Below are positions 1 through 64,000 of a DNA stretch of 64,000 bases, in pieces. Every line of letters begins with the position of its first letter. Position 1 is the first letter of the stretch. Position numbers and translations under genes: made by a program. The notes beneath the pieces were generated by a model. That model saw only the letters and a list, made by a program, of their open reading frames with translations. It made no database searches and was not told the DNA's origin. Source of the stretch: Promethearchaeota archaeon (GTDB lineage: Archaea > Asgardarchaeota > Lokiarchaeia > Sigyniarchaeales > SOKP01); NCBI GenBank assembly GCA_008080735.1, contig SHMW01000016.1, forward strand, positions 1-64,000. The letters are read 5' to 3'.

Positions 1-240
1 CCTAACCGATCAAGCAAGGCAAAAGGTTACCAAATTTCTCACCGCCCCCCCGATCAAATTCTCCCCTTCAAACGGGCGTCCCACAAAAGAGTTAAATAAG
101 AGTAAAATCAGACCGCAGAAGTACCAAATGAGTCCCAAAAGCTTTTTGGCAAAGACTCACTCGAGATATTTTACTGTAAGTAGTACTACCTAATACCGAT
201 TCACGTAAGTGTTGGTTGTTTACAGAGATGTGCACTCTTA
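1..240 (-). other. Non-coding, relatively GC-rich structured segment; possible 5' leader of a stable RNA transcript running off the left edge
   Basis: No ORF; G/C runs unlike other intergenic DNA; hairpin GAGTC-CCAAAA..TTTTGG..GACTC (~130-158); palindrome GTAGTACTAC (180-189); TTTATA-like box on the minus strand near 267-273. The RNA identity is not recognisable. Confidence 0.3.
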
Positions 241-335
241 AAAATGCATAATAATATCATATGAACTATAAAAATATGTTTTTAAAGATTTTTGCATTAT
301 TGTTATATGCTTCAAATTAAAAAACCTCAAACTGG

Positions 336-1085
336 GTGGATTTTAGACTCTCGATGATGGAAAAATACAAAAACTATTTGAAAATAACGAATGTAGGGGC
401 AATAGCTCGTCGATATTTTGTGAATAATTTTTATGATGGAATGTTAACCATTCTTGGCAGTTTATTGGGCTTTCTTACCTATATTCTTACTGGAACGCCG
501 ACTGTTGAGAGCCATATTATCATTCTTGCGGGCATAGGTACCTCGATCAGTATGTTCATCTCGGGCTTTTCTGGATCCTATCTATCAGAAAAAGCTGAAC
601 GGAGAAAAATTCAAAATGAAATCGAGCGCGCGATGGGACAGTTCAGAGAAGAAGAGGGCAAAACGATTGAACAGCAAGTAGATGTGAAAGAAATTGAAAA
701 AGCAATGCTTCGAGAACTTCCCAATGATAATCCTCCTATATTAAGAAAGAAAATTTTGCAGAAAAAAAGGGAAAAAGTAAAAACATTATACGAGAAAGCG
801 GAAAGTTTCGCAAACAAAATTGTCTCCACGGTGAATGGGGGCGCTCCGTTTTTAGGAGGGTTGGTTCCTTTGTTTCCGTTCTTTTTTGTCCCTCAAGCAG
901 GCTTGATAACCTTTATTATTTCATTTACTATAATCATCGTTTTTATCGTCTTATTGGGTGTTTTTTTGGGAGTGATCTCAAAAGGTTCGATCATCAAGAA
1001 TGTGATTCAAATGATAGCAGCTTTTATAATTACTTTTCTGGTTACGATGCCTATCCTCTTATTTACTCCAAGCGGTGGACCATGA
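336..1085 (+). CDS. VIT1/CCC1-family (TIGR00267-like) membrane protein, putative Fe/Mn transporter
   Basis: ARRYFVNNFYDGMLT, SMFISGFSGSYLSEKAE and GGLVPLFPF motifs, several TM helices; true start may be ATG 354/357. Confidence 0.8.
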   Translation: MDFRLSMMEKYKNYLKITNVGAIARRYFVNNFYDGMLTILGSLLGFLTYILTGTPTVESHIIILAGIGTSISMFISGFSGSYLSEKAERRKIQNEIERAMGQFREEEGKTIEQQVDVKEIEKAMLRELPNDNPPILRKKILQKKREKVKTLYEKAESFANKIVSTVNGGAPFLGGLVPLFPFFFVPQAGLITFIISFTIIIVFIVLLGVFLGVISKGSIIKNVIQMIAAFIITFLVTMPILLFTPSGGP

Positions 1086-1321
1086 GAAAATTTTTCTTCC
1101 TTATCAATAATAAATAGGATTATCACATCTAAATTGTAGTTTCTGAGTAATAGCTTCTCATGATAAGTTTGCTATTCAAATTCTTTATCTATCCTTCTTT
1201 TAGTCTTTACAATCACAAAGAAAGTTTTGTTCAAAATTGTGGAAACTATTAAAAATCTTTATTTTTATATATTTACTAACATCTCATTTTGAATGTTAAA
1301 CAACAACAGAGTTGAAATAAA

Positions 1322-2116
1322 ATGAAAGTAATTGAAATCGAAGGTATTGGGCCAGAATATGAAAAAGATTTAAATAATGCAGGAATTGAAGATGTAGAGC
1401 AATTGGCTGAATTAAGTTGGGAAGAGCTTGAAGAATTAGCTGAAAAATCAGGAATTTCGTTAAAGCGTTTAGACAAATGGGCAGAACACGCAGATTTAAT
1501 TAGTCTCTTAGGAATCGGTCCGGAATATGCGGAAGCTTTAAATAAAGTGGGGATTGATTCAGTTAAAGAACTCGCATATCGAAATCCTGAAAATACACTT
1601 AAAAAGATTGAAGAATTAGATAAAGACCAGCCAGATGTGATACGTAAGCTCCCTACGAGTGATCAAATTTCTGATTGGATCGACCAAGCAAAGGAGAAGT
1701 ATGGAATTATCGACGAAAAGAAGGGTTCAGGTACCAAACTTATAAAGATCGAAGGGATTGGTCCAGAATACGCGAAAGATCTTAAAGCAGCAGGATACGA
1801 AGATTGTGAACAATTGTTGCCACTCTCGAAAGATGATCTTGAAGAATTGGCCGAAGAGACGGGTATATCAGAGAAATTATTGGACAAATGGCAAGAGCAC
1901 GCCGATCTTATGAGAATCAAGGGCGTTGGTCCAGAATATGCGGATGCGTTAAACAAAATTGGAATAGATTCTGTAAAAGAATTAGCTCAAAGGAACCCTG
2001 AAAACACTCTTAAAAGGATCGAGGAATTGGATAAGGATGAACCAGATGTGTTGCGCAGGCTACCCGTATTAGATGAAATTAAAGATTGGATTAAGCAAGC
2101 AGAAGATATTAAATAA
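1322..2116 (+). CDS. DUF4332-type helix-hairpin-helix protein with two internal repeats
   Basis: Repeated IEGIGPEY...W.EHADL...G.GPEYA.ALNK.GIDSVKELA.RNPEN unit occurs twice. Confidence 0.8.
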   Translation: MKVIEIEGIGPEYEKDLNNAGIEDVEQLAELSWEELEELAEKSGISLKRLDKWAEHADLISLLGIGPEYAEALNKVGIDSVKELAYRNPENTLKKIEELDKDQPDVIRKLPTSDQISDWIDQAKEKYGIIDEKKGSGTKLIKIEGIGPEYAKDLKAAGYEDCEQLLPLSKDDLEELAEETGISEKLLDKWQEHADLMRIKGVGPEYADALNKIGIDSVKELAQRNPENTLKRIEELDKDEPDVLRRLPVLDEIKDWIKQAEDIK

Positions 2117-2369
2117 GTGATATAATTTTCTATCTCATATTTTTTCTTTTTATTTTTAAAATAAGACTTTCAATACGGATAATTTATTTTTTGTATTTTA
2201 GTAACATCGAGAATTTGTATTTTTCATTGATCAAATCATATAATCAATTATTTAGTGTGGGTTGATAAGAAACTTTTGAAATTTAGACTAAAGATTTATA
2301 ATTAAATTTTTGTTCTTATTAAACTAAGTTTTTCGAAATTTAATGTAAACAAGATTGAGGTATAATTAT

Positions 2370-3164
2370 ATGAAAGTTATAGAGATTGAAGGAGTAGGAG
2401 AGAAGTACGCAAAAGTCTTAGAAGAAAATGGCGTTGATGAAGTGGAAGATTTTGTAACATTAAGCTATGAAGATTTAGAAAACCTAGCTGATAAGACAGA
2501 TCTATCACTAAAGCTCTTGGATAAATGGCAAGAGCACGCAGATTTAATGGTTTTGCTTAAAGGCGTTGGACCAGAATACGCTGACGCTCTAAATAAGATC
2601 GGAATTGACAGTGTTAGAGAATTTGCGTATAGAAATCCCGAAAATACCCTTAAAAAACTAGAACAACTAGATAAAGAAGAACCGGACGTCTTGCGCCAAT
2701 TACCAACCTTAGATGATTTAAAAGACTGGATTGAACAAGCGAAAGAGAAGTACAATGTAGATAAAAAAACAAAAGGTCCTGGAACAAAATTAATAAAAAT
2801 CGAAGGTATTGGGGATGAATATGCGAAAGATTTGAAAAAAGCTGGTATCGAGACGTGTGAGCAATTGGTCCCATTATCTAAAAATGATCTTAAGGAATTG
2901 GCGGACAAGACGGGCATTTCCCCCAAGCGCCTTGATAAATGGCAGGAGCACGCCGACCTAATGAGAATTAAAGGTGTAGGTTCTGAATATGCCGACCTTC
3001 TTAACCAGATTGGAATTGATTCGGTGAAAGAACTTGCACAACGAAATCCGGAAAATACTTTAAAAAGGGTAGAAGAATTTGATAAGGAGAAACCAGATGT
3101 CGTAAGACGATTGCCAGTGTTAGACGAGATTAAAGATTGGATTGCCCAAGCAAAAGATTTATAA
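2370..3164 (+). CDS. DUF4332-type HhH protein, tandem paralog of 1322..2116
   Basis: Same two-repeat architecture; MKVIEIEG start matches the paralog; GAGGT SD upstream of ATG 2370. Confidence 0.8.
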   Translation: MKVIEIEGVGEKYAKVLEENGVDEVEDFVTLSYEDLENLADKTDLSLKLLDKWQEHADLMVLLKGVGPEYADALNKIGIDSVREFAYRNPENTLKKLEQLDKEEPDVLRQLPTLDDLKDWIEQAKEKYNVDKKTKGPGTKLIKIEGIGDEYAKDLKKAGIETCEQLVPLSKNDLKELADKTGISPKRLDKWQEHADLMRIKGVGSEYADLLNQIGIDSVKELAQRNPENTLKRVEEFDKEKPDVVRRLPVLDEIKDWIAQAKDL

Positions 3165-3343
3165 ATGAATTTTTAAGCAGTTTTACCATATTCTTTTTTA
3201 TTTTTTTTCATATTATTCCAAATTGATGAGTAGATCCAATTTTTTTTTATTATTATAACTCAAAGGTTTTTAGACAAAAAATTAATAATTCTAATTTCAT
3301 TTTCCGATATAGTTAGAAGCTACTAAAAAGGAGAATCAAGAAA

Positions 3344-4126
3344 ATGAAACATATGTGTGGTGTTGATATCGGGTCATTGGCCACCAAAATAGTATTACTT
3401 GACGATAATAAGCAGATGGTTGACTGGCGTTTAAATAGGTCAACATATGATTTCAAACGAGTAGGTCGTAATCTATTTCAAGATATCTTAAAAAAAAACG
3501 AATTATCTCGCTCTGATGTATTTGTAATGTCAACGGGTTATGGAAGAAATACGATAGATTTTGCTGATGATAGAATTACAGAAATCACAGCTCATGCACG
3601 AGGAGCTCAATTTTTTTATCCCGATGCTCATTCTGTCATCGACATAGGAGGACAGGATAGTAAAGCCATTGTTATGTCCTCAAAAACCGGAAATGTCATT
3701 GATTTCCAGATGAACGATAAATGCGCTGCGGGAACGGGCAGATTTTTAGAAGTAATGGCCAACGCATTAGAAATACCTTTAGATGATATGGGGTCTATCG
3801 CATTAAAATCAAATAAGCCAGCTTCAATTAGTTCTACTTGTACCGTATTTGCAGAAAGCGAAGTGATCAGTTTATTTGCACAAGGAACATCAAAAGAGAA
3901 TATAGCCGCAGGGATTCACAAATCAATTGCAAAAAGAGTAGCAGGAATGGCAAAACGAATTGGTGTAGAACCTCTCTTAGTATTCTGTGGCGGTGTTGCG
4001 AAAAACATCGCAGTCAAAAAATATCTTGAAGAAGAACTGGAATTTGAGATCGTACGACCTGAATACCCACAACTCACAGGCGCTCTTGGCGCAGCTCTAT
4101 TGGCTTTGGATAAAAATTCAAACTAA
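3344..4126 (+). CDS. ATP-dependent activator of 2-hydroxyacyl-CoA dehydratase (HgdC/BadF, ASKHA family)
   Basis: GVDIGS, STGYGR, EITAHARG, IDIGGQDSK, MNDKCAAGTGRFLE, SSTCTVFAESE, GGVAKN. Confidence 0.93.
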   Translation: MKHMCGVDIGSLATKIVLLDDNKQMVDWRLNRSTYDFKRVGRNLFQDILKKNELSRSDVFVMSTGYGRNTIDFADDRITEITAHARGAQFFYPDAHSVIDIGGQDSKAIVMSSKTGNVIDFQMNDKCAAGTGRFLEVMANALEIPLDDMGSIALKSNKPASISSTCTVFAESEVISLFAQGTSKENIAAGIHKSIAKRVAGMAKRIGVEPLLVFCGGVAKNIAVKKYLEEELEFEIVRPEYPQLTGALGAALLALDKNSN

Positions 4127-4452
4127 AAATTATGATTAGTTTTCTACTTATTTTTCATTAATTATTTCTTAGAGTCTCTTATCAAAGATTTTATCTTAAA
4201 TTTTAGATTTATTTCTCATCTACTGGAAATTTAGGATTAATAATTCTAATAATAATCGAAGATCGATAAGATATAATCAAGTTAAAAATTTAAGATGTAA
4301 GCTTTTTTAATAGCAAAAAATTAGAATCCCTATCTATTCCATTTATAAACCCTTTACCCCTTTCGGTTCAGTAGATTGAGGATTTAGAAAGGAAAATAGA
4401 TCCAGATAGAAAAGAAATATTCAAAAATTATAGAAATAGCAAACAGTTTATC

Positions 4453-7182
4453 ATGAATGAGGAAAATATAAACGGTTCTCTGGAACAACTAGCGTCTCCA
4501 TGGCAAGTTTCCCATAAAACAGTAATTGAACAACTCGACGTGGATCCAAATAAAGGGTTGAATTCAAGTGAGATTGAACCGAGAAGAGAGAAGTTTGGGT
4601 CTAACAAGATGAAAAAGAAAGAGAGAAAAGGCGCCTTGGAAATATTGATAAATCAAATAAAAAGTATCATTATAATTCTACTTATCGCCGCCACAGTGAT
4701 ATCATTGATTTTTGGTGAAATTATAGAAGCAATCGCGATCTCTGCTGTTATAATTATTAATACCTTAATCGGCTTTTTCACAGAATTAAAGGCAGCCAGA
4801 TCGATGGAAGCGTTATATGAATTAACACAAATTAAAAGTAAGGTTCTACGAGAAGGAGAAGTGAGGAAGATCTCTGCTGATGAGTTGGTGGTGGGAGATA
4901 TTATAGTTCAAGATGCCGGAGATCTAGTGCCCGCAGATTCACGAATCATTGATTCTTCAAAGCTACAAGCCAATGAGTCTTCTTTGACCGGGGAATCAAT
5001 TCCAGTTAATAAACAGAATAAAAAAATTGAAGATGAAAAAACTCCATTGGCAGAAAGGTATAATATGCTATATAAAGGTACAGCAATCACCAGGGGATCT
5101 GCCGAAGCAATTGTAGTTGCAGTGGGAGAGGATACGGAATTGGGGCGAATCACCTCTCTGGTTGAAGAAGCAGGTGAGGGAGAAACTCCTCTCACAGAAA
5201 GATTACAAAAGCTGGGAAGGAATCTCTTTTGGGTCACATTAGTAGTTGCGGTAGTTGTGGGAATAAGTGGATTAATAAGAAATCCGGAAAACTTATTCTT
5301 AATGATTGAGTCCGCTTTAGCTTTAGCAGTGGCAACCGTTCCAGAGGGTCTGCCCGTTGTCGCTACAATCTCTTTAGCACGCGGAATGTGGAGAATGGCA
5401 GATAAAAATGCACTTATAAATCGCCTATCTGCAGTCGAAACCTTGGGATCCACGAATATCATTTGTACCGATAAGACAGGGACGCTCACAGAAAATAGGA
5501 TGACCGCAATTAAAATATATACAAATAAGGAGATTATTGAAATTACCGGAAAGGGCTTTGAAATTAGTGGAAAATTTGTAATCGACAATGAAGAAATAAA
5601 TCCAGAAGAACTCACTACTCTTTCTAGATTGATTAAAGTCTGTTTGCTATGTAATAATGCAAATTATAAAAAAGGAGAGGGAGATTCTGATGATGAATTT
5701 GTTGGAGAGCCTTTAGAAGTTGCATTATTGATAATGGGATTGAAATCGGGCTTTAGCCGTAAGCAGCTTTTAGAGCAATATCCGGAAGTAAGAGAAGAAT
5801 CTTTTGATCCTAGTATTAACAAAATGGCAACTATTAACAAATTTAATGGTAAATATTTAGTCTCGGTGAAGGGTGCACCAGAAGATGTCTTAGAGGTGTG
5901 TACATCATATTGGACCGAAAACGGAGTAAAATCTCTCACCCAAGAAATTAAAAATAAAATTCTACAAAATAACCAATCGTTTGCCGAAAAAGGATTAAGA
6001 ATAATAGCAACAGCTACCAAAGAAGCTCAGAATCAAGATATTGAGCCATATTCAGATTTAGAATTTTTGGGACTTGTTGCACTTTTAGACCCAGCTCGGA
6101 AAGAAGTCAAACCCGCAATTGAAATTTGTAAAAATGCGGGCATAAACATCATTATGATTACAGGAGATCAAGCGCCTACTGCACAATATATCGGAGAAGA
6201 ACTCGGTTTAATTTCTCACGATGGCTCTAATGTTAGGGAAGGTAAGGTGATTAAGGTGTATGATGAATTATCAAGAGAGGACATTGAGGAAATTGAGAAA
6301 GGCACGATCTTTGCCAGAGTTGAACCCGAACAAAAATTAAATCTTATTGATATTTTTCAAAAAGAAGGGAATATCGTTGCCATGACAGGAGATGGAGTGA
6401 ACGATGCCCCTGCACTTCGTAAAGCCAATATAGGTGTTGCAATGGGGCAGAGAGGGACGCAAGTAGCTCAGGAGGCAGCAGATATGATTTTGGAGGATGA
6501 TAATTTCGAGACGATCACCACCGCAGTAGAGGAGGGTCGAATTATTACAGATAATATTAAGAATTTTGTAATATATTTGCTCTCGTGTAACATTAGCGAA
6601 ATTTTACTAGTATTTTTCGCATCTCTATTGGGGATGCCATTGCCGATTCTCCCATTGCAAATATTATTTTTGAATGTGGTCACGGATATTTTTCCCGCAT
6701 TTGCCCTAACCGCAGGAGAAGGTACACCAGGAATTATGAAACGAGCCCCTCGGGATCCAGATAAACCAATAATCACAAAAAATCATTGGGTCACGATTGC
6801 GATATATGGGTTTGGGCTTACCATGACCGTTTTAGGAACGTATGCGATTGCCCTTTATATATTAGGCTTTGATGAAGCTCGCTCGGTCACGATTTCATTC
6901 TTGACTCTGGCTTTTGTTCAACTATGGCATGTGCTTAATATGCGAAATTTTAGGTCAAGTTTTTTCAAGAATGAAATTACAGACAATAGTTATATTTGGG
7001 GAGCGATTGTCTTAAGCGCTACCATAATCCTACTGGCGACATATCTTCCAGGGCTTTCATTTATCTTAAAAACTGTGGATCCTCAAATTGATGGTTGGTT
7101 CTTGATTTTGGGAATGAGTTCGATTCCCTTAATTTTAGGTCAAATTTGGAAGTCATTCAATAATGAAATTTCACTTTTTTAG
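4453..7182 (+). CDS. Cation-transporting P-type ATPase (type IIA, Ca2+-like)
   Basis: TGES, PEGLP, DKTGT phosphorylation site, KGAPE, MITGD, GDGVNDAPAL, 10-TM pattern. Confidence 0.95.
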   Translation: MNEENINGSLEQLASPWQVSHKTVIEQLDVDPNKGLNSSEIEPRREKFGSNKMKKKERKGALEILINQIKSIIIILLIAATVISLIFGEIIEAIAISAVIIINTLIGFFTELKAARSMEALYELTQIKSKVLREGEVRKISADELVVGDIIVQDAGDLVPADSRIIDSSKLQANESSLTGESIPVNKQNKKIEDEKTPLAERYNMLYKGTAITRGSAEAIVVAVGEDTELGRITSLVEEAGEGETPLTERLQKLGRNLFWVTLVVAVVVGISGLIRNPENLFLMIESALALAVATVPEGLPVVATISLARGMWRMADKNALINRLSAVETLGSTNIICTDKTGTLTENRMTAIKIYTNKEIIEITGKGFEISGKFVIDNEEINPEELTTLSRLIKVCLLCNNANYKKGEGDSDDEFVGEPLEVALLIMGLKSGFSRKQLLEQYPEVREESFDPSINKMATINKFNGKYLVSVKGAPEDVLEVCTSYWTENGVKSLTQEIKNKILQNNQSFAEKGLRIIATATKEAQNQDIEPYSDLEFLGLVALLDPARKEVKPAIEICKNAGINIIMITGDQAPTAQYIGEELGLISHDGSNVREGKVIKVYDELSREDIEEIEKGTIFARVEPEQKLNLIDIFQKEGNIVAMTGDGVNDAPALRKANIGVAMGQRGTQVAQEAADMILEDDNFETITTAVEEGRIITDNIKNFVIYLLSCNISEILLVFFASLLGMPLPILPLQILFLNVVTDIFPAFALTAGEGTPGIMKRAPRDPDKPIITKNHWVTIAIYGFGLTMTVLGTYAIALYILGFDEARSVTISFLTLAFVQLWHVLNMRNFRSSFFKNEITDNSYIWGAIVLSATIILLATYLPGLSFILKTVDPQIDGWFLILGMSSIPLILGQIWKSFNNEISLF

Positions 7183-7324
7183 AGTGTTTTCAATTCCTAA
7201 CTATCATATTATTGAATGTATAGGAAAAAGAAAGCAAATCCGACGACTTTTTGGGTAAAGAGTAAATTTTATCAACAATATACTCTTGTAATTAATAATA
7301 TTAATTTAGCTAAAGAATTTAATT

Positions 7325-8461
7325 ATGCACTCCTTGGATCTTCTATCGGAATTCACTTCGTTTATTGAGCAGAAGAAAGCGCAAGGTAAGAAGATAATCG
7401 CGTTTCTTTCCCACGACAACGTGCCAGAAGAGCTAATTGATGCAGCGGGTTTTGTTCCATTGCGCTTGGTTTTTGCTGGGGACGATTCGCTAATGAATGC
7501 GAGCCATAACTTTTTACCTCCTTCGACTTGTAGTTTTGCCCAAAGTTGTATTGGATTCTTTTCTCTGAAACCGAACATGTATAGATTCTTGGATTATGTA
7601 GATTATATTTTATTGTCTAATCATTGCGTATCCGATATAGTAGTTTCAGAAATTATTTCTCAAAATTTTAATGTTGAAAGGTTGGATTTTTATGTCTCCT
7701 ATACTCGAAATAATAATGCATTAAAGTATTATAAAATCGAATTAGAACAATTTCGAAAAGAACTTGAAAAAATTAAGGGAGAAAAAATTCCCGACGAAAA
7801 AATCCGTGAAAGTATTATAAAGTACAACGAATTTAAAAAAACACTCGCAAAAGTAAAAGATTTGCAAATCAAGGGATCGGAAAAATTAAAAATATATCAA
7901 AAAGCAATGCTATTCGGACCACAAATTCAATCTGAACTGGAAGAATTTATTGCTCAAACCAAAGAAAAAAACGATTATATGGGTAATAATGCGAAAAATG
8001 TAATTCTTACGGGGTGTTCGATCTTCATTGGGGACTATCTGATGGATTTAATAGAAGAAAGCGGGGGGAATATCGTATTTTTTGATAGTTGGGTGGGATA
8101 TAATTATTACACTCAAACTTTTTCCCAAGAAATTTTAGATAAAATTAGCGATCCCATCGATCTATTAGTCAAACGATTTGAAAATAATGTTTATGGCGAT
8201 CACACTGTTCCTAATTCTCTCGATGAAAGGATTGCGCTGATTGAGAATTATGTCAATGAATTCCAAAAGGAGCATGGAATTAAATTGGGCGTAATTAATC
8301 ACGTGATTAAATTTTGCGACCACTTCGCTTTATTTCAATCGTTATTTAAAGATAAACTGCAAGATATAGGTATTCAAGTGTTAAATTTGGAAAGAGATTA
8401 TTCACGATCGATAAGAGGTCAGCTTTCCACTAGAATTGAAGCATTTATGGAGATGTTATGA
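7325..8461 (+). CDS. 2-hydroxyacyl-CoA dehydratase / benzoyl-CoA reductase family subunit (HgdB-like)
   Basis: VPEELIDAAG, STCSF, NHC, KFCD, C-terminal QLSTRIEAFMEM. Confidence 0.85.
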   Translation: MHSLDLLSEFTSFIEQKKAQGKKIIAFLSHDNVPEELIDAAGFVPLRLVFAGDDSLMNASHNFLPPSTCSFAQSCIGFFSLKPNMYRFLDYVDYILLSNHCVSDIVVSEIISQNFNVERLDFYVSYTRNNNALKYYKIELEQFRKELEKIKGEKIPDEKIRESIIKYNEFKKTLAKVKDLQIKGSEKLKIYQKAMLFGPQIQSELEEFIAQTKEKNDYMGNNAKNVILTGCSIFIGDYLMDLIEESGGNIVFFDSWVGYNYYTQTFSQEILDKISDPIDLLVKRFENNVYGDHTVPNSLDERIALIENYVNEFQKEHGIKLGVINHVIKFCDHFALFQSLFKDKLQDIGIQVLNLERDYSRSIRGQLSTRIEAFMEML

Positions 8462-8465
8462 GAAA

Positions 8466-9806
8466 ATGAGTATATTTACTGATGATATTATAAGTTTTAA
8501 GTCGGTCCTAAGGTTGGCTTATAATTTCTTAGCGGGACGAGAATATCTAAAGAAGAAGAAATTTAAAGACAGAAAAAAACTAATTTCTGTCGCACTTCCC
8601 TTTTCCGACTTGATATATTCAGCTGGCGCCGTACCAGTGTTCCCGATACGGATGGAGAAATTCAAGGTGAATGCCTATTTGAACGCACTCAATTCTGCAA
8701 AAAGTTTAATTGGGTGGGATCTCACTACAAGATTACTTAGTTTTGTGAGACAATTTGATGTTTTAAAAATCTTAGATACGGTTATGGATGATGTAATCCA
8801 TACGATAAACGAAAAATATAACGAATTATATGAATTGGGAATCGACAACGGTATTCCCAGCGATTTTTGCTATGGAATCACCGGACTAACTGGAATGTTC
8901 ATTTCAAAAGGTAAAAATGTTGATGCTAATCTCAATTTTACTATACGATGTTCGGCGTGGAACAAATATTCTGAATCTCTGAAGAATTATGTGCCCAGGC
9001 AGATTTGGGTGGATGTCCCTCCAAGAGAATATGGAAATGCCATTGAGTTACTTACAGACAATATAAGTAAGGCCATAACCGATTTAGAAGATGTGACGGG
9101 AAATCTAGTTACCGATAATAGTCTAAAAAAGCAATTTAGGATTGGAAATCAAATTAAGAGATTTTATAAGACGGTTTTATTTGAATGCAGTGCCTCTGAT
9201 TTCTATCCGTGCAACCCTGCTACATTTGCTGAGATTCTCGCATTATTAGGATTAAGTTTCCAAGATTACAATTCCAATGCTCAACGATATTTAGAAAATT
9301 TTAGCTATCTAGTGAAAGAAATGAGAGAGCGGATTGACAAGGGAATTGGAATGGATGTTTCTGATATGCCTCGGGTTATGATAACTCCTGTATTTGGAGG
9401 ATGGGAGCCTGAAACACATGAAATTCTTTATAATTTAGGTGCAAGGACAATTTACGCTGACTGGGAGTTACTTAAAATGCTAGAGGAGATACCAGTTGGA
9501 AGAAATTCGAATCCAGTCGAAGATTATGCTCGTTTTGTAATGAATGCGACAATGCGAGGGATAGGATGCGATCAGGAGACATTGACGGACAGTTATATTG
9601 AAACCGCTAAAGATTTAAACGTAGACGGCTTAGTCTTCAACCAAGTATTTGGCTGCCATAGCATATCAAATTGTTATTCTCAATTACGTCGCAAAATTCG
9701 AAAGAAGCTCGAGATCCCAACAACAGTTATTAATTTTAACAAAATCGGAGAAAACGTAGAGCAAGTAAGAACTCGCCTCGGCGCATTTATGGAAATGTTT
9801 AGATAG
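8466..9806 (+). CDS. 2-hydroxyacyl-CoA dehydratase family subunit (HgdA-like, divergent)
   Basis: FCYG, IRCS, VDVP, DGLVF...GCHS, C-terminal QVRTRLGAFMEM; ATG 8466 follows the upstream stop by 4 nt. Confidence 0.8.
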   Translation: MSIFTDDIISFKSVLRLAYNFLAGREYLKKKKFKDRKKLISVALPFSDLIYSAGAVPVFPIRMEKFKVNAYLNALNSAKSLIGWDLTTRLLSFVRQFDVLKILDTVMDDVIHTINEKYNELYELGIDNGIPSDFCYGITGLTGMFISKGKNVDANLNFTIRCSAWNKYSESLKNYVPRQIWVDVPPREYGNAIELLTDNISKAITDLEDVTGNLVTDNSLKKQFRIGNQIKRFYKTVLFECSASDFYPCNPATFAEILALLGLSFQDYNSNAQRYLENFSYLVKEMRERIDKGIGMDVSDMPRVMITPVFGGWEPETHEILYNLGARTIYADWELLKMLEEIPVGRNSNPVEDYARFVMNATMRGIGCDQETLTDSYIETAKDLNVDGLVFNQVFGCHSISNCYSQLRRKIRKKLEIPTTVINFNKIGENVEQVRTRLGAFMEMFR

Positions 9807-9948
9807 CATTTTTATCGAAAATTTAAGAAAATATTTTAGCAATATTCATTCTCATGGTTTTTAAAAGAGGTCTTTTTAAAATATTCCACAAAATTTATTA
9901 TATCGGTAATTATTTGTAAATCCAAATACCATAATATAAGAGCTAATT

Positions 9949-11010
9949 ATGAGGGCATACCCATTTGCAATAATATATTTAGTTCCATTTTCCGTGATAT
10001 TAGGTTATCTTCTTGGAGAGTTTTTTGGAGGACATTTTGGAGGATTTTTAACATTTTTGACCCCTATTTTTGTCTTTATTGTAATTCCGCTTCTCGATGA
10101 GGTGCTTGGATACACCTATAAAAATCCAGATCCGCAAAAAGAAAAGGAACTGGGGAAGAAAAAATCATTTCGAGTAATAACTTGGTTCGCAATGCCGATA
10201 ACCATAGGATTAGTTATATGGGGCGCATACATCGTATCTCTCGAGAATCTTTCCATTATTGAATTTATAGGACTCACGATCTCTATTGGAATTTCCAGTG
10301 GAGTCTTAGGGATTAATACAGCACATGAAATGCAGCATCGGGTAAACAATAAGCTTGAACCCTTTCTTGCGAGATTGACTTTATTGCCATCTTTATATGT
10401 TCACTGGGGATTAGAACACGTAACAGGGCATCATCGTTGGGTCGCAACGCCCGAAGACCCCGCCACAGCCAGATTAAATCAATCATATTATAGTTTCTGG
10501 CCTCAAACGGTATTTGGCAGTTTCAAATCGGCCTGGAAATTCGAAAAGTCGAAGCTCACTCGTCAAAAAAAGCGTTTAATTTTTTTTCGAAACAGGGTGC
10601 TTCATTATGTGTTTTACGAAATTGCATTCATACTATTTATAGCATATTTCTTTGGCTTTTTTGCCCTCCTCTTCTTTATACTTCAAAGTCTTATAGCTAT
10701 ATCCCTATTAGAGATAATCAACTATATTGAACATTATGGGTTGTTAAGAAAAAAAGACTCCGAAGGTAATTATGAGAGAGTGAAGCCACATCATTCATGG
10801 AATTCGAGTAAACGATTGACGAACTGGTTTTTATTCAATCTCCAAAGACATTCAGACCATCATTATAAACCAGGAAGGCGATATCAACTTCTAAGACATT
10901 TTGATGAGGCACCCCAGCTACCGACTGGATACGCGGGAATGGTCTTAATTGCCTTGATTCCGCCTTTATTCAAACGGATTATAAATCCACGGATTCCAAC
11001 TAAAAGATAA
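9949..11010 (+). CDS. alkB: Alkane 1-monooxygenase (membrane di-iron AlkB family)
   Basis: All AlkB histidine boxes: HEMQH, EHVTGHH, NYIEHYGL, LQRHSDHH; also ATPEDPATAR, HSWN, PQLPTGY. Confidence 0.93.
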   Translation: MRAYPFAIIYLVPFSVILGYLLGEFFGGHFGGFLTFLTPIFVFIVIPLLDEVLGYTYKNPDPQKEKELGKKKSFRVITWFAMPITIGLVIWGAYIVSLENLSIIEFIGLTISIGISSGVLGINTAHEMQHRVNNKLEPFLARLTLLPSLYVHWGLEHVTGHHRWVATPEDPATARLNQSYYSFWPQTVFGSFKSAWKFEKSKLTRQKKRLIFFRNRVLHYVFYEIAFILFIAYFFGFFALLFFILQSLIAISLLEIINYIEHYGLLRKKDSEGNYERVKPHHSWNSSKRLTNWFLFNLQRHSDHHYKPGRRYQLLRHFDEAPQLPTGYAGMVLIALIPPLFKRIINPRIPTKR

Positions 11011-11104
11011 TTGATGGGAATATATTTCATTCATAAATTATAAAAATCATATTTTTAGTCTCAAACTGAACATAATTCAGTAACTCATATTGGTGAGGTA
11101 AGAA

Positions 11105-12169
11105 GTGAGAGAAAATGATTGGTTGTTATATGGGGCATATGGCTATACTGGGAAGTTAATTATCGACGAGGCTCTTAGGAAGGGACACACCCCCGTTCTT
11201 GCGGGCAGAAGTCCAAATAAACTCAAACCATTAGCAGAAGAAAAGCGATTAGATTATAGAATTTTTGATTTATCAGACCAAACAGAAATAAATGACAATC
11301 TCAAAGAGTTTGAAACCATTTTTAATGCTGCAGGGCCATTTGAAAAGACAAGTTTGCCGATAGTGAAAGGGTGTTTAGAAACGAGGACGAATTATCTTGA
11401 TATCACGGGAGAGATAGGTGTTTTCGAACAAAATTTTGCCTTTAATAAATCCGCGAAAGAAAAAGAAATCGCCCTTATTTCTGGAGTTGGATTTGATGTA
11501 GTACCAAGCGATTGTTTAGCTAAATATGTGAGTGAAAAAATACCGAATGCAACGCATTTAGAACTAGGAATTGCAGGAATGAGTGGTTTCAGTAGGGGGA
11601 CTCTTAAGACCTTTTTAAAAAATCTTCCACATGGAACAATTATCAGACAAAATAGGAAACTAGTTGCTCTGCCGTTAGGTACAAATCCAAAAAAAATTCA
11701 ATTTATGGATAAGAAACGGTTTTGTTATCCAATCTCGTGGGGTGATATCTCTACCGCATATAGATCGACGGATATAGACAATATTCGTGTTTATATGGCA
11801 CTTCCACAATATTTTAAATATTTCACTGGATCCTTGGAGCCATTATTAAAAAAAGTTTTTAAACTGGATTCGATACAAAAACTCGTAAGTACTTGGATCG
11901 AGAAGAATGTGGAAGGTCCCACTGAGAAGACTCGCCAGACAGCTCATTCATATTTATGGGCTAAAGCACATAACGAGGAAGGAAAAGTTTTTGAAGCGTG
12001 GCTTAAAACAATAGAACCATACCGACTTACCGCAATCTCTGCTATAAAATGCATAGAAAAACTGAGAACACGAAAAACAGAAATCAAAGGAACATTGACC
12101 CCTTCACAAGCATTTGGAAAGGATTTTATCTTGGAATTTCCCGATACCAAAATAGCAGATTCTTTATAG
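11105..12169 (+). CDS. Saccharopine-dehydrogenase-like NAD(P)-binding oxidoreductase (trans-acting enoyl reductase family)
   Basis: YGAYGYTG, AGR, NAAGPF, YLDITGE, GFDVVPSD. Confidence 0.85.
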   Translation: MRENDWLLYGAYGYTGKLIIDEALRKGHTPVLAGRSPNKLKPLAEEKRLDYRIFDLSDQTEINDNLKEFETIFNAAGPFEKTSLPIVKGCLETRTNYLDITGEIGVFEQNFAFNKSAKEKEIALISGVGFDVVPSDCLAKYVSEKIPNATHLELGIAGMSGFSRGTLKTFLKNLPHGTIIRQNRKLVALPLGTNPKKIQFMDKKRFCYPISWGDISTAYRSTDIDNIRVYMALPQYFKYFTGSLEPLLKKVFKLDSIQKLVSTWIEKNVEGPTEKTRQTAHSYLWAKAHNEEGKVFEAWLKTIEPYRLTAISAIKCIEKLRTRKTEIKGTLTPSQAFGKDFILEFPDTKIADSL

Positions 12170-12186
12170 CATTTATACCCATATCG

Positions 12187-13053
12187 CTAATTAAGAGCAG
12201 TATATATCATTTTTCTTTTCTCAAATCCCACGATTGAGTCATATCCGATTTTTTTTATTAAAGAAAGGACTCTCTCAAAGCCATACCCCACATCCTTAGG
12301 ATTATGTGCATCTGAACTCAATACAATTGGGATATTATACTCAAATAACTTCTCAACGACTTTTTTACATGGATATAATTTTTTATAGCAATTCCTTAGA
12401 CCTTGTGTGTTGATTTCCACCGCGACACCTCTTTCTTTAATATAAGGTATGAGATTACCTATCTCTTTTAAAATGAAATTATTTAAATTTGAGTTTTCCG
12501 AACCGTTTTTAATGTAATCTAAATGTCCGATTATATCCAGATCGAAGTTTTCTGACAAGAGCATCTTGTTTACATTATCAAAATATTGGGAATAGACACG
12601 TTTTGATCCATATTTCTTAATTAAATGCTTAAGATCTCCATTTTTAAGACTCCAATACCTATTCTTTAATTTTACAGTATGGACACTCCCAATAAGATAA
12701 TCAATACTCCCATTCAATTCTTCGATTCTTGGAAAATATTTATCTTCTTTTCCAGCTAAATAGCCTACTTCAAAACCTATTCTCACATTTATGTTTTGTT
12801 TATGTTTTTGCCGTAATAATTCCGCTTCTGCTAAGTAGGAGTTAACTTCCTCGTTTTTCATGGCAAATTGTTTTAGCCGGAGCGTATTGTCGGATTTTGA
12901 ATAATCTATAGGAAAATGATCGCTTAATCCTATTGTTCCTATAGATTTTTTATATGCGTTATAAATATATTCATCTAAATTTCCTGTGGCGTGATTACAT
13001 CGGTAATTATGTGTGTGAAAATCACCCACTTTTTTCAATATCGAACTCATCAT
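12187..13053 (-). CDS. Histidinol-phosphatase HisJ/HisK-family PHP hydrolase
   Basis: DFHTH, CNHATG, SDH, GSVH, GHLD, EINT, SSDAH. Confidence 0.85.
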   Translation of the reverse strand: MMSSILKKVGDFHTHNYRCNHATGNLDEYIYNAYKKSIGTIGLSDHFPIDYSKSDNTLRLKQFAMKNEEVNSYLAEAELLRQKHKQNINVRIGFEVGYLAGKEDKYFPRIEELNGSIDYLIGSVHTVKLKNRYWSLKNGDLKHLIKKYGSKRVYSQYFDNVNKMLLSENFDLDIIGHLDYIKNGSENSNLNNFILKEIGNLIPYIKERGVAVEINTQGLRNCYKKLYPCKKVVEKLFEYNIPIVLSSDAHNPKDVGYGFERVLSLIKKIGYDSIVGFEKRKMIYTALN

Positions 13054-13231
13054 GTAAAATATAGGTGAATAGAGATTTATTTTTAATCTCCATAATCTAT
13101 ATAGTAGAAATGAGATGATAATTGATTCAATATTTTATAAAAATTGCGTTTCTTTTCTGACAAAAATACTATTGACTTTGAAATGAGAATTGTGAGAGTT
13201 AGGTCAAGTATGATAAAAAAGATTGTTGATT

Positions 13232-13825
13232 TTACTTAAAGAAATCGCTGGGCTTAAGCAAATGGGGTTCTTCCTCCTCTTCTTGCTCTTTTTTAGCTTT
13301 TTCGTGTGGGTCTACCCATTCAGCCTCTTGCTGTTGACCTGCTGAAGCTTGTGCTTGGGATGATGAGGCTGGCTTTTTTAATCCCGGAGCATTTAAATCC
13401 GGAGAGATCTCCTCGGGTTGTTGTCCCACAGACACTTCTTGTGAGGATGCTGCAGCAGCTCTGGGCATCAAACCCCCTCCGCTTAATACTTGTAATTCAC
13501 TCATAATTTTTTCTAAATTCATAGTGGATAAGGAACGATTCATAGTGTCCATGATTTCCCTCAATGATTTCGATGTTTCTCTTAGTCCTTGAGGATTTAT
13601 TCCCGTTAATAAAGAATCTAAATTAGTATTAATATCCTCATTCAATTTCCCTAGAGAATCAAGGACAGTTTGCCAATGTTTATTCATTTGGCTTTCAATA
13701 GCTTTTACCATTTTAATGGTCTCATTCATAAAATTAACATGAGCTTCATACCGCTCTTCATCCTTAGCTCGCAGTTCGGAAATAAGCATAATTAATTTTC
13801 TTAAAGACTCTTTTTCTTCACTCAT
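13232..13825 (-). CDS. Hypothetical protein: coiled coil, low-complexity linker, short C-terminal motif
   Basis: 197-aa ORF with heptad-like N-terminal half, A/S/Q/P-rich linker and HLLKPSDFFK end. Confidence 0.7.
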   Translation of the reverse strand: MSEEKESLRKLIMLISELRAKDEERYEAHVNFMNETIKMVKAIESQMNKHWQTVLDSLGKLNEDINTNLDSLLTGINPQGLRETSKSLREIMDTMNRSLSTMNLEKIMSELQVLSGGGLMPRAAAASSQEVSVGQQPEEISPDLNAPGLKKPASSSQAQASAGQQQEAEWVDPHEKAKKEQEEEEEPHLLKPSDFFK

Positions 13826-13994
13826 TTGGTAATCAACTTTTTCTTAAATTATTTTTCTATTTTATAATAACAATCAATATTAATATATCTTGGTCTTTTA
13901 TACTTCCCACCTTTTCCATTTATATGCAAAAACAAGATTTATAATTTTTTATAAAACTGAATTATATATTTTTGTCCATATTTACACTTTTGTA

Positions 13995-16346
13995 ATGATG
14001 AAGGTTTTTCACTATAAAAAAAAATTAAATCTCAGCTTAGGAATCGTAATTATTTTCATTTTCTTATCTGGGATTAATGTGAATTCTTCTTTATTTTCTA
14101 AAGAAGTAACACCACCGTTCATTAATCTTGGATTAGAGAATATGAATTATGGAATTAGTTTAAATAATGCTCCCCAAATAAATATCAATACAAGTTCTGA
14201 ATTTCGTATGCATGAATTCGCTAATATAAGCTCATCTAAAGAGAACATCTCATCAATAGATATAAATGTCCCCTCTTCAGATTGGAATCTTACAAATATA
14301 GAACTTAATTTTACAGATATAAGGTTAAAACAGGAAACTATCACATTAGCTTCTCAAGATGATGTCTCCGATGTTTGGGTTTTAAAAAATGGAGAGTATG
14401 AACAATTAGCAATGCAGATGGAGGTCACTGAATCCATTAAGCTAATATCGATTGATATTTATGGATTTTCATCTCAAATCCCAGAAGTAGATGAAGTTTT
14501 TGTTAAAATCACGGGATGGGATGATGGTAATAATGAACCCGATACGACAAAAATCTATGGGGACACTATTCCCCTAAATATTTCCAATACTCCTCAATGG
14601 TTTGAGCAAAAATTTGCTGAACCCATAGATTTAGAACCTGATAATTATGCAATAGTATTGGATGGTTATCCCGAAATAGGAAATGATATCCAATATTATT
14701 GGTTTATAAACGAAACTAATCCTAATTCATTAACAATGAGTTATTGGGATTACAGGTTTTTTCAAGGAGGTTGGGATTGGTATAGTATTGCCGGAGATGT
14801 ATTTTGTCACAGGATAAACCAGTTTGCGAATCGATCTTATAGACCTACTGAAATAAATATGAGCGCTGTCATTAATGAAAAATCATATAGTATTTTGAAT
14901 GGTGTGGATGAGGGAATGGGTTATTTAAACCTCCCCAATTTAGATTTTCCCATACCGGGGACTATTTTGCAGATAGAGATCTCAACTAACGAATCAATTC
15001 AATTGAGCTTCAATTTAAATTACTCGCTCTCCATTAATGATTTTAAAAATGTCGATTTATGGTTAAAAATTGAGAAGGTCAAGGCGAATGAATGGATAAT
15101 TGTCCCGAATATAACAAGATATTCGTTTTATTATTCTGTAGCGTTTGAATTTCCGATTAATTGGAATAATGTTAATGTTTTTAGGAATGGTTTGAATATC
15201 TCGGAGGATTCGGGGGTATTATTTGAAAATGATATATTAACAATTGATAATAATACAATAACTCCAAATAGTACTTGGTTAATCTCGGCAAACAGCGAAC
15301 AAAAAGATTTTGCATTAAGTAGTTCCGCAATCACATTTAATCCCGCTGATAAACTGGAAATTAAGGCAGAAACCTCCTTTGGAAACGGAGAGCTTAGATT
15401 TTCTCTCATTGACAGCAATAATCAAGAAATATATGAGGAAATCAGATCGTTGAGTTTACCCACAGAAAAGTTTTCTTATGTGATAAGTTCTGGTGATAGG
15501 GCAGGTATCTGGAATGCGATATTAATTTGGTATAATCAAACAGATGCGGGATTTGCATCTTTAACATTTAATGTCGAATTACCGTTTGTTTTAGAACCTC
15601 TTTCAGTGTTTTTCATATCAATTGGGATCGTTGGAGCAGTGAGCTCTGGATATGGCTCTTATAAACTCATAAAAAGAAGGAAACAAACTGAAGCGATCAA
15701 GAAAAGAAAAATTATAGATAAATGTATGGATATTGTAAATTTGAAGAGTATTTTAGTAACGGATAGAAATAGTTCATTAACACTTTTTGAAGGAACTTAT
15801 GTCGAAAAAGGACTCGACTCTAATCTTATCTCAGGATTTTTACAAGCGATTCGCTCTTTTGGAATTGAATTGACAGAATCACAAGAATCTTCCCAAATCA
15901 TTAAACTTGAATATCAAAAATTAAAAATTATTATGGATGAGTATGGGGATTTTAGAATTATTCTTATTATGAAAGAAATTCCATCAATCGACTTTCTAGA
16001 TTCTGTCAAAGACCTTTCCTATGAGCTTAAAGAAAAATTTGAAAAGTATATAAGTAATTTTAATGGTAATATAAAACCTTTCAAATATATCGATAGATTA
16101 ATTGTGAAGCACCTTAACGGGGAATTACTTTATCCCTTAAAACTTGATAGAGCTGAGAATTCAAATATTACTACAGAAGAGAGAGCATTAATTTCCAAAA
16201 TTTCAGGTCTCTTAAAAACCAAAAATACAGATTATATATATTTTAAAGACATTGTAGAGGAAAAAGCTTGCTCACCCGAGGAAGTACTGTTAATAAATAG
16301 CTTAATTCAAAAGGGCATATTAAACCCAATCTTAAGCTTTAAGTAA
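13995..16346 (+). CDS. Membrane protein: N-terminal anchor/signal, large extracellular beta-rich region, TM helix, cytoplasmic longin-like domain and winged-helix-like tail
   Basis: Many N-x-S/T sequons; TM VFFISIGIVGAVSSGY followed by a KRRK cluster; LKSILV..SSLTLFE..DSNLISGFLQAIRSFG longin-like pattern; start set to ATG 13995. Confidence 0.7.
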   Translation: MMKVFHYKKKLNLSLGIVIIFIFLSGINVNSSLFSKEVTPPFINLGLENMNYGISLNNAPQININTSSEFRMHEFANISSSKENISSIDINVPSSDWNLTNIELNFTDIRLKQETITLASQDDVSDVWVLKNGEYEQLAMQMEVTESIKLISIDIYGFSSQIPEVDEVFVKITGWDDGNNEPDTTKIYGDTIPLNISNTPQWFEQKFAEPIDLEPDNYAIVLDGYPEIGNDIQYYWFINETNPNSLTMSYWDYRFFQGGWDWYSIAGDVFCHRINQFANRSYRPTEINMSAVINEKSYSILNGVDEGMGYLNLPNLDFPIPGTILQIEISTNESIQLSFNLNYSLSINDFKNVDLWLKIEKVKANEWIIVPNITRYSFYYSVAFEFPINWNNVNVFRNGLNISEDSGVLFENDILTIDNNTITPNSTWLISANSEQKDFALSSSAITFNPADKLEIKAETSFGNGELRFSLIDSNNQEIYEEIRSLSLPTEKFSYVISSGDRAGIWNAILIWYNQTDAGFASLTFNVELPFVLEPLSVFFISIGIVGAVSSGYGSYKLIKRRKQTEAIKKRKIIDKCMDIVNLKSILVTDRNSSLTLFEGTYVEKGLDSNLISGFLQAIRSFGIELTESQESSQIIKLEYQKLKIIMDEYGDFRIILIMKEIPSIDFLDSVKDLSYELKEKFEKYISNFNGNIKPFKYIDRLIVKHLNGELLYPLKLDRAENSNITTEERALISKISGLLKTKNTDYIYFKDIVEEKACSPEEVLLINSLIQKGILNPILSFK

Positions 16347-16378
16347 TTTTTTTCTTTATTCTCAAATTTCTATTTTGA

Positions 16379-17101
16379 GCATTCGATAGGATGCGAGAGC
16401 TCCAAGTAAATGTAGTCCCAGTAGTAGAGGATGGAAAAATATTGGGGGTGTGCACTATCCAAGATTGTTGGAGTTATATTCCTGATCAAATTGTAGATGA
16501 AGTTGGTCTTATACCTACTAAGAATACCAAAGTAGTGGAATTCTGGTTTGCGAGTGTCGCATCAATTCTTGCGTTTGTGTTGGGAGTTATTCTTCCTATG
16601 GCGGGTATCTTTGGGTTTTTTCAAGCTGACGAATCTGAACTCCTAAGTCTATTTAATATAGCTGATATTCGTGGTGGGATGGTCTCTTTTTATTTGTTTG
16701 AGGCGAGAGGTAATAATTTTTTAATTGCATTAGCAGATATCGTAGCCAATAATGGTGGAATCTGGATATTCGTGATAATTTGTAGTTTTCTTGTCTTAAT
16801 TTTTGGAATTTTAGGGATGTTCTCAATTATCTACAATTCTTTTATTGATATTCGGTACGTTCAGACAGGAAAGTTAATTCGATATATTATTCCCGCGCTC
16901 TTTGTTTTTGCTTTAATTTTAGAGTGGATATTTTATTCAATAGCATTGGCTTTTTCCGTGCCTTCTATTAATTATACTGTAGATGTAATAGGACTTATTA
17001 TGTCTATTTTATCAATGAGCTTGATGCTTTTGGCAATATTCCGTGATTACCTATTTCGCGGCAGCGAAGTCCAAAAACAAGGATTGCTCGAGGAGGTATA
17101 A
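16379..17101 (+). pseudogene. 5'-truncated CBS-domain membrane protein (may be expressed from ATG 16391)
   Basis: Frame reads AFDRMRELQVNVVPVVEDGKILGVCTIQD, the distal part of a CBS domain, directly after an in-frame TGA at 16376; about four TM helices follow. Confidence 0.55.
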
Positions 17102-17103
17102 AA

Positions 17104-18606
17104 ATGCCACGAGGAGGGGGAATTAGACGAACACGAATAGGTGGGATGAATGGTGGATTTAGAGGAGGAGGATTCCGAGGAGGTCCAGCTACATTTAGAT
17201 CTAGCACAATAAGAAGTTCTGGAAGGCCTTTTGGTAGAACAGGCGCCCCAAGAACGGTTTCTCGTAGCCCCTCAGGACCTTATCGCCATACATATTATAG
17301 GCCGAGACGAAGATATTATGGCTATTGGCGCTACCCGTGGTATCGAAGGTTCTGGTACTCTCCTTTTTGGGCAGGGTATCATTATAGGTCGTGGTACTAT
17401 TCTCCTGCATATGTAGGCGGAGGAATTGCTATATTTATGATTATGATGCTGATCATTTTACCAATAGCGGGAGTAGCATTCTTTTTTCCATTCGATAACG
17501 CAGATCCTTCTGGAAGGGTAAATTATCGATCCACGGAGACAATTTATTATAATGAGTATTGGTATGAATATGAATATATTGAAGCGGGAAATAGTATTAC
17601 GTATTCTATGCAATCTTCTCCAAGTGTGGTAAGCTTTGCCATCTGGGATCAACCATTTGAAGATTTGCCTACGGGGACGAGAACGGGGAATATGAATGAA
17701 ACGATCTTTAATATCCCAAATAATGGATATGAATATTGGACTACCTTTCTGAAAGCCGGATCTTCCCTCGAATATGCGTTTAATTCCAGTGTGAACGTAG
17801 ACTTTTTTATCGCAGATGCGTATGATTTATATTTATGGAATCAATATGATTTTTCCACCTTCTATAAGGAGGAGAATGATATAAATCAAAGTTCTGGGAC
17901 TTTTAGCATTACAGAAGCACAAGATTATTATTTAGTTTGGTATAATGAAGATTATTCATCTGTTGATGTAACCTACGATATTAACTACACCGCAGTAGAT
18001 GTGATCGATCTCAGCCAAGCTGAGGTGTATAATCAATCTATAACGTCAATCAGTCAATCTACGTTTGAAGTCCCAAATAATGGAAATTGGTATTTCTTCA
18101 TATATTTTGATCCAATGGATTCTCCCGAAGAATCCACTGAAATCACGTTCGATGTTACTTATGATACGGGAATCACTGCACGAGACAAATGGATTTCCAT
18201 TCAACCAATTTTAATAGTGATCGTAGTTATAATTGGTATTGTTATTGTCGCAGCATTTCTCGCTAGAAAAAGCCAGAAAAAAGCCAAGGAAAAGAAAATG
18301 GGGCTCAAAACCACAAGTCCGACTGCTCAAAAAGATATAGATGAAGAACCAAAAGCTATCTCACCATATAAAGTCAAACGTATTTCCGAAAATGAATGTT
18401 TACGATGTGGGGCAGAATTAAAACCGAACGCAAAGTTCTGTCATATCTGTGGTGGGAAAACAGAAGGTAGAAAAGTGGCAAGTAAATCGGTTATGACTCC
18501 AGTAGATTCTAAAAATTGTACATTTTGCGGAAACTCTATAAAACGTGATCAAAAATTCTGCACCTACTGTGGAACTGAGATATCTCAATCTAATACCTCG
18601 AAATAA
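17104..18606 (+). CDS. Two-TM membrane protein with RGG/Tyr-Arg-rich N-terminus, extracellular beta-sandwich repeats and C-terminal double zinc ribbon
   Basis: MPRGGG..GGFRGGGFRGG; two hydrophobic helices; CLRC..CHIC..CTFC..CTYC; GAGGAGGT SD. Confidence 0.75.
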   Translation: MPRGGGIRRTRIGGMNGGFRGGGFRGGPATFRSSTIRSSGRPFGRTGAPRTVSRSPSGPYRHTYYRPRRRYYGYWRYPWYRRFWYSPFWAGYHYRSWYYSPAYVGGGIAIFMIMMLIILPIAGVAFFFPFDNADPSGRVNYRSTETIYYNEYWYEYEYIEAGNSITYSMQSSPSVVSFAIWDQPFEDLPTGTRTGNMNETIFNIPNNGYEYWTTFLKAGSSLEYAFNSSVNVDFFIADAYDLYLWNQYDFSTFYKEENDINQSSGTFSITEAQDYYLVWYNEDYSSVDVTYDINYTAVDVIDLSQAEVYNQSITSISQSTFEVPNNGNWYFFIYFDPMDSPEESTEITFDVTYDTGITARDKWISIQPILIVIVVIIGIVIVAAFLARKSQKKAKEKKMGLKTTSPTAQKDIDEEPKAISPYKVKRISENECLRCGAELKPNAKFCHICGGKTEGRKVASKSVMTPVDSKNCTFCGNSIKRDQKFCTYCGTEISQSNTSK

Positions 18607-18762
18607 TTATAAAATTTCTTTTTTTAATTTATATTCATTCTCTTTTTAATTCCCTATTTGCTGGAAATAGAATTTGAATTCATAAGCAAATATTTTTAAA
18701 TTTAAGACTAATAATAGATGTTATAGTATTTTATTTTGAGAAATAATCGTATTAGAGGGAAT

Positions 18763-20253
18763 ATGCAAATGAATAATGAACAAACTAAATGGAAAAATCA
18801 TTCTAATTTATTTGAGATTAATACGTGGCCTTGGCTCACAGAATTATCAGAGCATTACGATAGAAAAATAATTCTTGATAATATTCCAGAAGAGATATTT
18901 GAAGGATATCTTCAATATTTCGATGTTGTGTGGTTAATGGGTGTATGGGAAAGGAGTCCAGCGAGTAAACGTATTGCTCAAGAGGAACCCGACCTTCAAA
19001 AAGCATATCAAGAAGCGTTAGACCATGTAAAAGAGGAGGATATAATTGGGTCTCCTTACGCGGTTTATTATTATCATGTTGATAAGAATTTGGGAGGGAA
19101 GGAATCGTTATTAAAGTTTCGAGAACAATTACTAGCCAGAAACATTAAACTTATATTAGACTATGTACCTAATCATGTAGCGCGTGACCATATGTGGACT
19201 TTAGAAAAATCAGACATTTTCATCGAGGGAACGTTCGAGGATATGAATTCCCAACCAGATAATTATTTTTCTTCCTACGGAAGAGTATTAGCGCATGGTA
19301 AGGATCCCTATTTCCTCCCTTGGACTGATACCGTCCAAATAAATGCATTCTCTTCCGAAGCGCGAACGAAAGCAATTAACACCTTAAAATCTATTGCAGA
19401 TATTTGTGATGGAGTACGCTGTGATATGGCTATGTTGGTTACGAACAAAATATTTAAAAAAACTTGGGGAGATAAAGCGGGAGATCCTCCAGAGACAGAA
19501 TTTTGGGAACGAGTAATTCCGAGTGTTCGAGAAAACCATCCTGATTTTAAATTTATTGGAGAGGTATATTGGGATATGGAATATGATTTAATGCAACAAG
19601 GATTTGATTATTGCTATGACAAACGACTCTATGATAGGATTTTGAAGAAGAATGTAGAAGAAATTACAGCTCACCTGAATGCAGATTATAATTATCAGAA
19701 AAAATTGGTAAGATTTTTGGAAAATCATGATGAAATCAGGGTCGCTAAAGAATTAGGGATCAATCTTTCAAAAGCCGCAGCTATGGTCATTTTAACCTTA
19801 CCGGGGATGGGATTAATATACGAGGGACAGATGAAAGGGTATACACGAAAGGTGCCCGTCCAACTAAAAAGAAGAGGAGAAGAGGAGACAGACTTAGATT
19901 TGCTTACATTTTACAGAAATCTGTTAATCCTAATTCAACAAAATCAGATAAAAACTAAATATTGGGAAAAATGTACTTCTAAAGGGCAGGAGAACAACTC
20001 GGGACAAAAGATAATCTCACATCATTGGTGGGATGATCAAAATCATTTTCTTATTGTGGTGAATTTTGATGATTCAGAGACACAAACCCACATTTCGATA
20101 CCTTCATTAGACTATAACACAGATCGATTATCTTTCTATAATATTTCTAATGAAAACAAATTAGTATATCAAGCGTCTGAGATAAAGGAGACTGGATTGA
20201 AAGTTGAGTTGGAAGCTTGGAAAGGTATTATTTATGAAATAAGTACTGCTTGA
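18763..20253 (+). CDS. Alpha-amylase family (GH13) glycoside hydrolase
   Basis: GSPYAV, LDYVPNH, DGVRCDMAM nucleophile, GEVYW acid/base, FLENHDE; start 18763 or 18769. Confidence 0.9.
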   Translation: MQMNNEQTKWKNHSNLFEINTWPWLTELSEHYDRKIILDNIPEEIFEGYLQYFDVVWLMGVWERSPASKRIAQEEPDLQKAYQEALDHVKEEDIIGSPYAVYYYHVDKNLGGKESLLKFREQLLARNIKLILDYVPNHVARDHMWTLEKSDIFIEGTFEDMNSQPDNYFSSYGRVLAHGKDPYFLPWTDTVQINAFSSEARTKAINTLKSIADICDGVRCDMAMLVTNKIFKKTWGDKAGDPPETEFWERVIPSVRENHPDFKFIGEVYWDMEYDLMQQGFDYCYDKRLYDRILKKNVEEITAHLNADYNYQKKLVRFLENHDEIRVAKELGINLSKAAAMVILTLPGMGLIYEGQMKGYTRKVPVQLKRRGEEETDLDLLTFYRNLLILIQQNQIKTKYWEKCTSKGQENNSGQKIISHHWWDDQNHFLIVVNFDDSETQTHISIPSLDYNTDRLSFYNISNENKLVYQASEIKETGLKVELEAWKGIIYEISTA

Positions 20254-20259
20254 TACGAA

Positions 20260-21012
20260 ATGATGAAAATAGAAAAGAATTCGGAAATCGCTGAAATTTT
20301 CCATAATTATTTAGATGAAGTCAATTACGAGGGACTATTAAGTGTTGCAAATTTCTCCGAAGTCTACAATAGTGTAATGGATGAGCAAAAACAATATTTA
20401 GAAAGTATTTGTGGTGTAAAGTTTAACAATTATGTAGATTTTGGTTCAATTATTTCACTTGGTATTGCATATCATCCAGAAACGATAGAATCTATCAATA
20501 TTAAAGAGGAAAGTGGATACAATAAGGAATTATGGAATCAATATGGATATGAGTATTCTCATCTAAACAAAATGCTAAAAGAGATTAGCGAAAAAATAGC
20601 TAAATTATATAATGGAATAGCAATTCCTCCAACAACCGAAACGCCTTCCAAAGAGATTAGAAATGTAAAGGATTTTTTTCCAAACACTTTATCTCATCGT
20701 GCTGTCGCAGAGAATGCAGGTCTCGGCTGGAGAGGAAAAAATGAACTATTAATCACTTACGAATATGGACCAGCTATACGTTTTGTATCAATATTAGTCA
20801 GTCTAAAGTTTATTGAAGGAAAAAGAATCGATTCACAATGTGGAGAGTGCAATGCGTGTTTAGAAATATGTCCAATTCTCAGAGAAAAATCAAATCTTAA
20901 GGATTATAGAGAAAATTGCAGATTATACCTTAATTCCTTAGGATTGGTTCATGATGTATGTGGTAAATGTATAAAAGCTTGTTTTAAAGAAATTATTTCA
21001 AGAAAAAGATAA
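20260..21012 (+). CDS. Epoxyqueuosine-reductase/reductive-dehalogenase-like Fe-S protein
   Basis: SHRAVAENAGLGWRGKNELLI..YGP, CGECNACLEICP, CGKCIKAC. Confidence 0.75.
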   Translation: MMKIEKNSEIAEIFHNYLDEVNYEGLLSVANFSEVYNSVMDEQKQYLESICGVKFNNYVDFGSIISLGIAYHPETIESINIKEESGYNKELWNQYGYEYSHLNKMLKEISEKIAKLYNGIAIPPTTETPSKEIRNVKDFFPNTLSHRAVAENAGLGWRGKNELLITYEYGPAIRFVSILVSLKFIEGKRIDSQCGECNACLEICPILREKSNLKDYRENCRLYLNSLGLVHDVCGKCIKACFKEIISRKR

Positions 21013-21015
21013 ATT

Positions 21016-22863
21016 TCAGTGGACGGTTACCGTTTTAGCTAGATTGAGTGGTTTATCGGGGTCAAGATTATGATCTAGGGCAGCATAGTATGCAAGTAAC
21101 TGGAGTGCAGGTATAAAAGTAATAGGACTGAAGTATTGATAATATTTCGTGGACGGTTGAGGTATCCGAATGGTAATATCACTCATTTCAGAAATGGTCT
21201 CGTCATTATCGACAACCAGAGAAATAATATGACCTCCTCTCGCCTTAAATTCCATTACATTTCCAACTAACCTTTCATAGGATTTATCTGGAGGTGCGAT
21301 GAAAATGATCGGAAACCCTTCTCTCACTAATGAGATTGGTCCATGTTTCGCGTGAGCAGCTGAATATCCCTCAATAAATCGGCATGCGACTTCCTTTAGC
21401 TTCAATCCTCCCTCTTTAGCAGTGGCAATAGAAATTCCGCGTGCGAGAAAAAAATAATTGGCGTTCTTCTCGAGATTTTGAACGATTTCCTTTATGGACT
21501 CGAGATTATTTTTTAAGAATATTTCTATTATTTCAGGGATGGATTTTAAGGCATCATAATATTTATCGAGTTCTACTGGTGCTAATTTTTTTCGTAATCC
21601 CGCGATTTTCAAGGCGATTAAAGCAAGAGACAGAACTTGAGTAACATACGTCTTGGTCGCTGCAACACCTATTTCTGGACCCGCACGGGTAATGATGGAA
21701 TGATCCGAATATCTTGTGATCGAGGAACCAATTATATTTGTGATGGCTAAGATAGTTATATCTTTCTGCACTTCTTTGGCCCATCTAATAGCTTCTATCG
21801 TATCTACCGTCTCTCCAGATTGGGAAATCGCAATAATCACGGTATTCTTTTCTAATGCTCCTGTTAATTTATTTTGAAACTCACTACATTCAATTTCTTG
21901 AATATATTTCCCAAGAAATCGTGTTATTATATATTTACCCGCCAAGGAAGCATAAAAGGAAGTCCCCGCGGCAGTTATATAAATATGATCTGCCTTGATT
22001 AATTTTCGCGCAAAGAGCTCGATTTCTTCATCGGAGGTTTTTAAAGTTTTTCTGAGCGCATCTGGTTCTTCAAAAATTTCTTTCAGCATAAAATGTTCAT
22101 AACCATTCTTTTCAGCAGCGTCAATATCCCAGTTAATATGCTTCGGTTGCTTTGTTATCTTTTTTAGTGAATTTTCAATATCGAAAAATTCAATCTCCCC
22201 AGCTTTTAAGATTGCCATTTCATTATCTTCCAAAATAAAACAATTACGAGTATATTGAAGCAACGCTGGAATATCTGAGGCGCAATAACTTGTTTTTCCT
22301 TCCTCCATACCTACGATTAGTGGGGACTCTTTTCTCGCAACAATTATAGAATTGGGTTCTTTCGCATAACAGACAGATAAGGCATATGCTCCTTCACATT
22401 TCTTGAGCGCTTCAACAACTGCCTCTTTGAAATCGTATCCTTCTTTCAATTTCTCTTCGATTAGATGAGGAACAATTTCCGTATCCGTTTCCGATTTGAA
22501 GCTATGTCCTTTTGAGATTAATTCTTTTTTGAGTTCAATAAAATTTTCAATAATTCCGTTATGTACTACAGCTATTTCACCAGTACAGTCAGTATGAGGG
22601 TGTGAATTATCTTTTGTTGGAGGTCCGTGAGTGGCCCAACGGGTATGAGCTAATGCGATACTCCCGTTTAGCGTATCAAAATGTAATTTTTCATGTATCT
22701 CATCGATTTTTCCCGAATCTTTGAGAATTTGCAAATCTGTATTCTCGATGGATACCATTCCGCAAGAATCATACCCTCGATATTCAAGCTTACGAATAGC
22801 CTCTAAAGCAATGCTCCCAATATTAATATCTTGGTTAGTAATTATTCCGAAGATTCCACACAC
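21016..22863 (-). CDS. glmS: Glutamine--fructose-6-phosphate transaminase
   Basis: CGIFG N-terminus, HTRWATHG, HNGIIEN, SQSGET, LKLKE, KHGP, LAKTVTV. Confidence 0.97.
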   Translation of the reverse strand: MCGIFGIITNQDINIGSIALEAIRKLEYRGYDSCGMVSIENTDLQILKDSGKIDEIHEKLHFDTLNGSIALAHTRWATHGPPTKDNSHPHTDCTGEIAVVHNGIIENFIELKKELISKGHSFKSETDTEIVPHLIEEKLKEGYDFKEAVVEALKKCEGAYALSVCYAKEPNSIIVARKESPLIVGMEEGKTSYCASDIPALLQYTRNCFILEDNEMAILKAGEIEFFDIENSLKKITKQPKHINWDIDAAEKNGYEHFMLKEIFEEPDALRKTLKTSDEEIELFARKLIKADHIYITAAGTSFYASLAGKYIITRFLGKYIQEIECSEFQNKLTGALEKNTVIIAISQSGETVDTIEAIRWAKEVQKDITILAITNIIGSSITRYSDHSIITRAGPEIGVAATKTYVTQVLSLALIALKIAGLRKKLAPVELDKYYDALKSIPEIIEIFLKNNLESIKEIVQNLEKNANYFFLARGISIATAKEGGLKLKEVACRFIEGYSAAHAKHGPISLVREGFPIIFIAPPDKSYERLVGNVMEFKARGGHIISLVVDNDETISEMSDITIRIPQPSTKYYQYFSPITFIPALQLLAYYAALDHNLDPDKPLNLAKTVTVH

Positions 22864-23192
22864 GATATAATCAATTCATTTCTTGTCTATAATCGAATTT
22901 AATCAAACTAAAAATTAAAAATTTTGTTTTTAGGGTTTTCCCATAGTATCTAAATATGATCTTTTTTTGAAAATAACACATCAAATCAGAGATCATTTTC
23001 TTACATTTTATAAAAAGTAAGAATTTATGAGATGTTTAATTTGTTATCTTAATAATTTGCTTGGTTGCATACTACTTAATTGTTTGTGGTATTAACTATG
23101 TATTCAGAATTGTTAATAAGCATTGTTTATTATAATGCTTCAGTCTGCAATAAAATTAAAAAAAAGAGTTTTGTCTTGAATTTGTGGTTTAA

Positions 23193-24665
23193 ATGATTTT
23201 CCAAGGTCTTTATAATATATTAGATTTATATCTTAACGATAGTGAAACTTTTTATGAAAAGGTTGATATTTACTTCAAAAAAAGTATAGAAAATATTCCA
23301 ATTAACAAAAATAATTTACAAGAAACGATAAATGCGATTCTTGATGAATTAACACTTCAATTTACTGAATTAGGTTTTTCTAAAATACAAATAGAAAATA
23401 AATTTGCAGATCCTTTTTTAAAAATCGAAAATAGTGAATTAGAAAGTATAAATTCCTCCCTAGATTTGTATAGAGAAAAGATTGCGCCTATGGTATATGA
23501 GATCATATTAGAAAAAATAGTTGATTATCTCGTTGATTCAGGAGTAGCGGAGCTGATGCTTAAGTTAAAGGCGAATGATTTATTACCTCTTGAGTTCATC
23601 ATGGAGCTTAAGAAACTTAAGGAAATGCTCGAGAGTAATCCCGAAAAAATGGAGAACTTGCGAAAATACATCAATATTAAAGATAAAATTATCGAAACTT
23701 TCCGAGAAAACAAATGTGAAATAGAACGATTGGAAGATATAAGAGATCCCCGCGATAAACTTCAATTAGTGTATATGATCTACAGAATTATCAACTTTTT
23801 CCATCTCGAGCGACTGTTTGATTTTAGTCATATGATCACGTATCTGGAAAACAATATGGATGAATGGCTTACCTCCGTACCGTTGATCACCCTAAAAAAC
23901 CCAGATATCTATTTTTGTGGGCTTTATTTAGCAACTCATTTAGGAGCAAAATTTGATAAGGAAGAAGTAAGGCGATTTTTATTAGAATTATACAATGAAT
24001 TTATCGACGAATTTGATGCTCCGATTATAGAAGCGACCGATCAAATTTATTATTTTTATAAAGCTATCAGGTTAATCGATTTAGATCTTTACGAAAAGGA
24101 AATAGAAAATCTGATGAAAGCGGATTCTTCCTTTTTTGAAAGAGAATATTTGATGGAATTGGAAACCTCCCAACTCGTAGTTATTTTAAAAATGTATAAA
24201 CTGTTGGGATTTTACGAGAAGATTGATAACTCCAAAATCAATGCTATCCTAAATGAGATTAAGAGAAGGATAACTCCCGAAGGAATCGTGCAATATCGCG
24301 ATGGAATAATATCGTCTGAGGCAACATATTATGTCTTATTCAATGCTTATATGCGAGATGAATTAGACCATCTTAAAAAGTTCAAAATTTTGGATAGTGT
24401 TGTTGAGCGAGTATATAGGAATTTAGAGATTATAGATTTTTGTAGAAATACCAATTTCGATTTAGTAAGCGAAATTTTTTACTCTTGTGAAAGTTTGAAG
24501 CTTTTCAATTGTATAGAAACAAAAGAGATGATATATCATTTAGCAAGATTTCTGTTTCCTCAAACGATCTCAGAGAATGGAATCTTTGCGAAGGAAATAG
24601 ACAGAAAAACCGCCAAATTTAGACATTTGAAAGTCAATAAGCTAACAGGTCAAACAATTTATTAA
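23193..24665 (+). CDS. Hypothetical alpha-helical protein (possible alpha/alpha-toroid C-terminal half)
   Basis: 490-aa ORF with normal codon usage; repeated helix motifs such as IEATDQIYY and SSEATYY; no clear catalytic motif. Confidence 0.6.
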   Translation: MIFQGLYNILDLYLNDSETFYEKVDIYFKKSIENIPINKNNLQETINAILDELTLQFTELGFSKIQIENKFADPFLKIENSELESINSSLDLYREKIAPMVYEIILEKIVDYLVDSGVAELMLKLKANDLLPLEFIMELKKLKEMLESNPEKMENLRKYINIKDKIIETFRENKCEIERLEDIRDPRDKLQLVYMIYRIINFFHLERLFDFSHMITYLENNMDEWLTSVPLITLKNPDIYFCGLYLATHLGAKFDKEEVRRFLLELYNEFIDEFDAPIIEATDQIYYFYKAIRLIDLDLYEKEIENLMKADSSFFEREYLMELETSQLVVILKMYKLLGFYEKIDNSKINAILNEIKRRITPEGIVQYRDGIISSEATYYVLFNAYMRDELDHLKKFKILDSVVERVYRNLEIIDFCRNTNFDLVSEIFYSCESLKLFNCIETKEMIYHLARFLFPQTISENGIFAKEIDRKTAKFRHLKVNKLTGQTIY

Positions 24666-24751
24666 TTTCACCCGTCCTCTTTCTTTTTGTCTCTCTAGAT
24701 TCAATAAACCAAATCTTAATTTATTTATAAAAATTTAATTAAGTAATTTAA

Positions 24752-26251
24752 TTGAACGATAGAGTGATAGATTTGAACTTTGAAGATTTTGAACTAGTAT
24801 ATAAAGAGGATAGAACGGAGATCAAAAATAAAGATAAAATTTTGGATGAATTGAAGCATGTAATCGGAGACAAAAATGTATCGATTCTAAAGTCAGATAT
24901 TTTAGCGTATACAAGAGATAGTTCGTTAATTTCATTAAACTGGACGATTCAAGGTAAGATTGCGGGGTTACCAGAAATTATCACATGGCCAGAGGATTCT
25001 AATCATATCAGTGAGATTTTAAAAATAGCGAATAGAGAAAAAATCCCTATTGTCCCTTTCGCTGAGGGTTCAGGCGTAGTTGGAGGTGCAATTCCCATAA
25101 AAGGGGGGATTATTATCGATTTGAAACGGTTTAATAAAATAATCGAGATCAATGATCAAAATCTCACCGTGACCGTTCAAGCAGGAATGAACGGGATGAA
25201 TTTAGAGCGATATCTCAATTCCAAAGGGTATACGGGTGGACACATCCCGCAATCATTGTATACTTCTTCCGTCGGAGGTTGGATTGCTCATAGAGCCGCA
25301 GGACAATTTTCGACAAAGTACGGTAAAATTGAAGATATTGTATTAGGGATGGAAGTTGTGCTGCCCAATGGAGAAATGATAAAATTCGATCCAATTGCAC
25401 GAGCAGCGACTGGACCTCAACTGGATAAATACTTTATCGGGAGTGAAGGAACATTAGGAATCGTTACTCAAGCGACGCTTAAAATTTGGCCCTACCCTGA
25501 AAAACGAACTCTTATATCTTATGCCTTTCCGACAATAGAAGATGCATTGGACGCAGTTCGATTAACCTTACGAAAGCAAGTCAATCCTGCAGTTGTACGA
25601 ATATATGATGCTGACGAGACTGCCAGACATTTTGAACATATTGAAAAAGCTACAGACAGGGTAATGACGGTGTTTGTATGTGAAGGGATTACAGAATTAG
25701 TGGATTTAGAAGAAAAGATTACGCGCGAAAAATGTGAAGAAAAATCTGGTATTGATTGTGGAGAAGAACCAGTCAAGCATTGGTTTGAAACCCGATTTAA
25801 AGTGACAGAAACCTCAATGTTCCCACCCTATAAAATCGTCGCGGATACGATTGAAGTCTCGATAATGTGGGATAAGGCGGCTGATTTATATCATTCTGTG
25901 ATAGAATCTACAAGTCAAGTGGAAGGCAATCTATTAATCACTGCTCATGTGTCTCATTTTTATCCAAACGGCGCGGGATTCTATTTTACATTTGGAGGAG
26001 TACCTGGCAAAGGAAAAACGGAATTTGATTTTTATAAAGAATGCTGGAATGCAACAATTAAAGCCGTTTTGGACGTGGGTGGCAGCATTGCACATCATCA
26101 TGGAATCGGTGTAAACCGCTCTCATTGGATGGAAAGAGAATGGGGTAATGGATATAAGGTTATGAAACAGTTTAAGGAAGTATTGGATCCTAACAATATC
26201 CTCAATCCAGGAAAAATCTACACACCAACATGGAAAGGAGGGGATGAATAA
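24752..26251 (+). CDS. FAD-linked oxidoreductase, alkyldihydroxyacetonephosphate-synthase-like (VAO/GlcD superfamily)
   Basis: GHIPQS, SSVGGWIA, YGKIED, GSEGTLG, PAVVRIYD, HVSHFY..GAGFYFTF, HHHGIG, DPNNILNPGK. Confidence 0.85.
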   Translation: MNDRVIDLNFEDFELVYKEDRTEIKNKDKILDELKHVIGDKNVSILKSDILAYTRDSSLISLNWTIQGKIAGLPEIITWPEDSNHISEILKIANREKIPIVPFAEGSGVVGGAIPIKGGIIIDLKRFNKIIEINDQNLTVTVQAGMNGMNLERYLNSKGYTGGHIPQSLYTSSVGGWIAHRAAGQFSTKYGKIEDIVLGMEVVLPNGEMIKFDPIARAATGPQLDKYFIGSEGTLGIVTQATLKIWPYPEKRTLISYAFPTIEDALDAVRLTLRKQVNPAVVRIYDADETARHFEHIEKATDRVMTVFVCEGITELVDLEEKITREKCEEKSGIDCGEEPVKHWFETRFKVTETSMFPPYKIVADTIEVSIMWDKAADLYHSVIESTSQVEGNLLITAHVSHFYPNGAGFYFTFGGVPGKGKTEFDFYKECWNATIKAVLDVGGSIAHHHGIGVNRSHWMEREWGNGYKVMKQFKEVLDPNNILNPGKIYTPTWKGGDE

Positions 26252-26253
26252 AA

Positions 26254-27615
26254 ATGGGAATATTTGATACCCTAAAAAAATATAAATGGATGCTTCCACT
26301 CATTCAAGATGCGGACCGAAATGTTAGACGTAAATTATTGAAAAACGTCCGAAAGAAAAAAGATAATTTTTATCCAGAAGGAGAATTTAATGCAGACATT
26401 AAAAACCTAATCAATTGCATGCTTTGTCCTAATATGTGTCGTTTCGATTGTGGGACATTGAAAGCCGCTGAGAAGGAAACAATTGGACCTGCTTACAAAT
26501 CTCGGATTGGCTATTACCTAACTACGGGGAAAATAGACCCAAATGATCCAGCGAATAAAGAATTTGTTGATTTGATGTATAAATGTACAAACGAAGAGAA
26601 CTGTAAAATTTGGTGTCCTTTTGAGTTTTCTGTGGTTTCATTGCTGGAAACGGTGCGAGATGATCTAAATGAGAAAGGATTAATGCCCGATTATTGCACA
26701 AAGCAAATCGACAAACTACACAATACCGGAACCATTGAAGAGGAGAATATCTTTAAAACATATGCAGAAAAGGGAGTAGAAAATATTGAAACAGAAGGAG
26801 ATGATGATGTCTTTTACTATGTTGGCTGTGAGATGATGAAGTTTCCCGAAGTAGTTAAAGCGAATATAGCATTTCTTAAAAAAGCGGGAGTGAAGTTCTC
26901 TACTAACTTCGACCAGAAAGTTTGTTGCGGAGCACCAGCCTTGAATATTAGAGATAAGGGCACTGTACAAATGCTCGCCGATAAAAACATGGAACTAATA
27001 AAAAAAACAGGAGCTGATATTGTCGTTTCGGATTGCCCGGGATGTGTGAATGCATTAAAAAATAGATATCAAAAATTCGGCGTAGGTATTGAAACACAAA
27101 AGCCAAGTGAAGAAGAAGACGATGATTCTGAAGAGGAGGAAGAATCAGAAACGATTATAAAAGGGTATTTTGAAGATGGGCCAAAAATTATCCACATCGT
27201 AGAATATATTAAAAACATGGTGGAAGAGGGAGAATTAAGATTTAACGAAATTCCCGAAAAGTATCATAAAGTCACGATCCATGATCCCTGTCTCCTTGCT
27301 CGTAATTTAAATGACACAACGTCAATAAGAACTATTTTAGAGAATATTCCAAACTTAGAAATCGTGGAACCTGTATATAATAAAGACTTTGGACATTGTT
27401 GTGGGTGGAGTGGAACAGTTCACTGGGCGGATACAGAAATATCAATAAAGGAGGCTCAGAATCGAATTGATGAATTAAAAGAAACTGGTGCTCGGGTAAT
27501 AATCACTACTTGTCCAACCTGCGAGTTGGGTTTGGCCTATGGGATATCTGAAGAAGATAAAGATAGCATAGAGATTATTGACCTTTCGGAATTAATTAGT
27601 AAAGCAATCCAATAA
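26254..27615 (+). CDS. Fe-S oxidoreductase with N-terminal 4Fe-4S motifs and two CCG domains (GlcF/HdrD-like)
   Basis: CMLCPNMC, C..EENC..WCP, VGC, CCG, CPGC, HDPC, CCG, CPTC; translationally coupled to the upstream gene. Confidence 0.85.
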   Translation: MGIFDTLKKYKWMLPLIQDADRNVRRKLLKNVRKKKDNFYPEGEFNADIKNLINCMLCPNMCRFDCGTLKAAEKETIGPAYKSRIGYYLTTGKIDPNDPANKEFVDLMYKCTNEENCKIWCPFEFSVVSLLETVRDDLNEKGLMPDYCTKQIDKLHNTGTIEEENIFKTYAEKGVENIETEGDDDVFYYVGCEMMKFPEVVKANIAFLKKAGVKFSTNFDQKVCCGAPALNIRDKGTVQMLADKNMELIKKTGADIVVSDCPGCVNALKNRYQKFGVGIETQKPSEEEDDDSEEEEESETIIKGYFEDGPKIIHIVEYIKNMVEEGELRFNEIPEKYHKVTIHDPCLLARNLNDTTSIRTILENIPNLEIVEPVYNKDFGHCCGWSGTVHWADTEISIKEAQNRIDELKETGARVIITTCPTCELGLAYGISEEDKDSIEIIDLSELISKAIQ

Positions 27616-27689
27616 TTTAATCGTTTTTTATATTATTTTTTTATTTTAATGAAGCAACCCAAAGATTCTAGTATACTAAAGTGATGGAT

Positions 27690-29183
27690 TTATTTATATT
27701 CTAATCCAAGTCTTTGATATTGTTCATCAGGGGCATCATTATCTTTCATTAACTGGATCATCAGCTTTATCATTTTAGTTTCTATTTCTTCATTATCAAT
27801 GGGAGTTTCTTGGTGAGGATCTGTCTTTAAATCGAATAAATAATTTTTTCCCCCATATGAGGACCCCGCAGGATTATAGGCTTTGATTTTCAGTGTCTTA
27901 CATTGCTTTGTAAACGAGAAAGGTTCTTGAAGTTTCATTCCCTTTAGTTCATTCGGAGTGAACATATTGCGCATATGAGTAGGCATTAGAGTATAATTAA
28001 AGAGGGGGCGATTTCTTTTGCGCCCAGGAGCTCTCATATAAACATATCTCCCGTCAGTAATATTCACAAATGATCCATGCTGCCCGAATAGTGCAGCTTC
28101 TCTAATTTTCTGATCAGACGCTATGGTTTCCTTCAGTGGGATGCCTTGTATATGTGTTGGAATCTCGATGTTAAAAAAGTCCAATATCGTGGGCGCTAAA
28201 TCTATTGTTTGCACGAGTGAATTTCTTCGTTCATTTTTCTTTTTCGACCTGGGATCCCAAATAAAAAGGGGGATATGGACAAGTTCATTATAATCAGGCA
28301 TTAAAATCTTTCCCCAAAAACCTTTTTCACCTAATAAGAAACCGTGGTCTGTATTTACTATGAGCATGGTATCTTTCCACATATCTTTCTCATCAATGAA
28401 ATCTAAAATTTTTCCCAAATAGTGATCGCACATGCTAATTAATGCCGCATACTGGAAACGTATATGCTCTTTTTGTTCGGGAGAGGTGTCGTCTATAGAA
28501 TAATCTGGCCAATCGAAATGGGGTCCATCATATTCATCTGAATAAAGCTCTCGATATTTCTCCAGTACATAAAAAGGTTCATGAGGATCGAAAGTCTCGA
28601 TATGTAAAAACCAATTATCCGCCTCATAGTTAGTTTTTAAGAATTCCATTGCTTTTCGAAAAGTCTTGGCTTGAGGAAATTTCTCTTCTGTGTTCATATA
28701 TTTTCTATTTACCCAATCTTGACGCCAGGTGTCACCCATTCTTTCAATAGTCTGTGTCTCTCGTGCGATTTTAACGTGTTCAGGAATTGTTGGGTCATTT
28801 ATTTCTCCTTTCCAAAAGTCTCCTTCTTGTCCTCTGGAAAGTTCCCAGCTATAATATCGATTATGATATGTGGCACCACCATCTTCCCAATAATGATAAT
28901 GATCACTAACGAGGTGAGAATAGACTCCATTTTCTCTGAGAATTTGGGGCATCGAATCATCAAATGGTTCTAATGGTCCCCAACTGCGATGGAGGAAGTT
29001 ATATCTTCCAGAATGGATTTCTCTCCGAGCGGGCATACACGGGATACTTCCCGCATAACAATTATTAAAGATTACGCTTTTTGTTCCAAGGCGTTCAAAA
29101 TTCGGTGCTTGCACCCAGGAATTTCCATATGGAGGCAAAAACCTTCTATTCAGCGTATCGAACATAACCATGATAACTTTCAT
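27690..29183 (-). CDS. Cys-type (formylglycine) sulfatase family protein
   Basis: DTL, APNF, CMPAR..SGR, DPHEP, TDHG. Confidence 0.9.
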   Translation of the reverse strand: MKVIMVMFDTLNRRFLPPYGNSWVQAPNFERLGTKSVIFNNCYAGSIPCMPARREIHSGRYNFLHRSWGPLEPFDDSMPQILRENGVYSHLVSDHYHYWEDGGATYHNRYYSWELSRGQEGDFWKGEINDPTIPEHVKIARETQTIERMGDTWRQDWVNRKYMNTEEKFPQAKTFRKAMEFLKTNYEADNWFLHIETFDPHEPFYVLEKYRELYSDEYDGPHFDWPDYSIDDTSPEQKEHIRFQYAALISMCDHYLGKILDFIDEKDMWKDTMLIVNTDHGFLLGEKGFWGKILMPDYNELVHIPLFIWDPRSKKKNERRNSLVQTIDLAPTILDFFNIEIPTHIQGIPLKETIASDQKIREAALFGQHGSFVNITDGRYVYMRAPGRKRNRPLFNYTLMPTHMRNMFTPNELKGMKLQEPFSFTKQCKTLKIKAYNPAGSSYGGKNYLFDLKTDPHQETPIDNEEIETKMIKLMIQLMKDNDAPDEQYQRLGLEYK

Positions 29184-29384
29184 TTATCTCACCTATGAGC
29201 TCTTTTTAAGATATTTGATAAATTCAATGTTCACATATAGAATAAAATGTGATCCTATATCAATGTCAACTTAAATTAGTATCGGATTTGATATGCTGGA
29301 ATTTCAATCTGAAGATAAGTTTTATTATTATATATGACTTAATTGAAATATCATACAGATTTAGAATTAATTTGTATAAGGCTG

Positions 29385-30941
29385 ATGAAAATGGAACAAA
29401 ACGTAATACTAGTATTGGACATAGGCACCACAAATATAAAGGCTTTACTTTTTGATAAGCAAGGAGAAATAGTCGGAGAGGCAAGGCGTCGACCCGAATA
29501 TATTATGAACGAGAAAGGGCAAGTTGAGCAAGATCCAAATCAAATTTGGCAATATAGCAAGGAAGCCATTGAAGAAGTTATTGAAAAAAAGAACTTGAAT
29601 GCATCTGATATTCAATGTATGGGTATCACTACGCAGAGAGCTTCTTTTTGTATGTGGGATAAACGCGATGGAAGATTATACTCAAATATTATCACATGGC
29701 AAGATAAACGCGCTGCAGAATATGCGGAAAAAATGACAAATAGTTTCTTTTTTAGATTTTTACGCGGATTTGCCAAGGTTGCGCATGCCTTGACGAAAAG
29801 TACAAAAATGCTTACGGCTTCGATGCTCCAATTTAACTCGGATTATGCTTCTATTCGCACATCTTATTTTCTCAAACATAACCCAAAAGTAAATGAACTC
29901 ATCCAAGACCCAAAGACTACAATTGCTTGGGGTACTATAGATACGTGGGTTTTATGGAATTTGACAAGTGGGAGAGTACACGCCACTGACTATTCAAATT
30001 GTTCTTCGACCGGAATGTTGGATCCTTTTACTTTAGATTGGAATTCTATCGTAGTTGATAAATTAGAAATTCCCGTACACATACTTCCTGAAATAAAGGA
30101 TACGAATGGAGATTTTGGGGTTACGAAACTTTTTGGGAACGGAGACATTCCTATTCGTAGTGTTATCGCAGATCAACAAGCCTCTCTATTTGGACAATGT
30201 TGTTTTGATTATGGTGATATGAAAGTAACGAATGGAACGGGTTCCTTTGTAGATTTAAATACCGGAGATGAGCCATTCGCGTCAAAAAGGAAGCTATATC
30301 CCTTAGTTGCATGGAGGCTTGATGGGGAAGTTAGATACATTCTTGAAGGCTTGTCTCACAATACAGGGAATATAATTGATTGGATACAGGAGGAACTTGA
30401 GCTTTATGACGATCCGGCTAAAACGGAGGAAATGGCTAAGAGTGTCGAATCAACTGGCGGAGTTTTCTTTTTACCAACATTTTCGAGTGGAATCTCCTTT
30501 CCATACTGGGATCCTACCGCAAGGGGTAATATTTTTGGTATAAGTATGCAAACAAAAAAAGAACATATCGTGCGAGCCGTTCTTAACGGAATTTGCTTTC
30601 GAATAAAAGACTTCGTTGAAGGGATTATTGCTGATACGGGAATCCATGTAGATATAATAAAAGCGGATGGCGGTGTTTCTCAAAATACCTATATACTTCA
30701 GTTCCTTGCGGATATTCTAGGAATGGAAGTCGAACATTCGCAAAATCCAGAGACCACTGCATTAGGTGCTGCCTTCATTGCAGGTTTAAAAACCGGATTC
30801 TGGGACTCTAGAGATCAGTTAAAAGAGATCAGAAAAGTTGATAAAATATACAAACCGAAAATGAGTAAAGAGCGCCGAAATAAATTATATAACGCGTGGA
30901 AGGATATTATTCGGAGATCGCTTAATTATAACAATTTTTAA
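29385..30941 (+). CDS. Glycerol kinase / FGGY-family kinase
   Basis: LDIGTT, VEQDP, GITTQR, TWQD.R, TDYSN.S.TG, DQQA, GTG, ADGG, ETTALGAA; start 29385 or 29391. Confidence 0.88.
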   Translation: MKMEQNVILVLDIGTTNIKALLFDKQGEIVGEARRRPEYIMNEKGQVEQDPNQIWQYSKEAIEEVIEKKNLNASDIQCMGITTQRASFCMWDKRDGRLYSNIITWQDKRAAEYAEKMTNSFFFRFLRGFAKVAHALTKSTKMLTASMLQFNSDYASIRTSYFLKHNPKVNELIQDPKTTIAWGTIDTWVLWNLTSGRVHATDYSNCSSTGMLDPFTLDWNSIVVDKLEIPVHILPEIKDTNGDFGVTKLFGNGDIPIRSVIADQQASLFGQCCFDYGDMKVTNGTGSFVDLNTGDEPFASKRKLYPLVAWRLDGEVRYILEGLSHNTGNIIDWIQEELELYDDPAKTEEMAKSVESTGGVFFLPTFSSGISFPYWDPTARGNIFGISMQTKKEHIVRAVLNGICFRIKDFVEGIIADTGIHVDIIKADGGVSQNTYILQFLADILGMEVEHSQNPETTALGAAFIAGLKTGFWDSRDQLKEIRKVDKIYKPKMSKERRNKLYNAWKDIIRRSLNYNNF

Positions 30942-31127
30942 CTTATATTTATTCATTCTTTTTTAATTTTTTCTAAAATGATCGAACTCTTTCTGCTAGA
31001 GTGTAATAGTGTTTTGACATAATATCCATCCGAATATATTTAAGGGTAATTGGAAAAAAGAAAAATATTTTTGTTATCTAATATTGCAAAAAATATAAGA
31101 TAATTCACGTGTCGCACTCTAAAAACA

Positions 31128-31961
31128 ATGCCTTATTTCCAAAACGAAGAGGGTTATAAGTTATATTATGAGGAATTTAACCCTCATTCGAGACATTGCA
31201 CGGTGATATTACTCCATGGATTTGCATCTTCTGTTTCTTTCTTCAAAGAACAAATAAAAGTGTTAAAAGGATATTATCGTGTTATTTGTTTCGATGCATT
31301 AGGGCACGGACGTAGCGACCATCCAAAAGAATTAAATCTCTCAGAAAATATTCGAGATCAAATTATTCGAGATCTCGAAGATTTGTTGGATCATCTCGGT
31401 ATTAAAGGGCCCTACGGAATAATAGGACATTCCTTAGTCGGAGGAATGATAGCGCAACTCATATGTAAGAAGCATTTGGAGGATGTGAAATTTCTTATCT
31501 TGCTCAATTCGGGATACATTAATACGGATAATGTGATTCGAAATATCTTCTATAATCTTTTGCCATATATGGTGCGGATGAATTTTTTAGATGTTCTTAA
31601 TAATTCTATTGGTAATATCTTAGATAAGACTACTCCATATATAGTACAAGCATTATCAAATTCTCTCTATAACGTGAAGATGTCAAGAGAAAAGCTATTA
31701 ATGCATATAGAAGAGCAAATCTTTGGAATGATAAATGAGATAAAAGATTATGATCCTTCATATATCAAATGTCCTACATTGATAATTGGCGGCCGACTTG
31801 ATAATTTCGCGCCAGAACAGATGTCAGAGAGTTTAGCAAAGATGATCCCGAATTCTCGATTAGAAATAATCGACATGGCAGGTCATTTTGGTCCAGCTCA
31901 ACGAAAGGAAACCTACAACGAGATTATTTGTGATTTTATTCGATCCATAAGAGAAAATTAA
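31128..31961 (+). CDS. Alpha/beta hydrolase
   Basis: LLHG, D..GHGRS, GHSLVGG elbow, PTLII.G..D, AGH. Confidence 0.85.
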   Translation: MPYFQNEEGYKLYYEEFNPHSRHCTVILLHGFASSVSFFKEQIKVLKGYYRVICFDALGHGRSDHPKELNLSENIRDQIIRDLEDLLDHLGIKGPYGIIGHSLVGGMIAQLICKKHLEDVKFLILLNSGYINTDNVIRNIFYNLLPYMVRMNFLDVLNNSIGNILDKTTPYIVQALSNSLYNVKMSREKLLMHIEEQIFGMINEIKDYDPSYIKCPTLIIGGRLDNFAPEQMSESLAKMIPNSRLEIIDMAGHFGPAQRKETYNEIICDFIRSIREN

Positions 31962-31995
31962 ATTTATTTTGGATTGTATTGTTTTATAGATCATT

Positions 31996-32370
31996 ATGGA
32001 TCCAGACACTAAGATCAATGATTCTAATACTCAAATTTCCTTTTTTAAAACAGCAGTGAAAAGATTTGTTGAAAAAAGAGGTTGGAAAAAATATCATACC
32101 CCAAAAAATCTGATTCAAGCAATGGAAATTGAATTAGCAGAACTCTCAGAACTCTTTCTTTTTGTTGATTATGCTAGAAAAGATATCTTGAATGATAAGG
32201 AATTATATAATAATATAAAAGCGGAAGTGGCGGACATATTCATATATCTAATAAGTTTCATTAATGTTTTAAATATTGATCTATCTGAATCATTCGTGGA
32301 AAAGATGAAAAAAAACCGAAAGAAATATGATATAAAGGAATTTAATGATGGGCGATATTATAAAAAGTAG
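31996..32370 (+). CDS. MazG-like nucleotide pyrophosphohydrolase (dCTP pyrophosphatase type)
   Basis: RGW..YHTPKNL, E.AEL.E, EVAD, KM.KN..KY. Confidence 0.85.
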   Translation: MDPDTKINDSNTQISFFKTAVKRFVEKRGWKKYHTPKNLIQAMEIELAELSELFLFVDYARKDILNDKELYNNIKAEVADIFIYLISFINVLNIDLSESFVEKMKKNRKKYDIKEFNDGRYYKK

Positions 32371-32467
32371 GGAACTTACTAACCACAATCCTCTACATAT
32401 TAAATAATTATTCAGTTAATACTCCATTATTAATAGATTTTTAATTCTTACTGCAATTATTCTAAAT

Positions 32468-33445
32468 ATGGTTGTGGAAAATATTGAAGATTTGATTAAA
32501 AAACAGTTTGAGTTTACCCTAAATAAAACAGAGATACCCGAATTAGGGAAATTATACCGAGGGAAAGTTCGAGATAATTATATTTCAGATGATAAGCGAA
32601 TTATAATCGCCTCTGATCGGCTTTCAGCCTTTGATCGCGTCATCACTACAATTCCTTTCAAGGGACAGATGTTAAACCAAGTATCTTCATTTTGGTTCGA
32701 AAAGACAAAAGACATTATAAAAAATCACCTCATCGAAGTTCCCGACCCAAATGTGTCTGTCGTTCACCAATGTGAAACCATCCCAGTTGAAATAATCGTA
32801 AGGGCATATTTAACGGGAACTGCATGGAGAAACTACCAAAAAGGGAAGCCCACATCGGGTATTATGCCTCCAAAAGGAATGAAAAAAAATGAAAAGTTAG
32901 AGGAAATTCTAGTAACCCCCTCTACCAAAGCTGAATCTGGTCATGATATTTACTTACCTGCAGACGAGATTATTGAAAAAGGTATGGTTGAAAGAGAAAT
33001 TTATGACCAAATGGAAGAAGCTGCGATTAAACTATTCAAATTTGGACAAGAATACTGTAAAAAGAATGGATTGATCCTAGTAGACACTAAATATGAATTC
33101 GGTATAAAAGACGGGGATTTAATGGTCATAGATGAAATTCATACCCAAGACTCCTCACGATTTTGGATTGAAAATACATTTGAACAAAGATTTCAAAAAG
33201 ATGAAGAACCCGATATTTTAGATAAAGAGATATTTCGAGGTTGGTTAATGGACACCTATCCGGATATTTTCCCAAATATTAGGCCCGAACAAGAGATCCC
33301 CCCGATCTCAGATGATATCAAAATTGAACTAGCAAAACGGTATATGAGAAGTTATGAGCGAATTACAGGGCAAGAATTTTCTCCAGACGTAGGAAATGTT
33401 GAAAAGAGAATAAAAACAAATCTCAGAAAACGGGACTATCTTTAA
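32468..33445 (+). CDS. purC: SAICAR synthetase
   Basis: RGKVRD, DRLSAFD, TPSTKA, LVDTKYEFG, DEIHT.DSSRFW, DKE..R. Confidence 0.95.
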   Translation: MVVENIEDLIKKQFEFTLNKTEIPELGKLYRGKVRDNYISDDKRIIIASDRLSAFDRVITTIPFKGQMLNQVSSFWFEKTKDIIKNHLIEVPDPNVSVVHQCETIPVEIIVRAYLTGTAWRNYQKGKPTSGIMPPKGMKKNEKLEEILVTPSTKAESGHDIYLPADEIIEKGMVEREIYDQMEEAAIKLFKFGQEYCKKNGLILVDTKYEFGIKDGDLMVIDEIHTQDSSRFWIENTFEQRFQKDEEPDILDKEIFRGWLMDTYPDIFPNIRPEQEIPPISDDIKIELAKRYMRSYERITGQEFSPDVGNVEKRIKTNLRKRDYL

Positions 33446-33495
33446 TCAGCGAAAAACAAAAATTATATTAATTATCAAAATTGTACTTTTTAATA

Positions 33496-33708
33496 ATGAT
33501 AATTGAAACTATTCTACTAACAATCGCAATTCTTTCGACAACTGTGGGATTTTTCTATTTAATAATTAATTTTCGAAAAATCAGTGCGCAAAAAGTTGAA
33601 GAGACGGAAGAAGATGAATTACCTCATGATATTTCACGAGCGTTTGGATTTGTGCTTCTTGCATTTCTATTTCTTACATTATTAAGTATTTTTATCGCCC
33701 TCAGATAA
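33496..33708 (+). CDS. Small two-TM membrane protein
   Basis: Two hydrophobic helices separated by a charged loop. Confidence 0.55.
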   Translation: MIIETILLTIAILSTTVGFFYLIINFRKISAQKVEETEEDELPHDISRAFGFVLLAFLFLTLLSIFIALR

Positions 33709-33864
33709 ATCTATACCAATTTTATACTCAAAAATGGTATTCTTTTTAAGTATTATGGTTTTCAAGAATTAAGCAAACTCAATTTCGGCGGTATTTATCC
33801 GTAAGAATTATTTTTAAGTTAATAGGAATTATTTTAAATATAAACGCCTTTTTTTTCATAAAAA

Positions 33865-34146
33865 ATGGGATTAGAAGAATTAAAAGATTTTGTAGTAGAA
33901 GTGGTACTGACTAACAAGGAAAAAGCCAGAGACCCTACGGGTGAAAGTATTCAGCGCGATTTACTGGCTAAGAAGGGATACTCAATGATATCGAACGTAA
34001 GAAGCGGACAATATTTAAAAATATCACTAGAGGCAGAGAATTCCAAAAAAGCAGAGGAAATCATAACCGATATGTGCAACGAACTAAGAATTTTCAATCC
34101 AGTAACTCAGGATCTTCACATCTTAAATGTAACTGAACATAGTTAA
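33865..34146 (+). CDS. purS: FGAM synthase subunit PurS
   Basis: DP.G..I, VRSG, MC..L.IFNPV; upstream of purQL. Confidence 0.92.
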   Translation: MGLEELKDFVVEVVLTNKEKARDPTGESIQRDLLAKKGYSMISNVRSGQYLKISLEAENSKKAEEIITDMCNELRIFNPVTQDLHILNVTEHS

Positions 34147-34152
34147 ACTAAA

Positions 34153-34863
34153 ATGAGTATTAAAGTAGCTGTCATTCAATTTCCAGGATCTAATTGCGAT
34201 TTAGATACACTTCATGTTTTAAATGAAGTTATGAATATAGAAGCGGAGCTCATATGGCATAATGAATTTGTGGGCTCTAAATTTGACGCCGCCATCCTTC
34301 CGGGTGGATTTTCATTTGGAGATTATTTGCGTTCAGGAATAATAGCCGCCCATAGCCCTGCGATTGAAGAGGCTAAAAAGATGCTTAAGGATGACAAACC
34401 GATCCTCGGCATTTGTAATGGTTTTCAAATACTCACGGAAGCTCAATTGCTCCCAGGAGCCCTACTAAAAAATGACTCGCTGAAATTCATCTGTAAATGG
34501 GTACATATTCGAGTGGAAAACACTCACACTGCCTTTACAAATCAAATGAAGGAAGGGCAAGTCTTAGATATCCCAGTTGCTCACGGGGAGGGACGATATT
34601 TTACAGATAAGCTTACTGAACTTAAAGAAAATAAACAAATTATTTTTCGATATTCAGATCCTCAGGGAAGTGTGGGAGATGCTTCAAATCCAAATGGTTC
34701 ATTGGATAATATAGCTGGAGTATGCGATCTAGAAAGAAAATGTCTTGGACTAATGCCTCATCCAGAACGTGCTTCAGAAATGATCCTTAGTCCAAATAAA
34801 ACCACCCATGGCATAAAATTTTTTCAATCTATGATACATTTCATTACGTCGGGGGAGATTTAG
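34153..34863 (+). CDS. purQ: FGAM synthase glutaminase subunit PurQ
   Basis: FPGSNCD, PGGFSFGDYLR, GICNGFQ, AHGEG, NPNGS, MPHPER. Confidence 0.97.
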   Translation: MSIKVAVIQFPGSNCDLDTLHVLNEVMNIEAELIWHNEFVGSKFDAAILPGGFSFGDYLRSGIIAAHSPAIEEAKKMLKDDKPILGICNGFQILTEAQLLPGALLKNDSLKFICKWVHIRVENTHTAFTNQMKEGQVLDIPVAHGEGRYFTDKLTELKENKQIIFRYSDPQGSVGDASNPNGSLDNIAGVCDLERKCLGLMPHPERASEMILSPNKTTHGIKFFQSMIHFITSGEI

Positions 34864-37110
34864 ATGACAAAGGTTAAAGTGGGAAAGGATGAATTGGAAG
34901 TGGATTTAACTGAAGACGAGATTAAATATATTAATGCGAATTTAGAGCATCAGCCTTCTATCACGGAATTAGGAATGTTTGATGTAATGTGGTCTGAACA
35001 TTGCTCCTATAAATCTTCACGACCAAAATTAAAACTTTTTGAAGATGCTGAAAAAAAATATGATTATGTGTTAGCTGGACCTGGACAAGATGCGGGGGTT
35101 ATAGATATCGGAGATGGATATTGTTTAGCATTTAGAATCGAATCACATAATCACCCGTCTGCAATAGAACCCTACCATGGAGCGGCAACGGGTATCGGAG
35201 GAATTATCAGAGACATCTTATGTATGGGCGTTCGACCTATTGCATTATTAGATCCATTACGATTTGGTCCCCTCAAAGATGACCCTCATTCGCAGTGGTT
35301 GTTTAAATATGTGGTAAAAGGGATTGCGGATTATGGAAATTGTACAGGTATTCCCACAATTGGGGGAGAAGTCGAGTTTGATAAAAGCTTCAGAAATAAT
35401 TGTCTAGTTAATGTTGCGTGTATCGGATTAGGTACTATAGAGGATTTTGAACATGCTCCAAGTAGGGCATATAATCCTGGAGATTATATCGTGCTTATGG
35501 GAGGATCAACGGGAAGAGATGGTATCCATGGAGTCACCTTCGCATCTCGGACATTAACCGAACAATCCGAAGAAGATCGCCCAGCAGTACAGATTGGTGA
35601 CCCCTTCACCAAGAAATTAATCATCGAAGCCACATTAGAAGCAATTGATACGGGCTATGTAAGAGGCTTAAAAGATCTTGGCGGAGGAGGATTATCTTGT
35701 GCCTTAAGCGAACTGACAGGAGATGGAGGAACAGGAGCGAAAGTGGATATGAAAAAAATATTTACCAGAGAACCAGGTATGAATTCATTTGAAATTATGC
35801 TTTCCGAATCACAAGAGAGAATGGCATTTATCGTGAAACCAGACGGTCTTGATGAGATTTTGAGAATTTTTAGAAAATATGAAATGGCACATGCCGTCAT
35901 TGGAAGGACAGATGATTCGAAAGTGCTTAAAGTTTATGATGATGAGAATTTAGTGGTAAGTCTCCCAGCAACTGCGCTATCAGAATCTCCTATGAAAGAA
36001 CGTGAGGAAAAGCGACCTGAATACTTGGATGGTCTTATTACTCAACAAACACCACAAACCAATCTTTCTCATAAAGAAATTCTTTACAAACTCATAGCCT
36101 CAGAAAATATTTGTAATAAAGAATGGATTTATCGACAATATGACCATGAAGTTGGGATTCGCTCGGTTGTAAAATGTGGTCGCGGTGATTCGGGAGTGTT
36201 AAGAATTATGGATGAAGATAAATTCATCGCGACCAGTGTTGGATCAAATTCTAAGCATTGTTATCTCGACCCATATAATGGGGCAAAAGGAAATCTAGTG
36301 GAGGTCTGTGGGAATATTATCTCGAATGGTGCGAAACCCATGGCAATGGTTAATTGCTGTAATTTTGGCAATCCTGAAAAGCCCGAATCCTATTGGTATT
36401 TCTCCAAGTCGGTAGAAGGGATGGCAGATTTCTGCAAGGCACTTAGGATTCCCGTTGTTGGAGGAAATGTCTCGTTTTATAATGAAGATGAAGTGACCAA
36501 AACCGCAATTAAACCCACCCCTCAAATCATGATCGTTGGATTGATTGAAGGCGAAGAAAACATCATAACAATGCCCTTTAAGGAACCTGGAAATGCGATT
36601 GTATTAATTGGAGAAACAAAAGCAGAACTTGGGGGCTCTGAATACCATTCTGTTATACATAATATAGAAGGGGGAAATCCGCCGAAGGTTGATGAGGAGC
36701 GAGTAAAAAGTACATGGGAGCTATTAGAGACACTCTATAAAAAAAAGATGGTCAAAGCTAATCACGACATTAATAAAGGTGGATTTATAATTACCATTGC
36801 TGAAATGTGTTTTGAAACACAATATGGTGCTGCATTAGATCTGGATATCTTAACCAAAGAAAATTTGAATGAATTCGAATTATTATATAGTGAGAGTGTA
36901 GGAAGATTCATCATCGAAGTAGATCCGAAAAATTTGGAAGAAATACAATCTTTAGCTAATAAGTTAGAGGTTCCAATTTATCGCTTAGGACACATCACCT
37001 CAGAACCGAAAATAAAAATCGCGGGTTTCTCTTCCGGAGAGATAATACTCAACATTAAAGAAATAAAAGAAAAATATGATTCGACTATCCCAAATTTAAT
37101 GGAAATTTAA
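34864..37110 (+). CDS. purL: FGAM synthase subunit PurL
   Basis: WSEHCSYKSS, ESHNHPS, GGIIRDI, GRDGIHG, SESQERM, QYDHEVG, GGNVSFYN. Confidence 0.97.
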   Translation: MTKVKVGKDELEVDLTEDEIKYINANLEHQPSITELGMFDVMWSEHCSYKSSRPKLKLFEDAEKKYDYVLAGPGQDAGVIDIGDGYCLAFRIESHNHPSAIEPYHGAATGIGGIIRDILCMGVRPIALLDPLRFGPLKDDPHSQWLFKYVVKGIADYGNCTGIPTIGGEVEFDKSFRNNCLVNVACIGLGTIEDFEHAPSRAYNPGDYIVLMGGSTGRDGIHGVTFASRTLTEQSEEDRPAVQIGDPFTKKLIIEATLEAIDTGYVRGLKDLGGGGLSCALSELTGDGGTGAKVDMKKIFTREPGMNSFEIMLSESQERMAFIVKPDGLDEILRIFRKYEMAHAVIGRTDDSKVLKVYDDENLVVSLPATALSESPMKEREEKRPEYLDGLITQQTPQTNLSHKEILYKLIASENICNKEWIYRQYDHEVGIRSVVKCGRGDSGVLRIMDEDKFIATSVGSNSKHCYLDPYNGAKGNLVEVCGNIISNGAKPMAMVNCCNFGNPEKPESYWYFSKSVEGMADFCKALRIPVVGGNVSFYNEDEVTKTAIKPTPQIMIVGLIEGEENIITMPFKEPGNAIVLIGETKAELGGSEYHSVIHNIEGGNPPKVDEERVKSTWELLETLYKKKMVKANHDINKGGFIITIAEMCFETQYGAALDLDILTKENLNEFELLYSESVGRFIIEVDPKNLEEIQSLANKLEVPIYRLGHITSEPKIKIAGFSSGEIILNIKEIKEKYDSTIPNLMEI

Positions 37111-37131
37111 TATTAAACCAAATTGTTTAAT

Positions 37132-38562
37132 ATGTCGAATAAAAACAAAGGAATAAACGAACATTGTGGTATTTTTGCCATAAGTTGCAATGATTTTAGT
37201 TATTCTGTTCCAAGTTTAATATATAGCGGACTTATGGCACTCCAACATCGAGGCCAAATTTTTGCGGGACTTTCCGTGAGCAATTGCTCGGGAACTCTTA
37301 CTACTTATAAAGATAGAGGTATGGTCTCAAAAGTTCTCACTCCATCCGTACTTAAAAATATTTATGGCAACGTCGGAATTGGACATGTCTGCTATGGTGA
37401 AGGAGATTTTTTAAAGATCGAAGAAGCTCAACCGTATCATTATCAATCTGATGAATTAGAATTTTCTATCTCGATGAATGGTAAGCTGACAAATTATATA
37501 CAAATAAAAAGGCAATTAGAAAATATGGGACGTATTATCACCGGAAATACGGATATTGAACTGGTCTCAATGCTCATTTCCTCCTTGTTCACCCTCAATG
37601 GAAACTTCTTAGATACATTAAAAAAGGCCTTTTCAATTATAGAAGGTGGATATTGCGTATCCATCTTGACTAAACCAGGCGATTTATACATTCTCAGAGA
37701 TAGTTGTGGGATTAAACCTCTTTGTTATGGGAAAACTTCGAGAAAAGGGAAAATATTTCAGATTTTTGCATCAGAAAGTAGTGCTTTAGATGTGATAGGG
37801 GCCGAATTGGTAAGAGATGTGAGACCAGGGGAAATAATTAAGATAGACCCTGTAGATGGCATGATATCTGATAAGTTTACTGACTCTAAGCATGGTTCGC
37901 TATGTGTGTTTGAGTACATTTATTTTGCTCGCCCTGATTCTATTATAGAGAAAAAATCTGTATTTGATATAAGATATAATCTCGGTAGAGAATTAGCCAA
38001 GAAAGATGCTATCAATTTTAAGGATGCCATAGTGGTGCCAGTTCCCGATTCAGGGAGGAGCGCTGCGATGGGATATGCGTGGGAGTCAGGATCACCTTAT
38101 CAAGAAGGATTGATTAAGAATCGATACGTATGGCAATTGAAAGTTGAAGATATTAAAGAAAAATTAAATCCCATTACCCCCATTGTGAAAGGTAAAAACG
38201 TGATCCTCGTAGATGACTCCATTATTTCCGGACAAACAATGAAAAGGATCATAAAAATGCTCAAGAATGCTGGAGCAAATCAAATTCACGTGAGAGTTAG
38301 CGCCCCGGTCATTACTGAGAGTTGTCAATTCAACCAGAATTTTTCCAATAAGGATTTATTGATTGGTTATAAATCAATAGCGGAAGATCAGAAAGAGGTT
38401 ATCGAAAATATCCGAGACCACATCAACGCAGATTCATTACAATTTCTCACCGTAAAAGAACTGGTGAAGGTTATTGATATAAAGGAAACTAGCTTATGTC
38501 TTAGATGTTTTCAGTCAATAATTAAGGACCATAAAGAGAGACTTGTACCTACACTTCACTAA
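37132..38562 (+). CDS. purF: Amidophosphoribosyltransferase-like protein (divergent PurF)
   Basis: EHCGIF, LQHRGQ, CVFEYIYFARPDS, VPVPDSG, KNRY, VDDSI; several canonical motifs are altered (see findings). Confidence 0.8.
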   Translation: MSNKNKGINEHCGIFAISCNDFSYSVPSLIYSGLMALQHRGQIFAGLSVSNCSGTLTTYKDRGMVSKVLTPSVLKNIYGNVGIGHVCYGEGDFLKIEEAQPYHYQSDELEFSISMNGKLTNYIQIKRQLENMGRIITGNTDIELVSMLISSLFTLNGNFLDTLKKAFSIIEGGYCVSILTKPGDLYILRDSCGIKPLCYGKTSRKGKIFQIFASESSALDVIGAELVRDVRPGEIIKIDPVDGMISDKFTDSKHGSLCVFEYIYFARPDSIIEKKSVFDIRYNLGRELAKKDAINFKDAIVVPVPDSGRSAAMGYAWESGSPYQEGLIKNRYVWQLKVEDIKEKLNPITPIVKGKNVILVDDSIISGQTMKRIIKMLKNAGANQIHVRVSAPVITESCQFNQNFSNKDLLIGYKSIAEDQKEVIENIRDHINADSLQFLTVKELVKVIDIKETSLCLRCFQSIIKDHKERLVPTLH

Positions 38563-38685
38563 TAAGAAGGATATAAACAATTTATAGGAATTAAAGTTAA
38601 ATATTGAGCAATATTTCATAATGTAGGATTTTGGATATTAATTAATATTAATTGAGAAAAAATAAAAACAGAGGAAATTAGGACA

Positions 38686-38901
38686 TTGCGCGCCCGAGCA
38701 TGTATTAAATGTAGAGAATATGTATTGATTCGCCCAGATGACCCAGGAAATATGACATTAATTAGCAAATTTGAAAAAAATCATCGCGGTCACACCCTTA
38801 TTACATTAAATTTCGAAGAAATAAAAGGAACCTACAAAAAATTCCTCACCGAAGAGGAAAAGAAAGCTTCAGAAGAGAAAGGGGAAAAAGAGGAATCATA
38901 A
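38686..38901 (+). CDS. Small putative zinc-binding protein
   Basis: CxxC...HxxH (CIKC, HRGH), charged tail, GAGGA SD before TTG. Confidence 0.65.
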   Translation: MRARACIKCREYVLIRPDDPGNMTLISKFEKNHRGHTLITLNFEEIKGTYKKFLTEEEKKASEEKGEKEES

Positions 38902-38941
38902 TTTAAATTTTGTATATCATCGTTCATTCTTTTATATTTTT

Positions 38942-39202
38942 ATGCTCTATCATTCTTGTATTCTCTTTTTTGAATTCTCCATTATTGATACTGGAATAGG
39001 GATTCCTCAGGAAGATTTTGAATTGGTTTTTCAAGAATTTGAACGGACAAATAATCCCTTGGTAAAGGAAAGGGAGGGTACAGGATTAGGACTGCCCTTA
39101 ACCAAGCGGCTGGCTAAGTTATATGGAGGAGAAATCTGGTTCGAGAGTAAACTCGGAGAAGGAACGACTTTTTGTTTTATAATTCCAAAAAAAAAAATTT
39201 GA
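38942..39202 (+). pseudogene. Remnant of a sensor histidine kinase (C-terminal HATPase_c half only)
   Basis: DTGIGI (G1), F box, GTGLGL (G2), G.GTTF; no N box, HisKA or sensor domain. Confidence 0.8.
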
Positions 39203-39372
39203 GGATTAGAGAGGATTCATTAGATTTTTATTTGATATTCTTTATTTTCACCCAGTTTATGGTTTTGGTTGATAAAAGAATAATAAATATCCTTTAATAT
39301 CATCGAATAAATCTCAGATCAGCAGATTATAAACAGAATTGATTATTAACTAAAAAGTAAAATTGATGAGTT

Positions 39373-39846
39373 ATGGTTTACATAGAAAACTATAATAAAT
39401 ATATATGGCTTTTACCATTTATCGGTGGTATTCTAGGTGTGATCGCTGCCGTTACCCCAGCGGCCCAATTAATCGAACCCGGTGATAACATAATATTTTG
39501 GTATTTTCCCTTAAATATTGATATCGAGGATTCTATAATATTTATTAATGACAGCTTTATAGCACTTTTAGGTGGAATTTTAGAATTATTGGTAATTACA
39601 TTATTTTCGACTATATTACTCACGACATCCCTACTTGTCTGGAAGAGGAAATGGAAAATCAAAAAAATTAAACTACTCTGGTTCATTTCTGCATTATTCC
39701 TAATTTTAGCACCTACGTTATTTTGGATAATCGGATCCATCACGCAAGATTTCTGGTCAAATGTGTTTCCTAGCATCGGAATGATAGTTCCATATATAGG
39801 AGCCGTATTGACCATCTTAGCCATATTCTTACAAGAGAATTATTAG
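39373..39846 (+). CDS. Hypothetical four-TM membrane protein
   Basis: Four hydrophobic segments. Confidence 0.65.
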   Translation: MVYIENYNKYIWLLPFIGGILGVIAAVTPAAQLIEPGDNIIFWYFPLNIDIEDSIIFINDSFIALLGGILELLVITLFSTILLTTSLLVWKRKWKIKKIKLLWFISALFLILAPTLFWIIGSITQDFWSNVFPSIGMIVPYIGAVLTILAIFLQENY

Positions 39847-40055
39847 ATTTGAGTAATTTATTTTCTTTTTACGATAATTCATCCAAAATTAGGCAGCAAC
39901 TATTTTTTCACCTAGTATCATATTCCTATGAAATAATACACTTTTCAATAGATAGATTCTGAATAAGTTAGCTTATCCTTATATTGCATAAAATATATCA
40001 GACCTATAATGCTGAACTAAAGCTAAACAAATAGAAAAATTCCTAATACTAATAA

Positions 40056-40071
40056 TACATAATGTTCGATC
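40056..40071. repeat. 16-bp direct repeat TACATAATGTTCGATC, copy 1 (copy 2 at 40624-40639)
   Basis: Exact match read from the sequence. Confidence 0.85.
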
Positions 40072-40176
40072 CGTGATATTTATTAAGGTAGATTTCTTTA
40101 TGATATATAACAAATCGAATATTAAACATATTCAGATTAAAAACGAATTTGTCTCGATGGAACTATAATAGAATTA

Positions 40177-40617
40177 TTGAGAAAAGATTTGGTGAAGAAC
40201 TTGATAAAAACTAATTTATTTGAGAGTCAAGAAGATTATTTAAAAATTATTTATTTAATATCAAAGACTAAGCATGGTGGCTGGGTTTCTAATGGAGAAA
40301 TCTCTCTGAGATTAAATGTGAAACCATCATCGGTTTCTGATATGCTCCATAAGTTAGAAGATTTGGGGTTGATTAATTGGAAACCAAGAAGTGCGATCAG
40401 GCTCACAGAAAAAGGAAAAATTATTGCAGAACAATTGATCTATCGCTATAAACTTATGAAAATTGTCATATCAAATATATTTGAAATCGAAGATGAAAAT
40501 TTTTTAAACGAAATTTGTTGCAAAATAGAACACGATATTCCAGTTGAATTGTGTGAATCCGTCTCTGTTCAATATCAATCAATTTTAAACAAATCTAAAA
40601 AAAAAGATAGTTCTTAA
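40177..40617 (+). CDS. DtxR/MntR-family metal-dependent transcriptional regulator
   Basis: EDYLKIIY, V.PSSVSDML.KL, LTEKG, CKIEH; start TTG/GTG uncertain. Confidence 0.88.
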   Translation: MRKDLVKNLIKTNLFESQEDYLKIIYLISKTKHGGWVSNGEISLRLNVKPSSVSDMLHKLEDLGLINWKPRSAIRLTEKGKIIAEQLIYRYKLMKIVISNIFEIEDENFLNEICCKIEHDIPVELCESVSVQYQSILNKSKKKDSS

Positions 40618-40623
40618 TAATTC

Positions 40624-40639
40624 TACATAATGTTCGATC
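40624..40639. repeat. 16-bp direct repeat TACATAATGTTCGATC, copy 2
   Basis: Exact match to 40056-40071. Confidence 0.85.
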
Positions 40640-40699
40640 AAAAATGAGAAATGAAAAAAGGAAAATAATTACGGTGAAGGATTTTGGAGGAGTGTAAAA

Positions 40700-41350
40700 A
40701 TGTTTTTTGGTAAAAGGTTTAGCGGATATCATAAGGGATCTTTATCGGGTTTAGAACTTTTGGTAATTTCATTGATAAAAAACCAACCAAATTTGACAGG
40801 GTATGACATAATTCAAGAAATAAACAAGAAATTCAAGCCTATGTGGAAAGCGTCTGCTGGTACGATTTATCCGTTGTTAGAACGGCTTTTTAAAAAAGAG
40901 TTGGTAAATGTCCAAGAAATCGTTGATGAAAATAATCGAAAGAAGAAAATCTATACAATCAGTGAGAAGGGAAAAGAAGAATTGAAGAAAGCGTTGAAGG
41001 GTAATTTTGAGCCGAGTCTACAAACATTAGGGAAATTCATTCGAACTCTATTACAAGGAATCAATATAGACGAGAATATGGAGAACGTATTTAGCTGTTT
41101 TCCGTTCTGTGATAAACATTTTGGAATTGAAGTCGATGAGGAAGATATTTCAAGAGAAAATTTAGAACGAATTGAAAGAAGAGTTGAAGAACTGAGAAAT
41201 TATAAAGAAAGATTGAGCAACAGAATCGACTCATTAGACCAGCAGATCACGCATTATGAAGCAGTATTAAAGGAACTTAAAAAAAGACGAGAACAAGAAG
41301 CTAAACCAATACCAATAGTAGAAGACGATGAGGAATTTGAAAATTTCTAA
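40700..41350 (+). CDS. PadR-family regulator with C-terminal coiled coil
   Basis: GYDI..EI, W..S.GTIYPLL.RL, KKIY.IS.KG; GGAGGAG SD. Confidence 0.88.
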   Translation: MFFGKRFSGYHKGSLSGLELLVISLIKNQPNLTGYDIIQEINKKFKPMWKASAGTIYPLLERLFKKELVNVQEIVDENNRKKKIYTISEKGKEELKKALKGNFEPSLQTLGKFIRTLLQGINIDENMENVFSCFPFCDKHFGIEVDEEDISRENLERIERRVEELRNYKERLSNRIDSLDQQITHYEAVLKELKKRREQEAKPIPIVEDDEEFENF

Positions 41351-41394
41351 ACAAATAAAAAAAAATTTAAAAAAATTAGGAGGTATAAATTAGA

Positions 41395-41907
41395 ATGTGT
41401 TATGGATCTGAAGGAAATGCGAATGTAAAAGTCGGAACAGCTTTTTTTAGCAAGGAGATGCCCCATATGATAAGAGGCATAATGAGTCATTTAAAAGATT
41501 GCATGGAAAGCTTTGAAGGATGGGTGCCCTATGAATTGGAGGAATATGAATCGGATTATTTGGTAAGAGTACCATTACCAGGACTATCTAAAAATGAAGT
41601 GGAATTATCTTTAATTAGCGGACATTTGAATATTAAAGCCGAGAGAAAGAAGGATCCAGAAAAACGTAAAAAAGTTGGATCGAACACGTCAGAAGTACGT
41701 AGAGGGCAATTTTTTAAGCATATCTTTACGACGATTTATGATTCCGATGTAAATTTAGATATTCCTCTTCCCTCAAATGCTGATGAAGAGAATATCAAAT
41801 CGGAAATGAAAAATGGATTGTTGAGAATAAAGATAGGAAAAAAACCGCCAAAAAAGATTAATATCAATCCCGAAGAGCCCGAGAGTAATTATAAAAACCA
41901 AAATTAA
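41395..41907 (+). CDS. Hsp20/alpha-crystallin small heat-shock protein
   Basis: LPGL.K..V, LP..., NGLL.I, C-terminal I-N-I motif; AGGAGGT SD. Confidence 0.85.
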   Translation: MCYGSEGNANVKVGTAFFSKEMPHMIRGIMSHLKDCMESFEGWVPYELEEYESDYLVRVPLPGLSKNEVELSLISGHLNIKAERKKDPEKRKKVGSNTSEVRRGQFFKHIFTTIYDSDVNLDIPLPSNADEENIKSEMKNGLLRIKIGKKPPKKININPEEPESNYKNQN

Positions 41908-41978
41908 AATGGGAGTCTTTAGATTCTTTGGCAAATATTGACCGCACGGACAATATCTTCTCTAAAGAACTCCCATTT
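41907..41978 (+). other. Long imperfect stem-loop in the hsp20 3' region, followed by oligo-T
   Basis: AAATGGGAGT-CTTTAGA pairs with TCTAAAG-A-ACTCCCATTT; inner stem ATATTG/CAATAT plus CC/GG. Confidence 0.7.
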
Positions 41979-42209
41979 ATATTATTTTTTTTATATCTTA
42001 TATTTTTATTGATGGATTTAGACTTTTTATATTGATTTTTTAAAGATGCTTGAAACTGGATTTTAATACATACGGATCAATATTTTCTCGACGTATTCAA
42101 GGGTACATATCGTAGAGGAAATTCTCTCATTCTTATCAATCATATACATTCTTTTCAAACTTTATAAGTGAGAAAACCAAAAGATAGTATGAGGAATTGA
42201 AATTAACAT

Positions 42210-44027
42210 ATGGTGAGTGAAATGGAAAAAATTGCACGAATAAATCTAAAAACTAAAGAAATACGAATAGAGGAGGGTTCAGAATCATTAGAAGAAAAAT
42301 ATATTGGTGGGTCTGGAGTGGCAGCGGCCCTATTTACAAATGAAGTCTCTCCAGAGACGGATCCATTTGATGAAAATAATCTCTTAATTTTTTCCGTAGG
42401 TCCATTTTCCGGAACCGCCATCCCATTCGGAGGAAGGCACTTCGTAATGGCTAAATCCCCTTTAACTAATATATTGGGAGAATCTTCAGCAGGAGGTTTT
42501 TTTGGAAGGGAATTGAGAGCGGCGGGACATAATCATTTAGTTTTTGAGGGAAAAAGTCAAGAACCCATATTTATTTCCATAAAAAATAGTAACATAGAAC
42601 TGAAAGATGCAACTCAATTATGGGGTAAAGGAATCCATGAAACCGAATCATTAATTAAGAAGGAATTTAACGATGACACATTAAAGATTGCGTCCATTGG
42701 GCCTGCGGGAGAAAATTTGGTGCGATATGCCTCTATAATAAATGAAGGAGATCATGCTGCGGGACGGTGTGGATTAGGAGCGGTAATGGGAAATAAGAAT
42801 TTAAAAGCCATTGCCGTGAAAGGTAGCAATAAAGTTGAGGTAAGTAATAAAGATGCGGTTCTGCATGCAGCGAAATCAATACAAGAGTTAGTAAAAGCCA
42901 GTCCCTTGGCTAATATCATGAAAGATTCCGGCACTGTTATTCATATGGATAATTATGTGAGATTCGGGGACATACCCATCAAAAATTATTCAGAAAGTCG
43001 GTGGAAAGGTACGAAAAATTTAGGATATTATGCCATGCAAGCACGAGGAGAGTTAAAAACTAGCGCATGCTTCAATTGTCCCGTAGGATGCCGAGGTGAA
43101 TTACAATATGAAGGGGATTGGGTTGCATGGCCCGAATATGAAACATGTGCGATGCTGGGAGCTAACCTTTATATTGATGATTTAGAAACCTTAATAAAAT
43201 GGAATATAATAACAAATAACCTTGGAATTGATACCATCTCCTTGGGAAGTACTTTGGGATGTTTTCTTGAAGCTACTGAAATGGGTCTTCTAGATATCGA
43301 TTTAGATTCTCTCGGATTCGAAGAAGATTCTGAAAGCGAGAGCGGATATAAGATATGGGGTTCAACTGAGCCTGTAGAAAACCTTATCAAGATGACCGCA
43401 AACAAGGAAGGAATTGGAAAAGACTTAGCGGAAGGAGTGGATAGGTTTCGAAAAATTCATGATCTCCCAGAAGAATTCGATGTCACGGGGAAAGGTTTAG
43501 AAGTACCGGCACATGAACCGCGCTCAAGTAATTTGACTGCGCTGGATTACGCCACTTCAAGCCGAGGCGCATATCATTGCTATGAACCAATGCATCTGTC
43601 ATTTGGAATGAATCTGAAAGAAGAGATCGGATTAACAGAGAAAATTGACCGATTTTCAGAAGAAGATGAGGTAATTGATGCAGTGATAAAAATTCAGAAT
43701 TCGAGCGAAGCTTATGGAGCAAGTGGGGGTTGTATCTTTGGATTCTGGTTTATTAATAAAATTTCTCCTTGGGTAGAAGGATTGAATGCTATTACGGGTC
43801 GAGATTATACTGTTGATTCTTGGGTTAACGCGGGAGAGAGGATTTTCAATCTAAAACGTAAATATAATTTAGAATGTGGATTATCCAGCGATGATGATAC
43901 GGTGGGAAAACGGTTTTTCATTCCAATAGAAAAAGGCGGAACAAAAGGTTATACCCCTCCGCTTAGTGAGTTTGTTCCAAAATATTACAAAATACGTGGA
44001 TGGAATGAGCAGGGTATGCCTAAATAA
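42210..44027 (+). CDS. aor: Tungsten-containing aldehyde:ferredoxin oxidoreductase family protein
   Basis: KSPLT..GES.AGG, IGPAGEN, AGR.GLGAVMG.KNLKAI, C..CP..C, EYET, GIDTIS, YY..RGW. Confidence 0.92.
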   Translation: MVSEMEKIARINLKTKEIRIEEGSESLEEKYIGGSGVAAALFTNEVSPETDPFDENNLLIFSVGPFSGTAIPFGGRHFVMAKSPLTNILGESSAGGFFGRELRAAGHNHLVFEGKSQEPIFISIKNSNIELKDATQLWGKGIHETESLIKKEFNDDTLKIASIGPAGENLVRYASIINEGDHAAGRCGLGAVMGNKNLKAIAVKGSNKVEVSNKDAVLHAAKSIQELVKASPLANIMKDSGTVIHMDNYVRFGDIPIKNYSESRWKGTKNLGYYAMQARGELKTSACFNCPVGCRGELQYEGDWVAWPEYETCAMLGANLYIDDLETLIKWNIITNNLGIDTISLGSTLGCFLEATEMGLLDIDLDSLGFEEDSESESGYKIWGSTEPVENLIKMTANKEGIGKDLAEGVDRFRKIHDLPEEFDVTGKGLEVPAHEPRSSNLTALDYATSSRGAYHCYEPMHLSFGMNLKEEIGLTEKIDRFSEEDEVIDAVIKIQNSSEAYGASGGCIFGFWFINKISPWVEGLNAITGRDYTVDSWVNAGERIFNLKRKYNLECGLSSDDDTVGKRFFIPIEKGGTKGYTPPLSEFVPKYYKIRGWNEQGMPK

Positions 44028-44239
44028 TAATCTGTTTTTTTATTTATTTATAAATTAATTCTCTCAATTTTTTACTTCCATTTTTTTAAAATTGTATTAT
44101 TGAGATATAATCACAATAATACCAGAATAGCACTTTAGAGGTAGTATTATTCTAATATTATATTAATATATTATTGATTTTTCGCTTGTTAAGTATAATA
44201 AAACGTTTATTAAACATATACTAAAAATAGGTGTTGTAA

Positions 44240-44398
44240 ATTAAACTTGTAACCTGCCATATCCCCGAACAGTATATCAAAGGCATTGAGGAGCTGGTAG
44301 ATGCAAATTATTACCCAAATCGATCTGAAGTAATTCGTGTCGCTATCCGAGATTTATTGAAGAACGAACTCAAAGTCCTTATTCGAAGAGAAGATTAA
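44240..44398 (+). CDS. Ribbon-helix-helix (CopG/CdrS-like) regulator, 52 aa, apparent ATT start; not in the ORF track
   Basis: (I/M)KLVTCHIPEQYIKGIEELVDANYYPNRSEVIRVAIRDLLKNE; AGGTG SD at 44229-44233; in-frame TAA immediately before ATT; oligo-T after the stop. Confidence 0.85.
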   Translation: MKLVTCHIPEQYIKGIEELVDANYYPNRSEVIRVAIRDLLKNELKVLIRRED

Positions 44399-44493
44399 CT
44401 CTTTTTTTTCACTTTTTTTCATTATTTTTGTTATCTTTTTCCTTATCTAATCCAAACAAAATGCTTTATTTGAAATATGCTTTACTTAATTCA

Positions 44494-45354
44494 ATGAGTT
44501 ATACCCACATGGATTTTGAATATATCGATTCACATGTACACCTCTTCCCACCTGAAATATTCAAAGCTATTTGGAGGTTTTTTGAGAGAAGAGATGATGA
44601 GGGAAAGATTAGAGGATGGCCCGTTGAATATAAATATCCTACTGAAGAATTAATAAGTACTTTAAAAAAACATAATGTTCAATATTTTACCACCTACAAT
44701 TATGCGCATAAAAAAGGTGTTGCTGAATATATAAACGATTGGATTCGTGAATTTGCTCTTAATAATAAAAATTCGATACCTTTTGGATGTGTGTGGCCAG
44801 AAGACAATAACCGAGTTGATTATATCCAGAAAATTTTTGATACGTATAATTTTCAGGGGATCAAAATTCAGCCCCTAGTTCAGAAATTTTATCCTTTTGA
44901 TGAAAGGATGGATGAGATCTATAAATTGATTATCGATAGGGGAAAATGGCTTAATATACATGCGGGAACAGCACCATATAGGAATAAATATGTGGGATTT
45001 GATAATTTTCAAAAATTTATTGAAAAATATCCTAATATTAATGTGATTGTCGCCCACATGGGGGCATTTGAATATCAAAAATTTTTAAAACTTTTAGATA
45101 TATATGATAATCTTTATTTGGACACGACCATGATATTTATACCTGATAATATTTTTCCAGAAAGAAAATCGAGGCAACCCACACCAGAGCAGTTAATTTC
45201 ATATGAAAATAAAATCTTATTTGGGAGTGATTTCCCTAACATTCCATATAAATATAACTATTCCACCCAAGGATTATTAGAATTTGATTTATCTCACGAC
45301 TTTTATGAGAAAATTTTTTTTAGTAACGCAAAACGAATTTTTAATATGTTTTGA
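44494..45354 (+). CDS. Amidohydrolase_2-family metal-dependent hydrolase
   Basis: IDSHVH, GIKIQP, IHAG, AHMG, YLDT, LFGSDFP; start 44494 or 44509. Confidence 0.88.
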   Translation: MSYTHMDFEYIDSHVHLFPPEIFKAIWRFFERRDDEGKIRGWPVEYKYPTEELISTLKKHNVQYFTTYNYAHKKGVAEYINDWIREFALNNKNSIPFGCVWPEDNNRVDYIQKIFDTYNFQGIKIQPLVQKFYPFDERMDEIYKLIIDRGKWLNIHAGTAPYRNKYVGFDNFQKFIEKYPNINVIVAHMGAFEYQKFLKLLDIYDNLYLDTTMIFIPDNIFPERKSRQPTPEQLISYENKILFGSDFPNIPYKYNYSTQGLLEFDLSHDFYEKIFFSNAKRIFNMF

Positions 45355-45441
45355 AGTCAAAATATAACTTAACAAATATTTTTCCTTAAAATTCAAAAAG
45401 AAAAATAAATGTAAAAATTTTATAGCCTCACGATATCAGTT

Positions 45442-46029
45442 TTATTCCTTTATATTCTTATTAATTTTAATAGCGATGAGATAGAACAATATAGCAGCAA
45501 AGAACCAAACTAGCTGTGGGAATAGAGTAAAGGGATGACCGTTCATCCAAAAGAGACATGGATTCCACCAGCAGGGTATATACTCCCAACCACCACCTAA
45601 AATACTGCTAATTTCGATAAGTAGAGATTGAATTTGACCCCAAATTTCTAAAATAATTAATTCCTTGATATTGAAAGTGGAAAAATAGTTTTCTTTTGAA
45701 TATAGACGGATAAAACCCACACCGATTAGAAAAATTCCTCCGTCCCAGACAGAGTGAATTATTCCATGGATAGGAAACGGTGCCAAAGGTCTCGAGCCCG
45801 AAAAGGTGGCAATTGGTATTTCTAATTCTCTGGCAAGCCCCAATGGGATTTCCCATAGTAAGCCTATTGCAAATCCAAGTAAAAATAGATATAGAACGAA
45901 TTTAGTGATCTTTTTAAAGAGAAATAGGAATACTACAATGATGAGAATGAACGCAGCTATGGCGTAATCGATTATAAAAAAATTTTCGCCTATAAAAATG
46001 AGTAAATTCGAGAATAGCATTAGATTCAC
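45442..46029 (-). CDS. Hypothetical multi-pass membrane protein
   Basis: Five TM segments with GLLWE, HSVWDGG and WEY..WWNP polar motifs. Confidence 0.65.
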   Translation of the reverse strand: MNLMLFSNLLIFIGENFFIIDYAIAAFILIIVVFLFLFKKITKFVLYLFLLGFAIGLLWEIPLGLARELEIPIATFSGSRPLAPFPIHGIIHSVWDGGIFLIGVGFIRLYSKENYFSTFNIKELIILEIWGQIQSLLIEISSILGGGWEYIPCWWNPCLFWMNGHPFTLFPQLVWFFAAILFYLIAIKINKNIKE

Positions 46030-46154
46030 ATTTATGATAATAGAATAATTTATTTTAAAATGATTTAATTGATTAATACTGATGGTTTTTTAAGTCTTTT
46101 CAATAGCTCCTTAACATTCTGAAGAACTTTCTTATAAAAAGGGAAAAAAAAAGT

Positions 46155-46928
46155 TTAAACTTCCAAAATTGCCAAACTCAATGCCATAACGAACATCCCA
46201 ACAACTATCCCTATGATCGACCATTTTTCATTTCCAAAACAATGAGATACAGGTAATAATTCATCTATAGACACATACACCATGATTCCAGCAACAACTG
46301 CTAATAGTGCTGATAAAATTAATGGGGTGATAAATGGAAGAAAAATCAGTCCGAAAACAATTGCTCCTAGGGGTTCAGACATACCACTCAAAAAAGCCCA
46401 GAAAAATCCTTTCTTTTTGCTTTGCATCGATTCACACGTAGGAATGGCGACCGCGATACCTTCTGGAATATTATGAAGTGCTATTGCGATAGTTAGAATG
46501 ACACCTATCTCAATATTGTCTATAGTTCCAACAACAGTTGCTAAGCCCTCTGGGAGGTTATGAATAAAAATTCCTAAAAATACGAAAATGGAAGCTTTTG
46601 TTAGTCGCTCATCAATGGTGCACTCCTTTTTGAAATAGTCCTCTTGGAAATGATACCTATGAGAAACCATTATATCAATTGCAAACATAATTCCCATTCC
46701 CAAAAAGAAAAAAAGTGATCCAATCAAGATACTATCAAAAGTAACGATTGCATCTTGCAAGAGTTCGGCAAAAGATACAAAAAGCATTACACCAGCGGAT
46801 AGCCCCATAATCATAGATAAAAATTTAGGACCGGGATCTTTATAGAAAAACGCTACCAATCCTCCAATAGAGGTGGAAAGCCCCGCGATGAAACTCAATA
46901 ATACACCAAGTAAGAATGCTTCAATCAT
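46155..46928 (-). CDS. zupT: ZIP-family divalent metal transporter
   Basis: SAGVML.VSF.EL, HNLPEG, HNIPEG, SEPLGA, DELLP. Confidence 0.92.
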   Translation of the reverse strand: MIEAFLLGVLLSFIAGLSTSIGGLVAFFYKDPGPKFLSMIMGLSAGVMLFVSFAELLQDAIVTFDSILIGSLFFFLGMGIMFAIDIMVSHRYHFQEDYFKKECTIDERLTKASIFVFLGIFIHNLPEGLATVVGTIDNIEIGVILTIAIALHNIPEGIAVAIPTCESMQSKKKGFFWAFLSGMSEPLGAIVFGLIFLPFITPLILSALLAVVAGIMVYVSIDELLPVSHCFGNEKWSIIGIVVGMFVMALSLAILEV

Positions 46929-47044
46929 CTTGTTTCAATTCTATTTTTATAAACTATTTAATCTTTCATTTATAATCTATTATATATTATTTGTTTTAGG
47001 ATTGAAGAGTTAAATCTTTTTACGACTTAAAGGAGTATCAAAAA

Positions 47045-48067
47045 ATGAAAAATGCATCTGATAAAGATAAACTGTTTTTCTTCGAACGACATTTCCTAAC
47101 ACTGGATGGATTATGGATGATTGAAACGGAAAATGAGTTAGGCTGGGATAGGGCATTAAAAATCGACACAGAAGTATGGAAAAAATTATTAAAGATCATT
47201 ATCAGAAGATTAAAAGGTTACTTAGAAATAGAAGGTAACTCAATAGCAGATCTACTTAAAATATTGACCTTTCGATGGACTGTTGAAGGATGGGAATTTG
47301 ATTCTAAAATAGAAAATGAGAATGTCGTGGTTCAAATCGAAAAATGTCCGTATAAGTCAGCAATGAGCAGGAATCCCGAACGCCATAATAAAATCCCGTT
47401 AATTTGCCAGGATATGTGTATTCCGTTCTATGAAGATATAATCGAGCATTTCAATCCAAATATTCAAGTCGAAAGAAATAAGTATATGGGATTGGGAGAT
47501 ACCATCTGTAATTTCGAGCTAAGTTATAGAGATAAAGGTTCTAAAATAGTACCAGAAACTATAAAACCAATTATTAAAGTAAACGATGATGATAAGCTTT
47601 TTTATTTTGAACGAAATTTTAAAACCTTGGATGGTCTTTGGATTATTGAGCTCGAAAATGAATCTGATTTTCAGACTTCTGTGGAAATTGATACAGTGGT
47701 TTGGCAAAGATTATACCAAATTATTTTTAGAAGAGTAAAGCGATATTTAGAGATTAATTCAAACGATTTGGAAGCTCTAATTGAATTAATTTCCTTTATT
47801 TGGAGTTGTGAAGGATATAAATACGAATTAGATTACTTAAATAAAAATGAAGCGGAGATGAGAATAATCCAGTGTCCCTATGAAGAAGCCATGAGAAGAA
47901 ATCCCGAAAGGATAGATAAAATTGAGACTATTTGTAAAGATATGTGCATTCCTTTCTACGAACCCGCCTTACACGATTTTAATAGAAATATTGAGTTAAA
48001 AAGATCCAAATTTTTAGGCACTGGAGATAATAAATGTGATTTCCATCTCATTTTGAATGAAAAATAA
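47045..48067 (+). CDS. Tandem-duplicated DUF6125/V4R-like (ATC-hydrolase-like) domain protein
   Basis: F.TLDGLW...ID..VW...CPY..AM.RNPER...C.DMCIPFYE...G.GD..C.F unit occurs twice. Confidence 0.75.
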   Translation: MKNASDKDKLFFFERHFLTLDGLWMIETENELGWDRALKIDTEVWKKLLKIIIRRLKGYLEIEGNSIADLLKILTFRWTVEGWEFDSKIENENVVVQIEKCPYKSAMSRNPERHNKIPLICQDMCIPFYEDIIEHFNPNIQVERNKYMGLGDTICNFELSYRDKGSKIVPETIKPIIKVNDDDKLFYFERNFKTLDGLWIIELENESDFQTSVEIDTVVWQRLYQIIFRRVKRYLEINSNDLEALIELISFIWSCEGYKYELDYLNKNEAEMRIIQCPYEEAMRRNPERIDKIETICKDMCIPFYEPALHDFNRNIELKRSKFLGTGDNKCDFHLILNEK

Positions 48068-48174
48068 ACTGATTTATTAATGAACATTTTTATGAAAATA
48101 AGTTTCATTCAACAGATTTATGGATTTCGACAATTTACTCTAAATGATTGATATTTAAACCAGTGAAAATCAAT

Positions 48175-49161
48175 CTAAGAATTAAAGTTAAGAAAAATTC
48201 CCTTTTTTTTTAGTTGCTTCAACTTTGATTTACTTTCAGAATCAAAGGGGTTGTCCCACATATGGATTTCCGAAAGAGATTTCTTAGAATCTCCAAATGG
48301 ATTTTCAGACCAAGATGTTAACTCGATTATTGCCTTGGGAATCTTAGAAATCTTATTATGGGAAATATAAAGTGTTTTTAATTGATCCAATGAGCTCATT
48401 GAATCAGGAAGAGATGTAAGTTGATTATAATCTAAAGCTAATTTCTCAAGAGAACTCAAATTCCCAATACACTCTGATAGATATTTTAGGTTATTTTGAC
48501 TTAAGAATAAATATCTTAAGGATTTCAAATTACCAACAGTTGTTGGAAGTTCTTCTAAATTATTCATTTTTAAATAAAGACTAGTTAAATTTGTTAGAGA
48601 ACCAATCGATTCTGGAAGATTTTTTATTTTATTTTGACTAATTGAGAGATATTTAAGAGATTTCAGATTTCCAATTGAATCTGGCAAATATATTAAATTG
48701 TTTTCGTTTAATTCTAGTTTTTCTAATGCATAAAGATTTCCAATAGAATAGCTAAGCTTATTTAATTGATTGCAATTAAGATTTAATGTTTTAAGTGCAT
48801 AAAGTTTTCTTATAAATTTTGGGATGGTTTCTAACTGATTGGAGGATAAATCTAGGGTTTCTAAAGAGCTTAAATTAAAAAAAGAATATGGCAATGATTT
48901 GAGGTTGTTTGAAGCAAGAAAAATCTCTTTTAAATTAGAAAGTTCGCCTATTTTCTCGGGTAAGGATGATAACCCACAATTAATAAAGCCTAATCGAGTA
49001 ACTCTATTATCTTCTACTGAGAAGCCCATTCTCGTTTTCCAATCTGCTTTAGAAACTTTCGAGAACTTTTTAATTACACTCAACTCTTCTAATTCTTTAA
49101 GCACTTTAACCTCATTTTTAGGGATTCTAGAACCTCTAAATTCTACTTCCTGATTATTCAT
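48175..49161 (-). CDS. Leucine-rich repeat protein (23-aa LPxSIGNLxxL repeats)
   Basis: About 9-10 LxxLxLxxNxLxxLP repeats with N- and C-caps. Confidence 0.92.
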   Translation of the reverse strand: MNNQEVEFRGSRIPKNEVKVLKELEELSVIKKFSKVSKADWKTRMGFSVEDNRVTRLGFINCGLSSLPEKIGELSNLKEIFLASNNLKSLPYSFFNLSSLETLDLSSNQLETIPKFIRKLYALKTLNLNCNQLNKLSYSIGNLYALEKLELNENNLIYLPDSIGNLKSLKYLSISQNKIKNLPESIGSLTNLTSLYLKMNNLEELPTTVGNLKSLRYLFLSQNNLKYLSECIGNLSSLEKLALDYNQLTSLPDSMSSLDQLKTLYISHNKISKIPKAIIELTSWSENPFGDSKKSLSEIHMWDNPFDSESKSKLKQLKKKGIFLNFNS

Positions 49162-49479
49162 TAATTATCAGAATTATTTATTGTTCATATCTATTACTTT
49201 TTGAAAATCGGATAGTAATATACTTCTTTTTTTTCCATAACACGTGAAATTCCCCTTTTCTTTAAAAAAAATTCACTCTGTTTTTTAGACAAATCAATTA
49301 CTTAGCATATATAGGAAGATTTAATCAAAAAAGAAGAACATTCAATATTTATAACTTCTTCATAAAATAAACTCATGGATTATATATTAGATCAAGTTAA
49401 AATTGAAATCATTAAATAGAATAATATTCTAATTTACCATTATGTTGTTTTTTTATAATCAGGTTTAGAGGAGAAAAAA

Positions 49480-51624
49480 ATGAAAAATGATCCAAAAAAT
49501 ATTTCAACCTATGATTGGTCTAAATGGTGGCGTATTCCTCGAGTATTTCTCTATTTATTTGGATTTTTTACTTATTTTTGGTATTTCTGGAGTTTTATTG
49601 GACTTGTAATTGGATTATTATATTTTATTGCAGCAAAAGATTTAGCGTGGAAAAGAAATGGTATCATTCTCTCGCTTTCGATAAGTTTCGTGAGTTTGAC
49701 TATCTATCTTTTTAAAGGTTATCCGCCTCTCACATTTGCTATTTGGTCAGGTCTATTCATAATATTGGGCTATACCTTTATATTGCTGATTTATGAAATT
49801 CTAAAGAGAAAATCAAGGAAGATCCAGATATTTTATCAAAAATTGGAAAGAATTTGGAAAGATTGGTCACATTATTCAAAACAATTCACGAAAATTTCGT
49901 TCATATTGTTTCCCATCGTATCATGGTGTGCTGTGAACTTGGACCTGGGGGTGATGTTTGATAATTATCCAAGGGTTTTATGGATTCATGCTCCATCAAC
50001 AGCTCAAGTTGGTGAAGATTTCGACATTACTGTGGAAGCGTGGGATGCATTTGAGAGGGTTAGCGCAATCTATAAAGGGAGGATTAATTTTTCGGTAATA
50101 TCCTATAATTTATCAACATATGAGAAATTCGACACTACGATCGCCGATCTTCCAGAACCATATACATTTACTGGGCAACTATTCGGCTCGGATATGGCGT
50201 ATGGAATTTTGGATGGAAAGGATAATGGAATCCATCACTTTAGCGCAACTATTAATTCAACTGGAATACATTATATTACGGTTTTTGATAGCGTCACAAA
50301 AAATAGCTACTATAGCAATCCTGTTATTGTAAGGAATTTTACTACACAGAATTCAATGATATATTGGGGAGATATACACACTCATTCTCATCTCTCTGAC
50401 GGGTCTGGATTACCGAACGAGCATTTTTATTACGCGGAAAATGTTGCCCGACTTGATTTTAATGCGCTTACCGATCATGGAGAAATCATGTTATTCTCTC
50501 CAGGATCTCTGGATTTTCTGGAGTCTTCTACAAATAGATTTCACAAACCGAACGATTTTGTGACCTTTCATGGAATTGAATGGACTAACGTGGATACGGG
50601 TCATTATGTCTGCATTTTCAGCGGTGACCAATTATTGAAGAATCCTGTTCTCTCTTATATGACAGTGCCAACAACGGAAGCGTTGTGGGATGCTCTTGAT
50701 GATTTTACCAATCAAACAAATTCTAAAGCTCTTGCATTACCACATCATACTACCAAAAAATCATATATTCAAGACTGGACCCAAATTAATCCCAAATATG
50801 TGCGAATTGCGGAGGTCACATCGGTACATGGAGAATGCTTATTTGAGCAAAGACATGAATTAAATTATCGAGGAGCAATTGATCCCCCTCCCACCTATAC
50901 TCATGGGTCGTCAGTAATCGATGCTTTTTCTATGGGATTCAGAATGACAATGTATTCCTCAAGCGATGAACACGATGGCCATCCGGGGCATAGTCTCAGT
51001 CATACACGTGCTTATATTGGACATCAGCGCCCTTATAGTTTATGGCATACTAGAAATGAACATCCCTATCCCGGGGGAATCACTGCTGTTTTCGCGAGCA
51101 ATTTAACCCGCGAGAGTGTGTTTGATAGTCTTTATCAAGGTAGAATTTTTTCAAGTGCAGATCATGGTCGACCCATTCTCATGTTTGATATAAATAATGT
51201 CGGAGTGGGAGATGGGTCAACGGTTACCGTGAGTGATGAAACCTCACCCAGAAATATATCGGTCTTTTTAGCCCAAGATGGTTCGCCAGTTGCCCTTAAA
51301 TCCCAATCCGCTATTGCACATTCAAACGGAATTCCAAATTGGAATGTTTCGGTTGAGATTATAAAAAATGGTGCCTTATGGAAGACTATTGACATATCAG
51401 CCCCGGTTGCTAATATAACGATAAGCGATACCGAGCCGATTGAGGGTGTTTCCTTTGAGGAGTATTGTATTGAGCGAAATGGAAATTTCTATATCAATCA
51501 ATATAGCAATAACCCTATCAATCCATCGACTCTGAATACTCAAGGCTTTGATTATTATCTCATACGTGTGATCGGAGATAATGGAAGGACTAGTTATACT
51601 GGGCCAATTTGGGTAGAATATTAA
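49480..51624 (+). CDS. Membrane-anchored PHP-domain (DUF3604-like) metallohydrolase with an Ig-like domain
   Basis: N-terminal TMs; WGDIHTHS..SDG, TDH, EWT, PHH, E..S.HG, SSD.H..HPG. Confidence 0.8.
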   Translation: MKNDPKNISTYDWSKWWRIPRVFLYLFGFFTYFWYFWSFIGLVIGLLYFIAAKDLAWKRNGIILSLSISFVSLTIYLFKGYPPLTFAIWSGLFIILGYTFILLIYEILKRKSRKIQIFYQKLERIWKDWSHYSKQFTKISFILFPIVSWCAVNLDLGVMFDNYPRVLWIHAPSTAQVGEDFDITVEAWDAFERVSAIYKGRINFSVISYNLSTYEKFDTTIADLPEPYTFTGQLFGSDMAYGILDGKDNGIHHFSATINSTGIHYITVFDSVTKNSYYSNPVIVRNFTTQNSMIYWGDIHTHSHLSDGSGLPNEHFYYAENVARLDFNALTDHGEIMLFSPGSLDFLESSTNRFHKPNDFVTFHGIEWTNVDTGHYVCIFSGDQLLKNPVLSYMTVPTTEALWDALDDFTNQTNSKALALPHHTTKKSYIQDWTQINPKYVRIAEVTSVHGECLFEQRHELNYRGAIDPPPTYTHGSSVIDAFSMGFRMTMYSSSDEHDGHPGHSLSHTRAYIGHQRPYSLWHTRNEHPYPGGITAVFASNLTRESVFDSLYQGRIFSSADHGRPILMFDINNVGVGDGSTVTVSDETSPRNISVFLAQDGSPVALKSQSAIAHSNGIPNWNVSVEIIKNGALWKTIDISAPVANITISDTEPIEGVSFEEYCIERNGNFYINQYSNNPINPSTLNTQGFDYYLIRVIGDNGRTSYTGPIWVEY

Positions 51625-51633
51625 ATAAAGGAG

Positions 51634-52968
51634 TCATAAAAGAGTTTGAGTAAACATACTGATCTTGTTTTTAATAGCATCTATAGATGTGACTCTGGCA
51701 TCTCCTACATCTAATTCGATCAATAGCATCGGAATTCCAACCTCTTCTCGCAAAGCTTCTCGTAGTAATTTAGGCACAGAGCCAAATTGTTTGCATGCAA
51801 TACTCGAGGTATAAATAAAACAATCTGCTGAATAATCTTTAGCCATCTTCACACAATCTTCTATAAAAGGGTAATATAATTCTGTACTCTGTTTTGTCAT
51901 AGGGAAGTTCATGGTCTTTTTAGCCATATCAAAAAACATATTATCCAATCCATTCTCTGTATCAATTGGATCAGAAAAACTATAATTAAAAATATCAAAC
52001 AAAATGCTCAATCCTAATTCGCGGTCGAGCCATTCACATAAGGAGATATCGAAGAAAGTTAGCATATAAGGCCATATAGATCTTATAGTTTCCTCTTTCC
52101 CATAATGGTCTCCGTTAACATATCGTTTTTTAGCCATATTTTTTATTTTCGAATAAAATGTTATATTCTCCCTTGTTCCAGATAATAGAATTGTTGTAGC
52201 TGCTGAGATTGCATTATAAAGGTTATCTATAGGACTAGGGATAGCTCTAATAAGATCAAAAATCTCTAATTTTATTTGACTAACTCGGTTTTCTATTTCT
52301 ATATGCTTCTTCATTCTATCAAAATCGGGCTCTTGACCGAGAATTTTACCTAGCTTTTTTAGACCATTTTTTAGTTGACTAGCAAAGAATTCATAGCTTT
52401 TTTCTGAATGTGTGTAGGGTAAATCCATAATGACCAAGGGGATTTTTTTTTTATATAAGAAAAAAGGATAAGACGCACATGTATTATCACATGGAGCTGT
52501 AGGGGTTATAATCGCATCAAATTTGATAAGATCGTCTAAGGAAAAGCCCAGAGTCGCTCGTTGACTTGAACAAGTATGGAATGGGTGCCCCCAATTAAGC
52601 ATAATGTCATAGTACTTTTCAACTCCATCCAGTAATAATGCAGCTAATATAAATGAAAGTGATTCAATGCAGATAGGGACACACTCAAAACAAAAAAGAT
52701 ATTCAGCTGGTAGGGAAAAATGATAGCCAACAATAGGAAGATTTTCCTCGGCTTTTACGATATTTTGTTCCAAAACACTTTCTATTTCCCTTAATCCTAC
52801 TCTTAGAGAGGGAGTAGTATTTTTGGGCAGTATACGCTCTACTAATTCACGAGAACTCGATATCGCATCTTTTAACATAATATATGGAAGAATCTTATTT
52901 TCCAATTGGTTTCTAGATTTGGGTAACATTTCTGTGAGAAAGTGGAATAGAATAGATTTAGAATTCAA
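51634..52968 (-). CDS. 2-hydroxyacyl-CoA dehydratase family subunit, paralog of 57147..58436
   Basis: HPFHTCS, TAPCDN, CKQFGS, GIPML.I.LDVGD.R. Confidence 0.85.
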   Translation of the reverse strand: MNSKSILFHFLTEMLPKSRNQLENKILPYIMLKDAISSSRELVERILPKNTTPSLRVGLREIESVLEQNIVKAEENLPIVGYHFSLPAEYLFCFECVPICIESLSFILAALLLDGVEKYYDIMLNWGHPFHTCSSQRATLGFSLDDLIKFDAIITPTAPCDNTCASYPFFLYKKKIPLVIMDLPYTHSEKSYEFFASQLKNGLKKLGKILGQEPDFDRMKKHIEIENRVSQIKLEIFDLIRAIPSPIDNLYNAISAATTILLSGTRENITFYSKIKNMAKKRYVNGDHYGKEETIRSIWPYMLTFFDISLCEWLDRELGLSILFDIFNYSFSDPIDTENGLDNMFFDMAKKTMNFPMTKQSTELYYPFIEDCVKMAKDYSADCFIYTSSIACKQFGSVPKLLREALREEVGIPMLLIELDVGDARVTSIDAIKNKISMFTQTLL

Positions 52969-53123
52969 CTAATAATTTTACTATTATATTAGCTATAAAT
53001 GATAATAAAGTTTGATTTACTAAAATGATTTTTTTGAAATCTGCATCAAATTGAACAGTATTATGGAATGAGCATAAAAGAGATAAATAAAAAAGAAATC
53101 TTATCTTCATACACTCAAAACTT

Positions 53124-53522
53124 TTAAATGCTGTATTTAATGTGTCTGTAATGAATTAAGTCAACAACAAACAAAAATAATCCTTGAATAATTACACCCA
53201 GTCCATTTCCTATTAGAAATGCATTTCCTCCTAGAATAATCAAGAGAATACCAATTACCATATATCCAATGTCTAAATAAGTATTTACCAGTAAGATTTT
53301 TTTTATTCTTTCTAAGTTGAACTCTTTTTTTCGCAAATAAGTAACTAATCCAAGGATTCCATCAATTAGTCCCCAAAAAAATGATTGAAGTAGTATACCT
53401 TTAATCAAATCAGAGGTAGAGAATGGATAAAAAACCGCAGCAAGCATATTGATCCCTCCCCAGACTAATAGGGGAAGTCCAATTCGTTTTCTCAAATTTC
53501 TAATTTTAGACGTTTCATTCAT
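53124..53522 (-). CDS. Small four-TM membrane protein
   Basis: WG.IN, WGLID, N..LD..Y, IIQG.FL...D motifs; start set to MNETS. Confidence 0.65.
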   Translation of the reverse strand: MNETSKIRNLRKRIGLPLLVWGGINMLAAVFYPFSTSDLIKGILLQSFFWGLIDGILGLVTYLRKKEFNLERIKKILLVNTYLDIGYMVIGILLIILGGNAFLIGNGLGVIIQGLFLFVVDLIHYRHIKYSI

Positions 53523-53834
53523 GGTAAAATTGAGACTTATTAAGAATATCAATTTTATGATTACAAATGATTTATTTTTCGTTCTTTCCTCCTTTACTTA
53601 ATAATCTAAAAAATTGGATTATTTAATCTTCCATAAATCTGAAGGAAATTACAGATATTTAATTACATTTTGATGACTTCCATATTCAAATTCTTATTGA
53701 GCAATATTTTATGGAACAGATCTATTTTATATTTATTATATAGATAAACATTATTAATCAATGAAATATCATATTGTATTATTCTTTTAATTCCATAAAT
53801 ATAACGAAATATTATAGAGTTAAAGTGCGAAAAA

Positions 53835-55724
53835 ATGGGAGAAAATCAACCTGTTGATACTGAAGAGCTTATAGTTTTGAAAGAGTTCGAGAAAATTATC
53901 GGACAATCCATACCAATCGCTAACACAATTGAAAATAAATCTGTTGGAGTTTCTATTGAAAATAGAAAGATTATAGCATTAACTATAGTTGGAAAAGATT
54001 TAGTTCGTCTACCCGACTCTATAGGAAATTTAACTTCATTAAAAGAGCTTAATTTGTACCGAAATAAATTAAATTCACTACCAAGTACCATCAAGAATTT
54101 AAATTCACTTGAAATGCTCAATCTTAATGACAATCAAATCAATAATATTCCTCAATCTCTCTTTAAATTAACTAACCTTCAATCTCTTAGCATGTGGAAA
54201 AATGGAATAAAAACATTGCCAGAAGAAATAGGCAATCTTGTAAATCTTTCCTTTCTTGACCTTGAAGTTAACAAATTTGAAAGCTTTCCTGATTCTCTCG
54301 GAAATTTAACAAATCTTAAAGAACTTTGGCTTCAAGGAAATCTTTTAAAGAATCTTCCCGATTCAATCGGTAATCTTACCGTACTCGAAAAATTATATCT
54401 TCATGTAAACCGAATTACTTCTCTTCCTAATTCTATTGGTAGTCTAAAAAATTTAAAATTTTTTGACCTTCATGGAAATAAATTAGAAAATTTACCGGAG
54501 TCTTTCGGTAAGCTTGAAAATTTAATATATCTAAATCTTTATCATAATAAACTACAGAGTCTCCCAGAAAGCTTGAAAAATCTAAAGATGATTCAAGAAC
54601 TAGTACTGGATCATAATGAGCTTTTTGAAATTCCTCCATTTTTGTTTAAACTCAAATCATTGAAAGATCTCAGTATATCTTCTAATAATCTAAAAAAGCT
54701 TTCTAGTTTAATAGGAAACCTTACAAAGTTAGAAACCTTTAGGATTCATAATAATGGTCTAACTGAAATTCCTAAATCCATAGGAAATCTTAAGTCTCTA
54801 CAGTTAATACAACTTCAGTTCAATCAAATCTTTTCTTTACCAAGTTCCATCGGAAATTTAGAAAATCTTAATGAAATTGACCTTTTAAATAATGATTTAG
54901 TGAACCTCCCTGAATCTATTGGTGAACTTAAATCGTTAGAAAAAATTGTTCTTGATCAAAATAAGTTAGAAAATCTCCCCCAAAGTATTGGAGAATTAAC
55001 TAACCTAAGAGAGCTACAACTTAGAAACAATAAGCTAAAAAACCTTCCAAAATCACTGGGAAGTCTGAAAAATCTCAATATATTAGCATTAACTAATAAT
55101 GAATTGAAAAATCTGCCCTCCTCTATAAAAAATCTAAAAAACTTAACCTATTTAAATTTAGCTGGAAATAAATTCACATATGTACCTGAGATAGTTTGTC
55201 AAATTAAATCTCTTCAATATCTTGGTTTATATGACAATCAGATATCCAAAATCCCAGAATGTTTCGAAAATTTGAACGCCTTAAATAATCTTGATCTAAG
55301 TGGTAACTTTTTAACCCATCTTCCCGCTTCAATTGGAAACATGCAGACCTTAGATACGTTGCATCTAAATAATAACCAATTTTCAGATTTACCCGATTAT
55401 TTTAAAAATATGAAATCACTTGAATTCTTGAACTTAGCTTGGAATCAATTTACAAAAATTCCAGATGCTATATTAGGTTTAAAAAATCTTAACCATTTGC
55501 ATATCAATCATAATCAATTAAATGAATTATCTGCATTTATATCAAATTTAGAGAATTTAATATTGCTAAATCTTGGTCATAATAATCTTTCAATACTACC
55601 CGAATCGATTTTGAATCTAAAAAATTTGAGTAATTTATTTTTAGGGGGAAATCCAATTCTTGAATCTCCAAACCCAAATATGAAATCATTAATTGAAAAA
55701 TTAAGATCTAAAAATCTTATTTAG
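53835..55724 (+). CDS. Large leucine-rich repeat protein
   Basis: More than 20 regular 23-aa LRRs; cap ending SLIEKLRSKNLI. Confidence 0.93.
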   Translation: MGENQPVDTEELIVLKEFEKIIGQSIPIANTIENKSVGVSIENRKIIALTIVGKDLVRLPDSIGNLTSLKELNLYRNKLNSLPSTIKNLNSLEMLNLNDNQINNIPQSLFKLTNLQSLSMWKNGIKTLPEEIGNLVNLSFLDLEVNKFESFPDSLGNLTNLKELWLQGNLLKNLPDSIGNLTVLEKLYLHVNRITSLPNSIGSLKNLKFFDLHGNKLENLPESFGKLENLIYLNLYHNKLQSLPESLKNLKMIQELVLDHNELFEIPPFLFKLKSLKDLSISSNNLKKLSSLIGNLTKLETFRIHNNGLTEIPKSIGNLKSLQLIQLQFNQIFSLPSSIGNLENLNEIDLLNNDLVNLPESIGELKSLEKIVLDQNKLENLPQSIGELTNLRELQLRNNKLKNLPKSLGSLKNLNILALTNNELKNLPSSIKNLKNLTYLNLAGNKFTYVPEIVCQIKSLQYLGLYDNQISKIPECFENLNALNNLDLSGNFLTHLPASIGNMQTLDTLHLNNNQFSDLPDYFKNMKSLEFLNLAWNQFTKIPDAILGLKNLNHLHINHNQLNELSAFISNLENLILLNLGHNNLSILPESILNLKNLSNLFLGGNPILESPNPNMKSLIEKLRSKNLI

Positions 55725-55739
55725 GCTTGAGAATTTTAA
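55686..55739 (+). repeat. ~54-bp imperfect direct repeat, copy 1 (3' end of the LRR gene)
   Basis: TCATTAATTGAA.AATTAAGATCTAAAAATCTTATTT... recurs at 56117-56171. Confidence 0.9.
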
Positions 55740-55859
55740 GAAAGGTGCGAAATTATATTATAAAAATATTCATCGGAATCTTCTGAAAAATCTATTTTAG
55801 AACCATTTATTTCAATAAGAGAAATAGAGAATTGCTTATTCATGAAAAGATAGTGAAAA

Positions 55860-56009
55860 TCAATCAGATTTTTTAGATTTAGATTCTTCTTTTAGAAGTT
55901 TTTCAAGAGCTTTATTCCGTTTGAATTCCTTTTTGAGTAAGTAATCACCAAGGCTCTCTTCTGATGTTTCCTGGCTATATTCTTTGGTTTTACTATTATT
56001 GTTGTCCAT
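55860..56009 (-). CDS. Small charged protein, 49 aa; not in the ORF track
   Basis: MDNNNSKTKEYSQETSEESLGDYLLKKEFKRNKALEKLLKEESKSKKSD, ATG preceded by a purine-rich GAGAGA. Confidence 0.5.
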   Translation of the reverse strand: MDNNNSKTKEYSQETSEESLGDYLLKKEFKRNKALEKLLKEESKSKKSD

Positions 56010-56116
56010 TTTAATCTATCTCTCATTATTAATTAGAGTAAATCACTTCAATATTTATCCCTTTTTATTGCAATTTTAGTAAAATGAGATAAAACGGCAA
56101 GGATATGATCACTTCT

Positions 56117-56171
56117 TCATTAATTGAAGAATTAAGATCTAAAAATCTTATTTTAGATTGAGAAATTTTAA
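56117..56171 (+). repeat. ~54-bp imperfect direct repeat, copy 2
   Basis: Reads SLIEELRSKNLILD*, matching the LRR C-terminus. Confidence 0.9.
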
Positions 56172-56275
56172 ATTCAAATCTAATGTGATTTCATTGTTGC
56201 TTAGAGTCATCATCAGAACTTCAAATGGGTCAAAAAGTTTCTGAATTAAATGTTCCAAACAATCAGGAGAGAAAT

Positions 56276-56713
56276 TTAGCTAAAAAGTTCTTCAATATTT
56301 TTCAGACTTTTCACTTTAATTTTTAGTCGTTCGGGGAGCTTATTAATGATTTTTTCATCAGCAGTACAGAAGATCTTTCCCAATCCCAAGCTGAGGGCGA
56401 GATATGACGCATCATAAATTGATAATTTATGATCAACAGCAATCTTAATCATATTTTTGCGTAGATTTTTTTTTATAGTGACTGTATTAAAACCATATTT
56501 CTCTAAGCTCTCTGCTGCATCATCAAGTTCAGATAATTCAAATAGTTTGCTATATTTTAAGGCGTTCAAAACTTCGAAGTACATCAACGATGGCACGATT
56601 AATTCAATATCTCCGTTAATGTATTTTTCTCTTATAATATTTGCTTTATTAGAATGTCTCTCTTCTATAAACCATTTAACTACGATGCTAGCATCAACCA
56701 CAATTTCGAACAT
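56276..56713 (-). CDS. vapC: PIN-domain toxin
   Basis: VVDASIVVKW..E, EV.NAL, SIYDASY, TAD. Confidence 0.92.
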   Translation of the reverse strand: MFEIVVDASIVVKWFIEERHSNKANIIREKYINGDIELIVPSLMYFEVLNALKYSKLFELSELDDAAESLEKYGFNTVTIKKNLRKNMIKIAVDHKLSIYDASYLALSLGLGKIFCTADEKIINKLPERLKIKVKSLKNIEELFS

Positions 56714-56728
56714 TCTACTCCCTCTTTT

Positions 56729-56959
56729 TTAATGTCGTTCCTCTCTGAATTTTCGGATAATATCCACACTATCAAAATCTTTCGGAGCTATTTTACGGAT
56801 TTTTTCATTTAAAAGAACTGCTTTAGCCTTATTTATCTCTCTCTCCTTCTGAATTTCTGTTCTAATTGCATTTCGAATAATTTCACTCCAGTTAAGATGT
56901 TTGAGCGCGTCCATCTTCTTTTTTAGTTCAGAATCAATTCTAATACTAAAGGTTACCAT
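56729..56959 (-). CDS. vapB: RHH-type antitoxin
   Basis: SIRI..ELKKKM....NWSE.IR, S..IIR..R; directly upstream of vapC. Confidence 0.85.
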   Translation of the reverse strand: MVTFSIRIDSELKKKMDALKHLNWSEIIRNAIRTEIQKEREINKAKAVLLNEKIRKIAPKDFDSVDIIRKFREERH

Positions 56960-56990
56960 ATGTATATACATCTAATACGTATATAAAAAT
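56960..56990 (-). promoter_or_regulatory. Probable vapBC promoter with palindromic operator
   Basis: TTTTTATATA box on the minus strand (~56980-56989); palindromes ATGTATATACAT (56960-56971) and ATACGTAT (56975-56982). Confidence 0.55.
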
Positions 56991-57146
56991 ATTACGATTT
57001 GAAATATTAATATTTAGTATTTAGGAATTGTTAATCCAGAGAAAAATATTCTCAATGTTTTGAGATATGGTTATACTTATACTCTTCAGTATTAATTATT
57101 AGATGAGAATGAATTTGAAGATTTAAAAGTATTGAATTAGAATTCC

Positions 57147-58436
57147 TTATAATATTGTTTTAGAAAACATATTGATTTTATCTTTTATTATCTTAGTTGA
57201 GGTAAATCGTTTGTCTCCGACATCGAGATCAATAATTAACATTGGTATTCCAACTTCTTCTCTGAGAGCTTCTCGAAGCACCTGTGGTACCGAACCGAAT
57301 TGTTTGCAACCTAAATGACTGGTAAACACAAAACAATCGGCAGAAAAATCTTTTGCTAACTGAACGCAATTTTCAATGAAAGGATAATAAAATTCCGTAG
57401 ATTCTTTCATCATAGGAAAATTCATACCTCTTCTCGCCATATCATAAAAGAGAGTATCTAAATCTTCTTTTGTGTTTATGGGATTAGAAAAATTATAATT
57501 AAAAATATCAAATAACACACTCATCCCGATTTCTCTATCTAAATATTCGCAAAGACTTAAATCAAAAAATATAAGCATATAAGGCCATATGCTACGTATT
57601 TTCTCCTCCTTACCATATTCACTTTTGTTTTTATATCTCTGCTTTGCGATTTCCAAATACTTTTCATAAAATTCTAATTTTTCCGAAGTCCCGGAAGCAA
57701 ATACGGACACCCCCGCGGAAATGGCATTGAACATATTTTCCACGGGACATGGTTTCGCTTTTCTTAGTTCAAATAATTCTAATTGAATGGCATGGATTTT
57801 ATTTTCGATTTCTATATGCTTCTTCATTCGTTCAAAATCAGGTTCTTGACCTATTATCTGACCTAATTTATTAAGAGACAATTTTAATTGTTGCCCATAA
57901 TACTCATAGCTTTTCTTCTCGTGCAGATAGGGGATATCTGGTATAACTAAAGGTATATCCTTATATTCAAAAAAGGGATAACTTGCGAATGTATTATCAC
58001 ATGGGGCTGTTGGAGTGATGATCGCATCAAATTTAAATAAATCCTCAAGAGTCATTCCCATTACTCCTTTTTGCGAGGTACAAGTATGGAAAGGATGACC
58101 CCAGCTAAGCATTACATCATAAAACTTCTCAACTCCGTCAGGTAATAATGCTGAAAGAAGATAGGAAGTGCCTTCTACACATATTGGCACGCAATCAAAA
58201 CAATACAAATACTCTCTTTGGAAAGCAAAATGATGCCCAATGACGGGCAGTCCATCATTCGCTTTTTCCACGGCACCTTTAATTACTTCTTCAATTGCTT
58301 TAGCACCGATCTTCAAAGATTCAATCTCTCCTTCCGGCAAAATTCTTTCCACTAATTCGCGAGTTGAGGAGATCGAATTGAGAACCATTTCATATGGAAC
58401 AACCTTATTTTCGAATATTTTTTTGTCCATTATCAT
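57147..58436 (-). CDS. 2-hydroxyacyl-CoA dehydratase family subunit (HgdA-like)
   Basis: HPFHTCT, TAPCDN, GCKQFG, LDVGD.R. Confidence 0.85.
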   Translation of the reverse strand: MIMDKKIFENKVVPYEMVLNSISSTRELVERILPEGEIESLKIGAKAIEEVIKGAVEKANDGLPVIGHHFAFQREYLYCFDCVPICVEGTSYLLSALLPDGVEKFYDVMLSWGHPFHTCTSQKGVMGMTLEDLFKFDAIITPTAPCDNTFASYPFFEYKDIPLVIPDIPYLHEKKSYEYYGQQLKLSLNKLGQIIGQEPDFERMKKHIEIENKIHAIQLELFELRKAKPCPVENMFNAISAGVSVFASGTSEKLEFYEKYLEIAKQRYKNKSEYGKEEKIRSIWPYMLIFFDLSLCEYLDREIGMSVLFDIFNYNFSNPINTKEDLDTLFYDMARRGMNFPMMKESTEFYYPFIENCVQLAKDFSADCFVFTSHLGCKQFGSVPQVLREALREEVGIPMLIIDLDVGDKRFTSTKIIKDKINMFSKTIL

Positions 58437-58457
58437 TATTTTATTCTCCTTTTATTT

Positions 58458-59600
58458 CTAGGATATCATCTCTAAGAAGGCTTCTATTCGTGTTTGTAAT
58501 CTTGTGGTATCTGCTTGGAAATTTTCTCTATCGAAATTAAATACAGGGATATTGAGATTTTTTAGTTCATGTTCAAACAGCATATTGTCACATCCATGAA
58601 GATCACAATTATTAATCCTTTGTAAGAGAACGCCATCTATTGCGCCTTTTTGGATTTCTTGTTTGATAAAGTTTAACCTTCGATCGTGATCATCCATAGT
58701 TCTTGGACATGAAGGATTTCGAAAATACAATCGTTTCGCGATTGCTTTAAGAGGATTTGCCATAGTATTGTCTACATCGTCCATTATCGTTTTTTTCCCG
58801 AAGCATAAATTATCTGAGATAATTATTGCATCCGATTCTTCGACCAATTTTGTTAATTGAATATTATCGACAACACTTCCAATCAAAAGAATTCGTTTTT
58901 TTCCTTGGGTATCTAAACCTTCTCTTTTCTTAAAAATTTTTAACAAACGCTCTAATTCCTGATTAGCGATATCCTTCGGAACAGAGCTATTTGCTATAGA
59001 AAGTTGTAGGGCTTCGGTTCCACTCAATTTTGGAGAATCTAACATTCTTAAATCAAATATTTTTCTCAGTAAATGCCGATTTTGATTATAAAGAGCATTA
59101 GAGGATCTTAAATCTTCATCTGTTATTTCTACATCATATGCTTTTTCGATTTTTTCTTTTAATTCTCTTATCTCTTCATAAAACCATTGGAAGCCTTCCT
59201 CAGAAATTATGTGGGGAAGGGCAATATAAAACCGCGGGACGAGTTTATTGAATCCATCTCGCTTAAATACGACCATATCATAGATCTCGAACATTCTTCT
59301 GCTATGATCACAGCTATTACAAATAAATAATCCATCTAAAAAATCATATTCTCCATCCAATGCAAGGTTTAGTGTACTTCTAACGAATGAACAAGTAAAT
59401 CTCACCATATAGGTATCTGCTTTATCTGTATCTGTATTATCAGTTGCTCTTATTCGATACGGGAACATCCCCGCGGCCTCCAATAATTCTTCAGGAATGT
59501 AAGTACAATAATACCCCGCTATCTTCTTATCTGTCCCCTCGATGTGTTGATTTGGTATTTTATTTGCAAGTGATAGGAATGGATCACTTTCTAATCGCAT
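58458..59600 (-). CDS. 2-hydroxyacyl-CoA dehydratase family subunit (HgdB-like)
   Basis: CTYIPEEL..AAG, TCSFVR, NSCDH.RR, NCD.HG, TRIEAFLEM. Confidence 0.9.
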   Translation of the reverse strand: MRLESDPFLSLANKIPNQHIEGTDKKIAGYYCTYIPEELLEAAGMFPYRIRATDNTDTDKADTYMVRFTCSFVRSTLNLALDGEYDFLDGLFICNSCDHSRRMFEIYDMVVFKRDGFNKLVPRFYIALPHIISEEGFQWFYEEIRELKEKIEKAYDVEITDEDLRSSNALYNQNRHLLRKIFDLRMLDSPKLSGTEALQLSIANSSVPKDIANQELERLLKIFKKREGLDTQGKKRILLIGSVVDNIQLTKLVEESDAIIISDNLCFGKKTIMDDVDNTMANPLKAIAKRLYFRNPSCPRTMDDHDRRLNFIKQEIQKGAIDGVLLQRINNCDLHGCDNMLFEHELKNLNIPVFNFDRENFQADTTRLQTRIEAFLEMIS

Positions 59601-59616
59601 AATTCTCCCTCAATAG

Positions 59617-60117
59617 TTATTTTTTATAAATTTTGTTTTTTCCAATCATAAGGCATTTTACAAGACTTAAGGTTGCCATAAGTGAACCTTTAATTTTGAT
59701 TTTACGTGTTAAAATTTTTGGGAGCAATTTAGCAAGTCCGAATAAATTAGCTTTACTCCTTATTATGTTGCTAAACACTTTTAAGACCTTTTCTTCCTTG
59801 ACATTCATTATTACCGTGGCTACTGGATCTTTCGCGCGTTCCGCTCGGCATTCAAAATTTCTTTTTTTAGACACCAATGGAAAATTCAGATATCCATCAT
59901 ATGCAGGAATAAAAATTTCTACTTCTTGCCCCTCTCTCTTTCCTATTTTTTCAAAACCCTCTTCTAAACCAAAGAGATCAACTAACATATTAGCTAATCT
60001 GGCGAGATTCAAGAGTTTAGTTTCTTTTAATAAATTTTTAGCTTTATATTTCTGAAATGAATTTCCATCAACATCAGAATTTTCTTTAGTATTTTTATGA
60101 TTCAACGCTTGCTCCAT
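59617..60117 (-). CDS. SCP2 (sterol carrier protein 2)-like lipid-binding protein
   Basis: P.ATVIM..., L..KIKIKGSL...L C-terminal SCP2 pattern. Confidence 0.6.
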   Translation of the reverse strand: MEQALNHKNTKENSDVDGNSFQKYKAKNLLKETKLLNLARLANMLVDLFGLEEGFEKIGKREGQEVEIFIPAYDGYLNFPLVSKKRNFECRAERAKDPVATVIMNVKEEKVLKVFSNIIRSKANLFGLAKLLPKILTRKIKIKGSLMATLSLVKCLMIGKNKIYKK

Positions 60118-60545
60118 GATTTTAATCTAACACCTTCTAAAGATCATTATTTTGTATTTAATTTCATACAATATTAAGAATTACAGCAATACATATAATT
60201 AAATCTTTAGATATTTATTATTTCTCAATAGAATCTGAAATGAAATTAAATGATTATTTTGAGATTTTATTAAATATGTAGTCATTTTCTTAAAGATCAA
60301 AATGATAATTATAGAAAATTTGTTTAGTTCATTATGCTTAGATCATTTGCTTACATATCGAAGTATATGTACAGAAAGAAGTGCTTAGTTTATATTGTAT
60401 TCGAATAAATCCAACTAAAAACTGAGTCAAACAAAGGGGAGTAGCTTTCTATTCTTTTGCATTTTTATTAAAAATTAGCATATAATTTTTATATTCTTCC
60501 CACAATATTTCTATAAGATTAAAACAATTAAGGCATGATAAAAAA

Positions 60546-61229
60546 ATGTCATTATATTTTTGGTTAAATTTTTTGATTATTTTAGGTCCTCTTATTTTAT
60601 CATTTGATAAAAAGGTTGCATTTTGGCGTAGATGGCCTCCGCTCTTATTAAGTATGTTAATTGTCAGTACCACTTTTATAATATGGGATATAATTGTAAC
60701 CGCCATCGGTCATTGGTCATTCTCAGAATTTTATGCCGGAACATTTAAAATATTAGGGCTACCTTTAGGCGAATGGTTTTTTTTTATCGCTGTTCCATAT
60801 GCAACAATTTTCATCTACGAATGTGTTCGAGCATATTCAAAGGATAAAGAATATCATTTTAGCAAATATATTTTCATTGGAATTGGATTAATTGGGATAC
60901 TCCCGCTGATATTCTTCTTAAATAAAGGATACACGGTATTAATGGGAATAGTATTTTTAATCAATATGTTATTAATTGGATTATTTGGTTATGATAAATT
61001 CCGTTCAAGATGGACGTTAATTGGAATTTTACTGAGTTATATTCCTTTTTTGGTCTTTAATGGAGTTTTCACCTATTTACCAATCGTCTTATACAATCCA
61101 GAAGCGATTATTGGATTTAGAGTTATTTCTATTCCAATAGAGGATTTTTTTTATAGTTTTTCTCTTATTAGCCTTTCATTATTCTTCTATTTTCTAGTGA
61201 GAGAAAAATTTAGCATCAAAGGGGCTTAA
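60546..61229 (+). CDS. Lycopene cyclase, fused CrtYc/CrtYd type
   Basis: Two repeats: F..WD.....G.W.F...PLGE..FF and NG......YN....G.R...IPIEDFFY. Confidence 0.88.
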   Translation: MSLYFWLNFLIILGPLILSFDKKVAFWRRWPPLLLSMLIVSTTFIIWDIIVTAIGHWSFSEFYAGTFKILGLPLGEWFFFIAVPYATIFIYECVRAYSKDKEYHFSKYIFIGIGLIGILPLIFFLNKGYTVLMGIVFLINMLLIGLFGYDKFRSRWTLIGILLSYIPFLVFNGVFTYLPIVLYNPEAIIGFRVISIPIEDFFYSFSLISLSLFFYFLVREKFSIKGA

Positions 61230-61233
61230 TAAT

Positions 61234-62715
61234 ATGAAAAAAGCTGCAATCATCGGAGCAGGATTAGGCGGTTTATCTGCATCCATATATTTAAGTATTA
61301 AGGGATGGGATGTGGATGTTTATGAAGCTCAATTTTTTCCTGGTGGTAAAGCAGCCGAAGAATATCTTGATGGATATCGATTCGATATTGGACCTTCGCT
61401 GGTGACTATGCCATGGGTCTTTGCAGATGTATTTAAAGCTGCTGGAAAAAATATTAACGAGGAATTAACTCTTATAAAACTCAAAGAAATCTGCACTTAC
61501 TATCTCTCGGATGGTACTCATCTGAAAGCTTTGTCTGACTTAGAAGATTTTGGTGATGAGCTAGAGAAGATACATGAAGGGAGTCAAGAATCACTTATAG
61601 AATACTTGAAGGAAGCAAAAAAAGCATATAAATTAGGGGGAGAATTATTTCTCACAAAACCTATTCATGAAACTCGCACATTATTGAAATTGTCCACTCT
61701 TTCTAAATTAATTCGTTTCGCTGGAATTCATCCTTTAAGCACATTAAATAAGATTAATTCAAAATTCTTTAAAGATGCTCGATTAGTCCAGCTTTTTAAT
61801 AGATATGCTACTTATAATGGATCGGATCCATATCAGACTCCTGCGACAATGTTAATTATACCTTTTGTTGAATATGATGGTGGGGGTTATGGAATAAAAG
61901 AAGGGATATATGAGATTCCTAAAAGACTCCATAAAGCGGCAGAAGAATTAGGTGTAAAATTCTATTTTGGAGAGAAAGTAATGAAGATTAACAAGGAAAA
62001 AAAGAAAATAATTGGAATAACCCTAAATTCCGGATTTAAAGATTATGATGTAGTAATATCCGACGCTGATGTTCTCTATACATATGAGGAACTCCTCGAA
62101 TTGCCAGATGCAAAAAAAGCAAGGAGATATAGAAAACTCGAACCCAGTTCAAGTGGTATTGTATTTTATTGGGGCATCAACAGAACTTTTGAAGAGTTGT
62201 CTGTGAATAATATCTTCTTTTCATCAAATTACCCCGCTGAATTTCAGGCAATATTTGAAAATAAAACTATGCCTAAAGAACCTACTGTATATGTGAACAT
62301 AACTTCAAAATTAACCCCTTCTGATGCACCGAAAGATTGTGAAAATTGGTTTGTCCTTTTAAATGCTCCCGCAGATGAAAATCAAGATTGGGATTTTCTG
62401 GTTTCAAATGCAAGAAAAGCGACTATAAAGCTTTTATCAAAGCGTTTAGGTGTGGATATAAAATCTCATATCGTAACTGAGGGGGTTCTTACCCCTCCTG
62501 ACATAGAGAGGCGAACAAGTTCTACACACGGAAGCTTATATGGAATAAGTTCCAACACTACGAAGGCTGCATTTCTACGCCATAGAAATAGAAGTAAAGA
62601 AATAACAGGATTATATTTTTGTGGGGGAAGTGCTCACCCAGGTGGTGGAATGCCCCTTGTAATATTATCAGGTAAAATATGTGCTGAATTAGTAGAAAAA
62701 TATTCAGGTGATTAA
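61234..62715 (+). CDS. crtD: Phytoene-desaturase-family enzyme, CrtD-like (1-hydroxycarotenoid 3,4-desaturase)
   Basis: GAGLGGL, GYRFD.GPS, RYATYNGSDPY, GSLYG.SSN...AAFLRH.N, GGS.HPGGGMP; CrtD rather than CrtI is inferred from motifs and the cruF context. Confidence 0.75.
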   Translation: MKKAAIIGAGLGGLSASIYLSIKGWDVDVYEAQFFPGGKAAEEYLDGYRFDIGPSLVTMPWVFADVFKAAGKNINEELTLIKLKEICTYYLSDGTHLKALSDLEDFGDELEKIHEGSQESLIEYLKEAKKAYKLGGELFLTKPIHETRTLLKLSTLSKLIRFAGIHPLSTLNKINSKFFKDARLVQLFNRYATYNGSDPYQTPATMLIIPFVEYDGGGYGIKEGIYEIPKRLHKAAEELGVKFYFGEKVMKINKEKKKIIGITLNSGFKDYDVVISDADVLYTYEELLELPDAKKARRYRKLEPSSSGIVFYWGINRTFEELSVNNIFFSSNYPAEFQAIFENKTMPKEPTVYVNITSKLTPSDAPKDCENWFVLLNAPADENQDWDFLVSNARKATIKLLSKRLGVDIKSHIVTEGVLTPPDIERRTSSTHGSLYGISSNTTKAAFLRHRNRSKEITGLYFCGGSAHPGGGMPLVILSGKICAELVEKYSGD

Positions 62716-62717
62716 CC

Positions 62718-63428
62718 TTGGAAAAGAAAAAAATAAAATTATCAGACTGGAGAGTTCAAACTCTCATTTTATTTGTATTTTTCTTAGTAGGAATTATATG
62801 GCACGCATGGGACTTAACTTATCCATTCATGGTCATATTAACTCCCTATGTACTCTTAATTTCTGGGATCTGGGCAATCTACAAAAGTTTAAAATATAAA
62901 TATGTAATAGCATGGATAGGTATTGCATATATAGTCACCTTTTTCTTAGAGGTAGTCGGCGCTGAAACAGATTTAATTTTTGGTCCCTATTTTTATGGTG
63001 ATGGGCTTGGTCTTAAGTTGTTGAATGTACCCGTTGTAATTGGGTTGAATTGGGTATTTATTATTTTTTCACTAGTTTTATTTTCACAATGGCTAGTTAA
63101 AGAATTTTTAAATTTAGAAATAAACGCAAAAATCGAATTTGCATTAATAATTGTTTTAACGGCTAGTTTAGCAACATTATTTGATTTTATATTGGAACCC
63201 GCTGCAATTGGTTTAAATTATTGGAATTGGACATTAACTAGCAATCCCTATGATATTCCGATTCAAAATTATATTGCATGGTTTTTAATATCACTTCTAT
63301 TTGCATTCACTTTCTTATTAATTCCAAAGGAAAAAAGGATTGAATTGGAAGAAAGCCCTCATAGTCCTTGGTTTGTGGTTATCCAAGTTTTTTTCTTTAT
63401 CGGGATAAGAATTATTCTTCTCTTCTAG
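62718..63428 (+). CDS. cruF: Carotenoid 1,2-hydratase (CruF family)
   Basis: E..G..T..IFG.Y.YG..LG....VP..IG.NW, D...EP.A....YW.W, IP.QNY..W. Confidence 0.85.
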   Translation: MEKKKIKLSDWRVQTLILFVFFLVGIIWHAWDLTYPFMVILTPYVLLISGIWAIYKSLKYKYVIAWIGIAYIVTFFLEVVGAETDLIFGPYFYGDGLGLKLLNVPVVIGLNWVFIIFSLVLFSQWLVKEFLNLEINAKIEFALIIVLTASLATLFDFILEPAAIGLNYWNWTLTSNPYDIPIQNYIAWFLISLLFAFTFLLIPKEKRIELEESPHSPWFVVIQVFFFIGIRIILLF

Positions 63429-63520
63429 GAAAATTCTGTGCTAAAAATTCGCTACTTTACAAAAAGGTGTTATTGAAATCAATTGAAGATTTGGTATAAT
63501 TATCAAAAAAAAAATACTTT

Positions 63521-64000
63521 TTATAAACGAATTCTTATTAGAAGACGCTTTTTTAGATTTTGGGTGATATTTTCCATGGTCAAGATGTAATTCTGCTTAT
63601 TTCTTTGCATTTTTTTCTTATTATTGCGATATACCTCTAAGTATGGAATAATGGCAGGAATAGATTCTTCGAATTCTCTAAATGCTTGATGTAAAGGAAT
63701 AATAACTTGTTTTTTACCTCGCAAATTATATAAATAGTGTACTAAATGTTTCTTGAATTCAGAATCCTTTTGTGTGGGTAAAAAATATTGTAAAAAACTT
63801 TTTGATAAATCAGCACCGAATGGATTAATAGAATCTACATTTCCAATCCATTCTCTATCTAAATATAATTCTGCTTTTACTATATCTCTATTTCCAGTCA
63901 TATAAACATAAATATCTATGTGTTCTTGAAAGCCTCCAGTTTTCAATGATACTTTTTTCAATTCTGAGCTGAATTGTTCACTAGAGGATGTAACCAAATT
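63521..64000 (-). CDS. Hypothetical protein, 3' part only (starts beyond the window)
   Basis: Open frame extends to the window edge. Confidence 0.55.
   Translation of the reverse strand, partial: NLVTSSSEQFSSELKKVSLKTGGFQEHIDIYVYMTGNRDIVKAELYLDREWIGNVDSINPFGADLSKSFLQYFLPTQKDSEFKKHLVHYLYNLRGKKQVIIPLHQAFREFEESIPAIIPYLEVYRNNKKKMQRNKQNYILTMENITQNLKKRLLIRIRL

What the first reader, a model, noticed from the sequence alone, without database searches (positions are those of the whole stretch)
3344..12169. O2-dependent AlkB embedded behind an O2-sensitive radical dehydratase system: candidate new alkyl-chain pathway
Seen: co-oriented HgdC-type activator, (P-type ATPase), HgdB, HgdA, alkB and an enoyl-reductase-like NAD(P) oxidoreductase. 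Established: HgdABC enzymes use very O2-labile Fe-S/ATP electron transfer, whereas AlkB needs O2 and a rubredoxin/ferredoxin donor, and no such donor gene is in the window. Inference: either an oxic/anoxic-interface route for long alkyl or isoprenoid chains (hydroxylate, dehydrate, reduce), or a recent alkB-reductase insertion into a dehydratase locus.
Basis: partly seen in the sequence, partly recalled or inferred. Interest (0 to 1): 0.72.

Follow-up and report, generated by a model that had tools for sequence, protein, structure and literature searches.

The report
AlkB inserted beside conserved Hgd-type operon
The genes are real, but the oxygen-needing alkane hydroxylase gene sits beside the oxygen-sensitive radical-enzyme operon only because it landed in a variable slot in a few closely related Lokiarchaeia, so there is no good evidence for a new combined pathway.

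Summary
All six co-oriented genes exist at the stated coordinates. They are an HgdC-type activase, a P-type ATPase, two HGD-D subunits, a true AlkB with every diiron histidine motif, and a Sacchrp_dh-type NAD(P) oxidoreductase.

Comparative genomics argues against a joint pathway:
- **Distribution.** HgdC-HGDD1-HGDD2 is a conserved operon, with HGDD2 found in 45 of 61 relatives and 33 of 36 genomes of the family. Its ancestral 3' end abuts a convergent gene, orf197. alkB occurs in only 8 of 61.
- **Adjacency.** alkB lies next to the Hgd operon only in the window and two congeners.
- **Other contexts.** In the other five alkB-bearing relatives it sits elsewhere, once inside the RNA polymerase operon.
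- **Variable slot.** The same slot holds a glycyl-radical enzyme pair in one relative, an MFS transporter in another, and nothing in five others.
- **Own promoter.** alkB carries a conserved TATA-like element that is also present at its other loci.

The genome has two stand-alone rubredoxins and no terminal oxidase. The pathway reading is not.

The parts
3344..4126 (+). HgdC-type ATP-dependent activase. It is the first gene of the conserved Hgd-type operon.
   Evidence: PF01869 at E 4e-66. TIGR00241 at 277 bits against a cut-off of 125. Orthologues at 75-85% identity lie directly upstream of HGDD1 in 8 of 10 relatives' loci.
4453..7182 (+). P-type IIA (Ca-type) cation ATPase. It interrupts HgdC and HGDD1 only in this genome and is not part of the operon.
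   Evidence: Pfam E1-E2_ATPase, Cation_ATPase_N and Cation_ATPase_C. TIGR01522 at 634 bits is below its cut-off, while the general P-type model passes. In G003 it lies upstream of HgdC, and it is absent from the locus in the other relatives.
7325..8461 (+). HGD-D subunit 1 (beta-like, 378 aa), a [4Fe-4S]-type subunit.
   Evidence: PF06050 at E 3e-55. PDB matches are DCCP 6eno at 1.4e-20 and HadC 3o3m_B at 6.6e-19. C69, C101 and C331 align with the cluster cysteines of HadC and DCCP, and the extra DCCP cysteines are missing. C69, C101, C231 and C331 are invariant in 12 orthologues.
8436..9806 (+). HGD-D subunit 2 (alpha-like, 456 aa). It overlaps subunit 1 by 26 nt.
   Evidence: PF06050 at E 9e-34. 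PDB matches are weak, at E 1e-4. Orthologues at 57-92% identity occur in 33 of 36 genomes of the family. C145, C172, C259 and C407 are invariant.
9807..9948 (+). Intergenic spacer of 142 nt between HGDD2 and alkB. It holds three T5 tracts and a conserved TATA-like element, TTTTTAAAATAT, at 9873-9884.
   Evidence: Sequence and T-runs. The 12-mer is invariant in the window, G006 and G003 while the rest of the spacer has diverged. TATAAAATAT lies upstream of alkB at its other loci in G004 and G012. The 10-mer occurs 6 times in the window on both strands.
9949..11010 (+). alkB, an integral-membrane diiron alkane 1-monooxygenase family protein (353 aa).
   Evidence: PF00487. 8f6t_A at E 3.7e-89 over residues 11-349. 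All histidine motifs are invariant across 14 homologues. It is the only FA_desaturase-family gene in the genome.
11105..12169 (+). Sacchrp_dh_NADP / NAD_binding_10 oxidoreductase (354 aa) of unknown substrate. It starts 94 nt after alkB and has a GGTGAGGT ribosome-binding site.
   Evidence: Pfam. No NCBIfam hit. Homologues are named saccharopine dehydrogenase family or 'trans-acting enoyl reductase'. It is adjacent to alkB only in the window, G006 and G003.
12187..13053 (-). PHP-domain HisJ-like phosphoesterase, a second paralogue that is convergent with alkB/SDH and travels with alkB in this genus.
   Evidence: PF02811. NF005596 at 203 bits against a cut-off of 202. A 64-69% identical copy lies next to alkB in G006, G003 and G004, and G004's is at a different locus. 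The alkB-less congeners G005 and G001 have only a 34% identical paralogue.
13232..13825 (-). orf197, the conserved convergent flank that marks the ancestral 3' end of the Hgd-type locus.
   Evidence: No Pfam or NCBIfam hit. It lies 44-200 nt after HGDD2 in G002, G005, G016, G021 and G024.
18736..20253 (+). orf505 (alpha-amylase family), the second conserved flank of the ancestral locus.
   Evidence: PF00128. It lies next to orf197 in 7 relatives' loci.

Best explanation
Two unrelated units lie side by side.

Unit 1 is hgdC-HGDD1-HGDD2, a conserved operon of this Lokiarchaeia family. It encodes an ATP-driven activase and a heterodimer with one [4Fe-4S]-type cysteine triad per subunit. By inference it performs an oxygen-sensitive one-electron radical reaction on an unknown substrate. 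It is not an orthologue of any characterised 2-hydroxyacyl-CoA dehydratase, benzoyl-CoA reductase or double-cubane reductase.

Unit 2 is an alkB-SDH-(PHP) block that landed in the variable slot between the 3' end of that operon and the convergent gene orf197, in one subclade of one genus. alkB has its own conserved promoter-like element and is most likely transcribed independently. By inference it works like other AlkB enzymes: a membrane diiron centre, reduced by one of the stand-alone rubredoxins encoded elsewhere, uses O2 to hydroxylate an alkyl chain during transient micro-oxic exposure. Any link between alkB and the neighbouring oxidoreductase is lineage-specific and unproven.

Shown: gene identities, synteny, phyletic patterns and the conserved upstream element. 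Inferred: transcription units, electron donor, substrate and physiological role.
For: - **Phyletic patterns.** HGDD2 orthologues occur in 45 of 61 relatives and 33 of 36 of the family. alkB occurs in 8 of 61.
- **Ancestral locus.** The arrangement is HgdC-HGDD1-HGDD2 followed by a convergent orf197 and then orf505. HGDD2 abuts orf197 (44-200 nt) in G002, G005, G016, G021 and G024.
- **Variable slot.** It holds alkB-SDH-PHP in the window, G006 and G003. It holds a PFL-like glycyl-radical enzyme plus radical-SAM activase in G004, and an MFS transporter in G012.
- **alkB elsewhere.** In G004 alkB is on another contig, next to PHP and a photolyase. In G012 it lies between rpoA'' and L7Ae/NusA. In G043, G053 and G051 the contexts are unrelated.
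- **Other lineages.** None of 80 alkB loci from other lineages has an HgdC, HGD-D or SDH homologue within 10 kb.
- **Promoter-like element.** An invariant TTTTTAAAATAT lies upstream of alkB in three genomes. TATAAAATAT lies upstream of alkB at the two other loci. The 10-mer is rare.
- **Gene spacing.** HGDD1 and HGDD2 overlap by 26 nt, whereas alkB follows after 142 nt that include T5 tracts.
- **Electron donors and oxidases.** Rubredoxins are encoded on contigs C78, C32 and C19. No COX1 or cytochrome bd was found.
- **Tree.** Asgard AlkBs form one clade with SH-aLRT 99.
Against: - The six genes are co-oriented with short gaps, and the arrangement is kept in three species. By matching contig lengths, it is probably also kept in two further metagenome contigs, so read-through transcription cannot be excluded.
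- T5 tracts are common in DNA of 35% G+C and are weak terminator evidence.
- SDH is enriched in alkB-bearing genomes: 6 of 8 against 8 of 53. These genomes are not phylogenetically independent, but the pattern hints at some alkB-SDH link.
- No expression data could be consulted.
- MAG incompleteness (93% complete, 7% contamination) limits statements of absence.
Confidence: 0.8

Rival explanations
1. The genes form a real combined pathway in this subclade. AlkB hydroxylates a long alkyl or isoprenoid chain when O2 is present, the HgdC-activated HGD-D enzyme dehydrates the activated hydroxy compound under anoxia, and the oxidoreductase reduces the resulting enoyl compound.
For: The genes are co-oriented with short gaps. 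The order HGDD1-HGDD2-alkB-SDH is conserved in the window, G006 and G003.
Against: - The operon is conserved without alkB in about 29 genomes of the family. alkB occurs without the orthologous operon in G043, G051 and G053, where the best hits are 38% identical or less, or absent.
- The slot carries unrelated cargo in G004 and G012.
- alkB has its own conserved upstream element.
- AlkB makes terminal alcohols, not the 2-hydroxyacyl-CoA substrates of this enzyme family (established knowledge). No CoA-transferase, CoA-ligase or alcohol/aldehyde dehydrogenase is among the neighbouring genes scanned (1322-20253).
Confidence: 0.06
2. alkB and the Sacchrp_dh-type oxidoreductase form a two-gene functional module that is independent of the Hgd operon. 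For example, the hydroxylase could be paired with an NAD(P)-dependent dehydrogenase or reductase acting on the same lipid or alkyl substrate.
For: - The two genes are adjacent and co-oriented, with a 94-nt gap and a ribosome-binding site before the oxidoreductase gene, in three genomes.
- The oxidoreductase is found in 6 of 8 alkB-bearing relatives against 8 of 53 without alkB.
Against: - In G004, G012 and G051 both genes exist but on different contigs.
- Orthologues at 55-62% identity occur in the alkB-less genomes G014, G017 and G009.
- None of 80 alkB loci in other lineages has such a neighbour.
- The genomes counted are related, so the enrichment is overstated.
Confidence: 0.25
3. The alkB here is a non-functional relic, or contamination from an aerobic bacterium binned into the MAG.
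For: The MAG has 7% estimated contamination. No terminal oxidase and no AlkT-type rubredoxin reductase domain were found.
Against: - alkB lies on a 64-kb window between genes that are syntenic with other Lokiarchaeia, and its G+C matches its neighbours.
- Its closest relatives are all Asgard sequences, forming one well-supported clade.
- The reading frame is intact and all metal-binding motifs are invariant at 53-81% overall identity.
Confidence: 0.02

Closest known systems
AlkB alkane 1-monooxygenase (Pseudomonas GPo1 AlkB; solved Fontimonas thermophila AlkB-AlkG, PDB 8f6t and 8sbb)
   Same: It aligns over its full length at E 3.7e-89, and all histidine motifs including NYxEHYG are present. 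Rubredoxins are available in the genome.
   Different: - There is no fused or adjacent rubredoxin, and no AlkT-type reductase domain was found.
- The host lacks terminal oxidases.
- It belongs to a clade shared with Desulfobacterota, Thermodesulfobacteriota and an anammox MAG rather than with classical aerobic degraders.
- Substrate and in vivo activity are unknown.
2-hydroxyacyl-CoA dehydratases (HgdABC of Acidaminococcus, HadBC-HadI of Clostridioides difficile, PDB 3o3m)
   Same: It has an HgdC/HadI-type activase plus two HGD-D subunits in one operon. The three cluster cysteines are conserved in the beta-like subunit.
   Different: - Similarity is only remote: HadC at E 7e-19 and 85 bits against an equivalog cut-off of 700, with the alpha-like subunit barely detectable.
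- No CoA-transferase or 2-hydroxyacid dehydrogenase is among the neighbouring genes scanned (1322-20253).
- The substrate is unknown.
Double-cubane cluster protein DCCP (PDB 6eno) and class I benzoyl-CoA reductases (BzdNO, MbdNO)
   Same: DCCP is the best NCBIfam and PDB match for subunit 1. All are ATP-dependent, activase-driven reductases of the same superfamily.
   Different: - The score is below half of the cut-off (156 of 350).
- The additional DCCP cysteines are replaced.
- It is a heterodimer of two distinct subunits rather than a homodimer.
- The benzoyl-CoA reductase matches are much weaker (E 2e-8).
Saccharopine dehydrogenase-like / 'trans-acting enoyl reductase' family (COG3268-type)
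   Same: It has the N-terminal Sacchrp_dh_NADP Rossmann domain and the family's typical length, and homologues carry these names.
   Different: No curated equivalog matches, and the only PDB match is marginal at E 1.5e-3. The enoyl-reductase function is a name transferred by annotation and was not tested.

Membership tests
AlkB alkane 1-monooxygenase family | Histidine motifs HExxH(K/R), EHxxGHH and LQRHSDHH, plus the AlkB-specific NYxEHYG(L/M) | tested here: met
   HEMQHR, EHVTGHH, NYIEHYGL and LQRHSDHH are present. H126, H130, H157, H161, H162, H262, H301, H304 and H305 are invariant in 14 homologues.
AlkB alkane 1-monooxygenase family | Full-length similarity to experimentally solved AlkB | tested here: met
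   8f6t_A at E 3.7e-89 and 302 bits over residues 11-349. 8sbb_A at E 5e-66.
AlkB alkane 1-monooxygenase family | Rubredoxin (AlkG) and rubredoxin reductase (AlkT) electron-transfer partners | tested here: inconclusive
   Two 46-aa rubredoxins and one ACAD-rubredoxin fusion lie on other contigs. There was no Rubredoxin_C hit, but six full-length Pyr_redox_2 flavoproteins are present. None is adjacent to alkB.
AlkB alkane 1-monooxygenase family | O2-dependent terminal hydroxylation of alkanes | not testable with these tools
   This needs an enzyme assay. The genome shows no COX1 or cytochrome bd, so O2 exposure would be transient.
2-hydroxyacyl-CoA dehydratase (HgdABC/HadBCI/FldBCI/Lcd) | HgdC-type ATP-dependent activase | tested here: met
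   TIGR00241 at 277 bits against a cut-off of 125.
2-hydroxyacyl-CoA dehydratase (HgdABC/HadBCI/FldBCI/Lcd) | Alpha/beta pair of HGD-D proteins with [4Fe-4S] cysteine ligands | tested here: met
   PF06050 matches both proteins. The cysteines are conserved.
2-hydroxyacyl-CoA dehydratase (HgdABC/HadBCI/FldBCI/Lcd) | Equivalog-level similarity to a characterised dehydratase | tested here: not met
   HadC scores 85 and 32 bits against a cut-off of 700. HadB scores 21 bits against a cut-off of 750.
2-hydroxyacyl-CoA dehydratase (HgdABC/HadBCI/FldBCI/Lcd) | Genomic association with a CoA-transferase and a 2-hydroxyacid dehydrogenase | tested here: not met
   The neighbouring genes are DUF4332 proteins, a VIT1 protein, a P-type ATPase, orf197 and an amylase-family protein. 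The same flanks are found in relatives.
Double-cubane cluster reductase (DCCP) | NF040772 equivalog score and the extra cysteines that bind the [8Fe-9S] cluster | tested here: not met
   Scores are 156 and 66 bits against a cut-off of 350. DCCP cysteines in the 'ETCIG' and 'NCAC' segments align to non-cysteine residues.
Conserved functional gene cluster (operon) HGD + alkB + SDH | Adjacency conserved across lineages that carry the genes | tested here: not met
   The genes are adjacent in 3 of 8 alkB-bearing genomes, all of one genus. They are apart in G004 and G012, which carry both. G043 and G053 have only distant HGD-D paralogues, and G051 has none at the threshold used.

The most novel reading that the evidence does not exclude
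In this subclade of one Lokiarchaeia genus, the insertion has been co-opted. Read-through from the Hgd-type operon would co-express an O2-dependent AlkB and a reductase with an O2-labile radical enzyme. That would give a temporally staged (oxic, then anoxic) route for functionalising and shortening long alkyl or isoprenoid chains.
Probability: 0.06. Interest if true: 0.75.

Novelty: new member of a known kind. Interest (0 to 1): 0.3.

Why it matters
A pathway coupling an oxygenase to an oxygen-labile radical dehydratase would have been a new biochemical logic for archaea living at redox interfaces. The evidence instead shows a gene-order accident, and it cautions against reading co-orientation as an operon. 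The same alkB even sits inside the RNA polymerase operon in a related genome.

Two things remain worth study:
- An intact, conserved AlkB clade is shared by Asgard archaea and anaerobic Desulfobacterota that lack aerobic respiration.
- A family-wide, uncharacterised HgdC-activated [4Fe-4S] enzyme has an unknown substrate.

Tried and rejected
Contexts of metagenome homologues such as P0004, P0005 and P0124 could therefore not be read, and their synteny is inferred only from matching contig lengths.
- **Literature searches** for alkB or alkane 1-monooxygenase together with Asgard, Lokiarchaeota or strict anaerobes found nothing on point. The 'alkB' in the Promethearchaeota permafrost preprint is listed there among DNA-repair enzymes, so it appears to be the unrelated repair gene.
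- **Shared promoter motif for alkB and the PHP gene.** A similar element lies upstream of PHP in the window, but it is not conserved in G006, G003 or G004. Rejected.
- **Recurring partner gene next to alkB in anaerobe-clade loci** (Thor-like Promethearchaeota, Thermodesulfobacteriota, Desulfatibacillum, Anammoxibacter, a deltaproteobacterial MAG). Only unrelated neighbours were found.
- **Compositional anomaly of the inserted block.** None was seen.
- **The bacterial promoter/terminator scanner** was not used, because the organism is an archaeon.
Full report
**Observation**

One search lists six + strand ORFs at the coordinates given. Searches identify them as follows.

| Coordinates | Identity | Evidence |
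|---|---|---|
| 3344-4126 | HgdC-type activase | PF01869; TIGR00241 at 277 bits, cut-off 125 |
| 4453-7182 | P-type IIA cation ATPase | Pfam and NCBIfam P-type models |
| 7325-8461 | HGD-D protein, 378 aa | PF06050 |
| 8436-9806 | HGD-D protein, 456 aa | PF06050; overlaps the previous gene by 26 nt |
| 9949-11010 | FA_desaturase-superfamily protein | PF00487 |
| 11105-12169 | Sacchrp_dh_NADP / NAD_binding_10 oxidoreductase | Pfam |

The desaturase-superfamily protein is a genuine AlkB. It aligns over residues 11-349 with the solved alkane 1-monooxygenase 8f6t (E 3.7e-89) and with 8sbb (E 5e-66). It carries HEMQHR, EHVTGHH, NYIEHYGL and LQRHSDHH. Those histidines are invariant across 14 homologues at 53-81% identity.

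- The HGD-D pair is only remotely related to any characterised enzyme. Its best equivalogs are double_cubane at 156 of 350 bits and HadC at 85 of 700 bits. PDB matches are DCCP at 1.4e-20 and HadC at 6.6e-19 for subunit 1, and about 1e-4 for subunit 2.
- 'Enoyl reductase' is only a name carried by some database homologues of the last gene.

**Is the neighbourhood conserved?**

Among 61 genomes (the window's own genome plus 60 relatives of the same class):
- alkB is found in 8.
- HGDD2 is found in 45, including 33 of 36 genomes of the family, at 57-92% identity.

I fetched the loci and located the window's proteins in them by tblastn. The recurrent arrangement is [DUF4332]-HgdC-HGDD1-HGDD2, then a convergent orf197, then orf505 (alpha-amylase family).

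In G002, G005, G016, G021 and G024, HGDD2 ends 44-200 nt from the end of orf197, so that is the ancestral 3' boundary of the operon.

Only the window and two congeners (G006 and G003) have alkB, the oxidoreductase and a reverse-strand PHP gene in that slot. Other relatives fill the same slot differently:
- G004 holds a PFL-like glycyl-radical enzyme with its radical-SAM activase.
- G012 holds a split MFS transporter.
- G020 and G008 have about 1.3-1.5 kb there, which I did not examine.

The slot is therefore a hotspot with unrelated cargo.

The P-type ATPase lies between HgdC and HGDD1 only in the window. In G003 it is upstream of HgdC, and elsewhere it is absent from the locus.

**Where alkB sits in the other genomes that have it**

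| Genome | Relation | Context of alkB |
|---|---|---|
| G004 | same genus | Another contig, convergent with the PHP paralogue and flanked by DUF169 and a photolyase. Its Hgd operon is elsewhere. |
| G012 | same family | Co-oriented between the RNA polymerase A'' gene and the L7Ae/L30e and NusA-KH genes |
| G043 | same order | Next to an M28 peptidase |
| G053 | same order | Between a small GTPase and a metallophosphoesterase |
| G051 | same order | Next to a GH2 glycosidase |

Eighty alkB loci from other lineages were also checked. They include a Thor-like Promethearchaeota MAG, Thermodesulfobacteriota, Desulfatibacillum alkenivorans and an anammox MAG. None has an HgdC, HGD-D or oxidoreductase homologue within 10 kb, and their immediate neighbours share no theme.

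**Transcription signals**

These are inferences from sequence.
- HGDD1 and HGDD2 overlap, whereas alkB follows after 142 nt that begin with T5 tracts. This is weak evidence in DNA of 35% G+C.
- A 12-nt block, TTTTTAAAATAT (9873-9884, 65-76 nt before the ATG), is invariant in the window, G006 and G003, while the rest of the spacer has diverged.
- TATAAAATAT occurs at a similar distance upstream of alkB at its different loci in G004 and G012.
- The 10-mer TWTAAAATAT occurs only 6 times on both strands of the 64-kb window. Its presence in a 100-nt stretch at two independent loci is therefore unlikely by chance, at roughly 0.005 each.

alkB thus appears to move with its own TATA-like promoter element.

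**What travels with alkB**

The PHP gene beside it is a second paralogue. A copy 64-69% identical lies next to alkB in G006, G003 and G004. The alkB-less congeners G005 and G001, and G012, have only a 34-36% identical PHP.

The oxidoreductase occurs in 14 of 61 genomes: 6 of the 8 with alkB and 8 of the 53 without. It is adjacent to alkB only in the three syntenic genomes. Orthologues at 55-62% identity exist in the alkB-less genomes G014, G017 and G009. An alkB-oxidoreductase module is possible but lineage-specific and unproven.

**Origin of alkB**

I built a quick maximum-likelihood tree of 56 sequences (LG+G4, SH-aLRT support), rooted on eight actinobacterial and proteobacterial AlkBs.
- All Asgard AlkBs fall in one clade with support 99.
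- That clade nests among sequences from Desulfobacterota, Thermodesulfobacteriota and an anammox MAG.
- The genus-level sequences, including G004's copy at the other locus, form a subclade with support 99.

alkB is therefore an old, patchily retained Asgard gene that has been relocated. It is not a recent import, and its G+C matches its surroundings.

The genome is 93% complete with 7% contamination.
- It has no match to COX1 or cytochrome bd subunit I.
- It has one photolyase.
- It has two stand-alone 46-aa rubredoxins, one beside a Zn-alcohol dehydrogenase and one beside an AMP-forming ligase, plus an acyl-CoA dehydrogenase-rubredoxin fusion.
- It has no AlkT-type Rubredoxin_C domain, but it has six full-length Pyr_redox_2 flavoproteins.
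- No rubredoxin motif occurs in the window.

Only 7 of the 80 alkB loci from other lineages, all from aerobic-type taxa, have a rubredoxin motif nearby. A missing adjacent donor is therefore not unusual.

**The Hgd-type enzyme**

Subunit 1 keeps C69, C101 and C331, which align with the cluster cysteines of HadC and DCCP. It lacks the additional DCCP cysteines.
- In subunit 1, C69, C101, C231 and C331 are invariant among orthologues.
- In subunit 2, C145, C172, C259 and C407 are invariant among orthologues.

Together with a bona fide activase, this supports an ATP-driven, [4Fe-4S]-based radical enzyme. That it is oxygen-labile follows from established knowledge of the family. It fails the equivalog tests for dehydratase, benzoyl-CoA reductase and DCCP, and it has no CoA-transferase or hydroxyacid dehydrogenase neighbour. 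Its substrate is unknown.

**Verdict**

The genes are real. The proposed hydroxylate-dehydrate-reduce pathway is not supported.

The chemistry also fits poorly. From established knowledge, AlkB yields terminal alcohols, whereas this enzyme family acts on 2-hydroxyacyl or aromatic CoA thioesters.

Remaining uncertainty comes from the lack of expression data and from the closed contig look-up tool. I found no paper on alkane-hydroxylase AlkB in Asgard archaea in the searchable library. That search was limited, and NCBI already annotates these proteins as alkane 1-monooxygenase.

My checks of its motifs agree.

Noticed in passing
L017:9937-11010 (G012 contig C3): In a related genus, alkB sits co-oriented inside the archaeal RNA polymerase operon, between the rpoA'' gene (11317-12513) and the L7Ae/L30e (9228-9587) and NusA-KH (8695-9180) genes. 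This is a striking case of a metabolic gene inserted into a core information-processing operon.
   Followed up: partly
L052:9951-13914 (G004 contig C49): The slot that holds alkB in the window holds a 991-aa PFL-like glycyl-radical enzyme and its radical-SAM activase in a congener.
   Followed up: partly
own genome, L003:1483-1623 (C78) and L004:86-226 (C32): There are two stand-alone 46-aa rubredoxins. One lies beside a Zn-dependent alcohol dehydrogenase and the other beside an AMP-forming acyl ligase. These are the enzyme types that would process an AlkB product further. The linkage was not tested.
   Followed up: no
own genome, L002:247-1653 (C19): A 468-aa acyl-CoA dehydrogenase has a C-terminal rubredoxin domain.
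   Followed up: no
window 9873-9884: The conserved TTTTTAAAATAT element upstream of alkB is also found as TATAAAATAT upstream of alkB at other loci in G004 and G012. It is a candidate archaeal TATA/BRE element that moves with the gene.
   Followed up: yes
L060 (G016), and G007, G019, G025, G026 and G031: Several relatives carry two copies of the alpha-like HGDD2 gene. The copies are tandem in G016, lie a few kb apart on one contig in G007, G019 and G026, and are further apart or on another contig in G025 and G031. This suggests diversification of the substrate-binding subunit.
   Followed up: no
P0020 versus L018 (G043): An AlkB labelled 'Candidatus Bathyarchaeota' in NCBI shows zero branch length to that of G043 in the tree. 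G043 belongs to the same order as the window's genome, so the public label is probably a binning or taxonomy error.
   Followed up: partly
window 20839-20874 (+): This is the only CxxCxxCxxxCP ferredoxin-type motif in the window. It lies in a 252-codon ORF about 10 kb downstream of alkB and was not characterised.
   Followed up: no
window 1322-2116 and 2355-3164: Two tandem paralogous DUF4332/HhH proteins precede HgdC. A single copy sits directly upstream of HgdC in G020 and G008.
   Followed up: partly
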